This document shows, in pieces, positions 1-64,000 of a DNA stretch of 64,000 nt. The DNA lies in the NCBI GenBank assembly GCA_030167865.1, contig JALAGF010005825.1, positions 1-64,000 of the forward strand, given 5' to 3'. Below the pieces are notes generated by a model that saw only the letters and a list, made by a program, of their open reading frames with translations, ran no database searches and was not told the DNA's origin. The position numbers were made by a program, and so were the translations under genes. Origin of the DNA: Craspedostauros australis (lineage: Eukaryota). Numbering within the stretch: the first letter of the stretch is position 1; every line of letters begins with the position of its first letter.

Positions 1-3000
1 GCTGGTTGGGCCGCTAGTTGGTCCAGACGTTGGTCCAGATGTTGGTCCCGAAGTTGGGCCGGATGTGGGTCCAGAGGTTGGTCCGCTAGTTGGTCCAGAG
101 GTTGGTCCGCTAGTTGGTCCAGACGTCGGTCCCGAAGTTGGTCCGCTGGTTGGTCCAGATGTTGGTCCGCTGGTTGGTCCGCTGGTTGGTCCGGATGTTG
201 GTCCCGAAGTTGGTCCAGAGGTTGGTCCCGAGGTTGGTCCAGAAGTAGGTCCAGATGTTGGTCCAGATGTTGGTCCGCTGGTTGGGCCGCTGGTTGGTCC
301 CGAAGTTGGTCCCGAGGTTGGTCCCGAAGTTGGTCCAGAAGTAGGTCCCGAAGTTGGTCCAGAAGTAGGTCCAGAGGTTGGTCCAGAGGTTGGTCCGCTG
401 GTTGGTCCGGATGTTGGTCCAGAGNTGGTTGGTCCGCTGGTTGGTCCAGATGTTGGTCCAGATGTTGGTCCAGATGTTGGTCCGCTAGTTGGTCCCGAAG
501 TTGGGCCGCTAGTTGGGCCGGAAGTAGGTCCTGAAGTTGGTCCGCTGGTTGGTCCAGAGGTTGGGCCGAATGTTGGTCCACTGGTTGGGGCGGATGTGGG
601 TGATGCGGTTGGCTCAATGCACTCAGTGTTGCACGGCAGTTCGAAGTAGTACGCCTCAAAGTTGTCCGGGTTGCCGGATCCGGTCTCCCCATCGTCGGTT
701 GGCAGACTGCATGCTTCGCAATCTTCGCCAGCGAAGTCATCGCCTGTGTAGATGTAGATTGTGACCATGGTTGTTTGGTCGATGCACTCAGCAGCGTACG
801 AGAACGTGGAGTCTTCGCCCGCATTCATGATCTCCGAACACTCATTGATTCCTGTCTCGGCATTGCGGTATTTAATAAACACATGTGGAATGACCCCGTT
901 GATGATATTCTGGACAAAGTCAAATTCAACGAGTGTGCCGTCGTCGCTCTCGAATGTCAGGACAATGGGCTTCGGGTCAGCAGTGTAGTCTGGGTCGGTT
1001 GATCCCTTCAACTTGGCACCATCGGGATCAACGCAGTTGGTCGGCGCGGCGCTGGTGGTTGGAGCAGAAGTAGGTGTGCTGGTTGGGCCGCTGGTTGGGC
1101 CGGAAGTCGGTCCCGAAGTTGGGCCGCTGGTTGGTCCGCTTGTTGGTCCCGAAGTTGGGCCGCTGGTTGGTCCGCTAGTTGGCCCAGAGGTTGGGCCGGA
1201 AGTTGGTCCGGATGTTGGTCCAGAGGTGGGCCCACTGGTCGGGCCGGATGTTGGCGCAGATGTTGGTCCCCCAGTTGGGCCGCTGGTCGGCCCAGAAGTC
1301 GGTCCACTGGTTGGTCCAGATGTTGGGCCGCTCGTCGGTCCACTGGTGGGTCCGCTGGTTGGTCCAGATGTTGGGCCAGAGGTTGGTCCAGATGTTGGGC
1401 CAGATGTTGGGCCAGAGGTTGGTCCAGATGTTGGGCCAGAGGTTGGTCCAGATGTTGGGCCCGATGTTGGACCGCTGGTAGGGCCGGATGTTGGCGCAGA
1501 TGTTGGTCCTCCAGTTGGGCCGCTGGTTGGTCCAGATGTTGGTCCAGATGTTGGTCCAGAGGTTGGGCCGCTAGTCGGTCCACTGGTGGGTCCGCTGGTT
1601 GGTCCAGAAGTGGGGCCGGATGTTGGGCCAGAGGTTGGTCCAGAGGTTGGTCCAGATGTTGGACCGGATGTTGGTCCGCTGGTAGGGCCGGATGTTGGCG
1701 CAGATGTTGGTCCTCCAGTTGGTCCGCTGGTTGGTCCAGATGTTGGTCCCGAGGTTGGGCCGGACGTTGGTCCAGAGGTCGGTCCAGATGTTGGTCCAGA
1801 TGTTGGTCCGCTGGTTGGTCCAGAGGTTGGTCCGCTGGTTGGTCCGCTGGTTGGTCCGCTGGTTGGTCCAGAGGTTGGTCCAGAGGTTGGTCCAGAGGTT
1901 GGTCCAGAGGTTGGTCCAGAGGTTGGTCCAGAGGTTGGTCCAGAGGTTGGTCCAGAGGTTGGTCCAGAGGTTGGTCCAGAGGTTGGTCCAGAGGTTGGTC
2001 CAGAGGTTGGTCCAGATGTTGGTCCGCTGGTAGGGCCGGATGTTGGTGCAGATGTTGGTCCTCCGGTTGGTCCGCTGGTTGGTCCAGATGTTGGTCCAGA
2101 CGTTGGACCGGACGTTGGTCCAGAGGTCGGTCCACTGGTCGGTCCACTGGTTGGTCCGCTGGTTGGTCCAGAAGTGGGGCCCGATGTTGGTCCACTGGTT
2201 GGGCCGCTGGTAGGTCCAGATGTCGGTCCGCTGGTCGGTCCGCTAGTTGGCCCAGAAGTGGGGCCTGATGTTGGTCCGCTGGTAGGGCCGGATGTTGGTG
2301 CAGATGTTGGTCCTCCAGTTGGTCCGCTGGTTGGTCCGCTGGTTGGCCCGGATGTTGGGCCGGACGTTGGTCCGGATGTTGGTCCTGAGGTTGGTCCGCT
2401 GGTTGGTCCGCTGGTTGGTCCAGAAGTGGGGCCCGATGTTGGTCCCGAGGTTGGTCCCGATGTCGGGCCGCTGGTAGGTCCAGAGGTTGGTCCAGATGTT
2501 GGGCCCGAAGTAGGTCCAGATGTCGGTCCGGAGGTTGGTCCACTGGTTGGTGCTGAAGTTGGCGCTGCGGTTGGATCGATACACTCGGTCTGGCATGGAA
2601 CCTCGAAGTAGTATGCCTCGAAGTTGTCCGGGTTTCCAGAGTCTCCTTCGCCATCCGGGATGCTGCAAGCTTCGCACTCCTCACTTGGGAAATCTTCTCC
2701 TGTGTAGATGTAGATGGTGACTCCAGTCACTCCATCGAAGCACTCGGCAGNNNNNNNNNNNNNNNNNNNNNNNNNNNNNNNNNNNNNNNNNNNNNNNNNN
2801 TCCTGTGTAGATGTAGATGGTGACTGAGGTCACTCCTTCGAAGCACTCGGCAGTGAGTGGGTATGTAGCACCAAGGCCGACAGTATCGAACTGAGCGCAA
2901 TCCTCTGTTCCGGTTTCTTGGTTGCGGTACTTGATGAAGACATGTGGGATGACTCCGTTGATGATGTTCTGCACAAAGTCGAACTCAACACTGGTTCCAT

Positions 3001-6000
3001 CGTCACTCTCGAAAGTGAGGACGATTGGAAGTGGGTCGGCAGTGTAAGTAGGGTCNNNNNNNNNNNNNNNNNNNNNNNNNTTTGGATCAACGCAGTTGGT
3101 TGGTGCTGCGCTGGTGGTTGGAGCAGAAGTTGGCGCGCTGGTTGGTCCAGATGTTGGTCCTGAGGTTGGTGCAGAAGTTGGTCCCGATGTTGGTCCCGAT
3201 GTTGGGCCGCTGGTTGGTCCAGAAGTTGGTCCCGATGTCGGGCCGCTGGTAGGTCCAGAGGTTGGTCCAGAGGTTGGGCCCGAAGTAGGTCCAGATGTCG
3301 GTCCGGAGGTTGGTCCACTGGTTGGTGCTGAAGTTGGCGCTGCGGTTGGATCGATANNNNNNNNNNNNNNNNNNNNNNNNNNNNNNNNNNNNNNNNNNNN
3401 NNNNNNTGTTGGGCCCGAAGTAGGTCCAGATGTCGGTCCGGAGGTTGGTCCACTGGTTGGTGCTGAAGTTGGCGCTGCGGTTGGATCGATGCACTCGGTC
3501 TGGCATGGAACTTCAAAGTAGTATGCCTCGAAGTTGTCCGGGTTACCAGAGTCCCCTTCATCTGGGATGCTGCAAGCTTCGCACTCCTCACTTGGGAAAT
3601 CTTCTCCTGTGTAGATGTAGATGGTGACTCCAGTCACACCAGAGAAGCACTCGGCAGCGAATGGCAAAGTGGCGCCGGTCTCGACGTTGTCGAACTGGGC
3701 ACAATCCTCTGTTCCGGTTTCTTGGTTGCGGTACTTGATGAAGATATGAGGGATGACTCCGTTGATGATGTTCTGCACAAAGTCGAACTCAACACTGGTT
3801 CCATCGTCACTCTCGAAAGTGAGGACGATTGGAAGTGGGTCGGCAGTGTAAGTAGGGTCAGTAGATTCCTTGAAGATAGCTCCATTTGGATCAACGCAGT
3901 TGGTTGGTGCCGCGCTGGTGGTTGGAGCAGAAGTTGGTGCTGAGGTTGGTGCGGATGTCGGCCCTGAGGTTGGTGCAGAAGTTGGTGCCGATGTTGGTCC
4001 TCCGGTAGGTGCAGATGTCGGTGCCGAAGTTGGCCCTGAGGTTGGCGCAGATGTCGGTGCAGATGTGGGTCCGCTGGTAGGTCCAGATGTTGGTTTGGAG
4101 GTTGGTGCCGCGGTTGGGCCACCTGTTGGTGCTGAGGTTGGCGCAGAGGTTGGTCCGCTTGTTGGAGCAGAGGTTGGAGCAGAGGTTGGTGCAGATGTTG
4201 GTTCCGCAGTTGGCCCTGAGGTTGGCGCCGAAGTTGGGGACGCAGTTGGATCGATACACTCGGTCTGGCATGGAACCTCAAAGTAGTATGCCTCGAAGTT
4301 GTCCGTGTTACCAGAGTCTCCTTCATCCGGGATGCTGCAAGCTTCGCACTCCTCACTTGGGAAATCTTCTCCTGTGTAGATGTAGATGGTGACTCCAGTC
4401 ACTCCTTCGAAGCACTCGGCAGCGAATGGCAAAGTAGTACCAAGGGTGACAGTGTCGAACTGGGCGCACTCCTCGTCTCCACTCTCCTGACTGCGGTACT
4501 TGATGAAGACATGTGGGATAACTCCGTTGATGATGTTCTGCACAAAGTCGAACTCAACACTGGTTCCATCGTCACTCTCGAAAGTGAGGACGATTGGAAG
4601 TGGGTCGGCAGTGTAAGTAGGGTCGGTAGATTCCTTGAAGACGGCTCCGTTTGGATCAACGCAGTTGGTTGGTGCTGCGCTGGTGGTTGGAGCAGAAGTT
4701 GGCGCACTGGTTGGTCCGGATGTTGGTGCCGACGTTGGCTTGCTGGTTGGTGCGGATGTTGGCCCTCCGGTTGGATTGCTGGTTGGGGCAGATGTTGGTG
4801 CCGAAGTTGGGCCGCTGGTAGGTCCGGAGGTTGGATCGCTTGTTGGGGCAGAGGTTGGCGCAGATGTTGGTTCCGCAGTTGGCCCTGAGGTTGGCGCCGA
4901 AGTTGGGGACGCAGTTGGATCGATACACTCGGTCTGGCATGGAACCTCAAAGTGGTATGCCTCGAAGTTGTCCGAATTTCCAGAGTCCCCTTCATCCGGG
5001 ATGCTGCAGGCTTCGCACTCCTCACTTGGGAAATCTTCTCCTGTGTAGATGTAGATGGTGACTCCAGTCACTCCATCGAAGCACTCGGCAGCGAATGGCA
5101 AAGTAGTACCAAGGGTGACAGTGTCGAACTGGGCGCACTCCTCGTCTCCACTCTCCTGACTGCGGTACTTGATGAAGACATGTGGGATAACTCCGTTGAT
5201 GATGTTCTGCACAAAGTCGAACTCAACACTGGTTCCATCGTCACTCTCGAAAGTGAGGACGATTGGAAGTGGGTCGGCAGTGTAAGTAGGGTCGGTGGAT
5301 TCCTTGAAGACGGCTCCATTTGGATCAACGCAGTTGGTTGGTGCTGCGCTGGTGGTTGGAGCAGAAGTTGGCTTGCTGGTTGGTGCGGATGTTGGCCCTC
5401 CGGTTGGATTGCTGGTTGGTGCAGATGTTGGTGCCGAAGTTGGGCCGCTGGTAGGTCCAGATGTTGGATCGCTTGTTGGAGCAGAGGTTGGTGCAGATGT
5501 TGGTTCCGCAGTTGGCCCTGAGGTTGGCGCCGAAGTTGGGGACGCAGTTGGATCGATACACTCGGTCTGGCATGGAACCTCAAAGTNGTATGCCTCGAAG
5601 TTGTCCGNNTTNCCAGAGTCNCCTTCATCCGGGATGCTGCANGCTTCGCACTCCTCACTTGGGAAATCTTCTCCTGTGTAGATGTAGATGGTGACTCCAG
5701 TCACTCCATCGAAGCACTCGGCAGCGATTGGCAATGTGGTACCAAGGGTGACAGTGTCGAACTGGGCGCACTCCTCGTCTCCGCTCTCCTGGTTGCGGTA
5801 CTTGATGAAGACATGAGGGATGGTGTCGGTGGAGAGGTTCTGCACAAAGTCGAACTCGACACTGGTTCCATCGTCACTCTCGAAGGTGATGACGATTGGA
5901 AGTGGGTCGGCGGTGTATGTAGGGTCGGTGGACTTGGTGAGCTTGGCTCCATTTGGATCAACGCAGTTGGTTGGTGCCGCGCTGGTGGTTGGAGCAGAAG

Positions 6001-9000
6001 TTGGCTTGCTGGTTGGTGCGGATGTTGGTCCTCCAGTTGGCTTGCTGGTTGGTGCGGATGTTGGGTCGCTCGTTGGCGCGGATGTTGGGTCGCTGGTCGG
6101 AGCGGAGGTTGGCTTGCTGGTCGGAGCGGATGTTGGGTCGCTGGTTGGTGCAGATGTTGGATCGCTGGTTGGTGCAGATGTTGGGCCGCTGGTTGGAGCC
6201 GAGGTAGGCTCGGCCGTCGGTCCAGAAGTTGGTGCGCTGGTGGGCGAAGCGGTTGGTTCTCCGCACTCAGTGTCGCAAGGAATCTCGAAGCTGTACGCCT
6301 CGAAGTCAGCTGGGTCGCCGTCTGGGATCTCGCATGCCTCGCATTCCTCCGCGGGGAAGTCTTCTCCGGTGTAAATGTAAATCGTGATGGTGGTGATCTG
6401 ACCGTAACACTCAGCGGTGATTGGGATCTTCTTGCCAAATTCGACGTCATCGTGCTTGGCGCAGTCGTCCATTCCAGACTCTGGGTTGCGGTACTTGATG
6501 AAGACATGTTTGATTTCCCCATTGAGAATGTTCTGCACAACATCGACCTCGACGGTGCTTCCATCATCGCTCTCGAAGGTGATGACGATTGGGAGCGGAT
6601 CAGCGGTGAAAGTGGGGTCGGTGGATCCGGTGAACTTCGCGCCGTTTGGATCGACACAGTTGGTTGGTGCCATGCTGGATGTCGGGGCGGATGTTGGGGA
6701 GGCGGTTGGCGCGGACGTCGGCGCTGACGTTGGCGCGGATGTCGGGGCGGATGTTGGGGAGGCGGTTGGCGCGGACGTCGGCGCGGATGTCGGGGCGGAT
6801 GTTGGCGCGGATGTCGGGGAGGACGTCGGCGCGGATGTCGGGGAGGACATCGGCCCGGATGTTGGCGCGGATGTCGGGGCGGATGTCGGGGATGTGTTTG
6901 GGCATTCCGGAATCGGTGGGATGGGAAGGTCGCATGGCGGGTCGAAATCGATGTTGTGGAATTCACTTCCGTAGGCATCGTGAGTGACGTCTCCTCCGAC
7001 GATGGTACGACCACTCTGACCTGGGGCGGTGAACTCCAGGTCTGCGAATGGCGCCAAGATGGTACCGATGAACTCTCCGTTTCCGTTCAAGCCTCCTCCG
7101 ATCTCAACGGAGGTGGCATCGTAGAAATTCCAGATCATGCCGGCGGCCATGTCCTTGCTGAAGGCCTTGTCGACGCCGAGGCTGGCCTGGTCGCTCTTTG
7201 CACCATCGTAGAACTTTGCGAGATTTGCGATCTTGACGTGGCCGTTGCTGTCGGACCCGACGTTGAAGAGCATGGTCTTGCCCGAAAGGTTCTTGAAGAA
7301 GACTTCAGTTCCCCAGTCTCCGAAGTAGAGGTCGTCGTAATCCAGATCGAAGACCTGAAGACAGCCGTCATTGGGGGCGGCGCCTGCGATGAACTCGACG
7401 TAGTTTCTGCCGGTACGGTCGGTGTAGACACCATTCGCTGGGAGTGTGGCCCAGTACGCAGACTTGATCTTGAGGGCCTCAATCACATCAGTGTAATAGG
7501 TCAGGTCGAGGTTGGGAGTGTGCTGGACGATTCCGCCGAGACCGTTGGGGTTTGAACCGGAGAGGGTTCCTCCGTATCTGACGTACGCGTTGCTTGGGTT
7601 GACGAGCACAATGGATCTGTTGATGACCATGTTACCTCCGACAAGGAAGACATCCTGGTCACCCTCGGGGATGATACAGGAACCGACACCGGCGAAGACG
7701 ACGGAGTTGATGGACTGGTCACCAGTGGTGATAAAGTCACCACCAATGACGATCTTTCCTTCGATCTCAGCAGATTGGATGGAGGTGTACGTTCCTCCCA
7801 CGAGGAAGGCTACCTTGTTGTCGTATCCCGTGGGGGTGAGACAGTCATCGAGGTTGGGGTACTCGGCGACGTATGGGAATCCGGAGCCCACGGCATCGCC
7901 GATATTGTCTTCGCAGACGGACGCGCTGGGTGGGTTGCATGTCAGGGAGCCGACGAAGGCGTCACCGTGGAGCTGGGAACCAGAGACATCGGTCGGTTGG
8001 GAGAATTCCTTGGCGACGACGAGGCCGTCCATGGCTTGAATGTCAGAAGCGACTTCGACTGTGGCGAAGGGAGCGATGATGATCGCTCCCCACTGCCTGC
8101 CGCAGTTCTTCACGGTGATTTTCTCGTTGGTGTTGAAGAAGATGATGGTCCTTCCGTTGTCCTCTGCTTGGATGTCGCCGTCGAGGAAGTTGCACATCGT
8201 GACATCACCACCGGTGGTGCGGACGAAGACGTTGCCGTCGGACTGTTTACGGGTGGAGACTTCCTTGACGTTTTGAGTGAGCCAGACGTAGTGATCCCAT
8301 TTGGCGCGGGTCAAGGCATTGCTGTCGTTTGAGATGGCTGGACCACAGCGAGGATCGAAGTTGACGTTGTTGTTGGTGATGCTACCTCCGGCGAACACCT
8401 CTCCGTCCTTGTTGCTGCAGAATTTGTAGGAGTTGCTGTTGTTCACACGGTTGATGTTACCTCCTGCGGCCACTCCACTGTAGATGTTCTTGGATCCGAT
8501 GAGCATATCTCCCTCGGTGATGACCGTGAAAAGACCATGGTTGTCCGGAAGGGCGCAGGCGAAGCTGCCCCCGCTGCCCGAATTTCCAAAGAAGTTCTGG
8601 GTGCTGCTGCCAGGGTCGATGGGCGAGGTGGTTGGCGTCTTGGTCGGCGAGTCGGTCGGCGGGGATCCGGATGGCTGGACTGGCGGGTCGCCTGGATAGC
8701 AGCCGTTCCAGTATTCGTTGACGTACTGACAGTAGTAACCGGCGCAGCAGTTGCTGTAGGTACCCGGCTGTTCGCACCCACCCCAGGCGGCGACGCACTG
8801 TGCTTGGGTGGGGGCGGAGGTGGGGGCTTCGGTGGGGGATGGGGCGGATGGGCCGCTCGGCGCGAAACCTGCCTGACAGGAGTTCCAGCCTACGCCACCG
8901 TACACACAGTGCGAACCGTCGCAGCAGGTGCTCTTGGTGCCGGGGTTGTTGCAATGAAAGCCCCACAGGCGGGTACAGGTTTCGCCCGGAGGAGTCTGGC

Positions 9001-9184
9001 AATGATCCCAGCCGTTGCTGAAGATGCATTCCGAGGTTCCGCAGCAATTGTCGTTTCCGCTGGGGCACCATGTATTGAGGGGGGTACATGTGGCGTCCGC
9101 GGTTGGCATCAGCATGGCTGCTGCGATGAGTCCCAAGAAACCGAGGGACGGCATGATGCCTCTGAAGGAGGCCTTGGTGTTCAT
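1..9184 (-). CDS. Giant secreted modular adhesin/mucin-like glycoprotein (trailin-like); 3' end lies beyond the window
   Basis: ATG at 9184 with signal peptide (MNTK...LGFLGLIAAAMLMPTADA). ORF 2681..9184 appears to end only because of the N-gap at 2751-2800; below the gap the minus strand again reads AECFDGVTGVTIYIYTGEDF... and continues through PTSG arrays and another domain copy (1040-610) to position 1. Architecture: 3 Cys knots, 2 choice-of-anchor-A-like domains, >=7 repeated Cys domains, PTS linkers. Confidence 0.9.
610..6665 (-). repeat. At least 7 tandem copies of a ~400-bp (~135 aa) domain (TNCVDPNGA...YIYTGEDF..ECEAC...FEAYYFEVPC.TEC)
   Basis: Copies at approx. 6665-6260, 5970-5550, 5340-4915, 4670-4250, 3905-3480, 3095-2575 (gap-interrupted, possibly two copies) and 1040-610. 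Central copies are nearly identical at DNA level. Confidence 0.92.
1040..2575 (-). repeat. 12-bp coding minisatellite (consensus GGTTGGTCCAGA on +) encoding PTSG/PTSA tetrapeptides; similar arrays at 1-610 and between domain copies
   Basis: Direct inspection; near-perfect run of ggttggtccaga units at 1861-2015. Confidence 0.95.
6930..8560 (-). other. Two tandem choice-of-anchor A (ice-binding-like beta-helix) domains, approx. 8560-7936 and 7830-6930
   Basis: Motifs IYSGVAAGGN...IIFFNT...WGAIIIAPFATV...DGLVVAKEF...QLHGDAF and AEIEGKIVIGGDF...MIWNFYDATSVEI...FIGTILAPFA...GRTIVGG...EFHNIDF match the EGxxxxGG / LWNFxxA / GSxLAPxA / ExH pattern recalled for this family. Confidence 0.75.
8696..9091 (-). 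other. Three 6-Cys modules (C-x6/7-C-x6/8-CC-x4-C-x8/9-C), knottin/CBM1-like
   Basis: CTPLNTWCPSGNDNCCGTSECIFSNGWDHC; CTRLWGFHCNNPGTKSTCCDGSHCVYGGVGWNSC; CVAAWGGCEQPGTYSNCCAGYYCQYVNEYWNGC. The third resembles the CBM1 tail (CxxxNxYYxQC), and each carries two Trp. Confidence 0.65.
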
Positions 9185-9775
9185 GGTGACGAACGGGTGT
9201 GGGCGTTGCGTCTGGTCTGCTTGGCTGTTGCCTTGGTTGTTGTCTTGGCTGTTGTCTTGGCTACTGTCTTGGCTACTGTCGCGGGGTCTGGCGGGAGTAG
9301 ACTTGGTGTCGGTCGCAAGCGTGCGCTTCTGCCTTTTGCGATCTGCCTGCTGGAGCTGAACCGAGGTGATGCGGTGCGCTTCGGATCCTGATGGATTCGA
9401 GTCGTTCCGTTTCGGTTGGTTCTTGCTCGAGGAGTCGGATGCTCTGTGCGTTTGCTTCTGCTCCAGCTGCTGCTGTTGCGGATTGCTTGGCGGTTGGTCT
9501 TGGGCTGTCGGGCTGTTGGGCTCTTGGGCTCTTGGCTGTGGATGCTCGCGGGTGCGGCAAACTTTTCTGCAACGGCGGGTGGATGCGGTTGGCGTGAGCC
9601 TAGTTCTGGGCTGGGTCTCCTTTCCTTCTTCGGTCGACTGAACGAGTTCGGTCGATCGTTGTCAGGTTGGGAGAGACGAGGTCAGAAGTCTGCTCTTGCT
9701 GTTTTGCTTTCACTTTTGCTGAAGAAAAGTTTTTTGAGCTGAATGGCGGAGGAGTGGCGGAAGGGATTGTGCATC

Positions 9776-9820
9776 TGCGCTTTATTGCGCTTTATTGCGC
9801 TTTATTGCGCTTTATTGCGT
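9776..9820. repeat. 10-bp tandem repeat (TTTATTGCGC) x4 upstream of the giant gene
   Basis: tgcgc tttattgcgc tttattgcgc tttattgcgc tttattgcgt. Confidence 0.85.
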
Positions 9821-12800
9821 GTTGTTGTCGTGCTCTTTCGTGCTCTTTCTTGGTCGTTTTTCTTTTCTTGCCCTTGGTTGCCCAGCGTTCTGGCGCGTTG
9901 CTGGTCGCCGATGCGTCGCAAGGGAGGGAACCACGGACCTTCGCTTCGGCCTGGTGCGAGGATGACTCCCAAGGATCTCGTTGGGCACCAAATCCGACCA
10001 GGTCGATGTCTCTGTCACCGCTGCTGGTCGTGCAACGCTGACGACGATGGAACTGTTTTTCCTGCTTTCTCGCCCATAGCGCACACCCCAATACCGCGAT
10101 CTGTGGGTGGCTTGGTCGGTGGTCAACCAAGGGCCAACAAAGGGACAGTGCACACACTCGCAGAGAACATGGGTTGCACCAGTCGCACACGCATCGAGCA
10201 AACGGCCTCTTTTGCACCCCTGTGCGAAGCTGCCTTGAGCTTTCGCCCTCGTCGATGACCACGCAAAACCGGCAGGAGGAACACAAATGCCTCCCACTCG
10301 CACAATAGATATTCTGTTGGTCTTTTGAACGGGACATCGTGACATTTTCTCGGTTACTCCAAGAGGTTGTGGTTGCCCCGCTACGAGCATGATGGGCGAA
10401 ATCGCTAAATTTGTGCATGCGGTCAACCACAACCATCGGTTCCGGTCATTGGTTCGGCTTTTCTTCGGTCATAGTGACCAAGGTTGCATGCAATCCGGGA
10501 AGGTAACATCTTGAGCCGCGTCACAGCGACATATTTTCGCTTGGAACTAAGCCTGAGGGAGTCAAATAATCGTGCCCGTAGTCTTAAATGCAGGCGTTTC
10601 ACGACCGGTCAAACTTGCGCTCCATTCGCGGCCATGACCACTTTGGGTGACGTTGTTGGAAGAAACTGTTGACAAACGGAGTTGTGCGTGCCGAGCTCCG
10701 GGACGCCTTTGCCTCTGGTTGGGGCGTCCTTTGCGTCTGCCTCCGCTGTTTTCGGTCGCGAAAAGCCTTTGGCGTCGACAGGTGCAAAACCAACCCCAAA
10801 AGCGAATTTGTCCAACCCGGCAAGACACGTCCATCTGTTGGCGACACTAACATCGGTCTTGGTTACGTCCAAGCATGCGCGTGAACTTGCGACGAAGCCG
10901 AGCCGTCATGGGAACTCCTTTTTGGTATATGAGGTATATAATATATTAAGAGATAAAATCAAAACCAAACACAAATGCAAATGTGAGATCCAGATCCTCT
11001 GTCTCGCTCTGCTCCACAGAAAGAGAGAGCAGTTTGCTGATTCCCATTCGGGATTGCCAGACGTGATCGACCATACCCGTAGTCCCACCAAGAAATGACT
11101 TGGTCCACGATCTTGGCCGAAACTCCCACATCAAACCATCGCTTCACCAAGCTCACCTGCTGGTTTGGAGTGACACTTGGAGCCAGATGGGGCACCCTCA
11201 CCGAAATTGCAACTCATAACCGAACGCCAACAGAGAGGATGGCGTGATCGGAGAGAGCTCTGGCAGCCTCCTTCACACGTACGACCGACTACTCGTTCAG
11301 TGGGTACAGTATTATGTATTATCCAATGTTTTGCAGTTGCACAAGGGACGTAACGTCGTTGCCATCCTTCCATCCTTCCTTCCATAATTGGAAATTAGGC
11401 ATGGCAAGGATCACAACTTAAACTCCTCCGGCAAATGTTGATGACCTCTCGTCTCAGATAGAGGCCTGCCAGCGGCACCAGACATGCCCCAATTTCATCA
11501 ACCACCCCCATGACCATCGGAGAGATCTGGGCGCACGCATGTCAACAACACAAGTGTGGATCTCAGCCCACGAAACAACCCAGCCCCTGGTTCGCAAATC
11601 CAAGACCGATTCCTCACAAACCAAGAGGCGAAACAAAAGCGCCAAAGAACAACCGATGAGAATGCGTTCGACTCCACGTTCCCATTCGTCCATTCCTTCG
11701 CTTTTTTTCTGACGATCGAGTGATGGCGGAAATGGTCAGAGGGAGGAACACAACGACGGCAGCCAGCCAGCCATCCAACTCGCGCGATCTTTTCAGGCCT
11801 TTCCTCTCTCTGTCTCTCTCTTCGTGTGTGCTTCTTTTGCCTCCTTCCCATTTCGCTCATTTGTATCCCAACAGCGGTCAAGGCAGAATCACGGCATCTG
11901 CTGCCCACCGCCAGCACAATGATGAAGGGGCATCACCAACCCACCAAAAGATGAGGGCGCCACCATGCGGAGTCTTTTGCACCTCTCGCAATCCTCCAAT
12001 CGAAACGCAAAACGAAAGAGCAACGTCGATGGTGCTGTGCGGTCCTCATTCATCTCTCGTTTGTTTCTTCTTGCCGTCAGCCTCTGCCTTGATCGTCCGA
12101 GCCATCGTACAACTGCACTCTCTGCAAGCTCTGCCCAATAGAATCCTCTCATCCATGCACCATACTCAACATTCCTATCCACCAATCTGTCCCTCTCTCT
12201 CTCTCTCTCTGCCCCAAACGCCGAGGGTGAGTTGCGATGATTTGTCTCCCAAACATGCTTTCGTTCTTTCTTTCTACACGGCCAATGCCGCAGGGTACGT
12301 GTGCCATGTCATGGCAGGATCACCATCCCGCATCTCTCTCGAGATAGCTGATGGTCTGTCCACCAGCAACCACCATCATCATGAGCAGTACTCACGTGAG
12401 TGTCGCGCCTCGGAGGAAACCAGTAGTCGGTTGATTGGCTTCACCAGAATGAGCCTTGTGCAAACTGCGAAGAAGAGTAGGATTACGTCGCAGTGAGTGA
12501 CGGGCATCTCTCTTGACGCCTTGATCGCCAGATGCGTCTGGGTGCGTACCGACGAGCACGAGCAATTCTACCAGACGTATCGATACACGTGACTATCCGC
12601 GTCTTCTTGCTCGCAGAGTGGGTACGCACGCACAAGTACCATGCCCCGCTCATTGTGATTGTTCCTGCCTGATAGATCGCAGGTGATGCTGTTGTTGTGC
12701 GTTGCTGCGCCCTCGTGTGGCACAGTAGACATCTTCCTTTGGAATCAGCGAGGGAGCGGGAACCACAACCAGAGGAGACAGAAAAGCAGTGGAGTAGGTC

Positions 12801-14927
12801 AATACACGTCACGTAATGCGTGGCAGAGGGTCACCACAGCACTCTTCTCGTGGCTCGCACGCATGTAGGCATGTATGTATGCACGAGTAGTAGTTTGAGC
12901 ACCGGACAACACCATTGAGCACATCGAGGCATCTAACGGTGCGGGAACATGGCGACTCGTTTGCATGTATTTACGCTGAGGCATTAATACAGACAAGTAG
13001 AGTCTCTATTATATCCTTATCATAGATGTTGCGCCACCTTGTCGTTTCTATTTCTGTACATGGCGTTCGCTGTCTTGCATCGCGTCGCCGTTGTTGCTGA
13101 TGCTGATGCCGCTGCTATCCATTCTCCGCGCTTGGACCCGCACCGTTCTCCTTCGAGGGATCATGGCATCAAAAGCATGCACCCAGCACGCACTCGATGG
13201 ATTCCTCCTCGCGGCCGCCTGTGGTCCAGATTTCTGTCATCTCCAACAGCGAGACCCCGGATTGCACCGAGTCGGTGTCGTTAGCGCTGATGCTACGCTC
13301 TTCACTGCGGATTGATGTTGGTGAAGGTGGTTGCAAGATTTCGACTTGGGGCGGTGCTCGTGACGGCGCCTTCGAGCGGAATCGGAACATCCTGCTTCCT
13401 GTTGTCTGCTGTCACCGTTGTGACGGTCGCCTTGTTGATGGAATGTGGGCCGTTGCTGTTGCTAGTTTTGATGAACAGCAATCAGTTGCAATTCATTCAA
13501 TCGATGAAGGGATGGATGGATCAATGGATGAACGAATCAGCGAATACCTCCCTTGTCTCTGGTCGTTTCCTTCCAGCTGTGACCTGTGAGGTGAAGTTTT
13601 GCCTTCGTTGCTGCCGTCCTTTCCTTCCTTGCTTTCTTCTGTTTCTTCGTTGGTCTGCTTCCGTCGATCCTTTCCACTGTCCTCGCATAAATCAGAGGAA
13701 CATCAGCGCTGGAAGTGAAAACATCACGCATTACGTTCGATTACGAATGCTCATGGCCATTGCCATTGTTCCTCCTTGCCCGCTGTTGTTCCCGTTGCTG
13801 TGACTGGCACCGAGCACGCTGTCGTTGTCTCTCTGTTTGCCATTGCCATCACGCGAAAATGGCAAAGACACGAAACTTGTGAACGATTCGTGTGGGTGGA
13901 GCTCGGCTTGCGCATTCACACGAAGTTCGCGCGCTAAGTTTGTCAATGGCCAATTTGTGTGTTCTATTTGTGTACTTGGTGTCATAATTGCGTATCACAT
14001 CAAGTGACAGTCATGCTATCGGGAGATGCGCGGCAGGCGATGTAAATGTAAATTCACCGCAGCTCCAGGGCTAAGATGAGAAAACCGATATGTTCGATCG
14101 GAGAAGTCGGAAGCGGCGATATCTTTGAACGGAGTCTTTGGCTTCAGTTGGCTGAACCTGTGTTTCTCAAGGATATTCGCTTCAGCTTCATCGGTCGTGT
14201 ACGGGATCAGGAGGAATTAATGAGATTTATTGACCAGAGGATATGTCCTTGGTCGCTCTGCTTCCTGGTTCGTCGATGGTAGTGTTCCAGATTTATGGTG
14301 TTGGAAGAGAAGGCTGACGATGCACGAACTGTGGGCTCGGCAAGGGAATCTTTTCCCGTTTATGGTGGGGGTGGGTGGGTGGTCCGTATCTTCTCTTCAA
14401 CTTCCATGCGATCCTTGGACCTCTTTCTGTTGGATGAGACGGAAGAAGTGGCATCATGTTTCCGTTTCGGCACCACCAATGCGAAAGATCGCAAGAAGCG
14501 TTTCGCGGAATGAATGGGTGAGTGAGTGGGTGAGAGTACGAGTATGATTCGCATCCCTACGAGCGGCCACGAGCGGCTACAGCGACGATCCAAACACAAT
14601 GGTGGAGATTGGAAATCAGCAAGCACTACAATTTCTTACTGTGATGTACGCCTTCGAAGCGTAGGCATCTGATGACTGCCTCCCTCTGACCTTTTCGCTC
14701 TGGTTGTGATGCGGTGCGCGAGTAGCGCAATGTTGTGCGGTGCATGCCATGCAAGTGCTCTGCGCTCGCTACCCCGCCTTTTTGTTGCTTCCATCCGCGC
14801 TGCTCCACGTTGTCGTCAGTTGCATCCCATTTGAGGCTTCCTCTCCTCTCATAAAAACGCAAACGCAGCAAGCAATCAGCAAACGCTCATCCTACGGAAC
14901 ATCACATCAACCATCAACACAACAACC

Positions 14928-15893
14928 ATGACAGGCAAAGACACCCCCTACACCCCCTTCATCGAGAATGTTGAGGCGCAAGACGACGAGGACGCCAACA
15001 AAAAGGAGCTTCCAAGCTGGTGCAACCTGATCATAAAGTGGTTCCAGAACAACTTCTGGGACTGGGCGGTTTCCAGGATCACTTGGGAGACCTTCCCATG
15101 GGTCATCTGCTCCCTCCTCTCTACCATCTACTTCTACCTCTACCTCCTCGCCGATCACGACATCTCCGAGGACAACGAGTACTACCTCCAGGGATTCTGC
15201 GTCACCGGCCTCGACATCTCCAACAGCACCAGCCCAACATGCACCCCGCAGCTCGGAAACTCGCATCAGTTCGCCTTCACCTTTGATGTCATGTTCCTGA
15301 TCTTGGCCATCGCCCTTCCGTTCACCGGCCTGTGCGTCTCCCCGCCCAGCAGAGACCTGTGCATGCAGGGCGTCCTCTTCGCCTTCGTCATCGGCTTCCA
15401 CGGCATCCTTCACTTGGCCTTCTCCGCGGCCCACTGCGACTTGGGCGGCACCTCCAGCCTGCTCGCCTCCCAGAGCTTCTTCGGCACCCCCAACGAGACG
15501 ATCATCAGCATCATCCTCTACTTCCTCTTCGTCTTCCTCCTCATGGCCATGACCATCTTCGGCTTCAGCTGGCTTCCAGACGTCAGCAAGCCGCTTGCGT
15601 TCGGCGTCTCCCTCGTCCTTACCGTCATCATCGGCGCCATCTCCATCCAGAAGCAGGGCGTAACGGTCTTCTTCATGCTCTCCCACTTCGTCGTGTCTTA
15701 CGTCGGATGGTTGATCCCTAACACCAACAAGGTCACCGTTCCGTTGGGATACTCCTTCATCCCACCGATCATCATCTCCCTCCTCGAGTTCGGAGCCTGC
15801 GACAACATCCTTCTCGCCATGGGTGGACACCAGTGGTACGACGTGACCTTGCATGCCTCCATGCTCGTGTCTTTGGCAACCATGATCCTTTAA
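14928..15893 (+). CDS. Uncharacterised ~7-TM membrane protein, His/Asp-motif family, paralogue 1
   Basis: 321-aa ORF with strong C-ending codon bias, multiple hydrophobic helices and motifs GFCV, NSHQFAFTFD, HGILH, GGHQWYD shared with two more copies at 52-55 kb. Confidence 0.9.
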   Translation: MTGKDTPYTPFIENVEAQDDEDANKKELPSWCNLIIKWFQNNFWDWAVSRITWETFPWVICSLLSTIYFYLYLLADHDISEDNEYYLQGFCVTGLDISNSTSPTCTPQLGNSHQFAFTFDVMFLILAIALPFTGLCVSPPSRDLCMQGVLFAFVIGFHGILHLAFSAAHCDLGGTSSLLASQSFFGTPNETIISIILYFLFVFLLMAMTIFGFSWLPDVSKPLAFGVSLVLTVIIGAISIQKQGVTVFFMLSHFVVSYVGWLIPNTNKVTVPLGYSFIPPIIISLLEFGACDNILLAMGGHQWYDVTLHASMLVSLATMIL

Positions 15894-16700
15894 ACAGTCG
15901 TCCGTTTCTTTCCCGATGGCCATACCATAATGGAAGAGGAGATACGACGACGAAGGCATTATCCATCGCTTGCTCGTGCGATGGATGGCGAGAACGATCG
16001 GTGTCCGCAGGAAACAAGCACACGAGCACAAACGCAATCAACAGTTGGGTAATCAGAATTTAGTCCCCGATTCTCTCACAACCACCTTGCCTTGTTGTGC
16101 TCATGGAAACAAGCAGTGGCAGTTTTCTGGCGATCATAAAGATGACCCCGCATGGCTCGCACCATGCGATGCTTTTGCATGGTTTTTGAACCTTTTTGTT
16201 TGTTCTTGTTGTGGCGGATGGATGGACGGTTGTTATTGATTATGTGAGGGACTTCTGAAGTACCCAGAGAAGCCTGCAGGTGCTGACGTCATGCAGAAAC
16301 TGGGCACGATGGAGCAACCAATGTTGGCGGTGTAGAACTGGACTGCTTTGCTCTGCCTATGTATTATAATATAATACATGATATTACATTACATAAGAAT
16401 AGTAGGTATGTCCTCGATGCATATTCAGAAGCATGGATAGAGATTGACTGAGAGCTGAAGACGCATCTCCCTACGAGCCACTCCAGCAGAAGTTATGGAC
16501 AGAGCGAGCAGGACCGTGCAATCACCACCGATGCGATGGATTCTGGTGAGACATCACCTGTCGAACCCACAGCACAGCCTCAGCGTTCTCACTCAACTTC
16601 GATAGAGGAGTGCGTGAGCCATTCCGATTCCACATCCTACTGACACTCACAACAAGAGAGTGGTGTGCGTTACGTCGAATAATATGTTATGCTATGCTAT

Positions 16701-18284
16701 TTAAAAATACCGCTGCGGCTGATGCATGCGCTCGACGATGACGATGGTCCCGCGATTGCCTCGCGTGATGCGCATGGTGTCATCCATGTAGAGGACGTCT
16801 AGCCATCCGACGGGTGAACGTTTCATATCGAAATGGAATGAATTCTCAATGCGCAGGGCGTCGACGGCATTCTTGGCCATCCATTTGTTCTTGTATTCCA
16901 AGGTGGGACGCGTGAGGCCCAGAACGGTCTGCAGGATGGTGTCCCACAGCGATAGTTTGGTTGCGGAAGAGGAGGAGGACGAGGTGTTGAGGAAGGATCG
17001 CCTCCATTCCTGCAGCTTGGCGGCATTGCGGACGGTGCTGCGGGCCGGTACCAAGGTGCCGCCCGTGAATTGGACGCGCAGGCGTTTGCGCTTGGTGGCG
17101 GCATCGTCTTCGTAGTGGCAGACAGCGTGGTTGCAGATGAGGGCCTGCAGCGGGATCCCGTTTGGCGTGGAGATGAGCATGTCGCAGAATATGTTGTAGG
17201 TGAACTGCTTCGTGTTGGCGGACGCGAGCTGCGGCGTGCGCAGGGGGAAGACCTGGTTGCGGATGCCCACGAGCGTGCAGACGAGGTCGCTGGGCTGGAA
17301 TATGTTGAAGGAGATCCTGCCCAGGGTGTACTTGGTGAGCTGGCTGCCGAAGTCGCTCTGGAAGCTGGCAGCTCCATTGGCGTTTGCGCTGTTGCCGGCA
17401 TCGTTTTGGTCGTCGATGCTGTTGCCGTTCCCGTTGAACATTGTGGAGGAGGCCGCCGCGAGTTCCGCGGGCGAGTCCTCGTTGTCGTAGATGCGTCCCG
17501 GGAAGGTGGGCGCTGTGAGGGTGCGGAAGTTTCCGCATAACTGGCTGAGCATGGTGTTCTCCACGCTCTGCGCAGTGAGGTTGTTGGCCTCCATGTTGTT
17601 GATGTAGAGGTCGTGCAGCTTGTCGATGACCTTGGCCACCTCCGGGTGGTCCGGGTCTCCTTCGTACTTGCGCAGCACGATGCGCAGCTCGCGTTTGGTC
17701 TGCGCGACGTGGCTCTGCGCGGATCTGTTGGTGGCGAGGATCCTGGCGCTGCGTTTGTTGTCGTCGTCGTTGTTGTTGCCTCCGTTGGGCGTGGTGACGC
17801 CAGGCCCGAAGAGGGACCTGGGATTGCGCAGCCGCGGCTCCTGAGCTCTGGTGTCTGATGTTGTGGAGGCAGGCATGGCGGAGGAAGAGGCGGCCGGGTT
17901 GAAGGTCCTGAACATCTCGTTGAGCGGTCCTCTGGGTGTGAATGGTGTTCTGCCGTTGCCATTGCTGTTGCCATTCGCATTGATGCCTGCATCCACATTG
18001 ATGTCATTGATGTCCCTGTCATTCATGTCCACATCCATGCCATTCATGTCATTGATGTCTGTGGTGCGACGAATGCGATTGGCACCTCCAAAAGGCTGGA
18101 AAAAGTTGGGTCTGGAGGTGGAGAGACGTCCGACCGCATTCAGCTGAACTCCATTGCGCTGTCCTTGTCGTTGCGGTTGCTGGTAAGACTGATTGTGAGA
18201 CGCGTAGTGATGCTGAGGAAGGCTGGGAGAGCCGGTCGTCAGCAGGCTCGACTGCGTGTACGCATATGCCAACAGGAGCTGCAT
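16701..18284 (-). CDS. PAP/fibrillin-like domain protein (start uncertain)
   Basis: 527-aa ORF; C-terminal GWLDVLYMDDTMRITRGNRGTIVIVER is typical of the PAP_fibrillin C-terminus; Asn-rich low-complexity N-terminus. Confidence 0.75.
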   Translation of the reverse strand: MQLLLAYAYTQSSLLTTGSPSLPQHHYASHNQSYQQPQRQGQRNGVQLNAVGRLSTSRPNFFQPFGGANRIRRTTDINDMNGMDVDMNDRDINDINVDAGINANGNSNGNGRTPFTPRGPLNEMFRTFNPAASSSAMPASTTSDTRAQEPRLRNPRSLFGPGVTTPNGGNNNDDDNKRSARILATNRSAQSHVAQTKRELRIVLRKYEGDPDHPEVAKVIDKLHDLYINNMEANNLTAQSVENTMLSQLCGNFRTLTAPTFPGRIYDNEDSPAELAAASSTMFNGNGNSIDDQNDAGNSANANGAASFQSDFGSQLTKYTLGRISFNIFQPSDLVCTLVGIRNQVFPLRTPQLASANTKQFTYNIFCDMLISTPNGIPLQALICNHAVCHYEDDAATKRKRLRVQFTGGTLVPARSTVRNAAKLQEWRRSFLNTSSSSSSATKLSLWDTILQTVLGLTRPTLEYKNKWMAKNAVDALRIENSFHFDMKRSPVGWLDVLYMDDTMRITRGNRGTIVIVERMHQPQRYF

Positions 18285-19801
18285 GATTGGATTCGATTCG
18301 ACTCAATTCAACTTGATTCAACTCAACTCAATTCGATGCGATGTAACGTGATGGATTTGCGTCCCTGAATATGAATGTGGCTGTGGATGCTCTGTGGATG
18401 CTCTACCAAGTCTCCCGTGCTCAACAGGCAACGCTTCTCTCTGCTGCTGTTGCTGCTGCTATTGCCTCAACGAGTATGGCCTTTGTCTTGGTCTTGGTGC
18501 GAGTGTTGCGAGTGTTGCGAGTTGTGCTTCTCTGCTTTGTGTCTTGCGCTCGCAGTTGAAGAAGATGAAGCAGTTGACACACCTGATGTGCTTGATACGC
18601 TTGATACGCTTGCTGCAGCCCGAATGCCTTTGTCGCCTCTGATTGCTCTACCCTGTTGGCATGTATAGTATTATGTCTGCTGTCTGCTGTCTTGGTCCAA
18701 GCGTTGCCCTAACGACCTTCGACTACTCGCTCTATCTGCATGCAATGGACTTGTGCTTGGTGCTCTGTCATGCGACGTTTCCCATCAAACATGTGATGTC
18801 ACTCTTCTCTCTCTGTCGTCATTGTCTATTCCGCAAATCCTTTGATCCTCCTGAGCCTCTCTCCTCATTTGCATTGCTTGCTCTCTTGATTGCTCTCTTG
18901 ATTGCCTCCCTTGCTTGACGCTCTTCGTATCATTCAACACACGCACCATCCACACCATCGATACCATCCAACAGAGCCAGCGAAGCCAACAACACCAACC
19001 ACCACGACAACGAGATCCCCAACCACACTCGCACTCCGGAACAACAACCAACCACCCAAAATCACCTTCTTTGCGTTCGTTCGTTTCCCGCCACGCATGC
19101 AACACGTCGCATGTCAAGTGTTGTCGCTGACGTGGCGCAATCAATTAACGAACGACAGACACTGCGACATTCACTTCCAATGATTGCATGTCGCAAGAAT
19201 TCATCATTGTCAAGGGACAGGTGTTCCGTGTCGCAATCTACAATATTGGAATGTAGTCACTCGTAGAGAGTGGAGAATAGACAATAGAGTTGATGAGCAA
19301 TAGAATACACTTACATGTTGCTCGAGAGAGTGGTAGTATTGGGATGGATGTGTATTCATGGATTGGTTGTGGTGGCGGAGGAGAAGAATCTGCTCTGACG
19401 TGCTCCAATCGCACTTGGACAGGCAGTTCAGCTGAACGCTTTGCTGATGGAGCAAACGCGCTCACGGCAATGCATTCAAACAATGCATCACAAGCAGACA
19501 GCTTAGCTTGAGTCGAATTGCATGGGCTATCTCAGATGCTGCTAGAGCAGTTTGCAACAGAGTGCGAGTAGGTCATAGTAAGATCACTGCACTTGGCAAC
19601 CATGGCCTTGGTTCACCATCGCCAACCAATCAACCGACTCATTTGAATCATAGTGCGCAGAACGTGCGACCGTTAATTGCGGTTTGGCGCCAAAACAAAT
19701 ATCCAAAATCACGACACACAACAACACAATCAATCCATCTCGCTTTCGCACATCACACCCATCGGCATCATTTTCACATCACAACCACCGCCATCACCAT
19801 C

Positions 19802-20467
19802 ATGTCCAACCACGACTACGACACCAACAAGTTCGATCACGTATTTTCGGGATGGTCTATCTGGATTGAACCCGAACTCACCGCGCAGCTGACGGGCGAG
19901 ATGGACCATCTGCGACAGGAGGTCTGTGGCAACGACCCCAGCGTCCATCCCTTCGTGCCGCACGTCACCTTGATGTACAACTTTCCGCCGCAGCCGTGTG
20001 CGGAGACGGCAAAAATCATGCTGCAGCAGTGCTGGGATGAATTCCGCGCTTCATACGATGCGGATCAGTGGAATGCCAAACGGGCAAGAGTCATTGCGGG
20101 GCAAGCATGCAGCACGGAACAACAACCACAAATGCCCCTCACCGCCTACGCATGGCATCATCTCCACTACCCCAAATCCGCAGATAATGGCAAGGGATTC
20201 GGCTGCGACATCGTCCTGCTCGTCGTCGAACCCTACGAATGGCTCTTCTCATTGCGGCGCATCGTGCAGGACAAATTCGGCACGGACGAACGAAACGACA
20301 ACTTCATCCCGCACATGTCCTTGGTCTATGCGCCCGAGGCTCTGGGGCCGCGGCTATCCATGGACGATCGCCCGATTCCGGCACTGTCGGCCAAGTATCT
20401 ATCCATCTGGAGCACGCAAGGGAGGCTGCCAGAATGGAGTTGTGTTTGTCGAGTTGATTTGACTTGA
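19802..20467 (+). CDS. 2H phosphoesterase / cyclic phosphodiesterase (CPDase-like)
   Basis: Two Hx(T/S)x motifs, FVPHVTLMY and FIPHMSLVY, plus N-terminal WSIWIEP; ATG at 19802 after a CA-rich leader. Confidence 0.85.
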   Translation: MSNHDYDTNKFDHVFSGWSIWIEPELTAQLTGEMDHLRQEVCGNDPSVHPFVPHVTLMYNFPPQPCAETAKIMLQQCWDEFRASYDADQWNAKRARVIAGQACSTEQQPQMPLTAYAWHHLHYPKSADNGKGFGCDIVLLVVEPYEWLFSLRRIVQDKFGTDERNDNFIPHMSLVYAPEALGPRLSMDDRPIPALSAKYLSIWSTQGRLPEWSCVCRVDLT

Positions 20468-20795
20468 GATTGCGCGGATGGAGGTGAGTTCACTTGAATC
20501 GGACTGGTCATCATCGTTGAGTCGTGTCAGGACTGCGCGGTCCGTTGAGGGTTTTTTCGTGACCGCACAAAAATCAACTTCAACCACCACAGGAAGCGGC
20601 AAGACGGCGCGAGACCAACAGATGCAACGCAGAACCGAAACGGTTGGGGTTCCCTCCTCCCTTTCTTGTTCTTGCTTGCTTGGTTTCTTGGTGCGCGAAG
20701 TCATCCACTTGGCATTCAACTTGGCATTCAACTTGGCATTGCACTTGGCACTGCACTGCATCACACAAATAGCAACGACAGTTAGCAACGCAACC

Positions 20796-22646
20796 ATGGT
20801 GTCCACAACCGCGATCGCCGGCGTATTGACGGTGCTGATTGCCGCCGCGGCCGCGTACTTCTTCCTGAAGGCCAAGCAGGCGAAGAAGGCCAAGGACATC
20901 GACGATGGCGACTCCGTGTCCCCACCCGTGGAGGGGCAGAACGTGACGCTGACGGACGTGGCCTACCTAATGAACAAGCTGTCGCCCGACAGCAGCCACA
21001 TGGACGTGCTGTGGGCCATCGTGAGCTCGCCGGAGTCCATCAAGTACGGCCTCATGGCGCACAAGATGGTGGAGAAGCGCCGCGAGGATCGCGCCAAGCA
21101 GGATGCGGAGGTCAAGGAGGCCGCCAAGAAGAAGACGGACGCCGTGTCCTTCGACCTCGACGATGGCGGCTGGGACGACGACAACGACGCGGAAGAGGAG
21201 GACGAAGAGGCCAAGCGCAAGGCCAAGCTCGCGGCGGCGGCCGACGAACAGAAGAAGAAGGACATGGAGCAGCTCAACAAGGCCTCGGGCAAGTTCCAGC
21301 TCAAGCTGGAGGGCTTCGATGAGGGCGTCATCGGCCAGAAGTGGGTGGAGAAGATCCTGTCGGAGAAGGGATGCTGGCCACCCAAGGACCTGGGATTGCT
21401 CAACAACGAGGAGTACACCTACGGCGGCAAGCTCGTCGGTGCGCTCGATCATCCAGGACTCAGACGCAACATCTGCATGCTCATGGGACGTCTCAACTCT
21501 GCCATGCTCAACTCTCATCCTGATCTGCGTAAGTCCTGTCGATTGTCCATTGTCCATTCTGTTGTTGTCGTTGCTGCTGCGCTGGACAATGTTGCTCTGT
21601 TCATGTGCTTGACACTTGACATGCTCTTTACATGCTCTCTCCGTCACACGTGTTCTCATCTCACGCATCTCGTAATTTTCGGTTCTCATTCATTGGCATT
21701 TCTAATCCACGTGGATACGCGACTCCACAATGCACCACCATGCACCCCGCATCTCTCTAAATTGCATTGCATTGCACTGTTGTATTGCGCAGTCGAAGCC
21801 GGCGCAAAGCAGCTCGTCGACCAAACCTATTTCCGACGCAGCCTGGAATTCCGCAGCCGCGTTTCCACCCTGCTGGAGGCCGTGCTGCGATCCGCCGTCG
21901 CGTCGCGTTCCCACGCGCTCGCCAAAACCGTCGTCGAGACCGTCTCCATGTTCAAGGTCGGCTGCGGCCTCGACAAGACCGAATGGTTCGAAGGCATCAT
22001 GCAGAAGCAGTACCAGTGCCTGCCGCGGCTGCAAATCAAGAACACGGAGGTTGCCAACGCTGACGGAGAGAAGGAGATCATCCCCGGCGACCTCATCTCG
22101 ATATCCCTCGACCTCACCCGATTGCACGCCGAGTCCTTCACGCGCCAGAAGATCGCCATGTACCAGAAGCAGGGCATCCCGCCGCAGATCGCCCTGCAGA
22201 GCTACCGCGAGAGCTGGTGGTTCCTGGTGCGCGCCGAGCGTCTCGATGGACCCGCGCCCAAGACCGAGATGAAGATCAACACGAATGGCATCCTGCAGGC
22301 CGTCAAGGAGGAGGATCTCGCCAAGTTCAAGTCCGCCACCTTCGAGGATCAGCTCATCACGGCCTGGCCTATGGTCGTGCAGAACGTGGCGCAGAAGTCA
22401 GGACGCGTCGGCATCAACTTCCTCTCCCCCACCGATCCGGGCAAGTACAAATTCACGGTCATCGTCAAGAGCCAGGACTTTTTGGGGGCCGATCAGGAGT
22501 TCGACGTCACCGGCACCGTCATCGATGGCACAGGCATCACGCGAAAACCCAAGGAGAAGAAGGAAGCCGGGGACAAGAAGAACAAGGAGGAGGAGAAGGA
22601 GGAGAAGGATGGCAAGAAGGAAGAGCCAGCCGCCAAGAAGGAGTAG
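20796..22646 (+). CDS. Sec63-domain membrane-anchored protein, 2 exons (20796-21528, 21793-22646), ~528 aa
   Basis: N-terminal TM anchor; C-terminal ESWWFLV...PGKYKFTVIVKSQDFLGADQEF resembles the Sec63/Brr2 Ig-like (FN3) domain; intron GTAAGT(21529)...GCAG(21792) removes a stretch lacking codon bias. Confidence 0.8.
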   Translation: MVSTTAIAGVLTVLIAAAAAYFFLKAKQAKKAKDIDDGDSVSPPVEGQNVTLTDVAYLMNKLSPDSSHMDVLWAIVSSPESIKYGLMAHKMVEKRREDRAKQDAEVKEAAKKKTDAVSFDLDDGGWDDDNDAEEEDEEAKRKAKLAAAADEQKKKDMEQLNKASGKFQLKLEGFDEGVIGQKWVEKILSEKGCWPPKDLGLLNNEEYTYGGKLVGALDHPGLRRNICMLMGRLNSAMLNSHPDLRKSCRLSIVHSVVVVAAALDNVALFMCLTLDMLFTCSLRHTCSHLTHLVIFGSHSLAFLIHVDTRLHNAPPCTPHLSKLHCIALLYCAVEAGAKQLVDQTYFRRSLEFRSRVSTLLEAVLRSAVASRSHALAKTVVETVSMFKVGCGLDKTEWFEGIMQKQYQCLPRLQIKNTEVANADGEKEIIPGDLISISLDLTRLHAESFTRQKIAMYQKQGIPPQIALQSYRESWWFLVRAERLDGPAPKTEMKINTNGILQAVKEEDLAKFKSATFEDQLITAWPMVVQNVAQKSGRVGINFLSPTDPGKYKFTVIVKSQDFLGADQEFDVTGTVIDGTGITRKPKEKKEAGDKKNKEEEKEEKDGKKEEPAAKKE

Positions 22647-23229
22647 TCATGGTGATGGTAGATCATCAGGTGATTGTAGCAATCATGGAATTTGTCATGA
22701 AAGTTTCATTTCTTGCTGAGATTGTCTACGAATGAGCGAGTTGTACTACCGTGTGGAATACGATCTAAGTATATTACCATAGATCATACTCCGCTCCAAA
22801 CACTACCTGTTACAGCGCCAGTGGTGATGTGGATACTCCCACCGTGAAGCTCTTCGGACTGTGCGATGATGATCATTGGAAGCGCAAACTCCTCTCGTTC
22901 GTGCGTACTCGCACATTGATGAAACTGATTGGAATTCACGAACTGTCGGGTGTGCTTTTCCAGTCGCTGTGACAAAACAAAAGGCGCCAAAACTCCGTGA
23001 AAAGATGTGCGACCGAGAGATGTTTGTGCACAAGCGTGCGACTCACATGAAACCTCATGGGAGAAGTTTGACACGATCGCCATCCGATACAAAGAAGGAA
23101 GCAACGCAGATTCATACGCACCATACTCATGCGCGTGCGTGTAGAGTATGACTACCCACACACCATCCAGACACAAAAGAAGCAAGCAGCAGGTATTGCA
23201 TTTATGCAATACACACCAACAACCATTGG

Positions 23230-24951
23230 ATGCAATCTTCCACGATGACGATGTCGACGAACATCTCCATGAGGCGGATGCCGATGGCAACAATGACAAT
23301 GATCCTCTCTGTTGCCACCATGGCAATGATGACAATGATGGCAATGCTGATGATCAGGCCGTGCGATGCCCTCATCGACAAGTTCGACGCCACTCGACGG
23401 CCCTTCGCGACAGTGTACTGGGACCCTGCAGTTGGGAGAGTGCGGGAGGATTGGAAGGTGGAGGAGATCCCCCAGTTCGTCATCATTTCCACGGATCAAG
23501 CCCTCACCTCCCAGGCGTCCGGAAACCTTGTCAACACCACCAAGGTGCGCCAGGAGCATGTCAATGGCTGCCATCCAGACCTCCGGCAGCCACCGCTTGC
23601 GGGAGAATCCTCCGACGGGGACGGCATCGCCATCTCCAACATTGGCACGCTCGATCCCAGCGACCCCACCTCCCTCAAGGACAAGAGCGCCATCCCCATC
23701 ACCTTCTTCCTCTCCGTCTTCGCAGGCAACAGCGCAAATCCCTCTCTCAAATGTGATGTCGTGCGGTCCTTCTACCTTGGTGGCAACGAGATCGCCACAA
23801 ACACGATCCGCGGCTCTATCAGACCTCGAAACCCGCAGATCAAGGAGGCCATCGAATATCTCGTCGACGTTTGCAAGATCCCATTGGAGGCCATCCAGGG
23901 CTTCCGCGCGCCCAGCCCTTCGACCTCGCCCATTCCCCTAATGTCGAGCGACATCATGGACGCCGTCAAGATTGAAGCATCCATCCGCTACGATTCCTCC
24001 ATCGAAGAGATCGGTACAAATGAGAGGAAGAACAAGGATCCCTACTGGCCCTTCACATTGGATAACGGCGTGCCCCCGGAGTTCGAAAATTATGAGGGCG
24101 AAAGAACCCGCAGGTACCGCGGATTGTGGGAGGTGCCGGTGTACACTGTTTCCCATCCCGTCGTACCAACACCACAGCTTCCCCCTTTTCGACCGGACGT
24201 GGTCGCTACTCGCAACTTCCTCGATAACGCCCTGGAAGATCGTTTGGAGGGCAACAGGGCACCCCTCGGCGTCTACCTCGATGCTGGATACATGCAAACC
24301 AACTCCAATCTCATCATCGAGTGGATCGAATCCACCGTCCGGCAATACCCCAATCTTGTCTACTTCGTCACCTACCAGCAGCTCCTCCAGTACATGGAGG
24401 CGCCCGTTAAGCTCAGGGACTACCGTCTGCCGCAGATGTGTCGCAACGATGACATGGACGACGTCGCGACGCCCGAAGACAGGTATCCCATCTTCCCGGG
24501 ATGCATCCCGCCCTTCCCGTCTGGATGCCTCGCTGGGGTGTGGAACCATGAGACCTGCCGCTGCAATTGCAACGACGAATTGTGCCGAACCGTGGAAGGA
24601 CCCGATTTCGGTCTCTGCAACACGCGCTGCGACATGCTGCCAGGTGGCGGCGAGAAAGGGCCCGATGGTGACGAGTACGTGGATCCAGATGAAGAAGATA
24701 ACAGCATGGTCATCGATGGTGGGTGGAGCGCTTGGACGTCCTGGAGTCTCTGCTTCAAGGGAGAGCAGACGAGATTCCGCAATTGCAACAGCCCCGAGCC
24801 CCGAGGCGGCGGCAAATTCTGCGGAGGCATCGGCCAAGAGAAAAGAGAGTGCGAAGCCACGGATGGATCCGATGCTCACATAGGAGCCATGTTCTCGCCT
24901 TGGTGCATCCTCTCGATGATTTGGTCCGTATCCATGTTCCTATTGGCATAA
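23230..24951 (+). CDS. Secreted/GPI-like CE4 polysaccharide (chitin) deacetylase-like protein with C-terminal TSP1 domain (exact start Met uncertain)
   Basis: CDA-like motifs ITFFLS, GNEIA, IQGFRAP, YDSS, PYWPFTLD, GLWEVP, GNRAPLG, VYFVT..QLL.YM..P; TSP1 motif DGGWSAWTSWSLC...QTRFRNCNSPEP..GGKFC.G...E.REC; hydrophobic C-terminus. Confidence 0.85.
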   Translation: MQSSTMTMSTNISMRRMPMATMTMILSVATMAMMTMMAMLMIRPCDALIDKFDATRRPFATVYWDPAVGRVREDWKVEEIPQFVIISTDQALTSQASGNLVNTTKVRQEHVNGCHPDLRQPPLAGESSDGDGIAISNIGTLDPSDPTSLKDKSAIPITFFLSVFAGNSANPSLKCDVVRSFYLGGNEIATNTIRGSIRPRNPQIKEAIEYLVDVCKIPLEAIQGFRAPSPSTSPIPLMSSDIMDAVKIEASIRYDSSIEEIGTNERKNKDPYWPFTLDNGVPPEFENYEGERTRRYRGLWEVPVYTVSHPVVPTPQLPPFRPDVVATRNFLDNALEDRLEGNRAPLGVYLDAGYMQTNSNLIIEWIESTVRQYPNLVYFVTYQQLLQYMEAPVKLRDYRLPQMCRNDDMDDVATPEDRYPIFPGCIPPFPSGCLAGVWNHETCRCNCNDELCRTVEGPDFGLCNTRCDMLPGGGEKGPDGDEYVDPDEEDNSMVIDGGWSAWTSWSLCFKGEQTRFRNCNSPEPRGGGKFCGGIGQEKRECEATDGSDAHIGAMFSPWCILSMIWSVSMFLLA

Positions 24952-25269
24952 GCAGAGCAGCGTGCAAGTCAACCAACGCCGGGGCCTTTGCGTGCATGTC
25001 GCAGTTAACACCAACATGTGCACGATCATCGAAAGCAGTTCATGTTTTGCATAACAGTAGGTAAGAGCAACGTGCTCGTAGTGTATGTAGGTACTATACT
25101 TGAGAGTATTACATGGAGTAGAGTACTCTCCAACTATTACGCTCTCCTCTGCTGCATGCATCACGTTGTGCTTGACGGCGTCCTCAATAAGGCAGACCTG
25201 GACTCATCATAGACGCAGTGCCTTCACCTGTCCTTGTCTGCCTGTCTACCTACCCACCTACCTACCTGC

Positions 25270-27222
25270 CTACGCATTTGACCGCTTGCGCATCTGACGA
25301 CACGGGTCAAGCCGGAACAATCGATACACCAGATCCAACGGAGTCGAGAATCGGGATGCCGCAATCATCAACGGCGTCATGCCATCCTTGTCCCGAATGC
25401 CCAAGACGCCATTTCCACAGTGCGCCAACATTGGCTCGACGACATCTGCCACCTTCCCGTCGACACTTCCCGACAGAAAGAGAAGATGCAACGGCGTGCG
25501 TCGGCGTCTTCCTCCCTGCGCCTCCAAGGTCGACGGATCCAGATTCAGCAAGTAGACCATCGACTCGATGGACCATGGCATGGACTCCACGATGATGTGC
25601 AATGCAAACATGCCCCGTCGAAAGTCAAAACGTGTTGACAGCGGGCGTTGAGCTTCAAACATCCACGACAGTTTGTGCACGCGGGCCAGAAACAGCAAGG
25701 TCTCTTCCACGTTTTGCAGAGAAATTCGGTGAAGGATACATTGATGGATGCTATCGCGGACCTCCTGATCACCCTCCATGAAACAGCGATGCCAAGCGTT
25801 GATACCTTTGGCATTCTGATGACAGAGATAGGTCCCGTTCCCAAACAAAGATTCCACCAGCACTCTGGAGTGTTGGCCCAGCTTCATGTATCGCATGGGT
25901 ATCATGGCGATAGGGAGGTTACCGTAGGCGTCGAAGCAATTTACCAGATCCTGATGTTGCTGCGCGGCATGGATGGCACCATAAATCTCGGTGCAGTTGC
26001 GCAGCTTGTAGTGAAGCTTGTGGTCAGGATTGCATTTGAACGCGGGGGTGTATATGCGCGAGTTGATGGTGTTGTGAGTGTAGCCCATGTAGCTGGGACC
26101 GTAGATGTCATCGTCGCTATCTCCATCAGAATCATCCGCAGGGTTGGGGCTGGGGTGGCGAGGTTTGCGCTGGCCATCATGCTCGTGCTTCTTCTCGTCC
26201 TCTATTGCAACCTTGAGACCGTCATCATGGTTCTCATCCCAATCGTCGATCGCAAGCGGTGTCGTGGGACTCTCGGCCGGCTCATCCTTCTTCTCTTTCT
26301 CCGTGGTGACATCCGTCTGGCTGTTCAACGACACGTCTGAGTATTGGTACTCGCTTCCATCGTCATCGTCATCGTCCAGCATGTCGTAGATATTCTTGGT
26401 GCGATTTGAACGCAGGTTGGCCTTGGATTGGCGGTCTTCGAAATGGTTCGGAGTCTGGAAGGACTCGGCATAATTGCCGCTCTTCTTCATCTTCTTGGGC
26501 TGGATCCAACCGTGGGACCTCGGCGGCGGATCTATCTTTGGATCCCAAAGATCACCGCCGATGGTGATGCGATCGAACTGATCGGCCAGTTCCACGAACT
26601 CTTCGTTCTTGTTGGAGGCGTCGCTGTCGTAGTACTCATCCGGAAGGGCCCGGGTGTTACGACCGCGTGAGGATGTCCTTCCGTACGGATCATGATTGTC
26701 CCAGAAGGAATCGCGAGTAATACCTGGTGGTCTGGAGATTCTCTCTGAAACTACGCGCTTGAAATTATCTTCAAAGGCAGCCGCAAGGGCGTATGGTCGG
26801 TAGTGTGTGTGGAAATTTGTTTCGCCGTGCTCGAAGATACAGCAGAAGCACAGCGTTGTGCGAGTATGACAACAAAAAGATCGTGGTGAGCGGAACCAGA
26901 ACTCCATCTCTGCGCCGCCGGATGTGTGCAAGACACACAGCAAACAAACAAACACAACGCTGTTCGTACCTTGCCAACGTTGTTCGTACCCAAACTGATA
27001 CTTCTTCTTTTCCACTTTGTACCCAACCTTGGGTGCAACTGGCACTTGCGTGCTGCTGGTGTAGGTGGTGTTGCCCCATTGGGGCCAGAAGCTATAGTTA
27101 TGCGTGTACCTTGTCTCGTAGTTCGCCTCCGGTTTGCGTTCTCCATACGGGACGAAATCGTAGTAGGAGTAGGTGTGCTGCCGCTGTGGGTAGCGCGCGT
27201 GGTGGTTGTGGTAACGCATCAT
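25270..27222 (-). CDS. Hypothetical protein with C-terminal ankyrin-like repeats, 2 exons (27222-26970, 26744-25270), ~575 aa
   Basis: DAYGNLP, RRGMFALH, RRTPLHLL and DKDGMTPLMIA ankyrin-like motifs; intron GTACGA...TTTCAG keeps the frame. Confidence 0.7.
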   Translation of the reverse strand: MMRYHNHHARYPQRQHTYSYYDFVPYGERKPEANYETRYTHNYSFWPQWGNTTYTSSTQVPVAPKVGYKVEKKKYQFGYEQRWQGTNSVVFVCLLCVLHTSGGAEMEFWFRSPRSFCCHTRTTLCFCCIFEHGETNFHTHYRPYALAAAFEDNFKRVVSERISRPPGITRDSFWDNHDPYGRTSSRGRNTRALPDEYYDSDASNKNEEFVELADQFDRITIGGDLWDPKIDPPPRSHGWIQPKKMKKSGNYAESFQTPNHFEDRQSKANLRSNRTKNIYDMLDDDDDDGSEYQYSDVSLNSQTDVTTEKEKKDEPAESPTTPLAIDDWDENHDDGLKVAIEDEKKHEHDGQRKPRHPSPNPADDSDGDSDDDIYGPSYMGYTHNTINSRIYTPAFKCNPDHKLHYKLRNCTEIYGAIHAAQQHQDLVNCFDAYGNLPIAMIPMRYMKLGQHSRVLVESLFGNGTYLCHQNAKGINAWHRCFMEGDQEVRDSIHQCILHRISLQNVEETLLFLARVHKLSWMFEAQRPLSTRFDFRRGMFALHIIVESMPWSIESMVYLLNLDPSTLEAQGGRRRRTPLHLLFLSGSVDGKVADVVEPMLAHCGNGVLGIRDKDGMTPLMIAASRFSTPLDLVYRLFRLDPCRQMRKRSNA

Positions 27223-28483
27223 GATGGACGTCAGGATCTGGAAGATGGTACTCTTGAACTGCAGATGGAGCTTGTTGCGCTGAATGCCAAGGGCAGCACA
27301 GATGGTACTACGGAAGCTTGACCTGGTCCTGTAGAGAAAGCAGGCCGAGAAAAGGATTGTGATTGCGGCGCGAATCGTGTGGCGGTTGGTGGCGAGGATA
27401 GTGGTGATACCGAGCAGTTGACTACGATGAGCGATTGATATCATTCCATACGCAATGATGATGGTTGCAGTTTTATGGTGGTGTTGTGTTGGTCAGATTG
27501 ATTGATTGATTCATTCATTGTCTGGTTTGGAGAGCAACGCTTACCACTCGAGGATCACCACAAATGCGCTCTGATTGTACGATATCGTGAAGCTGCCATG
27601 CCACAATCACCACCACCACCAGCAGTGCCAATGCACCCACACATCGGCAACGTGTTGATTCCGCACGCCCATCCAAAGCCCGAGCGAACGAGACGGAGAG
27701 ATCACGCAAGCCTGGAGACAAGCGGTTGGGTCGTGTGGCACTCGATACAGGTTTTCGAGAAAACATCGGTTTGGTTGTGCATCGCGTCATGGTTGTGTTT
27801 CCATCGAAAAAAGCGAGTGACCACGATGACTTCGGATGGCGCGTTATTAACGTCTGAATAACGACAAAGAAGAACCGCGCAATTTGGGTTTGGAATGAAG
27901 TTCTGGGAATTCGAATGAGTCGACCGTATCTAGCGGGAGAAGCTGTAGCGTAAAATGGTGTACTCGCGCAAACACAACAAAGACTTGGTACAAGAACACG
28001 CAGAAATAGTGTTGGCAACGACACGAGAACAGCGGGGGAGAAGAACGAAGAGGCACTTCGAGAAACGCGCGCATTTCGTGAGGTTTGTTGGAGCCAAAAC
28101 AAGAGAGCAACCAAGAAAGCAAGAGATCAGCCGCACGATAGGTATTCTATAATAGATAGACATATAGCACTACAGGAGCTCGAGTTGGCACAGGTATACA
28201 CGTAGAGTACCATATTACTATATACAAGCAGACGGGAGCTCCGCAGCGCGTTGAACTGGATGGTTTGCGATTGGCTGGGTCTATCTTGACGAGGACGACT
28301 ACGGCAGTAGCAGTAGCAGTAGCAGTATCGAAGACGAAGACGCTGCGAACGCAACAGCGCGTCCAAAGAGGAGAAGGCAGCAGCGACCAAGACAGAGGAC
28401 TCCAGCACCTATTATAGAATAGAAGCCAAGCACATCAACAGGCCATTGATCCATCGATCTGCTTGGAACGGCCGCACGCGACG

Positions 28484-31400
28484 ATGCCGCCAAGACGAAC
28501 ATCCAACTCCGCAGCCCATGGGGTATCGACAAGTTCGCTGGATCAGCAGGAAGCAAAATCTGCCCTCGACGAGCATGACGCCAGCAAGCACGATGACGGC
28601 AATCACGACGCGCAACCAGAGGATGTGAGAGGAAGCGCCCCTCCTCTCAGAGCAACGCGAGCTTCGCCACGGCGATGGTTGCCCTCGCGATCTGGACGAA
28701 GGAAGTCAACGGCGTCGCCGGAGCCATCGCGCGAAGAATCTGGAACGCAATCATCTCACGACGACCCTCGTCCACCTAGAAGCAAAGGCCGAGGAAGCGG
28801 CTCGTCCCAAAGAAACAGCAGACATGCTGGTAGACACCGCGACTCCAAAGCGCTATCCAAATCGCGCAGGTCCAAAGCGTTCAAGAAGGAGAATCACCAG
28901 ATGGACCTGTTGGCGACGTTGGGTGGAAATGATGATCGGTATTACTTTGACGGCGCATACCACAACGGCGAATACCACAATGATGAACATGATGAAGACG
29001 ACCATCACGACCAGGAACAAGACGACGATGAACATCATCGCCAACATCACAGCGACCACTGTGAACGACCGCACAAGCGACGAAGACACAGCAACGGTGG
29101 ACACAAATCGCAACCACACGGACCTCCTGCCAGTCTGCCCAATCGCAATGCGGCGGATAGTCGTGTGCCCATCATTCCATCGCTGCCACCGAGTGGGAAG
29201 GGGCTACGTGATCCGCTGCAGCATCTCAACAACCGTCCGCCAGCACGGCACGGAAGGCCACGTTCGCAATCCAGACATAGCAACGCCGCTGGCGCTGTGA
29301 GCAAGCAATCGTGGCCATCGGAACCCGTGGATACAGTGGACCTGACGGGATCGAAGGATGATGATGATGATCATGTCGGTGACCGAGACCTCGAACATGA
29401 CAACCAAAATGGGCATGGTAACGGCAATCCAGACACACCCAAGCCCAGCACGCGCGGAGGATCTGACGAAGCGGCTCAGGCAGAGGAATCTCAGCAGCAA
29501 GCGCCCACGGCAACAACCCAGGCGGACAATGGTGTCGGCGTAGATCGATCATCTCGCCTTTCGTCTCCAGAATCTCAAGCTCCTTTGCCAGGCAGTGCAT
29601 CCGGCAGTCACCACGATTCCGACGATCAACAGGGCCAAGCGGCTGGCCATCCGAACGTCGAGGGAAATCACGAAGCGTCAAGCGACAAATCAAAGGAAGA
29701 CAACCGAGCTTTTTCTTTGGTCCAAGAGTTTGTGGAGGTCAATAGCACACCCTCCAACGTCGACACCGAATCAGCAGTGAGCGTATCCAAGGCACAGCAA
29801 GAGCAGCAAAAGGAGCCCACTGTCCAATCGCCCGAGACTCCGCCAAGTCGGCATGAAGACGCAGCATTTCCGACACCATCCAAGTCGTCCAAGCAACCGG
29901 CTGGTTCATTCAAAAGGAAGACCGCCCCAGCCTCACCACAACGCCGATCACCGAGATTAAGGCATCTCAGCGCAGCCCGTCCGACTATCGATCAGTACAC
30001 GTCCAGAATAGCCAAGAATCTCGCGGACTTCTTGAAAGCACCGCTGCCCAAGAAGAAACTCAAGAAGCATCCACACTTCGCATCCGTGCCAAAGACCAAA
30101 GCTTCCAGGCAGCCAGATGATCTCGCTGCGGACGATCGTATGCAGAAGCCATTCCAAGCCCCGCAAACGTTGGATAGAAGCGTCTTCGCAGGCATGAAGA
30201 CAACAGCTTCATCCAAGACGACAATCAGCAACGGCCGGCCCAAACAAAGCAAGGACATGGTATCGCCACCCGCCAAAGCGGATATGCAACCGGAACTTCA
30301 CAACGCACCTGGTGATGAATCAAAACAGTCCAAAGACAAAGATGCAGATTCTCCAGTCATCGATCTGTGTGACGACGATGGTGACGACGACAACAAGGAT
30401 CACAGCGGCAAGGACAGCAATGATGGAAAAGTCGAGACTGGGAGTAACAGCCGAAGCGCGCACGCACAGCAATTGGCAAAGGAGCCACCAAAGGAGGCAC
30501 CCGAAACACATAGAACACCTCGCTCCAAGAATGACGCCTCTTTGAACTCCAACGCAAATAACTCCAGTGCTGCCAGCAAGGGCAAGCAGAACACCAACCC
30601 GAATGGAAGCGGTAGGAATAGCACTGGCGATGTGCAATCGGTTGGATCCGTTGACACCCAGCCTTCGTCTCCTGCGCATTCGATCGATGCTCCGCTGAAA
30701 ATGAAGTCCCAACAGAGTCGTGCACCAACACTGCCGGTGATTAAAGTGGCGGATCAACCAAAGCCACCCAGCGATAAGCCATCCTCTCAAAACAGAGTTG
30801 ATATCGCAGAGAAAATGCCGCCAAAAAACGCAGCAGATGGAGCGGGCATGAAGACGCCGAGCAAACTTGACTCGGGTAACACGTCGTCGCAATGTGGAGC
30901 ATTTGATTATGGCGAGGACTCCGACGAAGCAAGCGCGGGCAATGCGTCTCCAAAATCTATGGCCGATACTCATAAAAGATTGACTGACGAACACCCAGTT
31001 CCAGCTGCCGCCGCAAAACCAAAAGCGAAGCTTCGCATATCCAAATCTGGGAATCCAGACAAGAAATCGAAACCCCGAAATCCAATCAAAGATCAGTACT
31101 TGGTGGACAGAGCCTTTGATATGAACAGCAACAGCCACACCGTGACACTTGTGAATCAGATGGCAGACGAAGTGGATTCGAAACCTTCTGATGGTGGTAA
31201 TGCGCAACCACCAAAAACAGATCAGGCCAAACCCGTGGCACCCGACACCACGCATAAACCCGTCCAGCCCGCCGAGAACAGTGCCAAAGGTGCGGGAGAT
31301 GGCTCAGATCTGCTGCGCAGGTATGCTGAGAACGCAATGGCGCCGGTGGGCTCACGAGCCAGAAGCATGCCGGGTCTACCGGTTAGAGGCACGCTGAGGA

Positions 31401-34400
31401 AGGCGAGAGGGTCATTCAGCTCGGCTGGACATTCTCAGAAACTCAAGCGCTTCCAAGATGCTAAATCACCATCGACTTCCGACGACGATGAGGACTCGCA
31501 GCAGCAACAGAAGAAACCATCCGTACTCAAACTTTCAAAGCAGAATGGTACGCACGGATACAAGTCTGCATGCATGTATGGTATCTGTTGTGTTGACTGC
31601 GCTGCTTGAGACTTGCAGAACATCGAGCGTCTTCATACGCCTGGTGCTCGCGCACGCTCGGGGAGCATTGGAACTCACGGATGATCATTTTATCTTCTTT
31701 ATCGTTGCCATCTCGGCATGTGCTACTTCCACTGCTCCACTGCGACACAACGCACCAACTGCAACGCACCAACTACAACGCACCATGCCGCGCCATGCAA
31801 TCTCGCACCGTCGTCCCTACAAATGCACACTCGTAGGCAAACGCATCAGAAATCCACATCGGTTGTCTAACGCCGCCATAACACCAAAGATCAAGCACCC
31901 AGCAGACGTGAAGAAATCTCTCTCCTCCACCAAGAAGAAAGGCAACAAGATACGGATGCCTTGCGGTACGTATTGTTACTGGCGATGCACCATGTCTTTG
32001 GCTGTTGCATGATGGTGTTTGATTCTTGCATGTTCGACTCGGGTTGTTCGACACTCAGGCTGATCGCTGCGTGGGGAGCTCATTCCAATTGCATCAAGCT
32101 TGACTGACGGATCCATCCTTGCGATGGAGACAATCAAACACCCTTCAAATTCTCATAACGTGCGTGTCTGCTCTGACGAACTCTGCTCTACTCTATGATG
32201 TAATGACATACAATACCAACAGTTGGGAATGGTTTCATGGCCACATGTCGCGAATCGGCGGGTGGTCGACCCGTATCTCCTCCACCAGTGAATGCATCGA
32301 AGGCAGCCCAGCGCCAGCCAACCACTCCAGAACCTACACATCACAACACCAGTAGCAAACCTGCACAGAAGCAAAACAACAACAACACGATCACCATCGA
32401 TTCGAGCGATGATGAGACCGGTGATGCCAACCTTGACGAAACCCTTGCGCAGCTTCACAGAAACAAATCACAGATACCACTGAAACGGCTAGCTATCGGC
32501 GCGGACGTGCATATGACGGACTGCAAGGTGTTGCTGGATCGTGATGAAGGGATATTGAAAATCACGTTCGCGAAGAAAGTTGAGGAGACGGGGACGCAGA
32601 GAACCAGGGCACGAAGATGCAAGGCAAAGAAGATGGAATTCAAAACAATAGTCCTGGACATTCCGTTGGTGGCCAAGACAAAGAAGCTTCAGTCGTACCA
32701 GGACATCTTGGTGGATCTAAAATTCAACGCGTACAGCGCGAGCAGCAGCGATGAATCCAACAAACCCCCTTCCGAGAGTGACTCGAACAGCATCAAAGAC
32801 TCCGATCAAAGCGGAAAGGCAAGCGCTGAGGTTGATCCTATGAAGACGGAGAAGAGCAAGAAGAGGAAGGGCGGGCGTTCGGAGACAAGCGACATGGTCA
32901 ACGTGATCGTGATGAGATTCTCGATGGGTTACCTCATGGATGCATGCGAGGTGAATGGGTTGGATCAGAACGATGAACGTGCAACACATGACCAGATTGG
33001 TCTCGAATTCAAAAATGCCGAGGATCTGCACAAGCTCCGGCATGCGATGGTGCAGATGGAGCAAGTGGGCGAGGCAATGGCAGGGGAAGAGTCTCAGATG
33101 ATGGCGGGGGATATGCTTGATTATGCCCCCCTGTTCCTGAGGGATGACATGTTCATTGACTCAACAGATGATCTGTCGCCAGAGAAGCGCAAAGGCCGAG
33201 GCACTTACTCGTCGATGAGGGATGATCACGTGCTGATGGAATATCCCTTTGCTTGTGACTCGGAGCTGCTGGAGGCAGTGACAGAGTCGTTTGACGATGC
33301 GAAGGCGCATCACACAAGTGTCGAATCAGATACCGAAGCAACCAATCTCGCTGTATCAAGGGTCACTGGAGTCCGGGATTCGACGGAGAGCAAGAGCCGA
33401 GGCCACTACGTCACAATCCGCGTCATGGACTACGAGAGGCTAGATCCGGAAAAGTACCTCAATGACTCATTGATTGACTTTTGGATGCAATGGTAAGTGT
33501 GCAGGCGAATATGCTGCGGAAATACGAGGATGGCCCGAACCCTCGCGGGATGATGCTGTCTATTTGATTTCAGTTCGATTTATGGGTGTCGCCGTTGATG
33601 TCAACATTCATTCAGCAACTCGATCTTCAACAGCGGCAGCCTTCTTGACGCGTGACTTGCGCCTTCCAATCTTCGCGAGCCAACGATCTCACCGGTGGCT
33701 CATTGTTTGATCGTCTTCTGCTCTTTGTGAACGTATAATACCATGCTTACCGCATGTTCGTGCATCTTGACCGTGTCCGAATGGTTGTCGGCTTTGCAGG
33801 ATCTCGAGGCACGAACCGAAGAACTCCACGCGGTTTCATTTCTTCACGTCCCACTTCTTCACCAAGCTCATGAAGGATGGCTACCAAGCGGTGCAGTCTT
33901 GGACGGCGAAGCGGGGCATCAACATCTTCGAGAAGAAAATGATCTTCCTGCCTGTCAACCGTCGCTACCATTGGTCGTTGTGCGTGGTGATCAATCCAAG
34001 CCACATCCTTGGAAGAAGCAAGGGTACCGAACGGCCCGATGATCCGTACCCTTGCCTCATCTTTTTGGACTCATTGAAGATCCACAAAAAGGACATGGTT
34101 CACCGCCATGTGTTGAAGTGGCTGAACGCGGAATACAATCGCATGAACAGCATCCCGGATGACACGGAGCCGATTTTCACGAAGGCCAACTTCCCGGTGC
34201 TGTGTCCGAAAGGTGAGTTGATTCTTGACACGTCTTGTTGTGGAGAGACCGACTTGACAGAGATGTTCGTTCGGAATGCCCAGAGGGCTTGGAGACAGTC
34301 GCACTCCATTCGGCGGTTGTCTCACGCGCAACGTTTTTTGTTTCCTCACGCCAACCATGCTCGTACGCTCGTCGCCTACACAGTTCCCATCCAGACCAAC

Positions 34401-35195
34401 GGGTGGGATTGTGGCATCTTCGTCTGCAAGTACGCGGGCGCCATGTTCAAGCTGCGGGATAAGAATTTCAGCAGGTTGGCCGCAGGGATCGTCGACGAAC
34501 CGCCCCAATCCAAAGCGCCAGCCAACAACGCCGCCCAGGATTCCCATGTTCCCATCAGTTCCAAACCGCGCGAAGCTCGGCGCATAGCATCCCCGTTCCA
34601 AGAGTTGATAGTGAACAGCGAGCACTTTGACTTCAACATGGATCACATTCATGAGTTTCGGGACAAGTTCGCTGCGATGCTGGTGAAACTGTCGGACCTG
34701 TACGCCGGGATGAAGCAAGGGGAGAAGGCGAAGAAGAACACCACGGAAGATAAAGAACACGTCAGCACAGGCCCGCACGAAGAAGTTGCTGTTGCCAGCC
34801 GCAACATCACAACACCCATCAAGTACGCCGACGCCGATGACGACCCGATGGAGGGAGTGGAATTGACGGATGTTGACGATCGCAACAAGCCCGTGGTCCA
34901 CGATCTCGTGCAGGCATCGCCGCCGGTGGACACAGGTCTCGTCGTGCAAACCGGAGCCAATCTGGGCGTTGTCGTGGCCGTGATCCCCGTTGCCACACCC
35001 ATCGAGCGCCGCAGCAATCCGGGCATCGCCGCGATCAACCGCGCCGCCGCAATCAAGCCGATCGACATGACGGAAAGTCCGATGGAGCAACCCATTCCAC
35101 GCAAGCGCGGGTTGGCGCAGAAGCAAGTCAATGATGCAAACGGTGGCGCAGTGCGAGGTGGCGTCTATGGGGATGTCGAAACTGCGGACGTGTGA
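28484..35195 (+). CDS. Ulp1/SENP family (peptidase C48) SUMO protease, SENP6/7/Ulp2-like; 5 exons 28484-31547, 31837-31965, 32223-33492, 33800-34212, 34384-35195 (~1895 aa)
   Basis: YLNDSLIDFW, HFFTSHFFTKL, YHWSLCV (His), FLDSL (Asp), QTNGWDCG (Gln/Cys). All four GT-AG introns give phase-consistent joins. Linking exons 1-2 to the rest is inferred. Confidence 0.82.
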
Positions 35196-35394
35196 TGCAA
35201 GCTGTCATGTAATAGGTCGTACGAGTAACGAATTGCATCGTGCTGGCGTGGTAACACCGTCCCATTGCTATGCAATAATAGAATGCATTCGAGACTGTCA
35301 GGGAGTTGTTGTTGTTGTTGCTCTTATGATTGTGTGTGTCTATGATGGAACATGTATGGTATGGTGTGGTATGGTATGGTGGAGTGTGGCCTTT

Positions 35395-35886
35395 TTAACG
35401 CCGCACGATCATGTGCAGAACGCAAAGCACCGCGAGAACCGTGACGTGCAACGACGACGACGTCGCGCTGGCCGACGTGGGCGCCATGGTGGGCGCACGC
35501 GTGTCGCCGTTATCAAAGATGTTGAACTCCCCGTTGCACGTGCCGTCGCAGGAGAAGGTCTTGCAGGGACCCACGATGGGCTGGTCACATTCGAAGGCGT
35601 AGCCGACCTTGGGCGTCGGATCGAGGGGACACGCGTAGCAGTTGCAGTTGATGGGCTTGCCGTCGCGACCGCGGCGTTGTTCGCCCTCCGTGAGGATGGC
35701 CGTGGTGCAGTTGCAGACGCCGTTCTGGGAGGCCTGGATGAAGTTGGATTGCAGGACGGCGTCGAAGGGGCACGAGACGTCCGCGTTGAGGTACGTGACT
35801 TCGCCGGAGTAGGAGACGGAGATGTCGCCTGGGCAGATGTTGTAGTCGCCGTTGATCATGCACAAGTTCTCGGATGTGCCGGCCAT
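35395..35886 (-). CDS. Small Cys-rich protein with Thr/Ser linker and hydrophobic GPI-signal-like C-terminus
   Basis: 163 aa from ATG 35886, Cys-rich with good codon bias, ends TRAPTMAPTSASATSSSLHVTVLAVLCVLHMIVRR; no N-terminal signal peptide visible. Confidence 0.7.
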   Translation of the reverse strand: MAGTSENLCMINGDYNICPGDISVSYSGEVTYLNADVSCPFDAVLQSNFIQASQNGVCNCTTAILTEGEQRRGRDGKPINCNCYACPLDPTPKVGYAFECDQPIVGPCKTFSCDGTCNGEFNIFDNGDTRAPTMAPTSASATSSSLHVTVLAVLCVLHMIVRR

Positions 35887-35887
35887 G

Positions 35888-35958
35888 GTTGTGTTTGTGT
35901 TTGTGTTTGTGTTTGTGTTTGTGTTTGTATTTGCTTTGACTTTGACTTTGACTTTGAG
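35888..35958. repeat. Compound microsatellite (GTGTTT)n-(TTTGAC)n immediately upstream of the 35886 ATG
   Basis: Direct inspection. Confidence 0.9.
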
Positions 35959-36746
35959 TGGAGCTGCGTATGCTTTGGATGAAAGGCGCAAGCGAATTCG
36001 CAAGGAGGAAATCAAGGAAGGAAATGGATTCTGCGGTCGTTCGCTTGGTCAACGTGCGATTCTTGGTGCTGACAAGAGTATTCGTACACTCTTTGTGTGG
36101 TCTGCGTGTGTGTGCGTGTGAGTTGCTGCTCTATTTGATGCCCCTTTGAGTTGGTCTGATGTGAACGGTCCAATGTGAAGTCTCTTCTGATGCAAGGATG
36201 GAGCTGCGAATGCAATGAGTAGTCGTATGAGTTGCGAACAACATGCCGAGTGAGGAGACGGTGGAGGTGCCATCCTGTTGTTGCTTGTTGCGTTGCCGCT
36301 CTCGTGTTCCGTCGCGATGCCGTGTCTGTGCAAGAAGAGGGAAGGCGCAAGAGAGCCAAAGCAAAAATCGCAAGATTGAGAAAGTCATTCCGTCTTAACA
36401 CAATTGTGCGATGCGACAAGCACTGAGACATGTTGCAGACTTGGTTGGGCCTCAACGAGATGTATGCAATGTAATTATGTATTCGCCGCAGCCTCTGAAG
36501 CACGATTCGCCTGACTCAAACTCATCGAAACACGATCAAGAAACAGAACTACCAAATCAACGCAGGTCACCAATTCGAGAATCACCACCGTTGCTCTCGT
36601 CATCTGCCTCTGCGATCTCATTCAATTGTCATGTCATTCATCCCATCGCATCCCATTGCATCGTCCTCTGCAAAAGAATATAACAGATCGTATAATAGAT
36701 CAGAAAGAACAACCCAGCACATTCCCAGCACGGTCAAGAAGCAAAG

Positions 36747-38261
36747 ATGAACGCCATTTACGGAATGATCCAGAACCAGATGCAGCGGCAGAGGATGAGG
36801 CGACGCAGCAGCAGAACACGCAGCTCTGGAGCGGATGCGGACATCATCGAGCCATCCGTCGTCATCACCTCCGCGCGACGAGCGTCGTCGTCTTCCATGC
36901 TGCTTCCATCCGCTTTGCGCCCACCGTCCAGATCGCGACGTTCCCGCAGCGACGGCAGCAGCCAATCGACGACGACAGCGCCCAAACCATTCCTCTTCGA
37001 AATGTGCAAACGCTGGGCATGGGAAGTCGTGCAGCATCGCTGTCAGACGCATCCGCACGAAGCGCACCACTCGATCGTCGATCACAACGGCGACACGGCC
37101 CTGCATCTCGCCCTCATTGGCAATCCGCCCGTGCAGACCATCGAGGCCTTGCTGCAGGCCTGTCCCAACTTGGCACGCACGACCAATCACAAGCGCCAAT
37201 ATCCCCTGCGTGTCGCCGCCTCGTACCGCGCCTCGAGTGCCGTCCTGCGCTGCATCGTGCGACGCTATCCCGAGGCCTGCAACTTGCCCGATCATCGTGG
37301 ATCGTATCCGCTGCATATCATGTGCGATTATGGTTGCACGGCCGATGCGGTGCACGCCATCTTGGAATGCAAGGAGGGCAGGCTGTCGGCCAACAAGGTC
37401 GACGCCATCTACAAGCGCACGCCGCTCAAGATATTGCATCAGCGTCAGAATCTTGCGGAGTTTCATGATATGCTCAAGTTGTTGCGGGAGGTGCGGGAAC
37501 GGCAGCGGGATCTTGCGGCGGAGCTTGCTGGCATCAACGGCGTTGGCGCGGTCCACGACGACAATCGCAGCATGCGCGTTCTCAGGAAACAGGAGGAGCT
37601 GGACGAGCTGGCGCAGTGCGTCGCGGACTTGGCCGAGAAGGAGTACTGGAAGAAGGTCAAGGCGCTCATCAATGCCGCCATCGTCTATGGCAACACCTAC
37701 TTTCATCATGTGTCCAGCGACGCGGTCGTCGATGAGACTCACGAGTTGCAGCAGGATCAACTCACACCACCACGCAACAACGCCGACAACTACACAACCG
37801 CCCACGCCTGCCTCTTCACCAAGCACTGTCCTTCCTCGCTCCTCGAATTCGCCCTCCTCATGTGCTACGACGACCTGCTGCAACCCGATCATCACGGCAA
37901 TCTGCCCATCCATCTCGCCATCCAACTCACGGCATCGTCGGAGACCTTCACGCCCTTCTTCACGTCCAAGATCGCCAGCGACATGGTGCGCATCTGTCCC
38001 GACTGCGCTTTTCATGACGACCCGCTGCGGTACGCCCTGCAGCACGATCACAACAAGTACCTGTCGTGGTGTCCCGTCCTCTTTCAACTGTGGGTCGCCA
38101 ATCCTGTGGCGCTCGATGCCATCGACGATCGCTTGTGGCCGCATCTCTGGGCCAGGTTGGCCGTGCGCAAGCCGGATCGACAACAGTCACCTGACGTCTT
38201 GCGCAACGCCCTCTACACATCCATACGCGAGAATCCGCATCTCTTTCAGGCGGGTGCATAA
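36747..38261 (+). CDS. Ankyrin-repeat protein
   Basis: DHNGDTALHLA, QYPLRVA, DHRGSYPLHI, KRTPLKIL, DHHGNLPIHLA. Confidence 0.85.
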   Translation: MNAIYGMIQNQMQRQRMRRRSSRTRSSGADADIIEPSVVITSARRASSSSMLLPSALRPPSRSRRSRSDGSSQSTTTAPKPFLFEMCKRWAWEVVQHRCQTHPHEAHHSIVDHNGDTALHLALIGNPPVQTIEALLQACPNLARTTNHKRQYPLRVAASYRASSAVLRCIVRRYPEACNLPDHRGSYPLHIMCDYGCTADAVHAILECKEGRLSANKVDAIYKRTPLKILHQRQNLAEFHDMLKLLREVRERQRDLAAELAGINGVGAVHDDNRSMRVLRKQEELDELAQCVADLAEKEYWKKVKALINAAIVYGNTYFHHVSSDAVVDETHELQQDQLTPPRNNADNYTTAHACLFTKHCPSSLLEFALLMCYDDLLQPDHHGNLPIHLAIQLTASSETFTPFFTSKIASDMVRICPDCAFHDDPLRYALQHDHNKYLSWCPVLFQLWVANPVALDAIDDRLWPHLWARLAVRKPDRQQSPDVLRNALYTSIRENPHLFQAGA

Positions 38262-38314
38262 ACATTGCATATGTACCAGTGCTCCACATAATACTACTAC
38301 TCGCATTCATTAAT

Positions 38315-40891
38315 CTAGTCTAACGTCATCAACTCTTCCAAACACATTTGCAGAAGCATGCGCTGCGCTGTCTCACCGCCATTCTCTTCCAAATTCCCCA
38401 AAAAGGATTCGCTCTGCACCACCTTCCCGAACTCCTCCAGGATCGTGCGCAGCGCTGCGCGTCGCAACATCATCAACGATGCATCCGCCGTCGCGATGCG
38501 CTGCGACACTTCCTGCGCCGTCGTCCAACATTCCAATGGCAATTCTATGGGATTTGACGCCAGTTGCACAGCGCAGTGCTGGATCAATTCCAAATACAGG
38601 TATTCTTCGCCGATCCAGATCAATTCCAACAGATCCGCCGTCGCATCGAGCATGCCGTGCTGCATGTATTGCAACATCCATCGCAGGTGGTGCGAGGCGA
38701 TATCGAGCCGTTGCGTCGTGTCTTGGGAGAAGCGAATCAACGCCGCGAATTTCTCGCTGGCTTGTATCAGCATGGTCGTCTCGATGTCGTCGAAGACCAT
38801 GCCGTCGTTGGCGATGAGTCGGATCGTTGGCGCGTTGGCCGCAGTTTTGCGGGGCGGTGTTGCCGGGCGGGTCTGTGGTTGCTGCGGCGGGCTCTTCCAT
38901 TCCACGATCCGTTTGGACTCCATACACTGCTTCAAATGCTGCACCGAATACAATTGCGCATCGTGGCGATACAAGACAATGGCGTAATCGAACAATGCCT
39001 CGTCCAGCATGCTGTGAATCAGCGCGTGCGTCATGGCGTCGTTCTGCTCTTTCGTTTCTTTCTGTTCCAACGATCGAAAGAACGATTCGGGCTGCTTCTG
39101 CAAGACGGGATCCTTGCGCCGCGTGGATTGGATCCATTGCAATCGTTGTTTGCCGCACTTGAGGATGGTGCGCAGGACATCGATTGGGACGCGCGCTTGG
39201 ATGGCCGCAAGCACGGGATTGGTGTCGGCGTCGAACGCATTGGCGCCCGCGTGGATCAGCAAGGCGACGAGATTGGACTGCATGTCGTGATTGTGGCAGC
39301 TGGAACACAAGGCGCTCGTGAGATCGTAGCATTGGCCATCGCGAAACTCCAACAACAGCTCCACCATTTCGACGTTGCCGACCTTGGCGGCCCATGACAA
39401 CGGGCACGTCCGATTGGCGGTGGTTTGCGACCGGCCCGATGTGTATTTGTGATTCCTCGGATGATTGCCGCGCCACAAAATCATGGCCAGGGCCGTGTCC
39501 GTCGCGTTGGCCGAAATGGCCGCGAGCAACGGCGTCTGCTGCTGGGCATCGGGAATCTGCAGCAGCTTGTCCAACAATGCTTGCGGGCAGTGCTTCAGAA
39601 AGACTTGCGGCAGCTCGACGTACCCGCTGGCGCAGGCCAGATGCAACGCCGTGCTGCCATCCGCGTTGGTTTGCGACAGGATCTTGTAGAGCAGTTGCTG
39701 TTGCGTTTTGGCCGCGCGCTCGCGCAGGATCGTCACGATCAAGTATTTGAGCAACTCGACTTTCCCAGCGACGTTGTCGTCGACGTGGCAACAGACATGA
39801 AAGAGGTTGGCGCCGTCGTCGTTGCGAATGGCAAACGTTGTGGCGCTGCGACGCGATGATCGCTCAAGATGGGGCACGATGTACGCGAGGCAATCCGCAT
39901 GTCCCAGCCGCGCCGTGAGGAACATGGCATCGACGATGTCCTCGAATGCGGGGTCGTGCTGTTTCAACGATTTGGCCAGCATCGCCACGTCGTTGAGTTG
40001 GATGGCGTCCGCCATGCCGATCGCGTCTGGTTGGGGCTTGGGGATGGCAGGAAGGGGCTCGCGTATGACAGGGATACTCGCTGTCTTTTCTTTTTGTTCC
40101 TTCGGCACATCGAACACGATCGGCGCATGGTAATGCTTTTGAACCGAATGATGCAGATCTTTACGAAATTCGAATCGCCGCAACGACTCCCAGAATCGAT
40201 CTCGCAATTTGTTCATCGGAATCTTCTTGCGCAGTTTGATTTCAACGGGAGGTGGTGGATTGCTATCCGCAACGGCGGGTGGTTGCTGCTGCGGTTTCGC
40301 GGCGGTCAACGCAGTGAGACCAAGCTGTTTCTGCAGTTGATGGAATGCATCTTCTTTGCGTTCCGCCTTCGTTGCCGTCCTCTTGACCATGTTGGCGTAA
40401 TCGTTGCGTTGGACGACGGGTCGAGCGACGGCCAAGGCAGGAAACTGTTCCATGGATGCCTCGTGCTCTTGCGTGGCCAAGCGTGTGGCCAATCGATAAT
40501 CCTCCTGCATCTGTTTGGAAGCGGCATTCCGCTTTCTGTGGTTGTGCTGGCGCGGCTGATGTGACTTGGAATGGGAGTTGTTGCGTCTGCCGTTGTGTCT
40601 GCCGTTGCGTTGTCGAGCGTTGGCGTCTTGATCATGTGGAGAGGCTTTGGTGCCTTGATTCTGTGGCTTGGTCTTTCGTCTGCCATTCTGTTGCTTCTTT
40701 CCCTTATTCCTCTGCTGCTGCCTTTGATGCCTTTGATGCCGTTGATGCCTGCCATGCCCATCAGCCTTGCGCCTCGCAGGAGTTCTGTGAGAGGACCCAT
40801 CGTCATTCACGGACGTCTCAGCAAGCTGCTGTTCATGATGCTGCGATTGTCCAGGAACGAAGGTGGTGGCATTCACATTCAACTTTGGCAT
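38315..40891 (-). CDS. PAM2-motif, ankyrin-repeat and BTB/POZ-like domain protein
   Basis: N-terminal PKLNVNATTFVPG (PAM2-like); ankyrin motifs DGSTALHLAC, QQTPLLAA, CPLSWAA; C-terminal IRLIANDG...LIQASEKFAAL...MLQYM.HG...LELIWIGEEYLYLELIQHC resembles BTB. Confidence 0.8.
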   Translation of the reverse strand: MPKLNVNATTFVPGQSQHHEQQLAETSVNDDGSSHRTPARRKADGHGRHQRHQRHQRQQQRNKGKKQQNGRRKTKPQNQGTKASPHDQDANARQRNGRHNGRRNNSHSKSHQPRQHNHRKRNAASKQMQEDYRLATRLATQEHEASMEQFPALAVARPVVQRNDYANMVKRTATKAERKEDAFHQLQKQLGLTALTAAKPQQQPPAVADSNPPPPVEIKLRKKIPMNKLRDRFWESLRRFEFRKDLHHSVQKHYHAPIVFDVPKEQKEKTASIPVIREPLPAIPKPQPDAIGMADAIQLNDVAMLAKSLKQHDPAFEDIVDAMFLTARLGHADCLAYIVPHLERSSRRSATTFAIRNDDGANLFHVCCHVDDNVAGKVELLKYLIVTILRERAAKTQQQLLYKILSQTNADGSTALHLACASGYVELPQVFLKHCPQALLDKLLQIPDAQQQTPLLAAISANATDTALAMILWRGNHPRNHKYTSGRSQTTANRTCPLSWAAKVGNVEMVELLLEFRDGQCYDLTSALCSSCHNHDMQSNLVALLIHAGANAFDADTNPVLAAIQARVPIDVLRTILKCGKQRLQWIQSTRRKDPVLQKQPESFFRSLEQKETKEQNDAMTHALIHSMLDEALFDYAIVLYRHDAQLYSVQHLKQCMESKRIVEWKSPPQQPQTRPATPPRKTAANAPTIRLIANDGMVFDDIETTMLIQASEKFAALIRFSQDTTQRLDIASHHLRWMLQYMQHGMLDATADLLELIWIGEEYLYLELIQHCAVQLASNPIELPLECWTTAQEVSQRIATADASLMMLRRAALRTILEEFGKVVQSESFLGNLEENGGETAQRMLLQMCLEELMTLD

Positions 40892-41310
40892 CGATCTCCC
40901 ACTTGATTCGTCGATTCTATGTGCGCTTGTCCTCTCTTCGAATACCTGTGCGATCTTCTTGTCCGATGCTCTTCAGAGCACCGCAGGAATCTCACGTGCG
41001 TGTGGTGGTCCACAATGCGTTTGTCATCTTTCTTCGTGTGGTTTCGTTGCTTTTCGTTTCATTTCATTTTTGTGGTCACAATGTGACAAAATCCGTGAAT
41101 GGATATTGCTCGTGACTGTTGAATTGCAGGCTTTGGATACGGACCTAGAGAGCGAGACTGCTGGCTCCAATACAACAGAAAAAGAAGAGCACGGATCGAG
41201 CATCTGCAACCACGACGCTGCTTCTCAACTCCTGTCGGGTCTACTCAGCACAGAGCGAATACATCGATATATAACTCACTATCAATTGCGGTGACGTAAT
41301 ACAATGGGGC

Positions 41311-42195
41311 CTACACCTGCACAACCAGGACATCATCTTCGTCCTTTTTGATCTCTGATTCTGTCGTTGCTTCGGACGACAACATTTGTTTCGTTTCGTC
41401 GTGATGCAGTTCTGCTTCCTGCTCAGAAGCGACTGGTTCTGCATCTTTGTGGAACGCTGCACGCGCCTTGCAGTACAATGCCACGAATATCCATGCGCCG
41501 ACTACCATTGCCACCGACGGCACGAAGCTGTTGCCACAATTCTGGCACGGCACATCGCCCGATGGACTCAAGTACCGCGTGTTGAGCACGGTGGAACTAC
41601 GGTAGGAAAGACTGTGCGTCATGTCCTCCTCGATCTGTTGGTACATCTTGCTGTCGTCTTGGGCGAAGCAATCGGTCTGGAGGCTCAGATTCGTCTCCAA
41701 AATGGCACAATGTTTGACGCCGGAGTGGCTCGTTGCGCATGTATCTACGGCGTCCAGTTGTTGATGATGCAAAATTGGGAAGTGAGTGAACGATGATACA
41801 ATATCAACAAATGCAACTTCGTTCATCCCTCCTTGTGGAAATCACACAAACGAACAAATCAACTCACCGATCAAGACGGTCTGCGCTGAAACGCGCTGCG
41901 ATGTCTCGTCCATGCGATCGCAGGCGATTGCAGTGTGTTTGGGACAGGAACGCATTACGGCGGCCGTCGCTGACTTGCAGATCGCAACTTCCAACTCAGC
42001 TGCGGGAACTTGCGTGGTCGTGCTTTCCACGACATACTTCACTTTCAATTTGGAAACTGATGCGTGGCGCGGCATGCAGGATGGCGCAGGCGCCGTGCGG
42101 TCTTGTGCAATTTCCGGGAATTGCGACGGCAACGATGTGGACATCGACATGGACAGATCCATCTCAATTTGCAATGGGTACATCTCACTGTCCAT
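41311..42195 (-). CDS. Hypothetical single-pass membrane protein, 2 exons (42195-41868, 41744-41311); 5' end uncertain
   Basis: ORFs 41842..42303 and 41311..41826 join in frame through GTGAGT...CGTAG; TM segment VPSVAMVVGAWIFVALYC followed by an acidic tail. Confidence 0.55.
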
Positions 42196-44469
42196 GGTTT
42201 CACGGAATCTGTGGTCGACAAGAACGCAAACGGTAGTGTGAGAAATGAAATGAACGACGATCGCACAACATATCATCACATACGTTACGCTGTAGCCGCC
42301 CAACTCACTCGTTCAGAACCCCAAGTTTGCGTGCCTGCGTATCCAGATTGGCAAAGGGGATCATGCGCAATCGCAAACGGCCAACACGATGGCCCTCGTG
42401 ACGATCGTCATCCAGCAATGGCTCATCGTTGCTAGTGTCTCTCCCGAATTCGGCATGCGAGATTGCGGTAGAATCGGTCATGATGGAGTTTGGCAGAGAT
42501 GTCGGGGGTATGTGTCTCGATCAACGAGCGTCGCCGTTGCTGCGATTGGCGTGCGATTCGGTGCTGTCTTGAAATTGTGAGAGATGGTCTGTGCAAAGCG
42601 ACCAGAGAACGGTGCTGCCATGGTGCAACGTGCCTTTGCATCAGTGCGGACCTTCGGCTCCCGTGAGATTCATGTCATGGCATCAATGCTGGTGATGGCC
42701 ATGCTGCAACCATCCTCCTCCAACGAAACGTGCACGATTCCGCAACAGCGGTGCGCTTGCCACCATGCGTTTGATGGATGAATCTGCACATCCGCCATTG
42801 TCATTCCCGCGAGTATCATTCCGCAGGATGCAGGCAAGCTCTGCTGAGGAGCTGGTGCATGCCTTGCTTCCATGGATGCTCCAGATCTTCGCGAGCATGC
42901 TTCTCCCTTGTGGTCATCTCTGTCATGGTCGTCTCTCTTCTTTGTTGGACTGACATGTGATGGTCCTGATTTTGGCGCAACCATTTGGGAACAGAGTCAG
43001 AGGATGCCAAAACGTCGGAAAATGCGCCGAAACCCCCGTGGATCCCAGCGGACCCATGACAGACGAACAAAGTCCACCCAAAGTCGACTTCTGCAAACGT
43101 ACGACCAGTTCTGAAACGCACCTACGCGACAAACAATACAACAAAACAACACCAACACCTCCACACACACAACTTCGCGAGGGAACAGCTCGTACGAAAC
43201 GACCATGGCGGAATGCTCCTGTTGTGGCCGTTTGGGCAGTTGCGAACGGAGACAAGATGGCTGCAAGAAGCGCGCGGAACGATGAATGCGATCAGCCATT
43301 CGATGCGACACCACATACTGTGTGGGAACCTGCAAACCAATGGCATTCTTCAGCTCCAGCATCACTGACAAAACCGCTTGATCCTATTTTTGCTCGCCTG
43401 CATCTTCGGCGTCGCCTTCTCGGCCATTCACAACGATGACGACGACAACATTGCACCGCAACATGATGCCACATGATGCACAATGATGATTGCCATGCGC
43501 AGAGAAGAAAAATGTTTCACAATTCCAGACACGATCAACGCACCGTGCGAACGCATCAATCCTTCATACGAGTGCGAGGGCGAGTACGAGCACTCCATGC
43601 AGAGGTTGCTCCATTGATCCATCGATCCTTCACTCCAACCTCCCACAAACTGCAGCAGATATCTGCATGATTGGAGTGCATGGTATGATAGTCTGATTGA
43701 TGGAAAGATGTGCCCAGGCTCCGATGCGATGCAATGTGAACTGTCTCTCTGATGACACCCTGGTATTCACAGAGCAAGACCAAGATCAACGGCGAGAGTG
43801 AGAGCAAAGACAAGAGTGAAGGAACAGACAAGGGGCACGGGCTGAAGCAAGCCAATGTCATTTTGATCGGGCGAAGCAACAGCAACGCCATGGGGACAAC
43901 CTTTCACACATCAAAACGCGATGCGAGCAGATCCATCCTGCACACGAGTACGGAGGTGGCACATGGTTTCTGGGACTTCATCTTCAACCTTGAAGGTGGC
44001 CCACACAGACTTCAACCGCAGTTGACATCAGCGCCCATTTCAAGAACATTGGACTACGATGTTCCACTGTATGGTACACATGTTCCCTCTTGCGCCATGA
44101 GCTTCATTCTGCATGATGTTGTGATGAGTTCGCGATCGCATTCACACATCGTTTCTGAGCGGAGACGAAATCGGAAACAACGCAATGCAAGGAGGGGAAC
44201 CTTCATGTTCCGGAATGACGCGAACAGTACAGCTACACGCACGACATCAAACATGTGCTCTCCAACTCCAACAGCCGAAGCCCCTTGCTCTTGACGTTGT
44301 CTGAAAGAGAAACAGGAAGCAAAAGGATCATCATCATCATCGCTTCTCCTCTCACAAAATCAACAAGCTCCAATTCGAATAGGAAACTTACAGCAACAAC
44401 AATAACAACAAATCAGCATCGAATCCCATCGTTCCATCACCCCACAACATACCACACAGCACAATAACC

Positions 44470-46083
44470 ATGATAATCCACACCAACACAATCATCGTCA
44501 CCACTCTCCTTGTTGCCTTCATGGCAGTGGCTGAAGCGCGCCTCAATGGAGATACGACCATGGACGTTGCGGATGAAATGCACCTGGCATTGCAAGCCAC
44601 CCGCACAATCAAGGCTGTTGCCGGCGTTGGCAACAACAAAGGTGCCAAAACAAACAAAAACGACGTCTTGGATTCCTCCAATCCGCCGTCTTCAATGCCT
44701 TCGACGTCCATGGAGGCTGCAGGTCCAACAACCATGCCCACATGGATTCCAAGTGCTCATCCAACGGCCGATCCCACACGCTCTCCGACCTCATCGCCAA
44801 CCATGCCGCCAGCTCCAGCTCCATCAGCTCCTCCGATGGACTTCGATTCCACCATCTCCGTTGTCTGCAAGCCCGATGGTGCCACCATCCTCACACCACA
44901 AGAGGCAAGCGCTAAGACCATCATCTGCAACTCTGCCAAGCCATCATGCCGTGAGGCTGTAGCTGCCGTCAAGGAATCCAAGCAATTACAGAACTTCTTC
45001 GGATGCGCAGGAGACCTCGGTGAAGGAGCTGCTCGCAAGCTCTTCAACAAGTACGCATCCGATGACATGCGCGCCGAGCAGCTCACCCACATTGCTGCCA
45101 CCAAGCCGATTCTCGTCACTGAACGACCAGATGCAATGAAGGAGGCCTGCATGACCATCGGAATGGCCCAATCTCCATCCGTCGCAGACCCATGCTGCCA
45201 AGGGTCATCGGGATGCACCTCAGTCACCGGTTCCGCCTCCAACTCTCCTCCATTCATGACCATCGCTATCACGGCATGCACAGGTGACAGCGCCTGCAAG
45301 GATATGGGACCGAACCCTCTCATTCTCGATTCCTCCTGCACTGGCGCGAGTGCCTGCAAGTTGATGAATGAGAATGAGATCAATTCCTTCACCACAGGAG
45401 TCACCTTCGTTGGCGAGATGGCGTGCACCACCCCTCAATCTTGTGAGGGAGTGGGACGCCGTTCTCATGGTGATGTGGCCATCCAGACCGGTGCATGCAT
45501 TGGGTCAGAGGCATGCAATTCCACTGGACACCGCGTCGTGCAGAAGGCACCATCCTTCCGCTTCCGCAGCCATATCGACATCGGGGCAAGTGCTTGTGTT
45601 GGCAGCAATGCCTGCAGGCTTGCCCATTCCACTGTGAGTCATTTTCCTGGTGGCAAGATTGCAGGAAGCCTGACCATCGGTGATGGTGGCTGTGCTGATG
45701 AAGGCTCATGCGAGAAGCTTGGCTTGGATGACAGGATGAGGACGGATATCATTGTCCCTCCTGGTGGTTGCAGCGGCGTTCAGAGCTGCTGGGCATGTAT
45801 GACGAAGACAGAGTGCAACCTTGATGAGGTGTATCTCATCAGTGATGCAGAGAAAGCCTGTCCCAAGGGAGGCAGGGACACAAACTTCCTTCCAACGGGT
45901 GACAAGGTGGATGAGTACTGTATTGGCAAGGACACCTTGCGAACGGAGTGTCCGACGTTCTTTCCCACCCCATTCCCTACTGTGTCGGTGAAGCCCACAC
46001 CTGTTCCCACATTGCCTCCAACGTCAGATCCAACTCTCCCTCCCAGCACCGTTGAGCCTTGGATGTCTTTCAACACTGGGTGA
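44470..46083 (+). CDS. Secreted Cys-rich repeat protein with Pro/Thr/Ser-rich segments (putative cell-surface/extracellular glycoprotein)
   Basis: Signal peptide; PTS tracts at both ends; about seven (A/S/G)CxGxx(A/S)C repeats (ACTGDSAC, SCTGASAC, ACTTPQSC, ACIGSEAC, ACVGSNAC, GCADEGSC, GCSGVQSC). Confidence 0.85.
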   Translation: MIIHTNTIIVTTLLVAFMAVAEARLNGDTTMDVADEMHLALQATRTIKAVAGVGNNKGAKTNKNDVLDSSNPPSSMPSTSMEAAGPTTMPTWIPSAHPTADPTRSPTSSPTMPPAPAPSAPPMDFDSTISVVCKPDGATILTPQEASAKTIICNSAKPSCREAVAAVKESKQLQNFFGCAGDLGEGAARKLFNKYASDDMRAEQLTHIAATKPILVTERPDAMKEACMTIGMAQSPSVADPCCQGSSGCTSVTGSASNSPPFMTIAITACTGDSACKDMGPNPLILDSSCTGASACKLMNENEINSFTTGVTFVGEMACTTPQSCEGVGRRSHGDVAIQTGACIGSEACNSTGHRVVQKAPSFRFRSHIDIGASACVGSNACRLAHSTVSHFPGGKIAGSLTIGDGGCADEGSCEKLGLDDRMRTDIIVPPGGCSGVQSCWACMTKTECNLDEVYLISDAEKACPKGGRDTNFLPTGDKVDEYCIGKDTLRTECPTFFPTPFPTVSVKPTPVPTLPPTSDPTLPPSTVEPWMSFNTG

Positions 46084-47306
46084 TGACATATCAGCGTTCA
46101 ATCTCATCGCTGGTGATGTATTGTGTGATGGTGCAACATGCACAGGTGCGGACTTCGTCTCCATGGTTAATGCTCTGACTGATGAGAGGAAGCGCAAGAT
46201 GGTCAAAACATCTTTGGATGCAATGGGTAGAGGACTTTTGCATTCTGCTCGCCCAGTCACTAACAGTCCCACAAAGGAGTCAAACCCTGATAGAGACAAT
46301 TTTCGAGGGGCAGGATGCAAGCTTCCCCCTCGGCGAGCTGATGAGAATTCAGTTTGGGCGCTCCAAACTCAAATGCTCTCAGCTCGTACAGTCCTGGCAA
46401 AAATATCACTTCCACGTGTAAACAAGCAACAGCCAATCATGATGCTTCATTTGTACATTTTTGGCGTTCTTGTCGTTCCTTGATATATATGTTCGTAGGG
46501 ACGCTACGCCGTATGCATTCAATTTCAGACAACAACATCCAAGAGAACAACAGTTACACACCCATCACATCAGATTTACATCTTTTCCTATTTCCTGGCC
46601 GTCATCTACAATCTCAGAAAAGGAATGACCAAAAGAGGATGTTGTCGAACCAGAACTGAAACGAACTTGTCTAAATTTGATACCTTTGTCATTGAACTGA
46701 CTCGACTTTGCTTGAGTTAATCCAAGCACGATTATGTCATGAATCAGCCCTGTGCAGTTTTCCTTCTTGACAGTCAATGCGAACCGGCCAAGGGAGCAGA
46801 ATGCGAAAGCCCTCTATTCGCTCGTGATCTGGTCATTTTCATGGTTCGTGTTGGCTCAGGATACGATTCAAACGCACAACGAAGCAAGAACATGAGAGAG
46901 AGAGAGATCTGTGCGGCATAAAGCAAAATGCAAATAAGGAGAAGGAGGGTGTTGTGGTCGTCGGAGTTGAAAGATTTCGCGCCATGCTGATTTCCGATCA
47001 TCGGCGTGGGCCACTATAATTTGGAGGTAGTCTGTCCCGAGTTGGATTCCAGCTCAAAACTCGTATTGTTCGTAATCTTCTTGTCCGATCCAATCTAATT
47101 TTAGTGACCGACGCAGACTCTTCAAGGGATTCTTCCTTCGCCAACGTGAGCTGACGTCAGAATGACAATTCACATTGTTCCTAACGGTCATTCAGAACTG
47201 AACGCGAATAGCGAAACGAACGTGAACAAAAGATTCGAAGCACCAAACTTCCACACACAGATGAAACGTGTTGTTTGATTGCGGACTGCGCGAGGAAGAA
47301 CACCGT

Positions 47307-47450
47307 CACAATCACGATCACGATCACAATCACGATCACAATCCCAATCCCAACCCAGTCCCAATCATTATCATAATCACAATCACAATCATCCTCCCTA
47401 TCCCAACCACAATCTCAATCTCAATCCCAATCATAATCACAAACAACAAC
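47307..47450. repeat. Degenerate hexamer microsatellite (CACAAT/CACGAT/CCCAAT)n in the leader of the 47462 gene
   Basis: Direct inspection. Confidence 0.85.
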
Positions 47451-47461
47451 AAGATACGATC

Positions 47462-48295
47462 ATGAGCGAAGAAGGAACCGAAGTCGCTGGAGGCAAGCAC
47501 GTCGTGCCCGAGGGCGTGGCCGTCGAAGAGCTCAATGGCGGCAAGAAGAAGCTGTCGAAGAAGTGCCCACCGGCGCTGCTGACCCTGCTGGATCACAAGG
47601 ATCTGCTGGAGATCTACGATGCCATGGTGGAGGCCGTCGTGGCGGAGAGCAACACGCGCGGGACCTTCGGCAAATGGCACGACAAGGAGTTCGACTCCAT
47701 CGTCGACATCTACCGCGAGGACTTCGCCATGAAGGGCGTGCGCGTGGCACTGTGCAAGCGCAAGTCCGCGGACGGCACGCGACGTTGGTTGGAGTTCATC
47801 GATATCGATATGCTCGGTGATACCTACGTGCCACAGTACGACGTGGCCAACTACAGCGGCCAGGCCATCCGGACCGTTTTCACCAAGCTTGAATTTCCCA
47901 AGGGCGTCGCCGTGGAAGAGCTCAAGCAGTACGGCAATGCCCGCACGCGCCTCAAGGAGAAGATCCCGGCCCATGTGCAAGACATGATGACCAAGAAGGA
48001 TCTCATGACCGAGTACCAGGCCCTCGTGGATCATTGCGCCGAGGCCGGCGTCGGAAAGAAGTTCAAGTCATGGAACATTACCAAGCTCAAGGAGGTTATC
48101 AGTGCGCACGCGGATGTCTTCGAGAAGAAGGGCGTCTCCATCTTCGTCAGCCACAAGCAGGAGTACGTCTCGCACGGACAGTCGGGTCACACGGAGTACT
48201 TCCGGTGGATCGAGTTTGTGGATCGTGAGGCGCAGCCCAACTACCACCCGCAGCGCGACGCCGAGACCAAGGGCGAGGATTGCGTCATCAGTTAG
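47462..48295 (+). CDS. Hypothetical protein with two internal ~120-aa repeats and a C-terminal CaaX (CVIS)
   Basis: Both halves contain P.GVAVEEL...KDL...Y.A.V...W......F..KGV...RW.EF.D.....Y.PQ.D; strong codon bias; ends CVIS-stop. Confidence 0.85.
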   Translation: MSEEGTEVAGGKHVVPEGVAVEELNGGKKKLSKKCPPALLTLLDHKDLLEIYDAMVEAVVAESNTRGTFGKWHDKEFDSIVDIYREDFAMKGVRVALCKRKSADGTRRWLEFIDIDMLGDTYVPQYDVANYSGQAIRTVFTKLEFPKGVAVEELKQYGNARTRLKEKIPAHVQDMMTKKDLMTEYQALVDHCAEAGVGKKFKSWNITKLKEVISAHADVFEKKGVSIFVSHKQEYVSHGQSGHTEYFRWIEFVDREAQPNYHPQRDAETKGEDCVIS

Positions 48296-48567
48296 ACTAT
48301 GACAGCCACGCCGTTTGTTGGCGACTTTAGTTTCACTTGGTTTTGAACCACAATGTGTGATACATGCCATACATCCATACGAAATCCACCCACGAGAGGC
48401 GGTGACTGCGACCAGTTTAGAACCGTCATTGACTGCCTTCCCTCGCTGATCAGAAATGGGCGATGTTACGTGCTGATGTCGCTCTGTTATATTCAATATA
48501 AAAAGTACCTATACGAAATTGCATTACCATCTTGTGCTCCATTATGACGTAGGAGTCCACAGGCCTC

Positions 48568-49713
48568 TCAGCACAGCCCGTGGTTGTCACGTTCCTCATC
48601 GACAGGCACGAGGCGGATGCAACGACATCCCCACCATCCGTGCGTACTGTATTCCACCTTGCATCCATAGCGTTCCGTCATCATGTCAGACAGCTCGGTC
48701 CGCACCCATTCTTGGATCGCGACCTGTTTTTTGCACCAACCGTAGCCCGCATAAAACAACGTCACGAGCAGGATGCCGCACATGATGGCAATACCACGCA
48801 GCGCAGGACTGTTGTCACTCTCATCCATTGCGTCCCTTCTGTTCGCCAGGATCTTGAGAACGAAAAGGTACACGATGAAGAATTCCAACCATACCAATGC
48901 ACCGACGATCGTGCCGCACACCGTGTAGGAAAACATGCGTCCCGTGTAACGTGGAGCGATGCCGCCCCAAATGATCTCCTTCTGTTGCTTGGTGAGACTC
49001 CTCACAATCTTCTCCTGCTTCTCGTTGATGGAATCGCCATCGATGTCGCCATCTATCGGTACCTCATGAAGGCTGTACAAGACTCCCATGGGATGCACTC
49101 CGCCAATGTGAACCCAAGGAGAGCAAGTTTCCAACTGTGCCGCCTGCGTCGTTGGTGGCGTGTCCTCCGCACCTTCCTCCAGACGGCGGATGACATATCC
49201 CATGATCATCTTGTTGGGATAGAAGGCCTCGTACGCGATCGAGAGACCGACCCTCCGGAAGGGTGCGACCAGCTCTTCCTGGATCATTTCCCGAATCCGA
49301 AGATCAAATTGTTCCGATCCGCGGGAGCCCAGAAGCATCGCCAATCCTAGGACGAGCAGAGAAGCCACGAGGATGACCGGTACGTTGACCGTATCGTCGC
49401 ACCGGTCGTCGGGACACGACAACATCAGGGTGCCGAGCGCGAGGACAACTAGTACGGATGTCATCACCATCTGCGTGATCGGATATCGATGGTGGATGAC
49501 GTACCGCAACTTGCACGTGTGATAGACGAGCTTATCGAACAGGACGTCGTCGATTGGCAAGTCGCCTTTGGACAAACCGCGGAACTTCATGAAAGATCTG
49601 CCGTCGTGGGTTTCGAGGATCTGCACTTTCCAGACCGGAGCGGCATCGGCTGTTTGGGCCACCTCCGTGAACGTGGCTCCATCCTGAAGCGTCTTTCTTG
49701 GAGCGCATGCCAT
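48568..49713 (-). CDS. Hypothetical 4-TM membrane protein (two TM hairpins)
   Basis: 381-aa ORF with two hydrophobic hairpins, each followed by I.E.I/V..EL......G..I/V.Y. Confidence 0.7.
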   Translation of the reverse strand: MACAPRKTLQDGATFTEVAQTADAAPVWKVQILETHDGRSFMKFRGLSKGDLPIDDVLFDKLVYHTCKLRYVIHHRYPITQMVMTSVLVVLALGTLMLSCPDDRCDDTVNVPVILVASLLVLGLAMLLGSRGSEQFDLRIREMIQEELVAPFRRVGLSIAYEAFYPNKMIMGYVIRRLEEGAEDTPPTTQAAQLETCSPWVHIGGVHPMGVLYSLHEVPIDGDIDGDSINEKQEKIVRSLTKQQKEIIWGGIAPRYTGRMFSYTVCGTIVGALVWLEFFIVYLFVLKILANRRDAMDESDNSPALRGIAIMCGILLVTLFYAGYGWCKKQVAIQEWVRTELSDMMTERYGCKVEYSTHGWWGCRCIRLVPVDEERDNHGLC

Positions 49714-50292
49714 GGTATGGTGTGTGGTGTGGCGTTATGTTGTGGGTAGGTGGAATGCTGTTGTTATGGTATGGTATGGTATGGTATGGTATGGTACGAT
49801 CATCTATGGTATTCTATGAGACAACGAGGATGAGGTCGCACCGAAGCTGTGTTTGGTGTTCACGTTGTTGTTGTGATGTTGCTGTGATGTTGTTCTTTTT
49901 GATTGAGTCGTGCTTTGGATGAACGAATCATCGACGCTGTCACAAAACAAGACTGCAATTGAGCCTGTCGTTCGTGACTCAAGAAGTTGAAACTAGAACG
50001 ACCGGAAGTGCTGGAGTACGAGCTGGAAAACGCACAATCAAACACAACATCAAGCCAACTCCTCATTAGAGATAAACCAGCACGTTCGAAAGAAGTCTAT
50101 TATATTATTTATGATGTTTGAGCATGGCGTTATATTGTATGAGTCGGAGGAAAGCGACACCGCGAGCTTCGTAGCTGGCGCTGTGGATCACTCCGACCGA
50201 CCAGCGTCATCCTATCTCATCCCCTTGTTGAATGCCGCGCGCTTCAATTTCAACGACTCTCCAGAGCCTCTGTGTCTGTTCAAAAACCGAAA

Positions 50293-51624
50293 TCAAAGCA
50301 AATGTCCACCGACGGGCACAACGCTATCGTGCAAAATACCGGACGTCCCGCACACCCGGATGGGCTTCGGCACCACCTCGGTGCCGTTGCGGAGGGTGCA
50401 GGCATCGCCATGCGACGGAGTGAAATCCATGCGGCAATCTGCTTCGGGATCCTGTTCGGGATTGACGCGCTTGAGACGGATGTACCCCTTCTCTCCCCAT
50501 GTCGGACCCCAGCTGTTGCGCACCAGCCAGTAATCCGCACCCGTCTCTTCATCGGTGCCGTACCCTTCCAGCACGACGGCGTGGTTGATGTCGCGCGTCT
50601 GTCTGGATTCGTCATCAAAGATGCCACCGTGGTAGAAGGACCAGCCCGACGCGGCGACGCTGACGGCGACGGGACCGACGTGCGCCACAGTGGCCATCAA
50701 GGAGTAGTAGTCGTTGCTTGGCAAATTGGCGAATCCAACGATGGAGGCGACGGCACTGTTGACGAACCTGTGGTCGGACGGCGCGGCACGAGCTCCTAAC
50801 GCGCGACTTTGCTTATCATGTTCGGGCAAAATGGTGCACGCCACATCGGCGCCATGACCAGAGCTGTAGCCGAAGGACCATTCCTCCGCGACGCCGTGCA
50901 GCGCTGCGAAAGCGTAGGCCAACTCGACCGTGGATCCGGAGCAACCGCCCGTGCCGCCGCAGTGATTGGGATTGGGCGCGCATGACACGAACTCCTGCAC
51001 GCTGAGGGTGAAGAGGATGCCGGTGGCGATGGCGATGTGCGATTCCAAAACGGCCGTGGCAGCGAATGCCCAGCACGAGCCGCAGCCACCTTGATTCTTG
51101 ACGGGCCCCGTGACGCCCGGTTGCGTGCGCCAATCGACGGATTCTGGCAGTTCGGAAGTCGCCGTCTTGTGTCCGAGTCGGAATGGCATTCGAAAGGCCG
51201 CGGCGGTGAGATCGGCCTGTCCCGGCTTGGGCGTGCTATCGAACTGCGAGCTCTGGAACTTGTCGTGGCCCATCGGCAATTCCCATTCTTCCAAGTCCGC
51301 AAACGCATTGACGGCCAACGTGTAGGCGCGATCTGGTTGCGCATTGTGCTGCACGATCGCGTCGATGTTGGCGGCGTAGATTGCGGCGCGCCGTGCGTGC
51401 TCTTCCGCTGTGGCGTACGACTTGCGATGGTCCTTCACGAATTCATCGAAGGAGTACGCTCTGAGAGCGTCTTCGTCGGTGGACCAGTCGATGGCGGCCT
51501 CCTGCAGATCATCCTTGATGTGGTTGGACTGGGCATCCCGGATGGTGCTGATGGACGTGCTCAGCCAATTGAAGAAGGAGGCCGACAGCGCGAAGATTAC
51601 CACTGACTTGCCAAACAGCATCAT
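50293..51624 (-). CDS. Papain-like cysteine protease (C1A, cathepsin L-like) with signal peptide and I29 propeptide
   Basis: QGGCGSCWAF (Cys), INHAV (His), RNSWG (Asn), ERFNIN-like and NAFAD propeptide motifs. Confidence 0.95.
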   Translation of the reverse strand: MMLFGKSVVIFALSASFFNWLSTSISTIRDAQSNHIKDDLQEAAIDWSTDEDALRAYSFDEFVKDHRKSYATAEEHARRAAIYAANIDAIVQHNAQPDRAYTLAVNAFADLEEWELPMGHDKFQSSQFDSTPKPGQADLTAAAFRMPFRLGHKTATSELPESVDWRTQPGVTGPVKNQGGCGSCWAFAATAVLESHIAIATGILFTLSVQEFVSCAPNPNHCGGTGGCSGSTVELAYAFAALHGVAEEWSFGYSSGHGADVACTILPEHDKQSRALGARAAPSDHRFVNSAVASIVGFANLPSNDYYSLMATVAHVGPVAVSVAASGWSFYHGGIFDDESRQTRDINHAVVLEGYGTDEETGADYWLVRNSWGPTWGEKGYIRLKRVNPEQDPEADCRMDFTPSHGDACTLRNGTEVVPKPIRVCGTSGILHDSVVPVGGHLL

Positions 51625-52237
51625 GATGTCTGTCAGCAGGTTGTGAATGAACGAAATGGGACGGGACGGAGCTTGGCTCTCAGGGATTGTGTTCCTTTCT
51701 CTCTTGGATTGTGGGTGCCTTTCGCTTCAGTTGTTGATGTGTTTTCCTCTCTCTCTGTTTTGTGTTCTTTGTTGTTCTTTCAAGAGAGGTGTCTGACGAA
51801 CGGAACAGTCAAGGACGATGCAGCATGCCAGCTCAACAGACGCGACGCTAACTGCCCCACATGTCCTTTTTTGCGTTCGGATTCCACGACATCGTGGAAG
51901 AGTACTCCAACTGTACGCACGCACGTATTGACTGACAGACGGGAGGCATCAAGCAACGTGGCTTCATGATTGGACTCGGTCGATTCATCAACCCGGAATG
52001 AAGAAATCCCTGGAGAGAGCAATCTATGTTGTGGGAGACAAGCCAGGCAGAGTACCACGCAGTCCGCGTCCAATGTACGTATGGAATCATTACATGTTAT
52101 TGTTTCTACTAATACGCAATCGCACCACAACATCCAACGCTCCTCTGCGATTATACAGCCGTCTTCGATGATATCCTGCACTGGACGGGTATCCCTTCTC
52201 CCCCGTGCCAAACCATGGCATGGCATTCGATGTCGGC

Positions 52238-53137
52238 CTACACCTTCATCGTTGCCAAAGCAACCAGCACAGAAATGTGCAATGACACATCGTACCATTG
52301 GTGCCCACCCTTGGAGAGGAGGAAATCGTCGCATCTTGCATACTCCAGAAGCGACACGACGATTGGGAAGATGAAGGAGTATCCCAACGAAGCCGTCACC
52401 TTCTCCGGATGGGGGATCAACCACCCCGTCAACGAGACGGCGAATTGGGACAGCATGAAGAAGATGGCGACGCCCTGATCTTTGACGGAGATGACGTAGG
52501 TGATGACCGTCAGAGCCACGGCCAAACCAAGCGCGATGGTGTTGCCGATCTTGGGAATTTGCGGGAGGCAGCTCATGCTGAAGACGTCGATCGCCATGAG
52601 GACGAAGATGAAGATCAGGTAGGGGAGGTCACCGCCGCTGCTGTCGAGATCCAGTTTGCAGTCGCTGATGGAGAATTTTAGATGCAGGGCGCCGTGGCCG
52701 ATGATGATGCCAGCGAAGAGGATCGAATGGATGCAGAGGTTCTTGCCGAGCGGGGAAGCGCAAAGGCCCGTGAAGGGAAGTCCGAGCGCCATGAACATGA
52801 ACATCAGGTCGAAGTCGAAGGCAAACTGATGGGAGTTGCCCAGCTTGTGGCTGCAGAACTTGTTGGAAGGATCCGTGATGTCGAGGCCGGTGACGCAGAA
52901 TCCGTGCATGTAGTATTCATTCTTCTCCGCAACGCCGGACTCGTAGAGGTAGAGGTAGGAGTAGACGCTGGAGAGAATAGAGCAGATGATCCATGGCAGG
53001 GTCTTCCAGGTGAATCTCGATTTCAGCCAATCGTATGATCTGTTGCGAACCCAATCATCAACCAAATCAATGAGGCTCCGATCGGATCCGGTCGACGATC
53101 CCTTTACGTCGATGAGGGGCTTGGATTGATCTGTCAT
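52238..53137 (-). CDS. Uncharacterised ~7-TM His/Asp-motif protein, paralogue 2
   Basis: ATG at 53137 (MTDQSK), 299 aa; motifs NSHQFAFDFD, HGALH, GGHQWYD. Confidence 0.9.
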   Translation of the reverse strand: MTDQSKPLIDVKGSSTGSDRSLIDLVDDWVRNRSYDWLKSRFTWKTLPWIICSILSSVYSYLYLYESGVAEKNEYYMHGFCVTGLDITDPSNKFCSHKLGNSHQFAFDFDLMFMFMALGLPFTGLCASPLGKNLCIHSILFAGIIIGHGALHLKFSISDCKLDLDSSGGDLPYLIFIFVLMAIDVFSMSCLPQIPKIGNTIALGLAVALTVITYVISVKDQGVAIFFMLSQFAVSLTGWLIPHPEKVTASLGYSFIFPIVVSLLEYARCDDFLLSKGGHQWYDVSLHISVLVALATMKV

Positions 53138-54031
53138 GGTGTTTGTTGCTAATGTTGTTGTTGTTGTTGTTGCTGAATGTGCTTGAGAGGTGTGGTGGAT
53201 GGTGGCTGTGTTTGCTCTGTTTACTCTGTTCCAGTTCGTTGTTCTTTTCTGTGGGTGTGGGTGGGGCATCATTCAAATGAGGTGGAGTGAGCGGTTTGAT
53301 CTCGCAGCCATCACAACGCCGAACATGCATCACATCAGACGTTTTGTTGCAACACACAGTGCCAACGCATGATACGCGCAACCACATCGACAGACCAACC
53401 TTACCGAAAGGACGAGGGATCAGGGTGGAGGCGCTCACTTGGATAGAGCCGTAATGGTGTCGTCTGGTATGCTGCTTTGGCTGTGGTGGAAAGTGTGGTG
53501 GCGAACTATGGCCATTGTGCAATGACGATGGAAGGATTTGCTCAGTCGAACAAAAATGAGGATGGCCACTGCCTCTGTGCAGTCCCATTCCTCGCACATG
53601 CGTACTTCTGCTCTCTCGCGCGCAAAGGGGCAGTTCGGGTCGATCAAGACGAAGTTCCGTCAAAGACATCACATTGTTATCGTTTGGCCGGAAATGTTGG
53701 AAAATGTGTCATCTAGAGGAGGTGCGGTGGAGTATGTATTGATCACCATTGTCCAACCTGTGTCAACCCAAAGATACGGCAGTCGCTTTGCGCATGTATG
53801 ACACGGACATCAACACCCAAATCGTCCCATTCTCTCCCTGCCAATGACAAAGTGGACGACTCGCTGGAGAAGCAAGTCGAAGTTGAGTTTGGTTTGCATT
53901 GGTTTATACTCTTACTGTTTGTTATACTACGTGTGTGCGTTGCGCGTTGTGCATTGCATTCGATACTCTCCCGACAGAACAGCTCGTTGGCGCGGCATGT
54001 TTGCGAGCATGCTCTCTCTCTCTCTCTCTCT

Positions 54032-54985
54032 CTATGGGACAGTCATGGTTCCCAAAGAAATCAACAACGAAATGTGCAACGCCACATCGTACCACTGATG
54101 CCCTCCCTTGCTGAGGAGGAACTCGTCGCACCTCACAAATTCGAAGAGCGAGACGACGATCGGGAAGATGAAGGCGTATCCCAAGGGAACGGTCACCTTC
54201 TTGCTGTTGGGGATGAGCCATCCCGTGAAGGAGACGACGAACTGGGACAGCATGAAGAAGATGGCGACGCCCTGGTCCTGGACGGAGATGACGTAGGTGA
54301 TGGCCGTCAAGATCACGGCCAACGCAAGCGCAATGATGTTGCCGTACTTGGGGATGAGCGGAAGCCAACTGAAGCCGAAGACATCGATCAACATGAGAAC
54401 GAAGATGAAGATGAGGTAGAAGAGGTCGCTGTTGCCGCCGTCGTCACCGGTATCCAGGTTGCAGTCGTTGACAGAGAAGGTCAAATGGAGCGCACCATGG
54501 CCGATGATGATAACAGCGAAGATGACTGCTTGGACGCAGAGGCTCGAGCTGAACGGAGAGGCGCAGAGGCCGGTGAATGGAAGTCCGAGCGCCATGAACA
54601 TGAACATGAGGTCGAAGTCGAAGGCGAACTGATGAGAGTTGCCCAACTTTTGGCTGCAGAACTTGTTGGAGGGATCGGTGACGTTGAGGCCGGTGACGCA
54701 GAATCCTTGCATGTAGTACTCATTCTCCTCCGAGACGCCGGCATCGTAGAGATAGAGGTAAAAGTAGATGGCTGAGAGGATGGAGCAGATGATCCATGGC
54801 AGGGTTTCCAAGCTGAATCTCGATCTCAGCCAGATCTTGAACAAGTCACAGATGAGCTTCCGTTCTGCTGCTTCTATGAGCTCTTGACTGTGGAATTTCT
54901 CTCCTACCGCCAGCTTAGCGATATCGACCGCAATGTCGGGGTTCGATTCGACCGTATTGATGAGGCTGTCTGATTCAGATGCCAT
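54032..54985 (-). CDS. Uncharacterised ~7-TM His/Asp-motif protein, paralogue 3 (tandem duplicate of paralogue 2)
   Basis: 317 aa; long stretches identical to 52238-53137 (LGNSHQFAFDFDLMFMFMALGLPFTGLCASP; FLLSKGGHQWYDV). Confidence 0.9.
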   Translation of the reverse strand: MASESDSLINTVESNPDIAVDIAKLAVGEKFHSQELIEAAERKLICDLFKIWLRSRFSLETLPWIICSILSAIYFYLYLYDAGVSEENEYYMQGFCVTGLNVTDPSNKFCSQKLGNSHQFAFDFDLMFMFMALGLPFTGLCASPFSSSLCVQAVIFAVIIIGHGALHLTFSVNDCNLDTGDDGGNSDLFYLIFIFVLMLIDVFGFSWLPLIPKYGNIIALALAVILTAITYVISVQDQGVAIFFMLSQFVVSFTGWLIPNSKKVTVPLGYAFIFPIVVSLFEFVRCDEFLLSKGGHQWYDVALHISLLISLGTMTVP

Positions 54986-56197
54986 GATGAAGTCTTGATT
55001 TTCGTGTTTGGTTTGACTTGTATGGAATGGTGCGCCCTTGATGTGCTTGCGTGCGGTTGTGATTTTGCTCGCTTTTGTTTTTTATGAGTGTGCAGATGGA
55101 GTGAAAATGAAGTGAAGGCCGATGAAAATGAAAGATGCAAGTAGATACCTGGGATGATGGCCATTCCGTGTCACACTCGCACACAACAACAGCGGACATC
55201 ACCGCACGGAGTCGGAAGTGCCGAACTTGAGCTGCCGACCAGGCCAGTACGTATGGTGCCCTTCCTTCACAGAACTTGTCGTGGAACGTACATACATTTA
55301 GTAGCACTTCCATAATTCTGTGTTGGTCTCCCTCGTTGGGTTCGTCGTTTTCGTCGTCGTCACCATCATCATCATCACTTCTGTCGTTGTCGTTGTCGTT
55401 GTCGTTGCCGATGCTTGATGCCTCATTTCTGCATGCGGTCTGAGATCGGCGATACTGGTCAGGGTCGAAACAAAGATACGCGGCCACATCCAAGGATCGA
55501 AGCAGAAGAAGATGCTTCCGATCCAGATAAATGCGAAGGATACGACCTCAACTCAATAAATCTCAATGCGTTTGGTGAAGCAGCTGGATGCACTTTGGCA
55601 GACAGGTGTCAATAAATGCGAAGCGTCCATTCACTTCATTTTTCTCCAACATGCGAAGTATCCATCATTCACGATTGCGTTGGTCGAAGTTTGGAATGAC
55701 TGCATTGATTCGTGTGATCAACTCCGAAGCGGTCGAATGGGTCGGAAAACTGACGAGTCAGAGTTCTTCGCCACGTTTTACAATCCGTGTTACAACCAAT
55801 CAAAGTAGTGCACGCACACAACACGAGGCAGTGACGTCAAACACCAGAAACAAACCAAAACGACGACCAAATTCCGACAAGTTCGTGTTCGTCAGTTTGC
55901 AGAAAAAATGAACTTTCTTCCAACCAACACAAAGACCACAGAACACAACACCACCTCAACACTCGCAACAACCCACAAAACGACCTCCGCCTCCAACTCT
56001 CATCCCACATTCCAATTCACAACTTCGTCTACATCTACACCTCCACCTGCAACAACAACGCCACCACCACCACCATCACCATCATCATCATTACCACAAA
56101 GAACAAAGACCAACGAATCGAAGTCCTCACCAACAGCGCCACACACAACACAGAAAGAGACCATCAGTCAATAACAGCGACAACAACAACAACGACA

Positions 56198-56794
56198 ATG
56201 ACGAAATCAACGACCTTCGCGTTCCTCTGCGCCTTGCTGATTGCCAGCGCCGCTGCTTTCTCCACTCCAACCACACAGACCACAGGACGCAGCGCAACCA
56301 TGCTGTCAGCACTGAGCAACAACAACAACGACAGTGCTGACGACCAAACCCTGCTGAGCCGCAGAAAGGCCCTGTTCGGCATGGCCGCCGCCGCGTTCGC
56401 CGCACCGCAGGCAGCCAACGCCAAGTACTCCGACTACAGCCGCAGAGAGAAGGATTGGCAGGAACGCAAGGAAAATGGCGAAGTGCAGTACTCGTCGGCG
56501 CGCGACCTGAAGGCCCAGCTGGCGCAGATCGCACCCATGAACACGGAGAGCTCCCGCATCTTCTGTCCCAACGGACCGTCGGCCGCCGTGTCGCCGCTGA
56601 TGGAGAACAAGTGCGGCGATCGTTTGGCCACACCCTCCGTCTTTGGCCGTCAAGATGATATCGTGGGCAACTCCATTCCAGGATTCTCGTCCGGTAAGGG
56701 GTACCTGCCGGATGAAGGTACCACCACGATCGCCTCCATGTCGGGCGGATTCCCGAGCTACAAGACCAACGAGTACAGCATCAAGATGAGATAA
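56198..56794 (+). CDS. Plastid-targeted, probably thylakoid-lumen (Tat) protein of unknown function
   Basis: Signal peptide ending ASAAA|FST (ASAFAP-like), Ser/Thr-rich transit peptide, twin-Arg motif LSRRKALFG, hydrophobic stretch and ANA| peptidase site. Confidence 0.85.
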   Translation: MTKSTTFAFLCALLIASAAAFSTPTTQTTGRSATMLSALSNNNNDSADDQTLLSRRKALFGMAAAAFAAPQAANAKYSDYSRREKDWQERKENGEVQYSSARDLKAQLAQIAPMNTESSRIFCPNGPSAAVSPLMENKCGDRLATPSVFGRQDDIVGNSIPGFSSGKGYLPDEGTTTIASMSGGFPSYKTNEYSIKMR

Positions 56795-58418
56795 TTGCAT
56801 TGCTCGTACTCTAGTCCGCAGTTCGCCTGTTCCTCTTTCTGTGGCCTCTCTCCAGCCATCATGGAATTTGAGGCAGCAGCAACAACGGCTGCCAAAAGGA
56901 GCTCCTGCCAACACAAAACTCAGCTCTACGGGAACGCCTGGGTGCCAAATGCTCTGCCACATCGGATGCACGAGATTCCTTCGTCGTCAACTTCAGACAA
57001 CATGGGGACAGTAACCAAAGAGTCGTAAGCCATGACTGCAACTTCATTTTGGGAGCATTAAGCAAACAGGACGGAAGAGGACAGAGGATGAGTAGAACAG
57101 AGCAGCGTGGAGTAGGCCAACCGAATTGACGCGATAGCCATCTTTTTGTTTCAGAACATCGTACCTTGAGTACTTGTCCTCCTGCCCACACATCTCTGCC
57201 GGTCTGAGAACGATGTTGGTATGGTATCTTGGCTTCATCGACGACGACTGGAAACACGAATGGTCGTCGTCATTCCTTCGATGCGGTTCTTCTTTGCAAA
57301 TGGTGTTGAACGGGTGTTGACTGTTTGTTGCGAAAGTGTATGTATGCCTGATGTTCGGTATTCCTTCCCAAAGCAAACATACAAGTAGCAAACATACAAA
57401 CTCTGCTCCGCTTCGTCATCAAGTGGGACAACATACACTATTCTAGTGACGTCTTCAACGTAAATTTAACGCCCATTTCTAACCAAAGGATGACTTGTCC
57501 CTGTCCATCGCGCAAGTGAAGCCGTTGGACGCGAACGAATGACTCCAATTTGTCAAGTCGCTTCCCCTTTCCGCCACCCACACGGTCCAAACGCTCACAA
57601 ATCAGGTTCCGAATGAAAAAAGCCAAACACGCAAACAACGAAGTGCACAAACGCGTTCGGACACAAACACAGAGTTCGTTGCATCCCATCCACGGCATCA
57701 AGCCACTTCGATGCGACTCCACGACTCCGAACAGCATCATCGAAGACAAGAGGGGCCATGGCACAAGAGACACCTTCCGAATTGGTCTGTTGAGATGGAT
57801 CGCAGTTAATCTGCGTCCGACGATGCTGACGCTGACGACCACTCTACGATTCTGCGCATGGTCGCAGCGACTTTCAGAGAACAGAGAGATCGAGTCGTGT
57901 GGCTGCACGTCAGTATCGTCGAGGCAGTTGTCCATGGATGCCGATGCGGATCGCCAGCATGACCGTTCCTTCTCTCCTCGCGCATGGACCTTCCGATTCA
58001 CGACACGGCTCGGAAGATGAAGAAGTCCTGTTGGGAGAGACGTGTTGGAGTGGGCGCACTCCGCAGAAAATGGAATGGAGGTCATCCAGGAAAAAAGGAA
58101 TGAGATGGACACATCAGCCCAAAGCCACGAGCTCTGTTGGTGCACGCACTCGTACTCATGTTCGCAGGGATACAGACTGCGCACAATCTCGCACCATCCA
58201 TCGACTCCGCTACACTCAAGCCGCCTAATTATCGGCTCGTTTTCGCACATTGAGTATGCTCTCCGGCTGAGACTGCTACAGACAGGAGGAGAGATTGGGA
58301 ACTCTCACAAGGAACGACGAGCCAATAACGCAAGGAGTGGTCCTTGCGCAACCGTGGTTCAGCTCAGCTCAGCGCAAAGCATCCATTCATCAGAACAGAG
58401 CACAGCACGGTATCCACC

Positions 58419-61400
58419 ATGGCGAGACTCCGACTGGTCTCTCTTTGCGTCGCGCTTGCCGCATGCACCGTTGTTCGCGCAGCCACAAGCAATCAGGAAA
58501 GCAGGAACCGGAGCAGCAGAACAAATGACGGTCGATCGTCGCATCATGCCAATCGTCCGCACGTTGCGCCAAATGATGGTCGCGCCAACGAAAGCAGCAA
58601 CAAATACTATCATGACGACAACAACAACAACAACCTGCAGGAGACATCCCGCAGCCAATTCGGAATCATAGACTTTCGCGATCTGCTTCTGCCGCCAGAT
58701 CAAGCCAGATCATTGGGCGGTTCGGGCGATGCGCCCTACGGCGATGCCTTCTCATCGATGCTCTTTCCTGCGATTCTGGACGAGTTCCTGTCGGTGGAGC
58801 CATTCAACTCGCGCATCATCGTGCCGCTGACGGCCGACCAATCGGGACAGGCGGGCACAGTCGTGCTTCCGGATGTGGCCGACTTCGAATTGCCAAAGAC
58901 GAATGACGACTTGGAATGGCTGACGGACGACGTCCGGCTGAAGGTTTCCAACCTGGAGATCAGCAACCTGGACACGGTGACGCAGCTCACGCCGCTGCAG
59001 GCCAAAGGACCCGACCGTCTCTTCAACAGGATCGTGATGGGATCATCGGCGTCGCCGCCGACCGTGACGTTCGACATCTCCGTCTTCGTTGGATCATCGG
59101 AATCCTCATCACCGATCTTCATGAACAACACCCTGCAGGTCATCATCACAGTCCCCACGATCGCCATCGAGTTCGACCTCATCACGAGCATCCGAGAATG
59201 GGATGTCATGAACATCCCGCTGCGCGATGCTTCCAACGTCTACTGCTGGATATCCTCCATCGAGAGGTCGCAACTGACCGGCCTCGATCTGCAGAACCTG
59301 GTCGTCACCATGCCAGCCGGTTGGTCCATCGACCTCAAATGTCCATCCTGCACGTCCACAATCTCGGGAACTGCCTTGGAGCAAATGTTCGGCATCACGC
59401 TGAAGGCGCTGGGCTTTCCCACCACCTTCGCACCACGTATCGAGACTCTCATCGAGGAGAGCATCTTGGGGTACTGGAAATCTGTCAACTCGGATGAATT
59501 CTTTGAACGTGCACCCAAGCTCTGTCCGCATCGCGAGGAGTACGAAGGCGATGCAGTGCTTCCCACATCGTCGTCTTCCGCATTTGATGTCCTCACCGAG
59601 TCGTTGGCGCAAGTTCCGTTCCCGGATGCATCGAGGTACACAGTGGAGACCTTGCTCGGAGGCATCCTCATTTGGTTCCAAGTTGCCATGATCGCCGTGC
59701 TGCGTGGACAGGCAGAGCAGATGGTGATGGGAAACATCGATGAAAGCAATCGCAATCTCCTTGCGCTGGCTGAAGACTCGCAAACGCTGTCCGCCGTCAA
59801 TGATTACGTGGATTGGACCGATCTGGAAGACTCCGTCGGTCGGTGGTCGTCGTTGGGGTTGCGTGAGCTCCAGAAGTACTTGAAGTCCCCTTCCACCGTC
59901 ATGGAGCTTCTTCAAGAAATCGAGGTGCTGGATGAGGATGGAGTGCTGGACGTCACGGTGCAGCAGGATACCATCGACACCGGCATCGGCTTCAACATGA
60001 CGTTGGCCAACCTGCGTGTGCACGGCCTGGAATCCATCGAGTTTCGCAGCATCTTGGATCCTGTCGGACCCACCACCCTGTCAACGATCGCTCACTTGGA
60101 CAAGCTTGGGTTGGACTTGGTATTTGGCGTGGAAATGAATTCGGACGGCGCCATGAACGGAACTGCATCGCAGGAAACCAAGCTGGAGTACATATTCCGC
60201 GACGTGGAGATTGGCTTCAACACGTCCATCGTGCTTGAGCGTGACAGGCTTTGGGACATGCAGATCTCCTCCATCGCGTTGCTGGATTCCATCCTGCCTT
60301 GCACGCTGCAAGGGTTGTCCAAGCTCGAAATCTCACGACTATCGATGCAGAGCAACGATGTGGTCGGTCCGCAGCTGGTGAGCGCATTCCTCGATAACGA
60401 CTTCCAACAACAGCTGGTAGGCATGTCATCGGCATTGATGGACATGTACAAGGCGGATGCATTGATCGCACAGCAGGCCGTCGTCGATGACATCGTCAAG
60501 GATGTGCTGAATGCCTTCATCGCACAGCAAATCAAACTGCAACAACGCGAAACCGACTGCGAAGTGCTGGATCTCAACGCTGCAACGCAGACGCCGATGG
60601 TTGACTTTCGGGATCTTCTGCTCGATGCCGAGGTCGCCATCGCGAGCGGCGGCACGGGATCGTCGCAGTACGGTGACTTGTTTCGTCGGTTGTACAGCAC
60701 CGTGTACGATACGTTGGATGGAGACGATGTTAACACAGTCGTGGCCAAGGCCACGGAGAAAGAATCAGGAACGCCCGGAGTCCTGGAATGGCCTGTCACG
60801 GTGATGGACCGGGCAGTGAGCATCACGCTGGCTGGTCTCGAGGCCATCATGGCGGTGAAGATCTCCGATGTGACGGTGATGAATTTGGACAGCGTGGGCA
60901 GTCCGTTCGTGATCTCGCGGCCGATCGATGGTGAAGGCCAGGGCTTGAACACCTCGTTCACGTTCGGAACGGACGGGCGTCCCCTGATGGTGGTTAGCGA
61001 AGTCGAGCTATCCATCAGTGATGGAGGTGAGTGTTGACAGTGTTGTTCGTGTTGCGGCTAGCATTGTGTTTGAAGTGTGGTCGATGGTTGTTGGCACCCT
61101 CATTTCTTGTGATGTGCAGTCGATGCTATCCACCAACTCAAATCCTGTCCACTCTTGCATTCGTCCTTCGCGTAATGTCACGGCTGTCAACGGCTGTCAC
61201 CACTACCTTCCCTTCACCAATGTACGTACTCCACTTGAATCCAACGAATGCGGTAGACTCCATCAATATCCAGAACACCTTGAACATGTCCGTTGCGGTG
61301 GACACATTCAACATCCTGTCCACCATACTTCTCTCCATCGACAGCCAGAGCCTGTTCAACTTCTACCTGCGAGACAGCGACAACGTGTTTTGCTGGCTGG

Positions 61401-63940
61401 CAACGTTGCCGTCCAAACAGGCATCGGCGGACAACAGCACAGGCTACGCGCTGGAGATCCTCGAGTACGCCTTGAACGTGAACGATTTGGGGATCTCCAT
61501 CGAATGCACAGCCTGCACCAGCCCCACCTTCGACGATCTCCTCATGTCACTGTACGCTCCGCAGGCCGACGATGAACCAGGAGCCGTCATTCGGAACGTC
61601 GCTGGCAAGGTGGCCGGCAGCGATCTTCTGTCCGAGTTCGTGGATGCCGTCGTGAGGGATTCTGGCACAGTGTGCCCTCACAGACCAGAATACGACGAGG
61701 CCATGAACGGGGACGTCACCGTCGCCCAGTTCCTCGAAACATCGGCGACCTCCCTCGCCACAGTCCAAGAGGTGCTCGAGAGATCTCCCGATGCACGGTA
61801 CTTCACGTTGGCCAATGCCGGCGTGGCCGTCGTCCTCTTCGTCATGGCGCTCGCTTTGAGATGCTGGACCGCATGGAAGGGCCGGGCTCTGGTCGATTCC
61901 TTGTCCATGCAAGAGACGGAATGGCTGAACACGCAGCAGGCCCTTGAGCAACAACGGTTCAACTACCTCGATCGCTCCTCCGCCTCGCTGGTCCGTAGCA
62001 AGCACCTTCCACGGTCTGTGCGGTACGGTGTACCGCTGTACTTGCTGCTCAACTTTGGCCTGTTCCTCGGCGGTCACTTCGGCGTCCTTTCCGTTTTGGA
62101 GTTGGACACGACTTTGGCCGGGCAGTCGGTGTACATCAAGGATTTCCTGGTGTTCACATTCATCTCCGCCACCCGACGCACGTACCAGAACGGAGGCAGC
62201 GAAATGGCGGTGCTCATGTGGGTGTTCACCGGCATCTGGCCCTACATCAAGCTCATCCTCTGCTTCGTCGCGTGGCTGCTGCCACCCAGCCGCCTTCCCG
62301 TCCAGAGACGCGAGAGGATCCTCCTTTGGATAGACTCCTTGGTCCGGCTGTCAGTCATCGACCTCTTCACGGGCCTGATTGGAATTGCGACCATCCTCAT
62401 CTACGTTGGTGGTAAGGAACGGTCGGTCTCAACTGATGAAGCAGGCGATAGACAGTACGCCATGCGCTTGGTGGTGGTCCCGCACGCCGGCGTCTACTGC
62501 TTGGTCATCGCTCAGCGAATGTCTCGCGTCAGCTCGCAGTTCTTGCTGGACTGCCATGAGCGAGTCCTGGCCATGTCTGACAAGGCATGCACCGACGTGG
62601 TGTGCACCGAGAAGGACGACGATCTTGACGCCATCATGAGTAAAGCAAACCAAGTGATCATCGTGGATGATTCGCCATTGGCTACTTCAAGGGACAGCGG
62701 CAGCGATGGTGGAAATCACAACGAAGAACGTCGTCGCGCGCGTAAGAATAAGGGAGCAAATAGCAAGAGAAGGAGGAGAGATGATGACGACCAAGGACGA
62801 GGTAGCTTGGTGCTGTCGGGAGACCGCCGCGAGTTCCCCAGCGAGAGCACGGCGGATCGTTTCGACGATGTCGGTTCCGCAGATTCCTTCCACTCCAACA
62901 GTTCGTCGTCATCATCGTCGTCGGGCTCGACCATGTCCGACGATGATCTCCTGTCAAGCCTGTCATTGCGGAAGCGATGGGGCATCTTGGGCATCTCATT
63001 CGGAACCATCACCGTTATCAGCATCTTCGTGATTGGCGCCGCGCTGGCCCCCAGCGTGTCAATCGACGTGTCGGATGTGTGGACCGCAACGTTGGAGTCC
63101 GGCAAGACATTCGAAGAAGTGGTCGATGAATACGGAGTGTTCTACCTCGCGAGCACGGTCCTGTTGAAGGCGCGGTTTGCAACGAATGAAACGCGTGACT
63201 ACATCGGTCTGGGTCTCCTGATCGGCGTCGCGCTTCTGTCGGTCTCCATCACCTTTGCCATCAAGCTGTGGTACTTCCTCAAAGAACGACTGGGATGGGA
63301 TCGTCGCGATCGTGGCTACGATTCTGACTCTGATGACAGCGACTCGACGACCAGCAGCAGCTGGAGCTACGACCGCAGCTGCCTGTCGGCGGCGAGATCC
63401 TGGTGCAGAAACGTTTGTGACTGGAGACGCCACGACGATTCCGACAGCATCGACGGCGATGGCGCACGCAGCATCGGTGACCAGACCACACCGACGTACC
63501 TGCATTTCAACAAGTACAAGCACGTCGAGGTGTTTGCGATCGCGGTGACCATCGGTGTATGGCAGCTTGGGTCCGTGTCGAGCTACGCCGTTCACACGTA
63601 CTGCGTTCTGTTGGAACGATTGTACACCATCCTTTCATCGGTTGGTCTTGTGGCGGACACGTCCGCAAACTGCTTCCGAGTGCAGGCGTCGGATCCTGGA
63701 TTTCTGTCCGTGATCATGGCGGCCTTCCTTGGTTTGATGGCCGCGTTTGCGTTCGGAGTGCGCGGGCAGGTGCAGAAGAACATCCACGACGCCAAGACGT
63801 CCCTGCAATCCAACTACGAGGATCCCAACAACGTCACGGCCATGTTCACGTTGGATAGCGAACGATTCAGCCGTGGGTTTGATGGCGAACAGCCGTCGTC
63901 GCCACCACGATTCGAACGCAAGCGTCGGGGAGAGTACTGA
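58419..63940 (+). CDS. Large membrane protein with repeated beta-rich extracytosolic modules and PqiA-like multi-TM region; 2 exons (58419-61026, 61257-63940), ~1763 aa
   Basis: Signal peptide MARLRLVSLCVALAACTVVRA; intron GTGAGT...GGTAG joins the two long ORFs in frame; LMWVFTGIWPYIKL...LLWIDSLVRLSVIDLF resembles the PqiA signature; internal repeats DFRDLLL....GG.G...YGD.F and CPHR.EY. Confidence 0.8.
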
Positions 63941-64000
63941 CGTGCACGAAATCCTCTGCCATGAACGCGGGTGTAGTATGATTTCTGTAGATAGAGCAAC

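Follow-up and report, generated by a model that had tools for sequence, protein, structure and literature searches.

Gene structure and assembly state of the locus

The window analyzed here is a stretch of 64,000 nucleotides from Craspedostauros australis (assembly GCA_030167865.1, contig JALAGF010005825.1, positions 1 to 64,000). Near its beginning, the minus strand encodes a protein of at least 3,055 residues within the window, counted from an ATG at position 9184. The coding sequence comprises two open reading frames: ORF A (minus strand, 9184->2681; 2167 codons), which begins with this ATG, and ORF B (minus strand, 2730->1; 910 codons), which is still open where the window ends at base 1. 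The 3' end of the gene is thus outside the window. The features described in an earlier note, which read the locus as a trail-type adhesin from the sequence alone, were all recognized, and they are on the minus strand. [quoted passage not shown]

The first 6.4 kb (9184-2801) are one open frame, N codons excepted. Runs of N are present at 2751-2800, 3056-3080, and 3357-3406, in addition to single Ns. The sole frame change is located at the run 2751-2800, whose flanks share an overlap of about 50 nt that contains mismatches, and it is therefore attributed to an assembly join and not to an intron; the earlier statement that no intron is needed over 9 kb holds. An identical 83-nt block is present on both flanks of the run 3357-3406, indicating that this gap is an unmerged overlap. 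Owing to the assembly gaps in the repeats, the continuity of the sequence and the copy number of the beads are not established.

Upstream of the ATG, an A/C-rich and T-poor leader (9185..9661, minus strand) contains no in-frame stop and no in-frame ATG, GTG, or TTG over 159 codons; it is read as a non-coding 5' UTR or promoter. The neighboring ORFs match cathepsin L with the I29 propeptide, Ulp1, ankyrin repeats, and PAP-fibrillin, which indicates a eukaryotic setting.

Signal peptide, cysteine modules, and CAA domains of the head

The start codon and the predicted signal peptide (residues 1-31) occupy 9092..9184 (minus strand). The signal peptide, which the earlier note had proposed, was recognized by eye: K4 and R8 lie in a basic n-region, followed by a 17-residue hydrophobic core, IMPSLGFLGLIAAAMLM, and by A-D-A before T32. 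The +1 residue after the predicted cleavage site is Thr, not Phe; in diatom plastid presequences, Phe is expected at +1.

Three modules, each with six Cys and two Trp as previously noted, follow at 8699..9088 (minus strand; residues 33-62, 70-103, and 130-162), separated by short P/T/S linkers. Their Cys framework is C-x6-8-C-x6-8-CC-x4-C-x8-9-C, and the module HMM matches exactly these three sites among the 588 stop-to-stop frames of the window. The C-C-CC-C-C order and its spacing fit the inhibitor cystine knot (ICK) framework, and the chains matched by the module profile among the solved structures of PDB are ICK toxins (best e-value 7.3e-5, the others 0.007-0.01). A Pfam scan of the modules revealed no family at E<=10. 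The proposed Cys-knot nature is thereby borne out weakly, at the level of the pattern; the resemblance suggests an ICK-like module and is no proof of homology.

CAA domain 2 is a full-length domain at 6908..7864 (minus strand; residues 441-759). It matches PF20597 with the e-value 4.6e-35 over profile positions 14-253 of 254, and TIGR04215 with 129.2 bits against the cut-off of 29. Its alignment with LPXTG-type CAA proteins of actinobacteria spans the full length, and tblastn revealed 197 bacterial relatives. The identity is 26-32% to choice-of-anchor-A proteins of Actinomycetota and 36% to L001, a cyanobacterial SdrD_B-containing adhesin, and the motifs AE.EG, GVGS..P, QVF, LWNF, and G.IL.P are common to domain 2 and the bacterial proteins. 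The protein differs from the bacterial ones in its eukaryotic context and in the joining of domain 2 to PTS arrays, beads, and knottin-pattern modules; within the window, it shows none of the sorting signals LPXTG, PEP-CTERM, and T9SS. Of the bacterial sequences included in the phylogenetic tree, it is the cyanobacterial adhesin with which domain 2 clusters. This placement is compatible with the bacterial origin of diatom CAA domains reported in the available part of a preprint (Zackova Suchanova et al., bioRxiv 10.1101/2023.03.06.531300).

CAA-like domain 1 (7889..8599, minus strand; residues 196-432) is short and divergent. Its match to PF20597 is borderline, with 29.0 bits against the cut-off of 23.8 and the best stretch at profile positions 171-248 of 254, and its score against TIGR04215 (26.8 bits) is under the cut-off of 29. 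In the Atlas feature search, 21 of 30 matches of domain 1 were PF20597 clusters with the score 0.90. The comparison between domains 1 and 2 with hhalign was non-significant (E 0.065). Beyond this gene, the HMM of domain 1 matched only four proteins, P0024, P0004, P0007, and P0028; P0007 and P0028 carry this same domain, yet it goes unreported by Pfam in both at E<=0.01. The AF2 model of domain 1 has a mean pLDDT of 42.3 and shows no usable fold. Of the two CAA domains claimed by the note, domain 2 is thus clear, while domain 1 can be assigned to CAA by sequence only marginally. The two domains belong to separate lineages; by analogy with the family, whose beta-solenoid fold is seen in the published model of the CaTrailin4 CAA, both may adopt such a fold.

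PTS arrays and bead domains of the stalk

The stalk extends over at least 2,290 residues, in agreement with the predicted length of more than 2000 residues. Its PTS arrays contain about 305 P-T-S-[A/G] tetrapeptide units in the window, with 6 to 124 units in an array. The first array (6674..6889, minus strand) has 18 units of the P-T-S-A type. The longest (1087..2574, minus strand) has 124 tetrapeptide units, P-T-S-G in 112 of them, and the last PTSG array (1..612, minus strand) has a frame open at the window edge. In the longest array, the period is 12 nt with DNA matches of only 75%, 50 distinct 12-mers are present, and Ser is specified by six codons, both TCN and AGY. The maintenance of PTSG in 112 of 124 units despite 50 distinct 12-mers indicates that the repeat is under selection at the protein level. 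P, T, and S account for 44% of the in-window protein, and 56% if G is included.

The glycofibril TLP-4 shows a PT/Sxx tetrapeptide pattern with 3,4-dihydroxyproline, in which dihydroxyproline carries two glycans and the neighboring Ser/Thr carries a third (Wang et al., PNAS 2024, PMC11725842). The authors of that structure themselves draw a link to PTSA/G-rich proteins of diatom trails. The arrays analyzed here fit this pattern in sequence, being likewise long tandem runs of PT/Sxx units (about 305, the longest run 124), and if each unit adds 12.4 A, as in TLP-4, they would correspond by our own arithmetic to a rod of about 380 nm. TLP-4 is anonymous in sequence and source, and dihydroxyproline and glycans are not readable from DNA. 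Unlike TLP-4, folded beads interrupt the arrays every 6 to 124 units and a globular head is present.

Seven acidic, Cys-containing bead domains of 133-140 aa alternate with the arrays. As anticipated, the frame of this alternating stalk is still open at the window edge. The six complete beads contain 7 Cys each, not 6; they have 27-29 D+E and 3-7 K+R. On the minus strand, bead 1 (6263..6661; 133 aa, 7 Cys, 29 D+E) is followed by bead 2 (5558..5968; 137 aa, with single Ns inside), bead 3 (4925..5335; 137 aa, the copy used for folding with AF2), bead 4 (4256..4666; 97.8% DNA identity with bead 3), bead 5 (3491..3901), bead 6 (2581..3097), and bead 7 (619..1038; 140 aa, 7 Cys). Bead 6 is broken by the N runs 3056-3080 and 2751-2800, and its frame shifts at the second.

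The AF2 model of bead 3 (pLDDT 78.2) is an eight-strand sandwich resembling Ig, FN3, and PKD domains with Z of 5-6.8 (best 6.8), while Foldseek with this model gave no match at E<=1e-3. The model is consistent with an Ig/FN3-like sandwich at a generic level. The bead profile detected 229 representative proteins at E<=1e-3. Among the best 73 of these 229, DUF7633 is present in 21, PT repeats in 10, and CAA in 5. Six of 20 bead-family clusters checked have an organism label, and Bacillariophyceae is found in all six.

The relationship to DUF7633 is indirect. The bead profile lands on sites called as DUF7633 by Pfam, at residues 158-270 in P0036 (Pfam 156-263) and at 555-663 in P0038 (Pfam 552-656). 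None of four window beads matched the Pfam DUF7633 model (cut-off 27 bits) at E<=0.01, and bead 1 scanned alone against Pfam gave no DUF7633 at E<=10. Through the DUF7633-bearing regions of other proteins, the bead appears to be a distant relative of this family. DUF7633 is not mentioned in the papers covered by a literature search, and the bead-DUF7633 relationship, together with the Ig-like sandwich model, is new here.

Relationship to Trailins and possible function

The closest protein found is P0024 from Stauroneis constricta. Its domain order is the same: signal peptide, Cys modules, domain 1, domain 2, PTS, bead, PTS, and bead. The identity is 49% in domain 1 and 55% in domain 2. The protein P0028 from Nitzschia sp. 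Nitz4 has the same parts in a different order.

CAA-bearing proteins of diatom trails are designated as Trailins in the available part of their description (Zackova Suchanova et al., bioRxiv 10.1101/2023.03.06.531300); the literature to which the earlier note referred, on diatom trail proteins with CAA and PTS-rich regions, is real. According to this text, CaTrailin4 of C. australis is encoded by an intronless gene of 28,951 bp, its sequence is about 70% PTS (78% PTSG), and the 6-Cys DUF1 is repeated and separates the PTS regions. The protein analyzed here shares with the CaTrailin4 so described a signal peptide, the CAA or pAdhesive_15 domain PF20597, very long PTS arrays with a repeated Cys domain, an acidic polypeptide, and a giant intronless gene broken within its repeats by short-read assemblies. 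As in the published Trailins, no GDPH domain was seen in the in-window protein, which was read by eye. The layout matches that of CaTrailin4 as far as the latter is described in words.

There are also differences. The bead has 7 Cys against 6 in DUF1, a comparison based on the description of CaTrailin4, and the PTS content of the in-window part, 44% (PTSG 56%), is lower than that of CaTrailin4. Three knottin-pattern modules and a divergent second CAA-like domain are present here in addition, of which the available description of CaTrailin4 makes no mention. The three peptide epitopes of CaTrailins given in that text, including the one for anti-CaTrailin4, are absent from the window. CaTrailin3 is described there with eleven 6-Cys repeats; like the modules here, these belong to no known family and occur in other diatoms. 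Outside diatoms, gel-forming mucins likewise have long O-glycosylated PTS regions with Cys domains between them (the glycosylation being predicted here), and giant bacterial adhesins with Ig-like extenders, such as MpIBP in the description available, likewise have a long extender that is tipped by a binding region; no sequence relationship to either group was found.

From these features, the locus is probably a giant, intron-free diatom gene whose product is an adhesive glycoprotein of the Trailin kind, secreted to the outside of the cell; the window contains no more than the 5' three-quarters of this gene. On this reading, the protein would be secreted into trails, take part in gliding, and be O-glycosylated. 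A less likely alternative, which still deserves weight, is a mucin-like glycoprotein of the cell surface or frustule coat, or a component of pads, stalks, or chain-linking material, serving protection, lubrication, or static attachment instead of gliding trails. CaFAP1 of C. australis, a cell-surface glycoprotein, shows the same mucin-like alternation of PTS-rich and Cys-rich domains, and type-1 CAA is reported also from non-motile (centric and araphid) diatoms, for which pad, chain, and aggregation roles were suggested, in the part of the same preprint that is available (bioRxiv 10.1101/2023.03.06.531300). With 229 representatives, the bead family is large, and CAA is missing in 68 of the best 73 matches, so the bead is not specific to trails; the C-terminus, where a membrane or wall anchor would be sited, lies beyond the window edge. 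On the other hand, the combination of CAA, long PTS regions, and a repeated Cys domain is that reported for a protein immunolocalized to trails and absent from the biofilm matrix, and the four proteins for which the available text reports CAA do not include CaFAP1 (bioRxiv 10.1101/2023.03.06.531300).

Two further explanations are very improbable, to a similar degree. An ice-binding or ice-adhesion protein, with the CAA beta-solenoids as ice-binding faces, is brought to mind by the Pfam name of PF20597, 'Putative Ice-binding-like adhesive domain', by the published model of the CaTrailin4 CAA, which superposes with FfIBP at a TM-score of 0.6, and by Ice_binding clusters among the Atlas neighbors of domain 1 at low scores (0.84-0.85). 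PF11999 (Ice_binding) nevertheless gave no match in residues 1-800 at E<=1, and none at E<=10 in domain 1 or in residues 1-195, and the CaTrailin4 CAA is reported, in the part of the source available, to have neither ice-binding motifs nor ordered surface carbons, and C. australis is no ice diatom (bioRxiv 10.1101/2023.03.06.531300). The other explanation is that the locus is not one real gene, but a bacterial contaminant or a chimera produced by repeat collapse in short-read assembly. CAA domains are mostly bacterial, the repeats are interrupted by N runs at three places and include a frame change, one gap being the unmerged 83-nt overlap, and beads 3 and 4 are nearly identical in DNA. Against this, the frame is single from 9184 to 2801 apart from N codons, the neighboring ORFs are eukaryotic, and the domain order recurs in the nearest relatives, which are diatom proteins. 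Contigs of the X1 data set, which is possibly the window's own source, match parts of 6900-8702 without difference, and repeat collapse would alter the number of beads, not the nature of the gene.

If the protein is an adhesive glycoprotein of the Trailin kind, it would leave the cell by the secretory pathway. The prolines of the arrays would be hydroxylated, and these prolines and the adjacent Thr/Ser would bear large O-glycans, turning each array into a stiff, protease-resistant, glycan-sheathed rod like the TLP-4 glycofibril. The beads would be folded, disulfide-stabilized spacers or hinges and possibly nodes of cross-linking, either via the seventh, odd Cys or via Ca2+ at the acidic surface. 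The N-terminal head may attach to the substratum or to other mucilage polymers, and the strands would be the material of adhesive trails or mucilage, by which the cell is tethered and gains traction when it glides. Tentatively, and with considerable doubt, the gene can be viewed as the template for a 'beads-on-a-rod' glycofibril, in which TLP-4-type rods of about 7 to 150 nm, with polysaccharides on dihydroxyproline and Thr, are joined by beads as hinges and covalent or Ca2+ cross-link nodes, and the head combines two separately evolved CAA lineages with knottin-type modules. If true, such a family would tie the anonymous environmental glycofibrils known from cryo-EM to the adhesion strands of diatoms.

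Underwater adhesion and gliding of diatoms drive marine biofilm formation and fouling, and trail proteins have been identified in only two diatom species so far. No trail protein is conserved over its whole length between diatoms, according to the available part of the Trailin report (bioRxiv 10.1101/2023.03.06.531300). The full domain order common to this locus and the S. constricta relative provides a conserved architecture for testing each part. It extends the Trailin family, first described in 2023, and does not overturn current views. The handles gained are the bead family of 229 representatives with its confident Ig-like model and a poorly recognized second CAA-like family. Also new are the separate CAA lineages, the grouping of domain 2 with a cyanobacterial adhesin, and the fit of the PTSG arrays to TLP-4, the only solved glycofibril. 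The long CAA form, the lineage of domain 2, has this cyanobacterial adhesin as its nearest bacterial relative in the sample, and the short form, the lineage of domain 1, elsewhere accompanies a GDPH-containing VWD domain (P0007). The published division, in the part of the source available, separates diatoms with 'type-1 CAA' from those with 'type-2 CAA plus GDPH' (bioRxiv 10.1101/2023.03.06.531300); it would be blurred if the head indeed combines both lineages.

Reading frame and assembly joins

The gene is encoded on the minus strand. A first frame of 2,167 codons runs from the ATG at 9184 to 2681, and a second frame of 910 codons, with the same kind of sequence, runs from 2730 to base 1. The second frame is still open at the window edge, which agrees with the view of the earlier note that the gene continues beyond it. 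The two frames were left unjoined. The in-window polypeptide has 3,055 residues (~295 kDa, pI 4.05), with a PTS content of 43.7% and a PTSG content of 56.2%.

Runs of N are present at 2751-2800, 3056-3080, and 3357-3406, and single Ns at 425, 5587, 5608-9, 5612, 5621, and 5642. The change of frame falls at the 2751-2800 run, whose flanks overlap by ~50 nt with a few mismatches, both sides reading "...VT.VTIYIYTG". The 50-N gap at 3357-3406 carries an identical 83-nt block on either flank, and is thus a contig overlap left unmerged, in which sequence is duplicated and no DNA is missing. The 25-N run at 3056-3080 stands for the expected number of codons. These sites are assembly joins within repeats, neither introns nor mutations. 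The claim that no intron is needed over 9 kb was therefore borne out, the frame change being an assembly join, but continuity and repeat number are not settled by this assembly.

Contigs from a sequencing run, X1, whose kind is guessed and which is possibly the window's own source, match portions of 6900-8702 and 9390-9609 without differences, leaving other portions uncovered. Upstream of the ATG, an A/C-rich, T-poor leader of 477 nt (9185-9661, minus strand) includes 159 codons in frame without a stop or ATG/GTG/TTG. This leader may be a long 5' UTR. The X1 match at 9390-9609 lies inside it.

The N-terminal head and its CAA domains

Residues 1-31 were read by eye and resemble a signal peptide, as had been proposed, with K4, R8, a 17-residue hydrophobic core, and A-D-A before T32. 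They are followed by the three expected Trp-bearing modules (residues 33-62, 70-103, and 130-162), each with six Cys in the order C-C-CC-C-C and two Trp. The modules align with like modules of four relatives under the consensus CxxxWxxC...CCxGxxC...WxxC. The module profile matched no Pfam family, and against PDB chain sequences it retrieved inhibitor-cystine-knot peptides (best e-value 7.3e-5, several near 0.01), which supports a knottin-type framework only at the level of sequence pattern. The Trp-bearing modules also look like fungal CBM1 cellulose-binding modules; this reading was set aside as less likely, as no Pfam CBM1 match was obtained at E<=10 and the PDB search gave inhibitor-cystine-knot chains. 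Local HMMs run over the 588 stop-to-stop frames of the window found the Cys modules, and the stalk beads described below, in this gene only.

[quoted passage not shown] Domain 2 (residues 441-759) is a full-length CAA domain, covering positions 14-253 of the 254 in PF20597 with the e-value 4.6e-35, and scoring 129.2 bits with TIGR04215 against a cut-off of 29. Its profile retrieved nothing related from PDB sequences (best e-value 0.33); from the family, the CAA domains would be expected to adopt a beta-solenoid. Domain 1 (residues 196-432) scores 29.0 bits with PF20597 (cut-off 23.8), the best-scoring stretch being the last third of the profile (171-248 of 254), and 26.8 bits with TIGR04215, under the cut-off of 29. 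With language-model features, 21 of its 30 matches were PF20597 clusters (score 0.90). No similarity between the two domains was detectable with BLASTP (e-value 0.02 over 29 residues) or hhalign (e-value 0.065, probability <1%), and the AlphaFold (AF2) model of domain 1, made from a 4-row alignment, reached a pLDDT of only 42.3. Because of the partial or sub-cut-off profile scores, the lack of similarity to domain 2, and the failed fold model, domain 1 is termed CAA-like; it is probably a divergent relative, not a proven CAA domain. The claim of two CAA domains thus holds in full for domain 2, and for domain 1 in this weaker form.

The domain 1 HMM matched four other proteins among the sequences searched. 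In P0024 from Stauroneis constricta and in P0004, the domain 1 type precedes domain 2, and in P0028 from Nitzschia it is placed after domain 2. In the fourth, the 610-aa metagenome protein P0007, the domain 1 type comes before PT repeats and a VWD domain with the letters GDPH in it; a mucin C8-like domain is also present. The make-up of P0007 indicates that this short CAA-like lineage in some organisms accompanies a GDPH/VWD module and elsewhere the long CAA domain. The window gene brings this second CAA-like lineage to light. A word-indexed search with domain 1 among proteins of 440-1400 aa found no homologue, none of the 138 pattern matches from a bacterial-genome scan with the domain 1 alignment was confirmed, and the HMM matched none of the best 80 of the 197 bacterial CAA loci described next.

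Scanning bacterial genomes with domain 2 yielded 197 relatives; among the best 80, nearly all are from Actinomycetota and show 26-32% identity. The cyanobacterial MAG contig L001 (match 374-1249) shows 36% identity with the e-value 2e-48, and codes for an adhesin of bacterial type that includes an SdrD_B domain. Its CAA domain is much nearer to the diatom clade than that of any of the 79 other loci among the best 80 of the 197. L001 could mark the donor lineage, or it could be a mis-binned contig. All 93 domains, every row included, were placed in a quick maximum-likelihood tree. There the 11 diatom-like domains are set apart by one branch (SH-aLRT 98), with L001 adjoining them (SH-aLRT 99), and the window domain 2 pairs with that of P0024 (SH-aLRT 94). 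This tree is based on a bacterial sample picked by patterns from our own alignment, a short search, SH-aLRT support only, and a midpoint root, and it contains long branches and diatom rows of deviating composition. The published bacterial origin of diatom CAA domains, considered in the earlier note as a horizontal acquisition, is compatible with this tree, but the tree alone gives no direction of transfer.

Tetrapeptide arrays and beads of the stalk

From residue 766 onward, arrays of the tetrapeptide P-T-S-x alternate with a folded bead of 133-140 residues. Seven acidic Cys-containing beads stand between arrays totaling 305 tetrapeptide units in runs of at least four (132 in the first frame and 173 in the second), and the alternation proposed for the stalk was found as described. 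The arrays change along the chain: PTSA is observed near the head, D or K occupies the fourth place further on, and the distal arrays are almost pure PTSG. In the longest array (1087-2574), 112 of 124 units are PTSG. Its DNA contains 50 distinct 12-mers and uses all six Ser codons, and Tandem Repeats Finder reports a period of 12 with only 75% matches. As PTSG is kept despite this diversity, the repeat is held at the protein level. The array also carries exact repeats in its DNA, reaching 144 nt in length, which indicates that it also grows by larger duplications.

One bead copy is broken by gaps, and each of the six intact copies has 7 Cys, 27-29 acidic residues, and 3-7 basic residues. Beads 2-5 share 88-98% DNA identity; for beads 1 and 7, identity to the rest is 63-70%. 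When 1.84 billion representative proteins were searched with a profile built from four window copies and the C-terminal domain of the relative P0005, 229 proteins matched at E<=1e-3, of which 78 reached <=1e-10 and 8 reached <=1e-30; most have two to seven copies. Among the best 73 of the 229, 21 contain DUF7633 (E<=1e-5), 5 contain CAA, and 10 contain PT repeats. The bead and DUF7633 matches coincide, as in the relative P0036 (158-270 and 156-263, respectively). None of the four window beads scanned matched Pfam DUF7633 at E<=0.01, nor did one copy scanned at E<=10, and no mention of DUF7633 was found in the literature search. The match in P0053 appears to be a false one, bacterial and of low complexity. 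Organism labels were available for 6 of the 20 bead clusters looked up, and all six are Bacillariophyceae: Stauroneis constricta (two), Nitzschia sp. Nitz4, the JGI label "Psemu1", a Bacillariaceae MAG, and Pseudo-nitzschia delicatissima. The other 14 are unlabelled metagenome proteins.

The bead structure was predicted with confidence and has eight strands (pLDDT 78.2, pTM 0.73). Its likeness to Ig-like, PKD, and FN3 sandwiches is generic, with the best Z of 6.8 within the tool's stated background, and Foldseek found no match to it in PDB at E<=1e-3. Language-model (atlas) features of the bead were uninformative (best score 0.78), and a homodimer was not supported by prediction (score 0.00 against the mark of 0.32). 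The analysis connects the bead, whose model is Ig-like, with a large DUF family.

Relationship to Trailins, proposed function, and neighboring ORFs

In the preprint by Zackova Suchanova et al. (bioRxiv 10.1101/2023.03.06.531300), the name Trailins denotes the proteins of C. australis trails that carry a CAA domain. CaTrailin4 is described there as an 894 kDa protein of ~70% PTS, encoded by an intronless gene of 28,951 bp, with its PTS regions separated by a recurring 6-Cys domain, DUF1; it is proposed to be O-glycosylated and to span a micrometre from the plasma membrane to the substratum. Diatom CAA domains are divided into two clades, type-1 and type-2, and GDPH proteins travel with type-2. 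The closest protein overall to the window protein is P0024, whose identity with it is 49% over domain 1 and 55% over domain 2. Up to the point where P0024 is cut off, its parts follow one another as in the window protein (signal peptide, Cys modules, domain 1, domain 2, PTS, bead, PTS, bead), a Trailin architecture conserved between species. A word-indexed search with residues 1-800 found no homologue, the words probably being drawn from PTS regions, and a metagenome-contig scan with the head found no relative. In the literature searched for Trailins, CaTrailin4, and pAdhesive_15, no homologue like this gene was found described, and none of the three CaTrailin epitopes occurs in any of the six frames of the window.

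The CryoSeek II paper (Wang et al., PNAS 2024, PMC11725842) reports the structure of a pond glycofibril, TLP-4, whose core is a PT/Sxx tetrapeptide repeat. In each repeat a 3,4-dihydroxyproline bears two glycans and a Ser/Thr is glycosylated as well, and the rise per repeat is 12.4 A; the authors point to PTSA/G-rich diatom trail proteins. The PT/Sxx pattern is matched exactly by the window arrays, and this links the stalk to TLP-4. By our own arithmetic, the reported rise applied to 305 units would give ~380 nm.

At the sequence level, the domains and their order, the structure of the repeats, peptide-level selection on the tetrapeptide repeat, and the family relationships are established, and as far as that level reaches, the reading of the gene as a giant trailin-like adhesin is supported. 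It is fairly likely that the product is a secreted Trailin-type adhesive or mucilage protein. A role in gliding trails in particular is less certain, and the main alternative, a static surface coat, pad, or chain adhesive, is rather unlikely. As a Trailin-type protein it would be secreted, and its arrays would be hydroxylated and heavily O-glycosylated, forming stiff glycan-sheathed rods. The beads would be spacers stabilised by disulfides and might also form cross-links by way of the odd Cys or Ca2+, and the head, with its two CAA domains and three aromatic knottin-type modules, may bind surfaces or polymers.

Other ORFs of the window were also recorded. An X1 contig at 11851-12500 has a depth of 131, against 6-12 for the other six contigs, and overlaps a 257-codon ORF without a Pfam match (11723-12496, plus strand); such uneven depth would fit a transcriptome, the kind of run being guessed. 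Two long plus-strand ORFs with signal-peptide-like starts and without a Pfam family, 44470-46083 (537 aa, 27 Cys, 28% PTS) and 58419-61037 (872 aa), possibly encode further secreted proteins. Three more on the same strand, 28484-31609 (1041 aa), 61112-63940 (942 aa), and 20478-22646 (722 aa), match no Pfam family at E<=1e-3. A 573-aa ORF (23230-24951, plus strand) contains a thrombospondin type 1 repeat at 21.8 bits, against the Pfam cut-off of 21.6. Five ordinary eukaryotic ORFs match a cathepsin L-like protease with an I29 propeptide (50293-51624, minus), a Ulp1 protease fragment (33870-35195, plus), two ankyrin-repeat proteins (38315-40891, minus; 36747-38261, plus), and a PAP-fibrillin C-terminus (16701-18284, minus), and thus the window is eukaryotic DNA.
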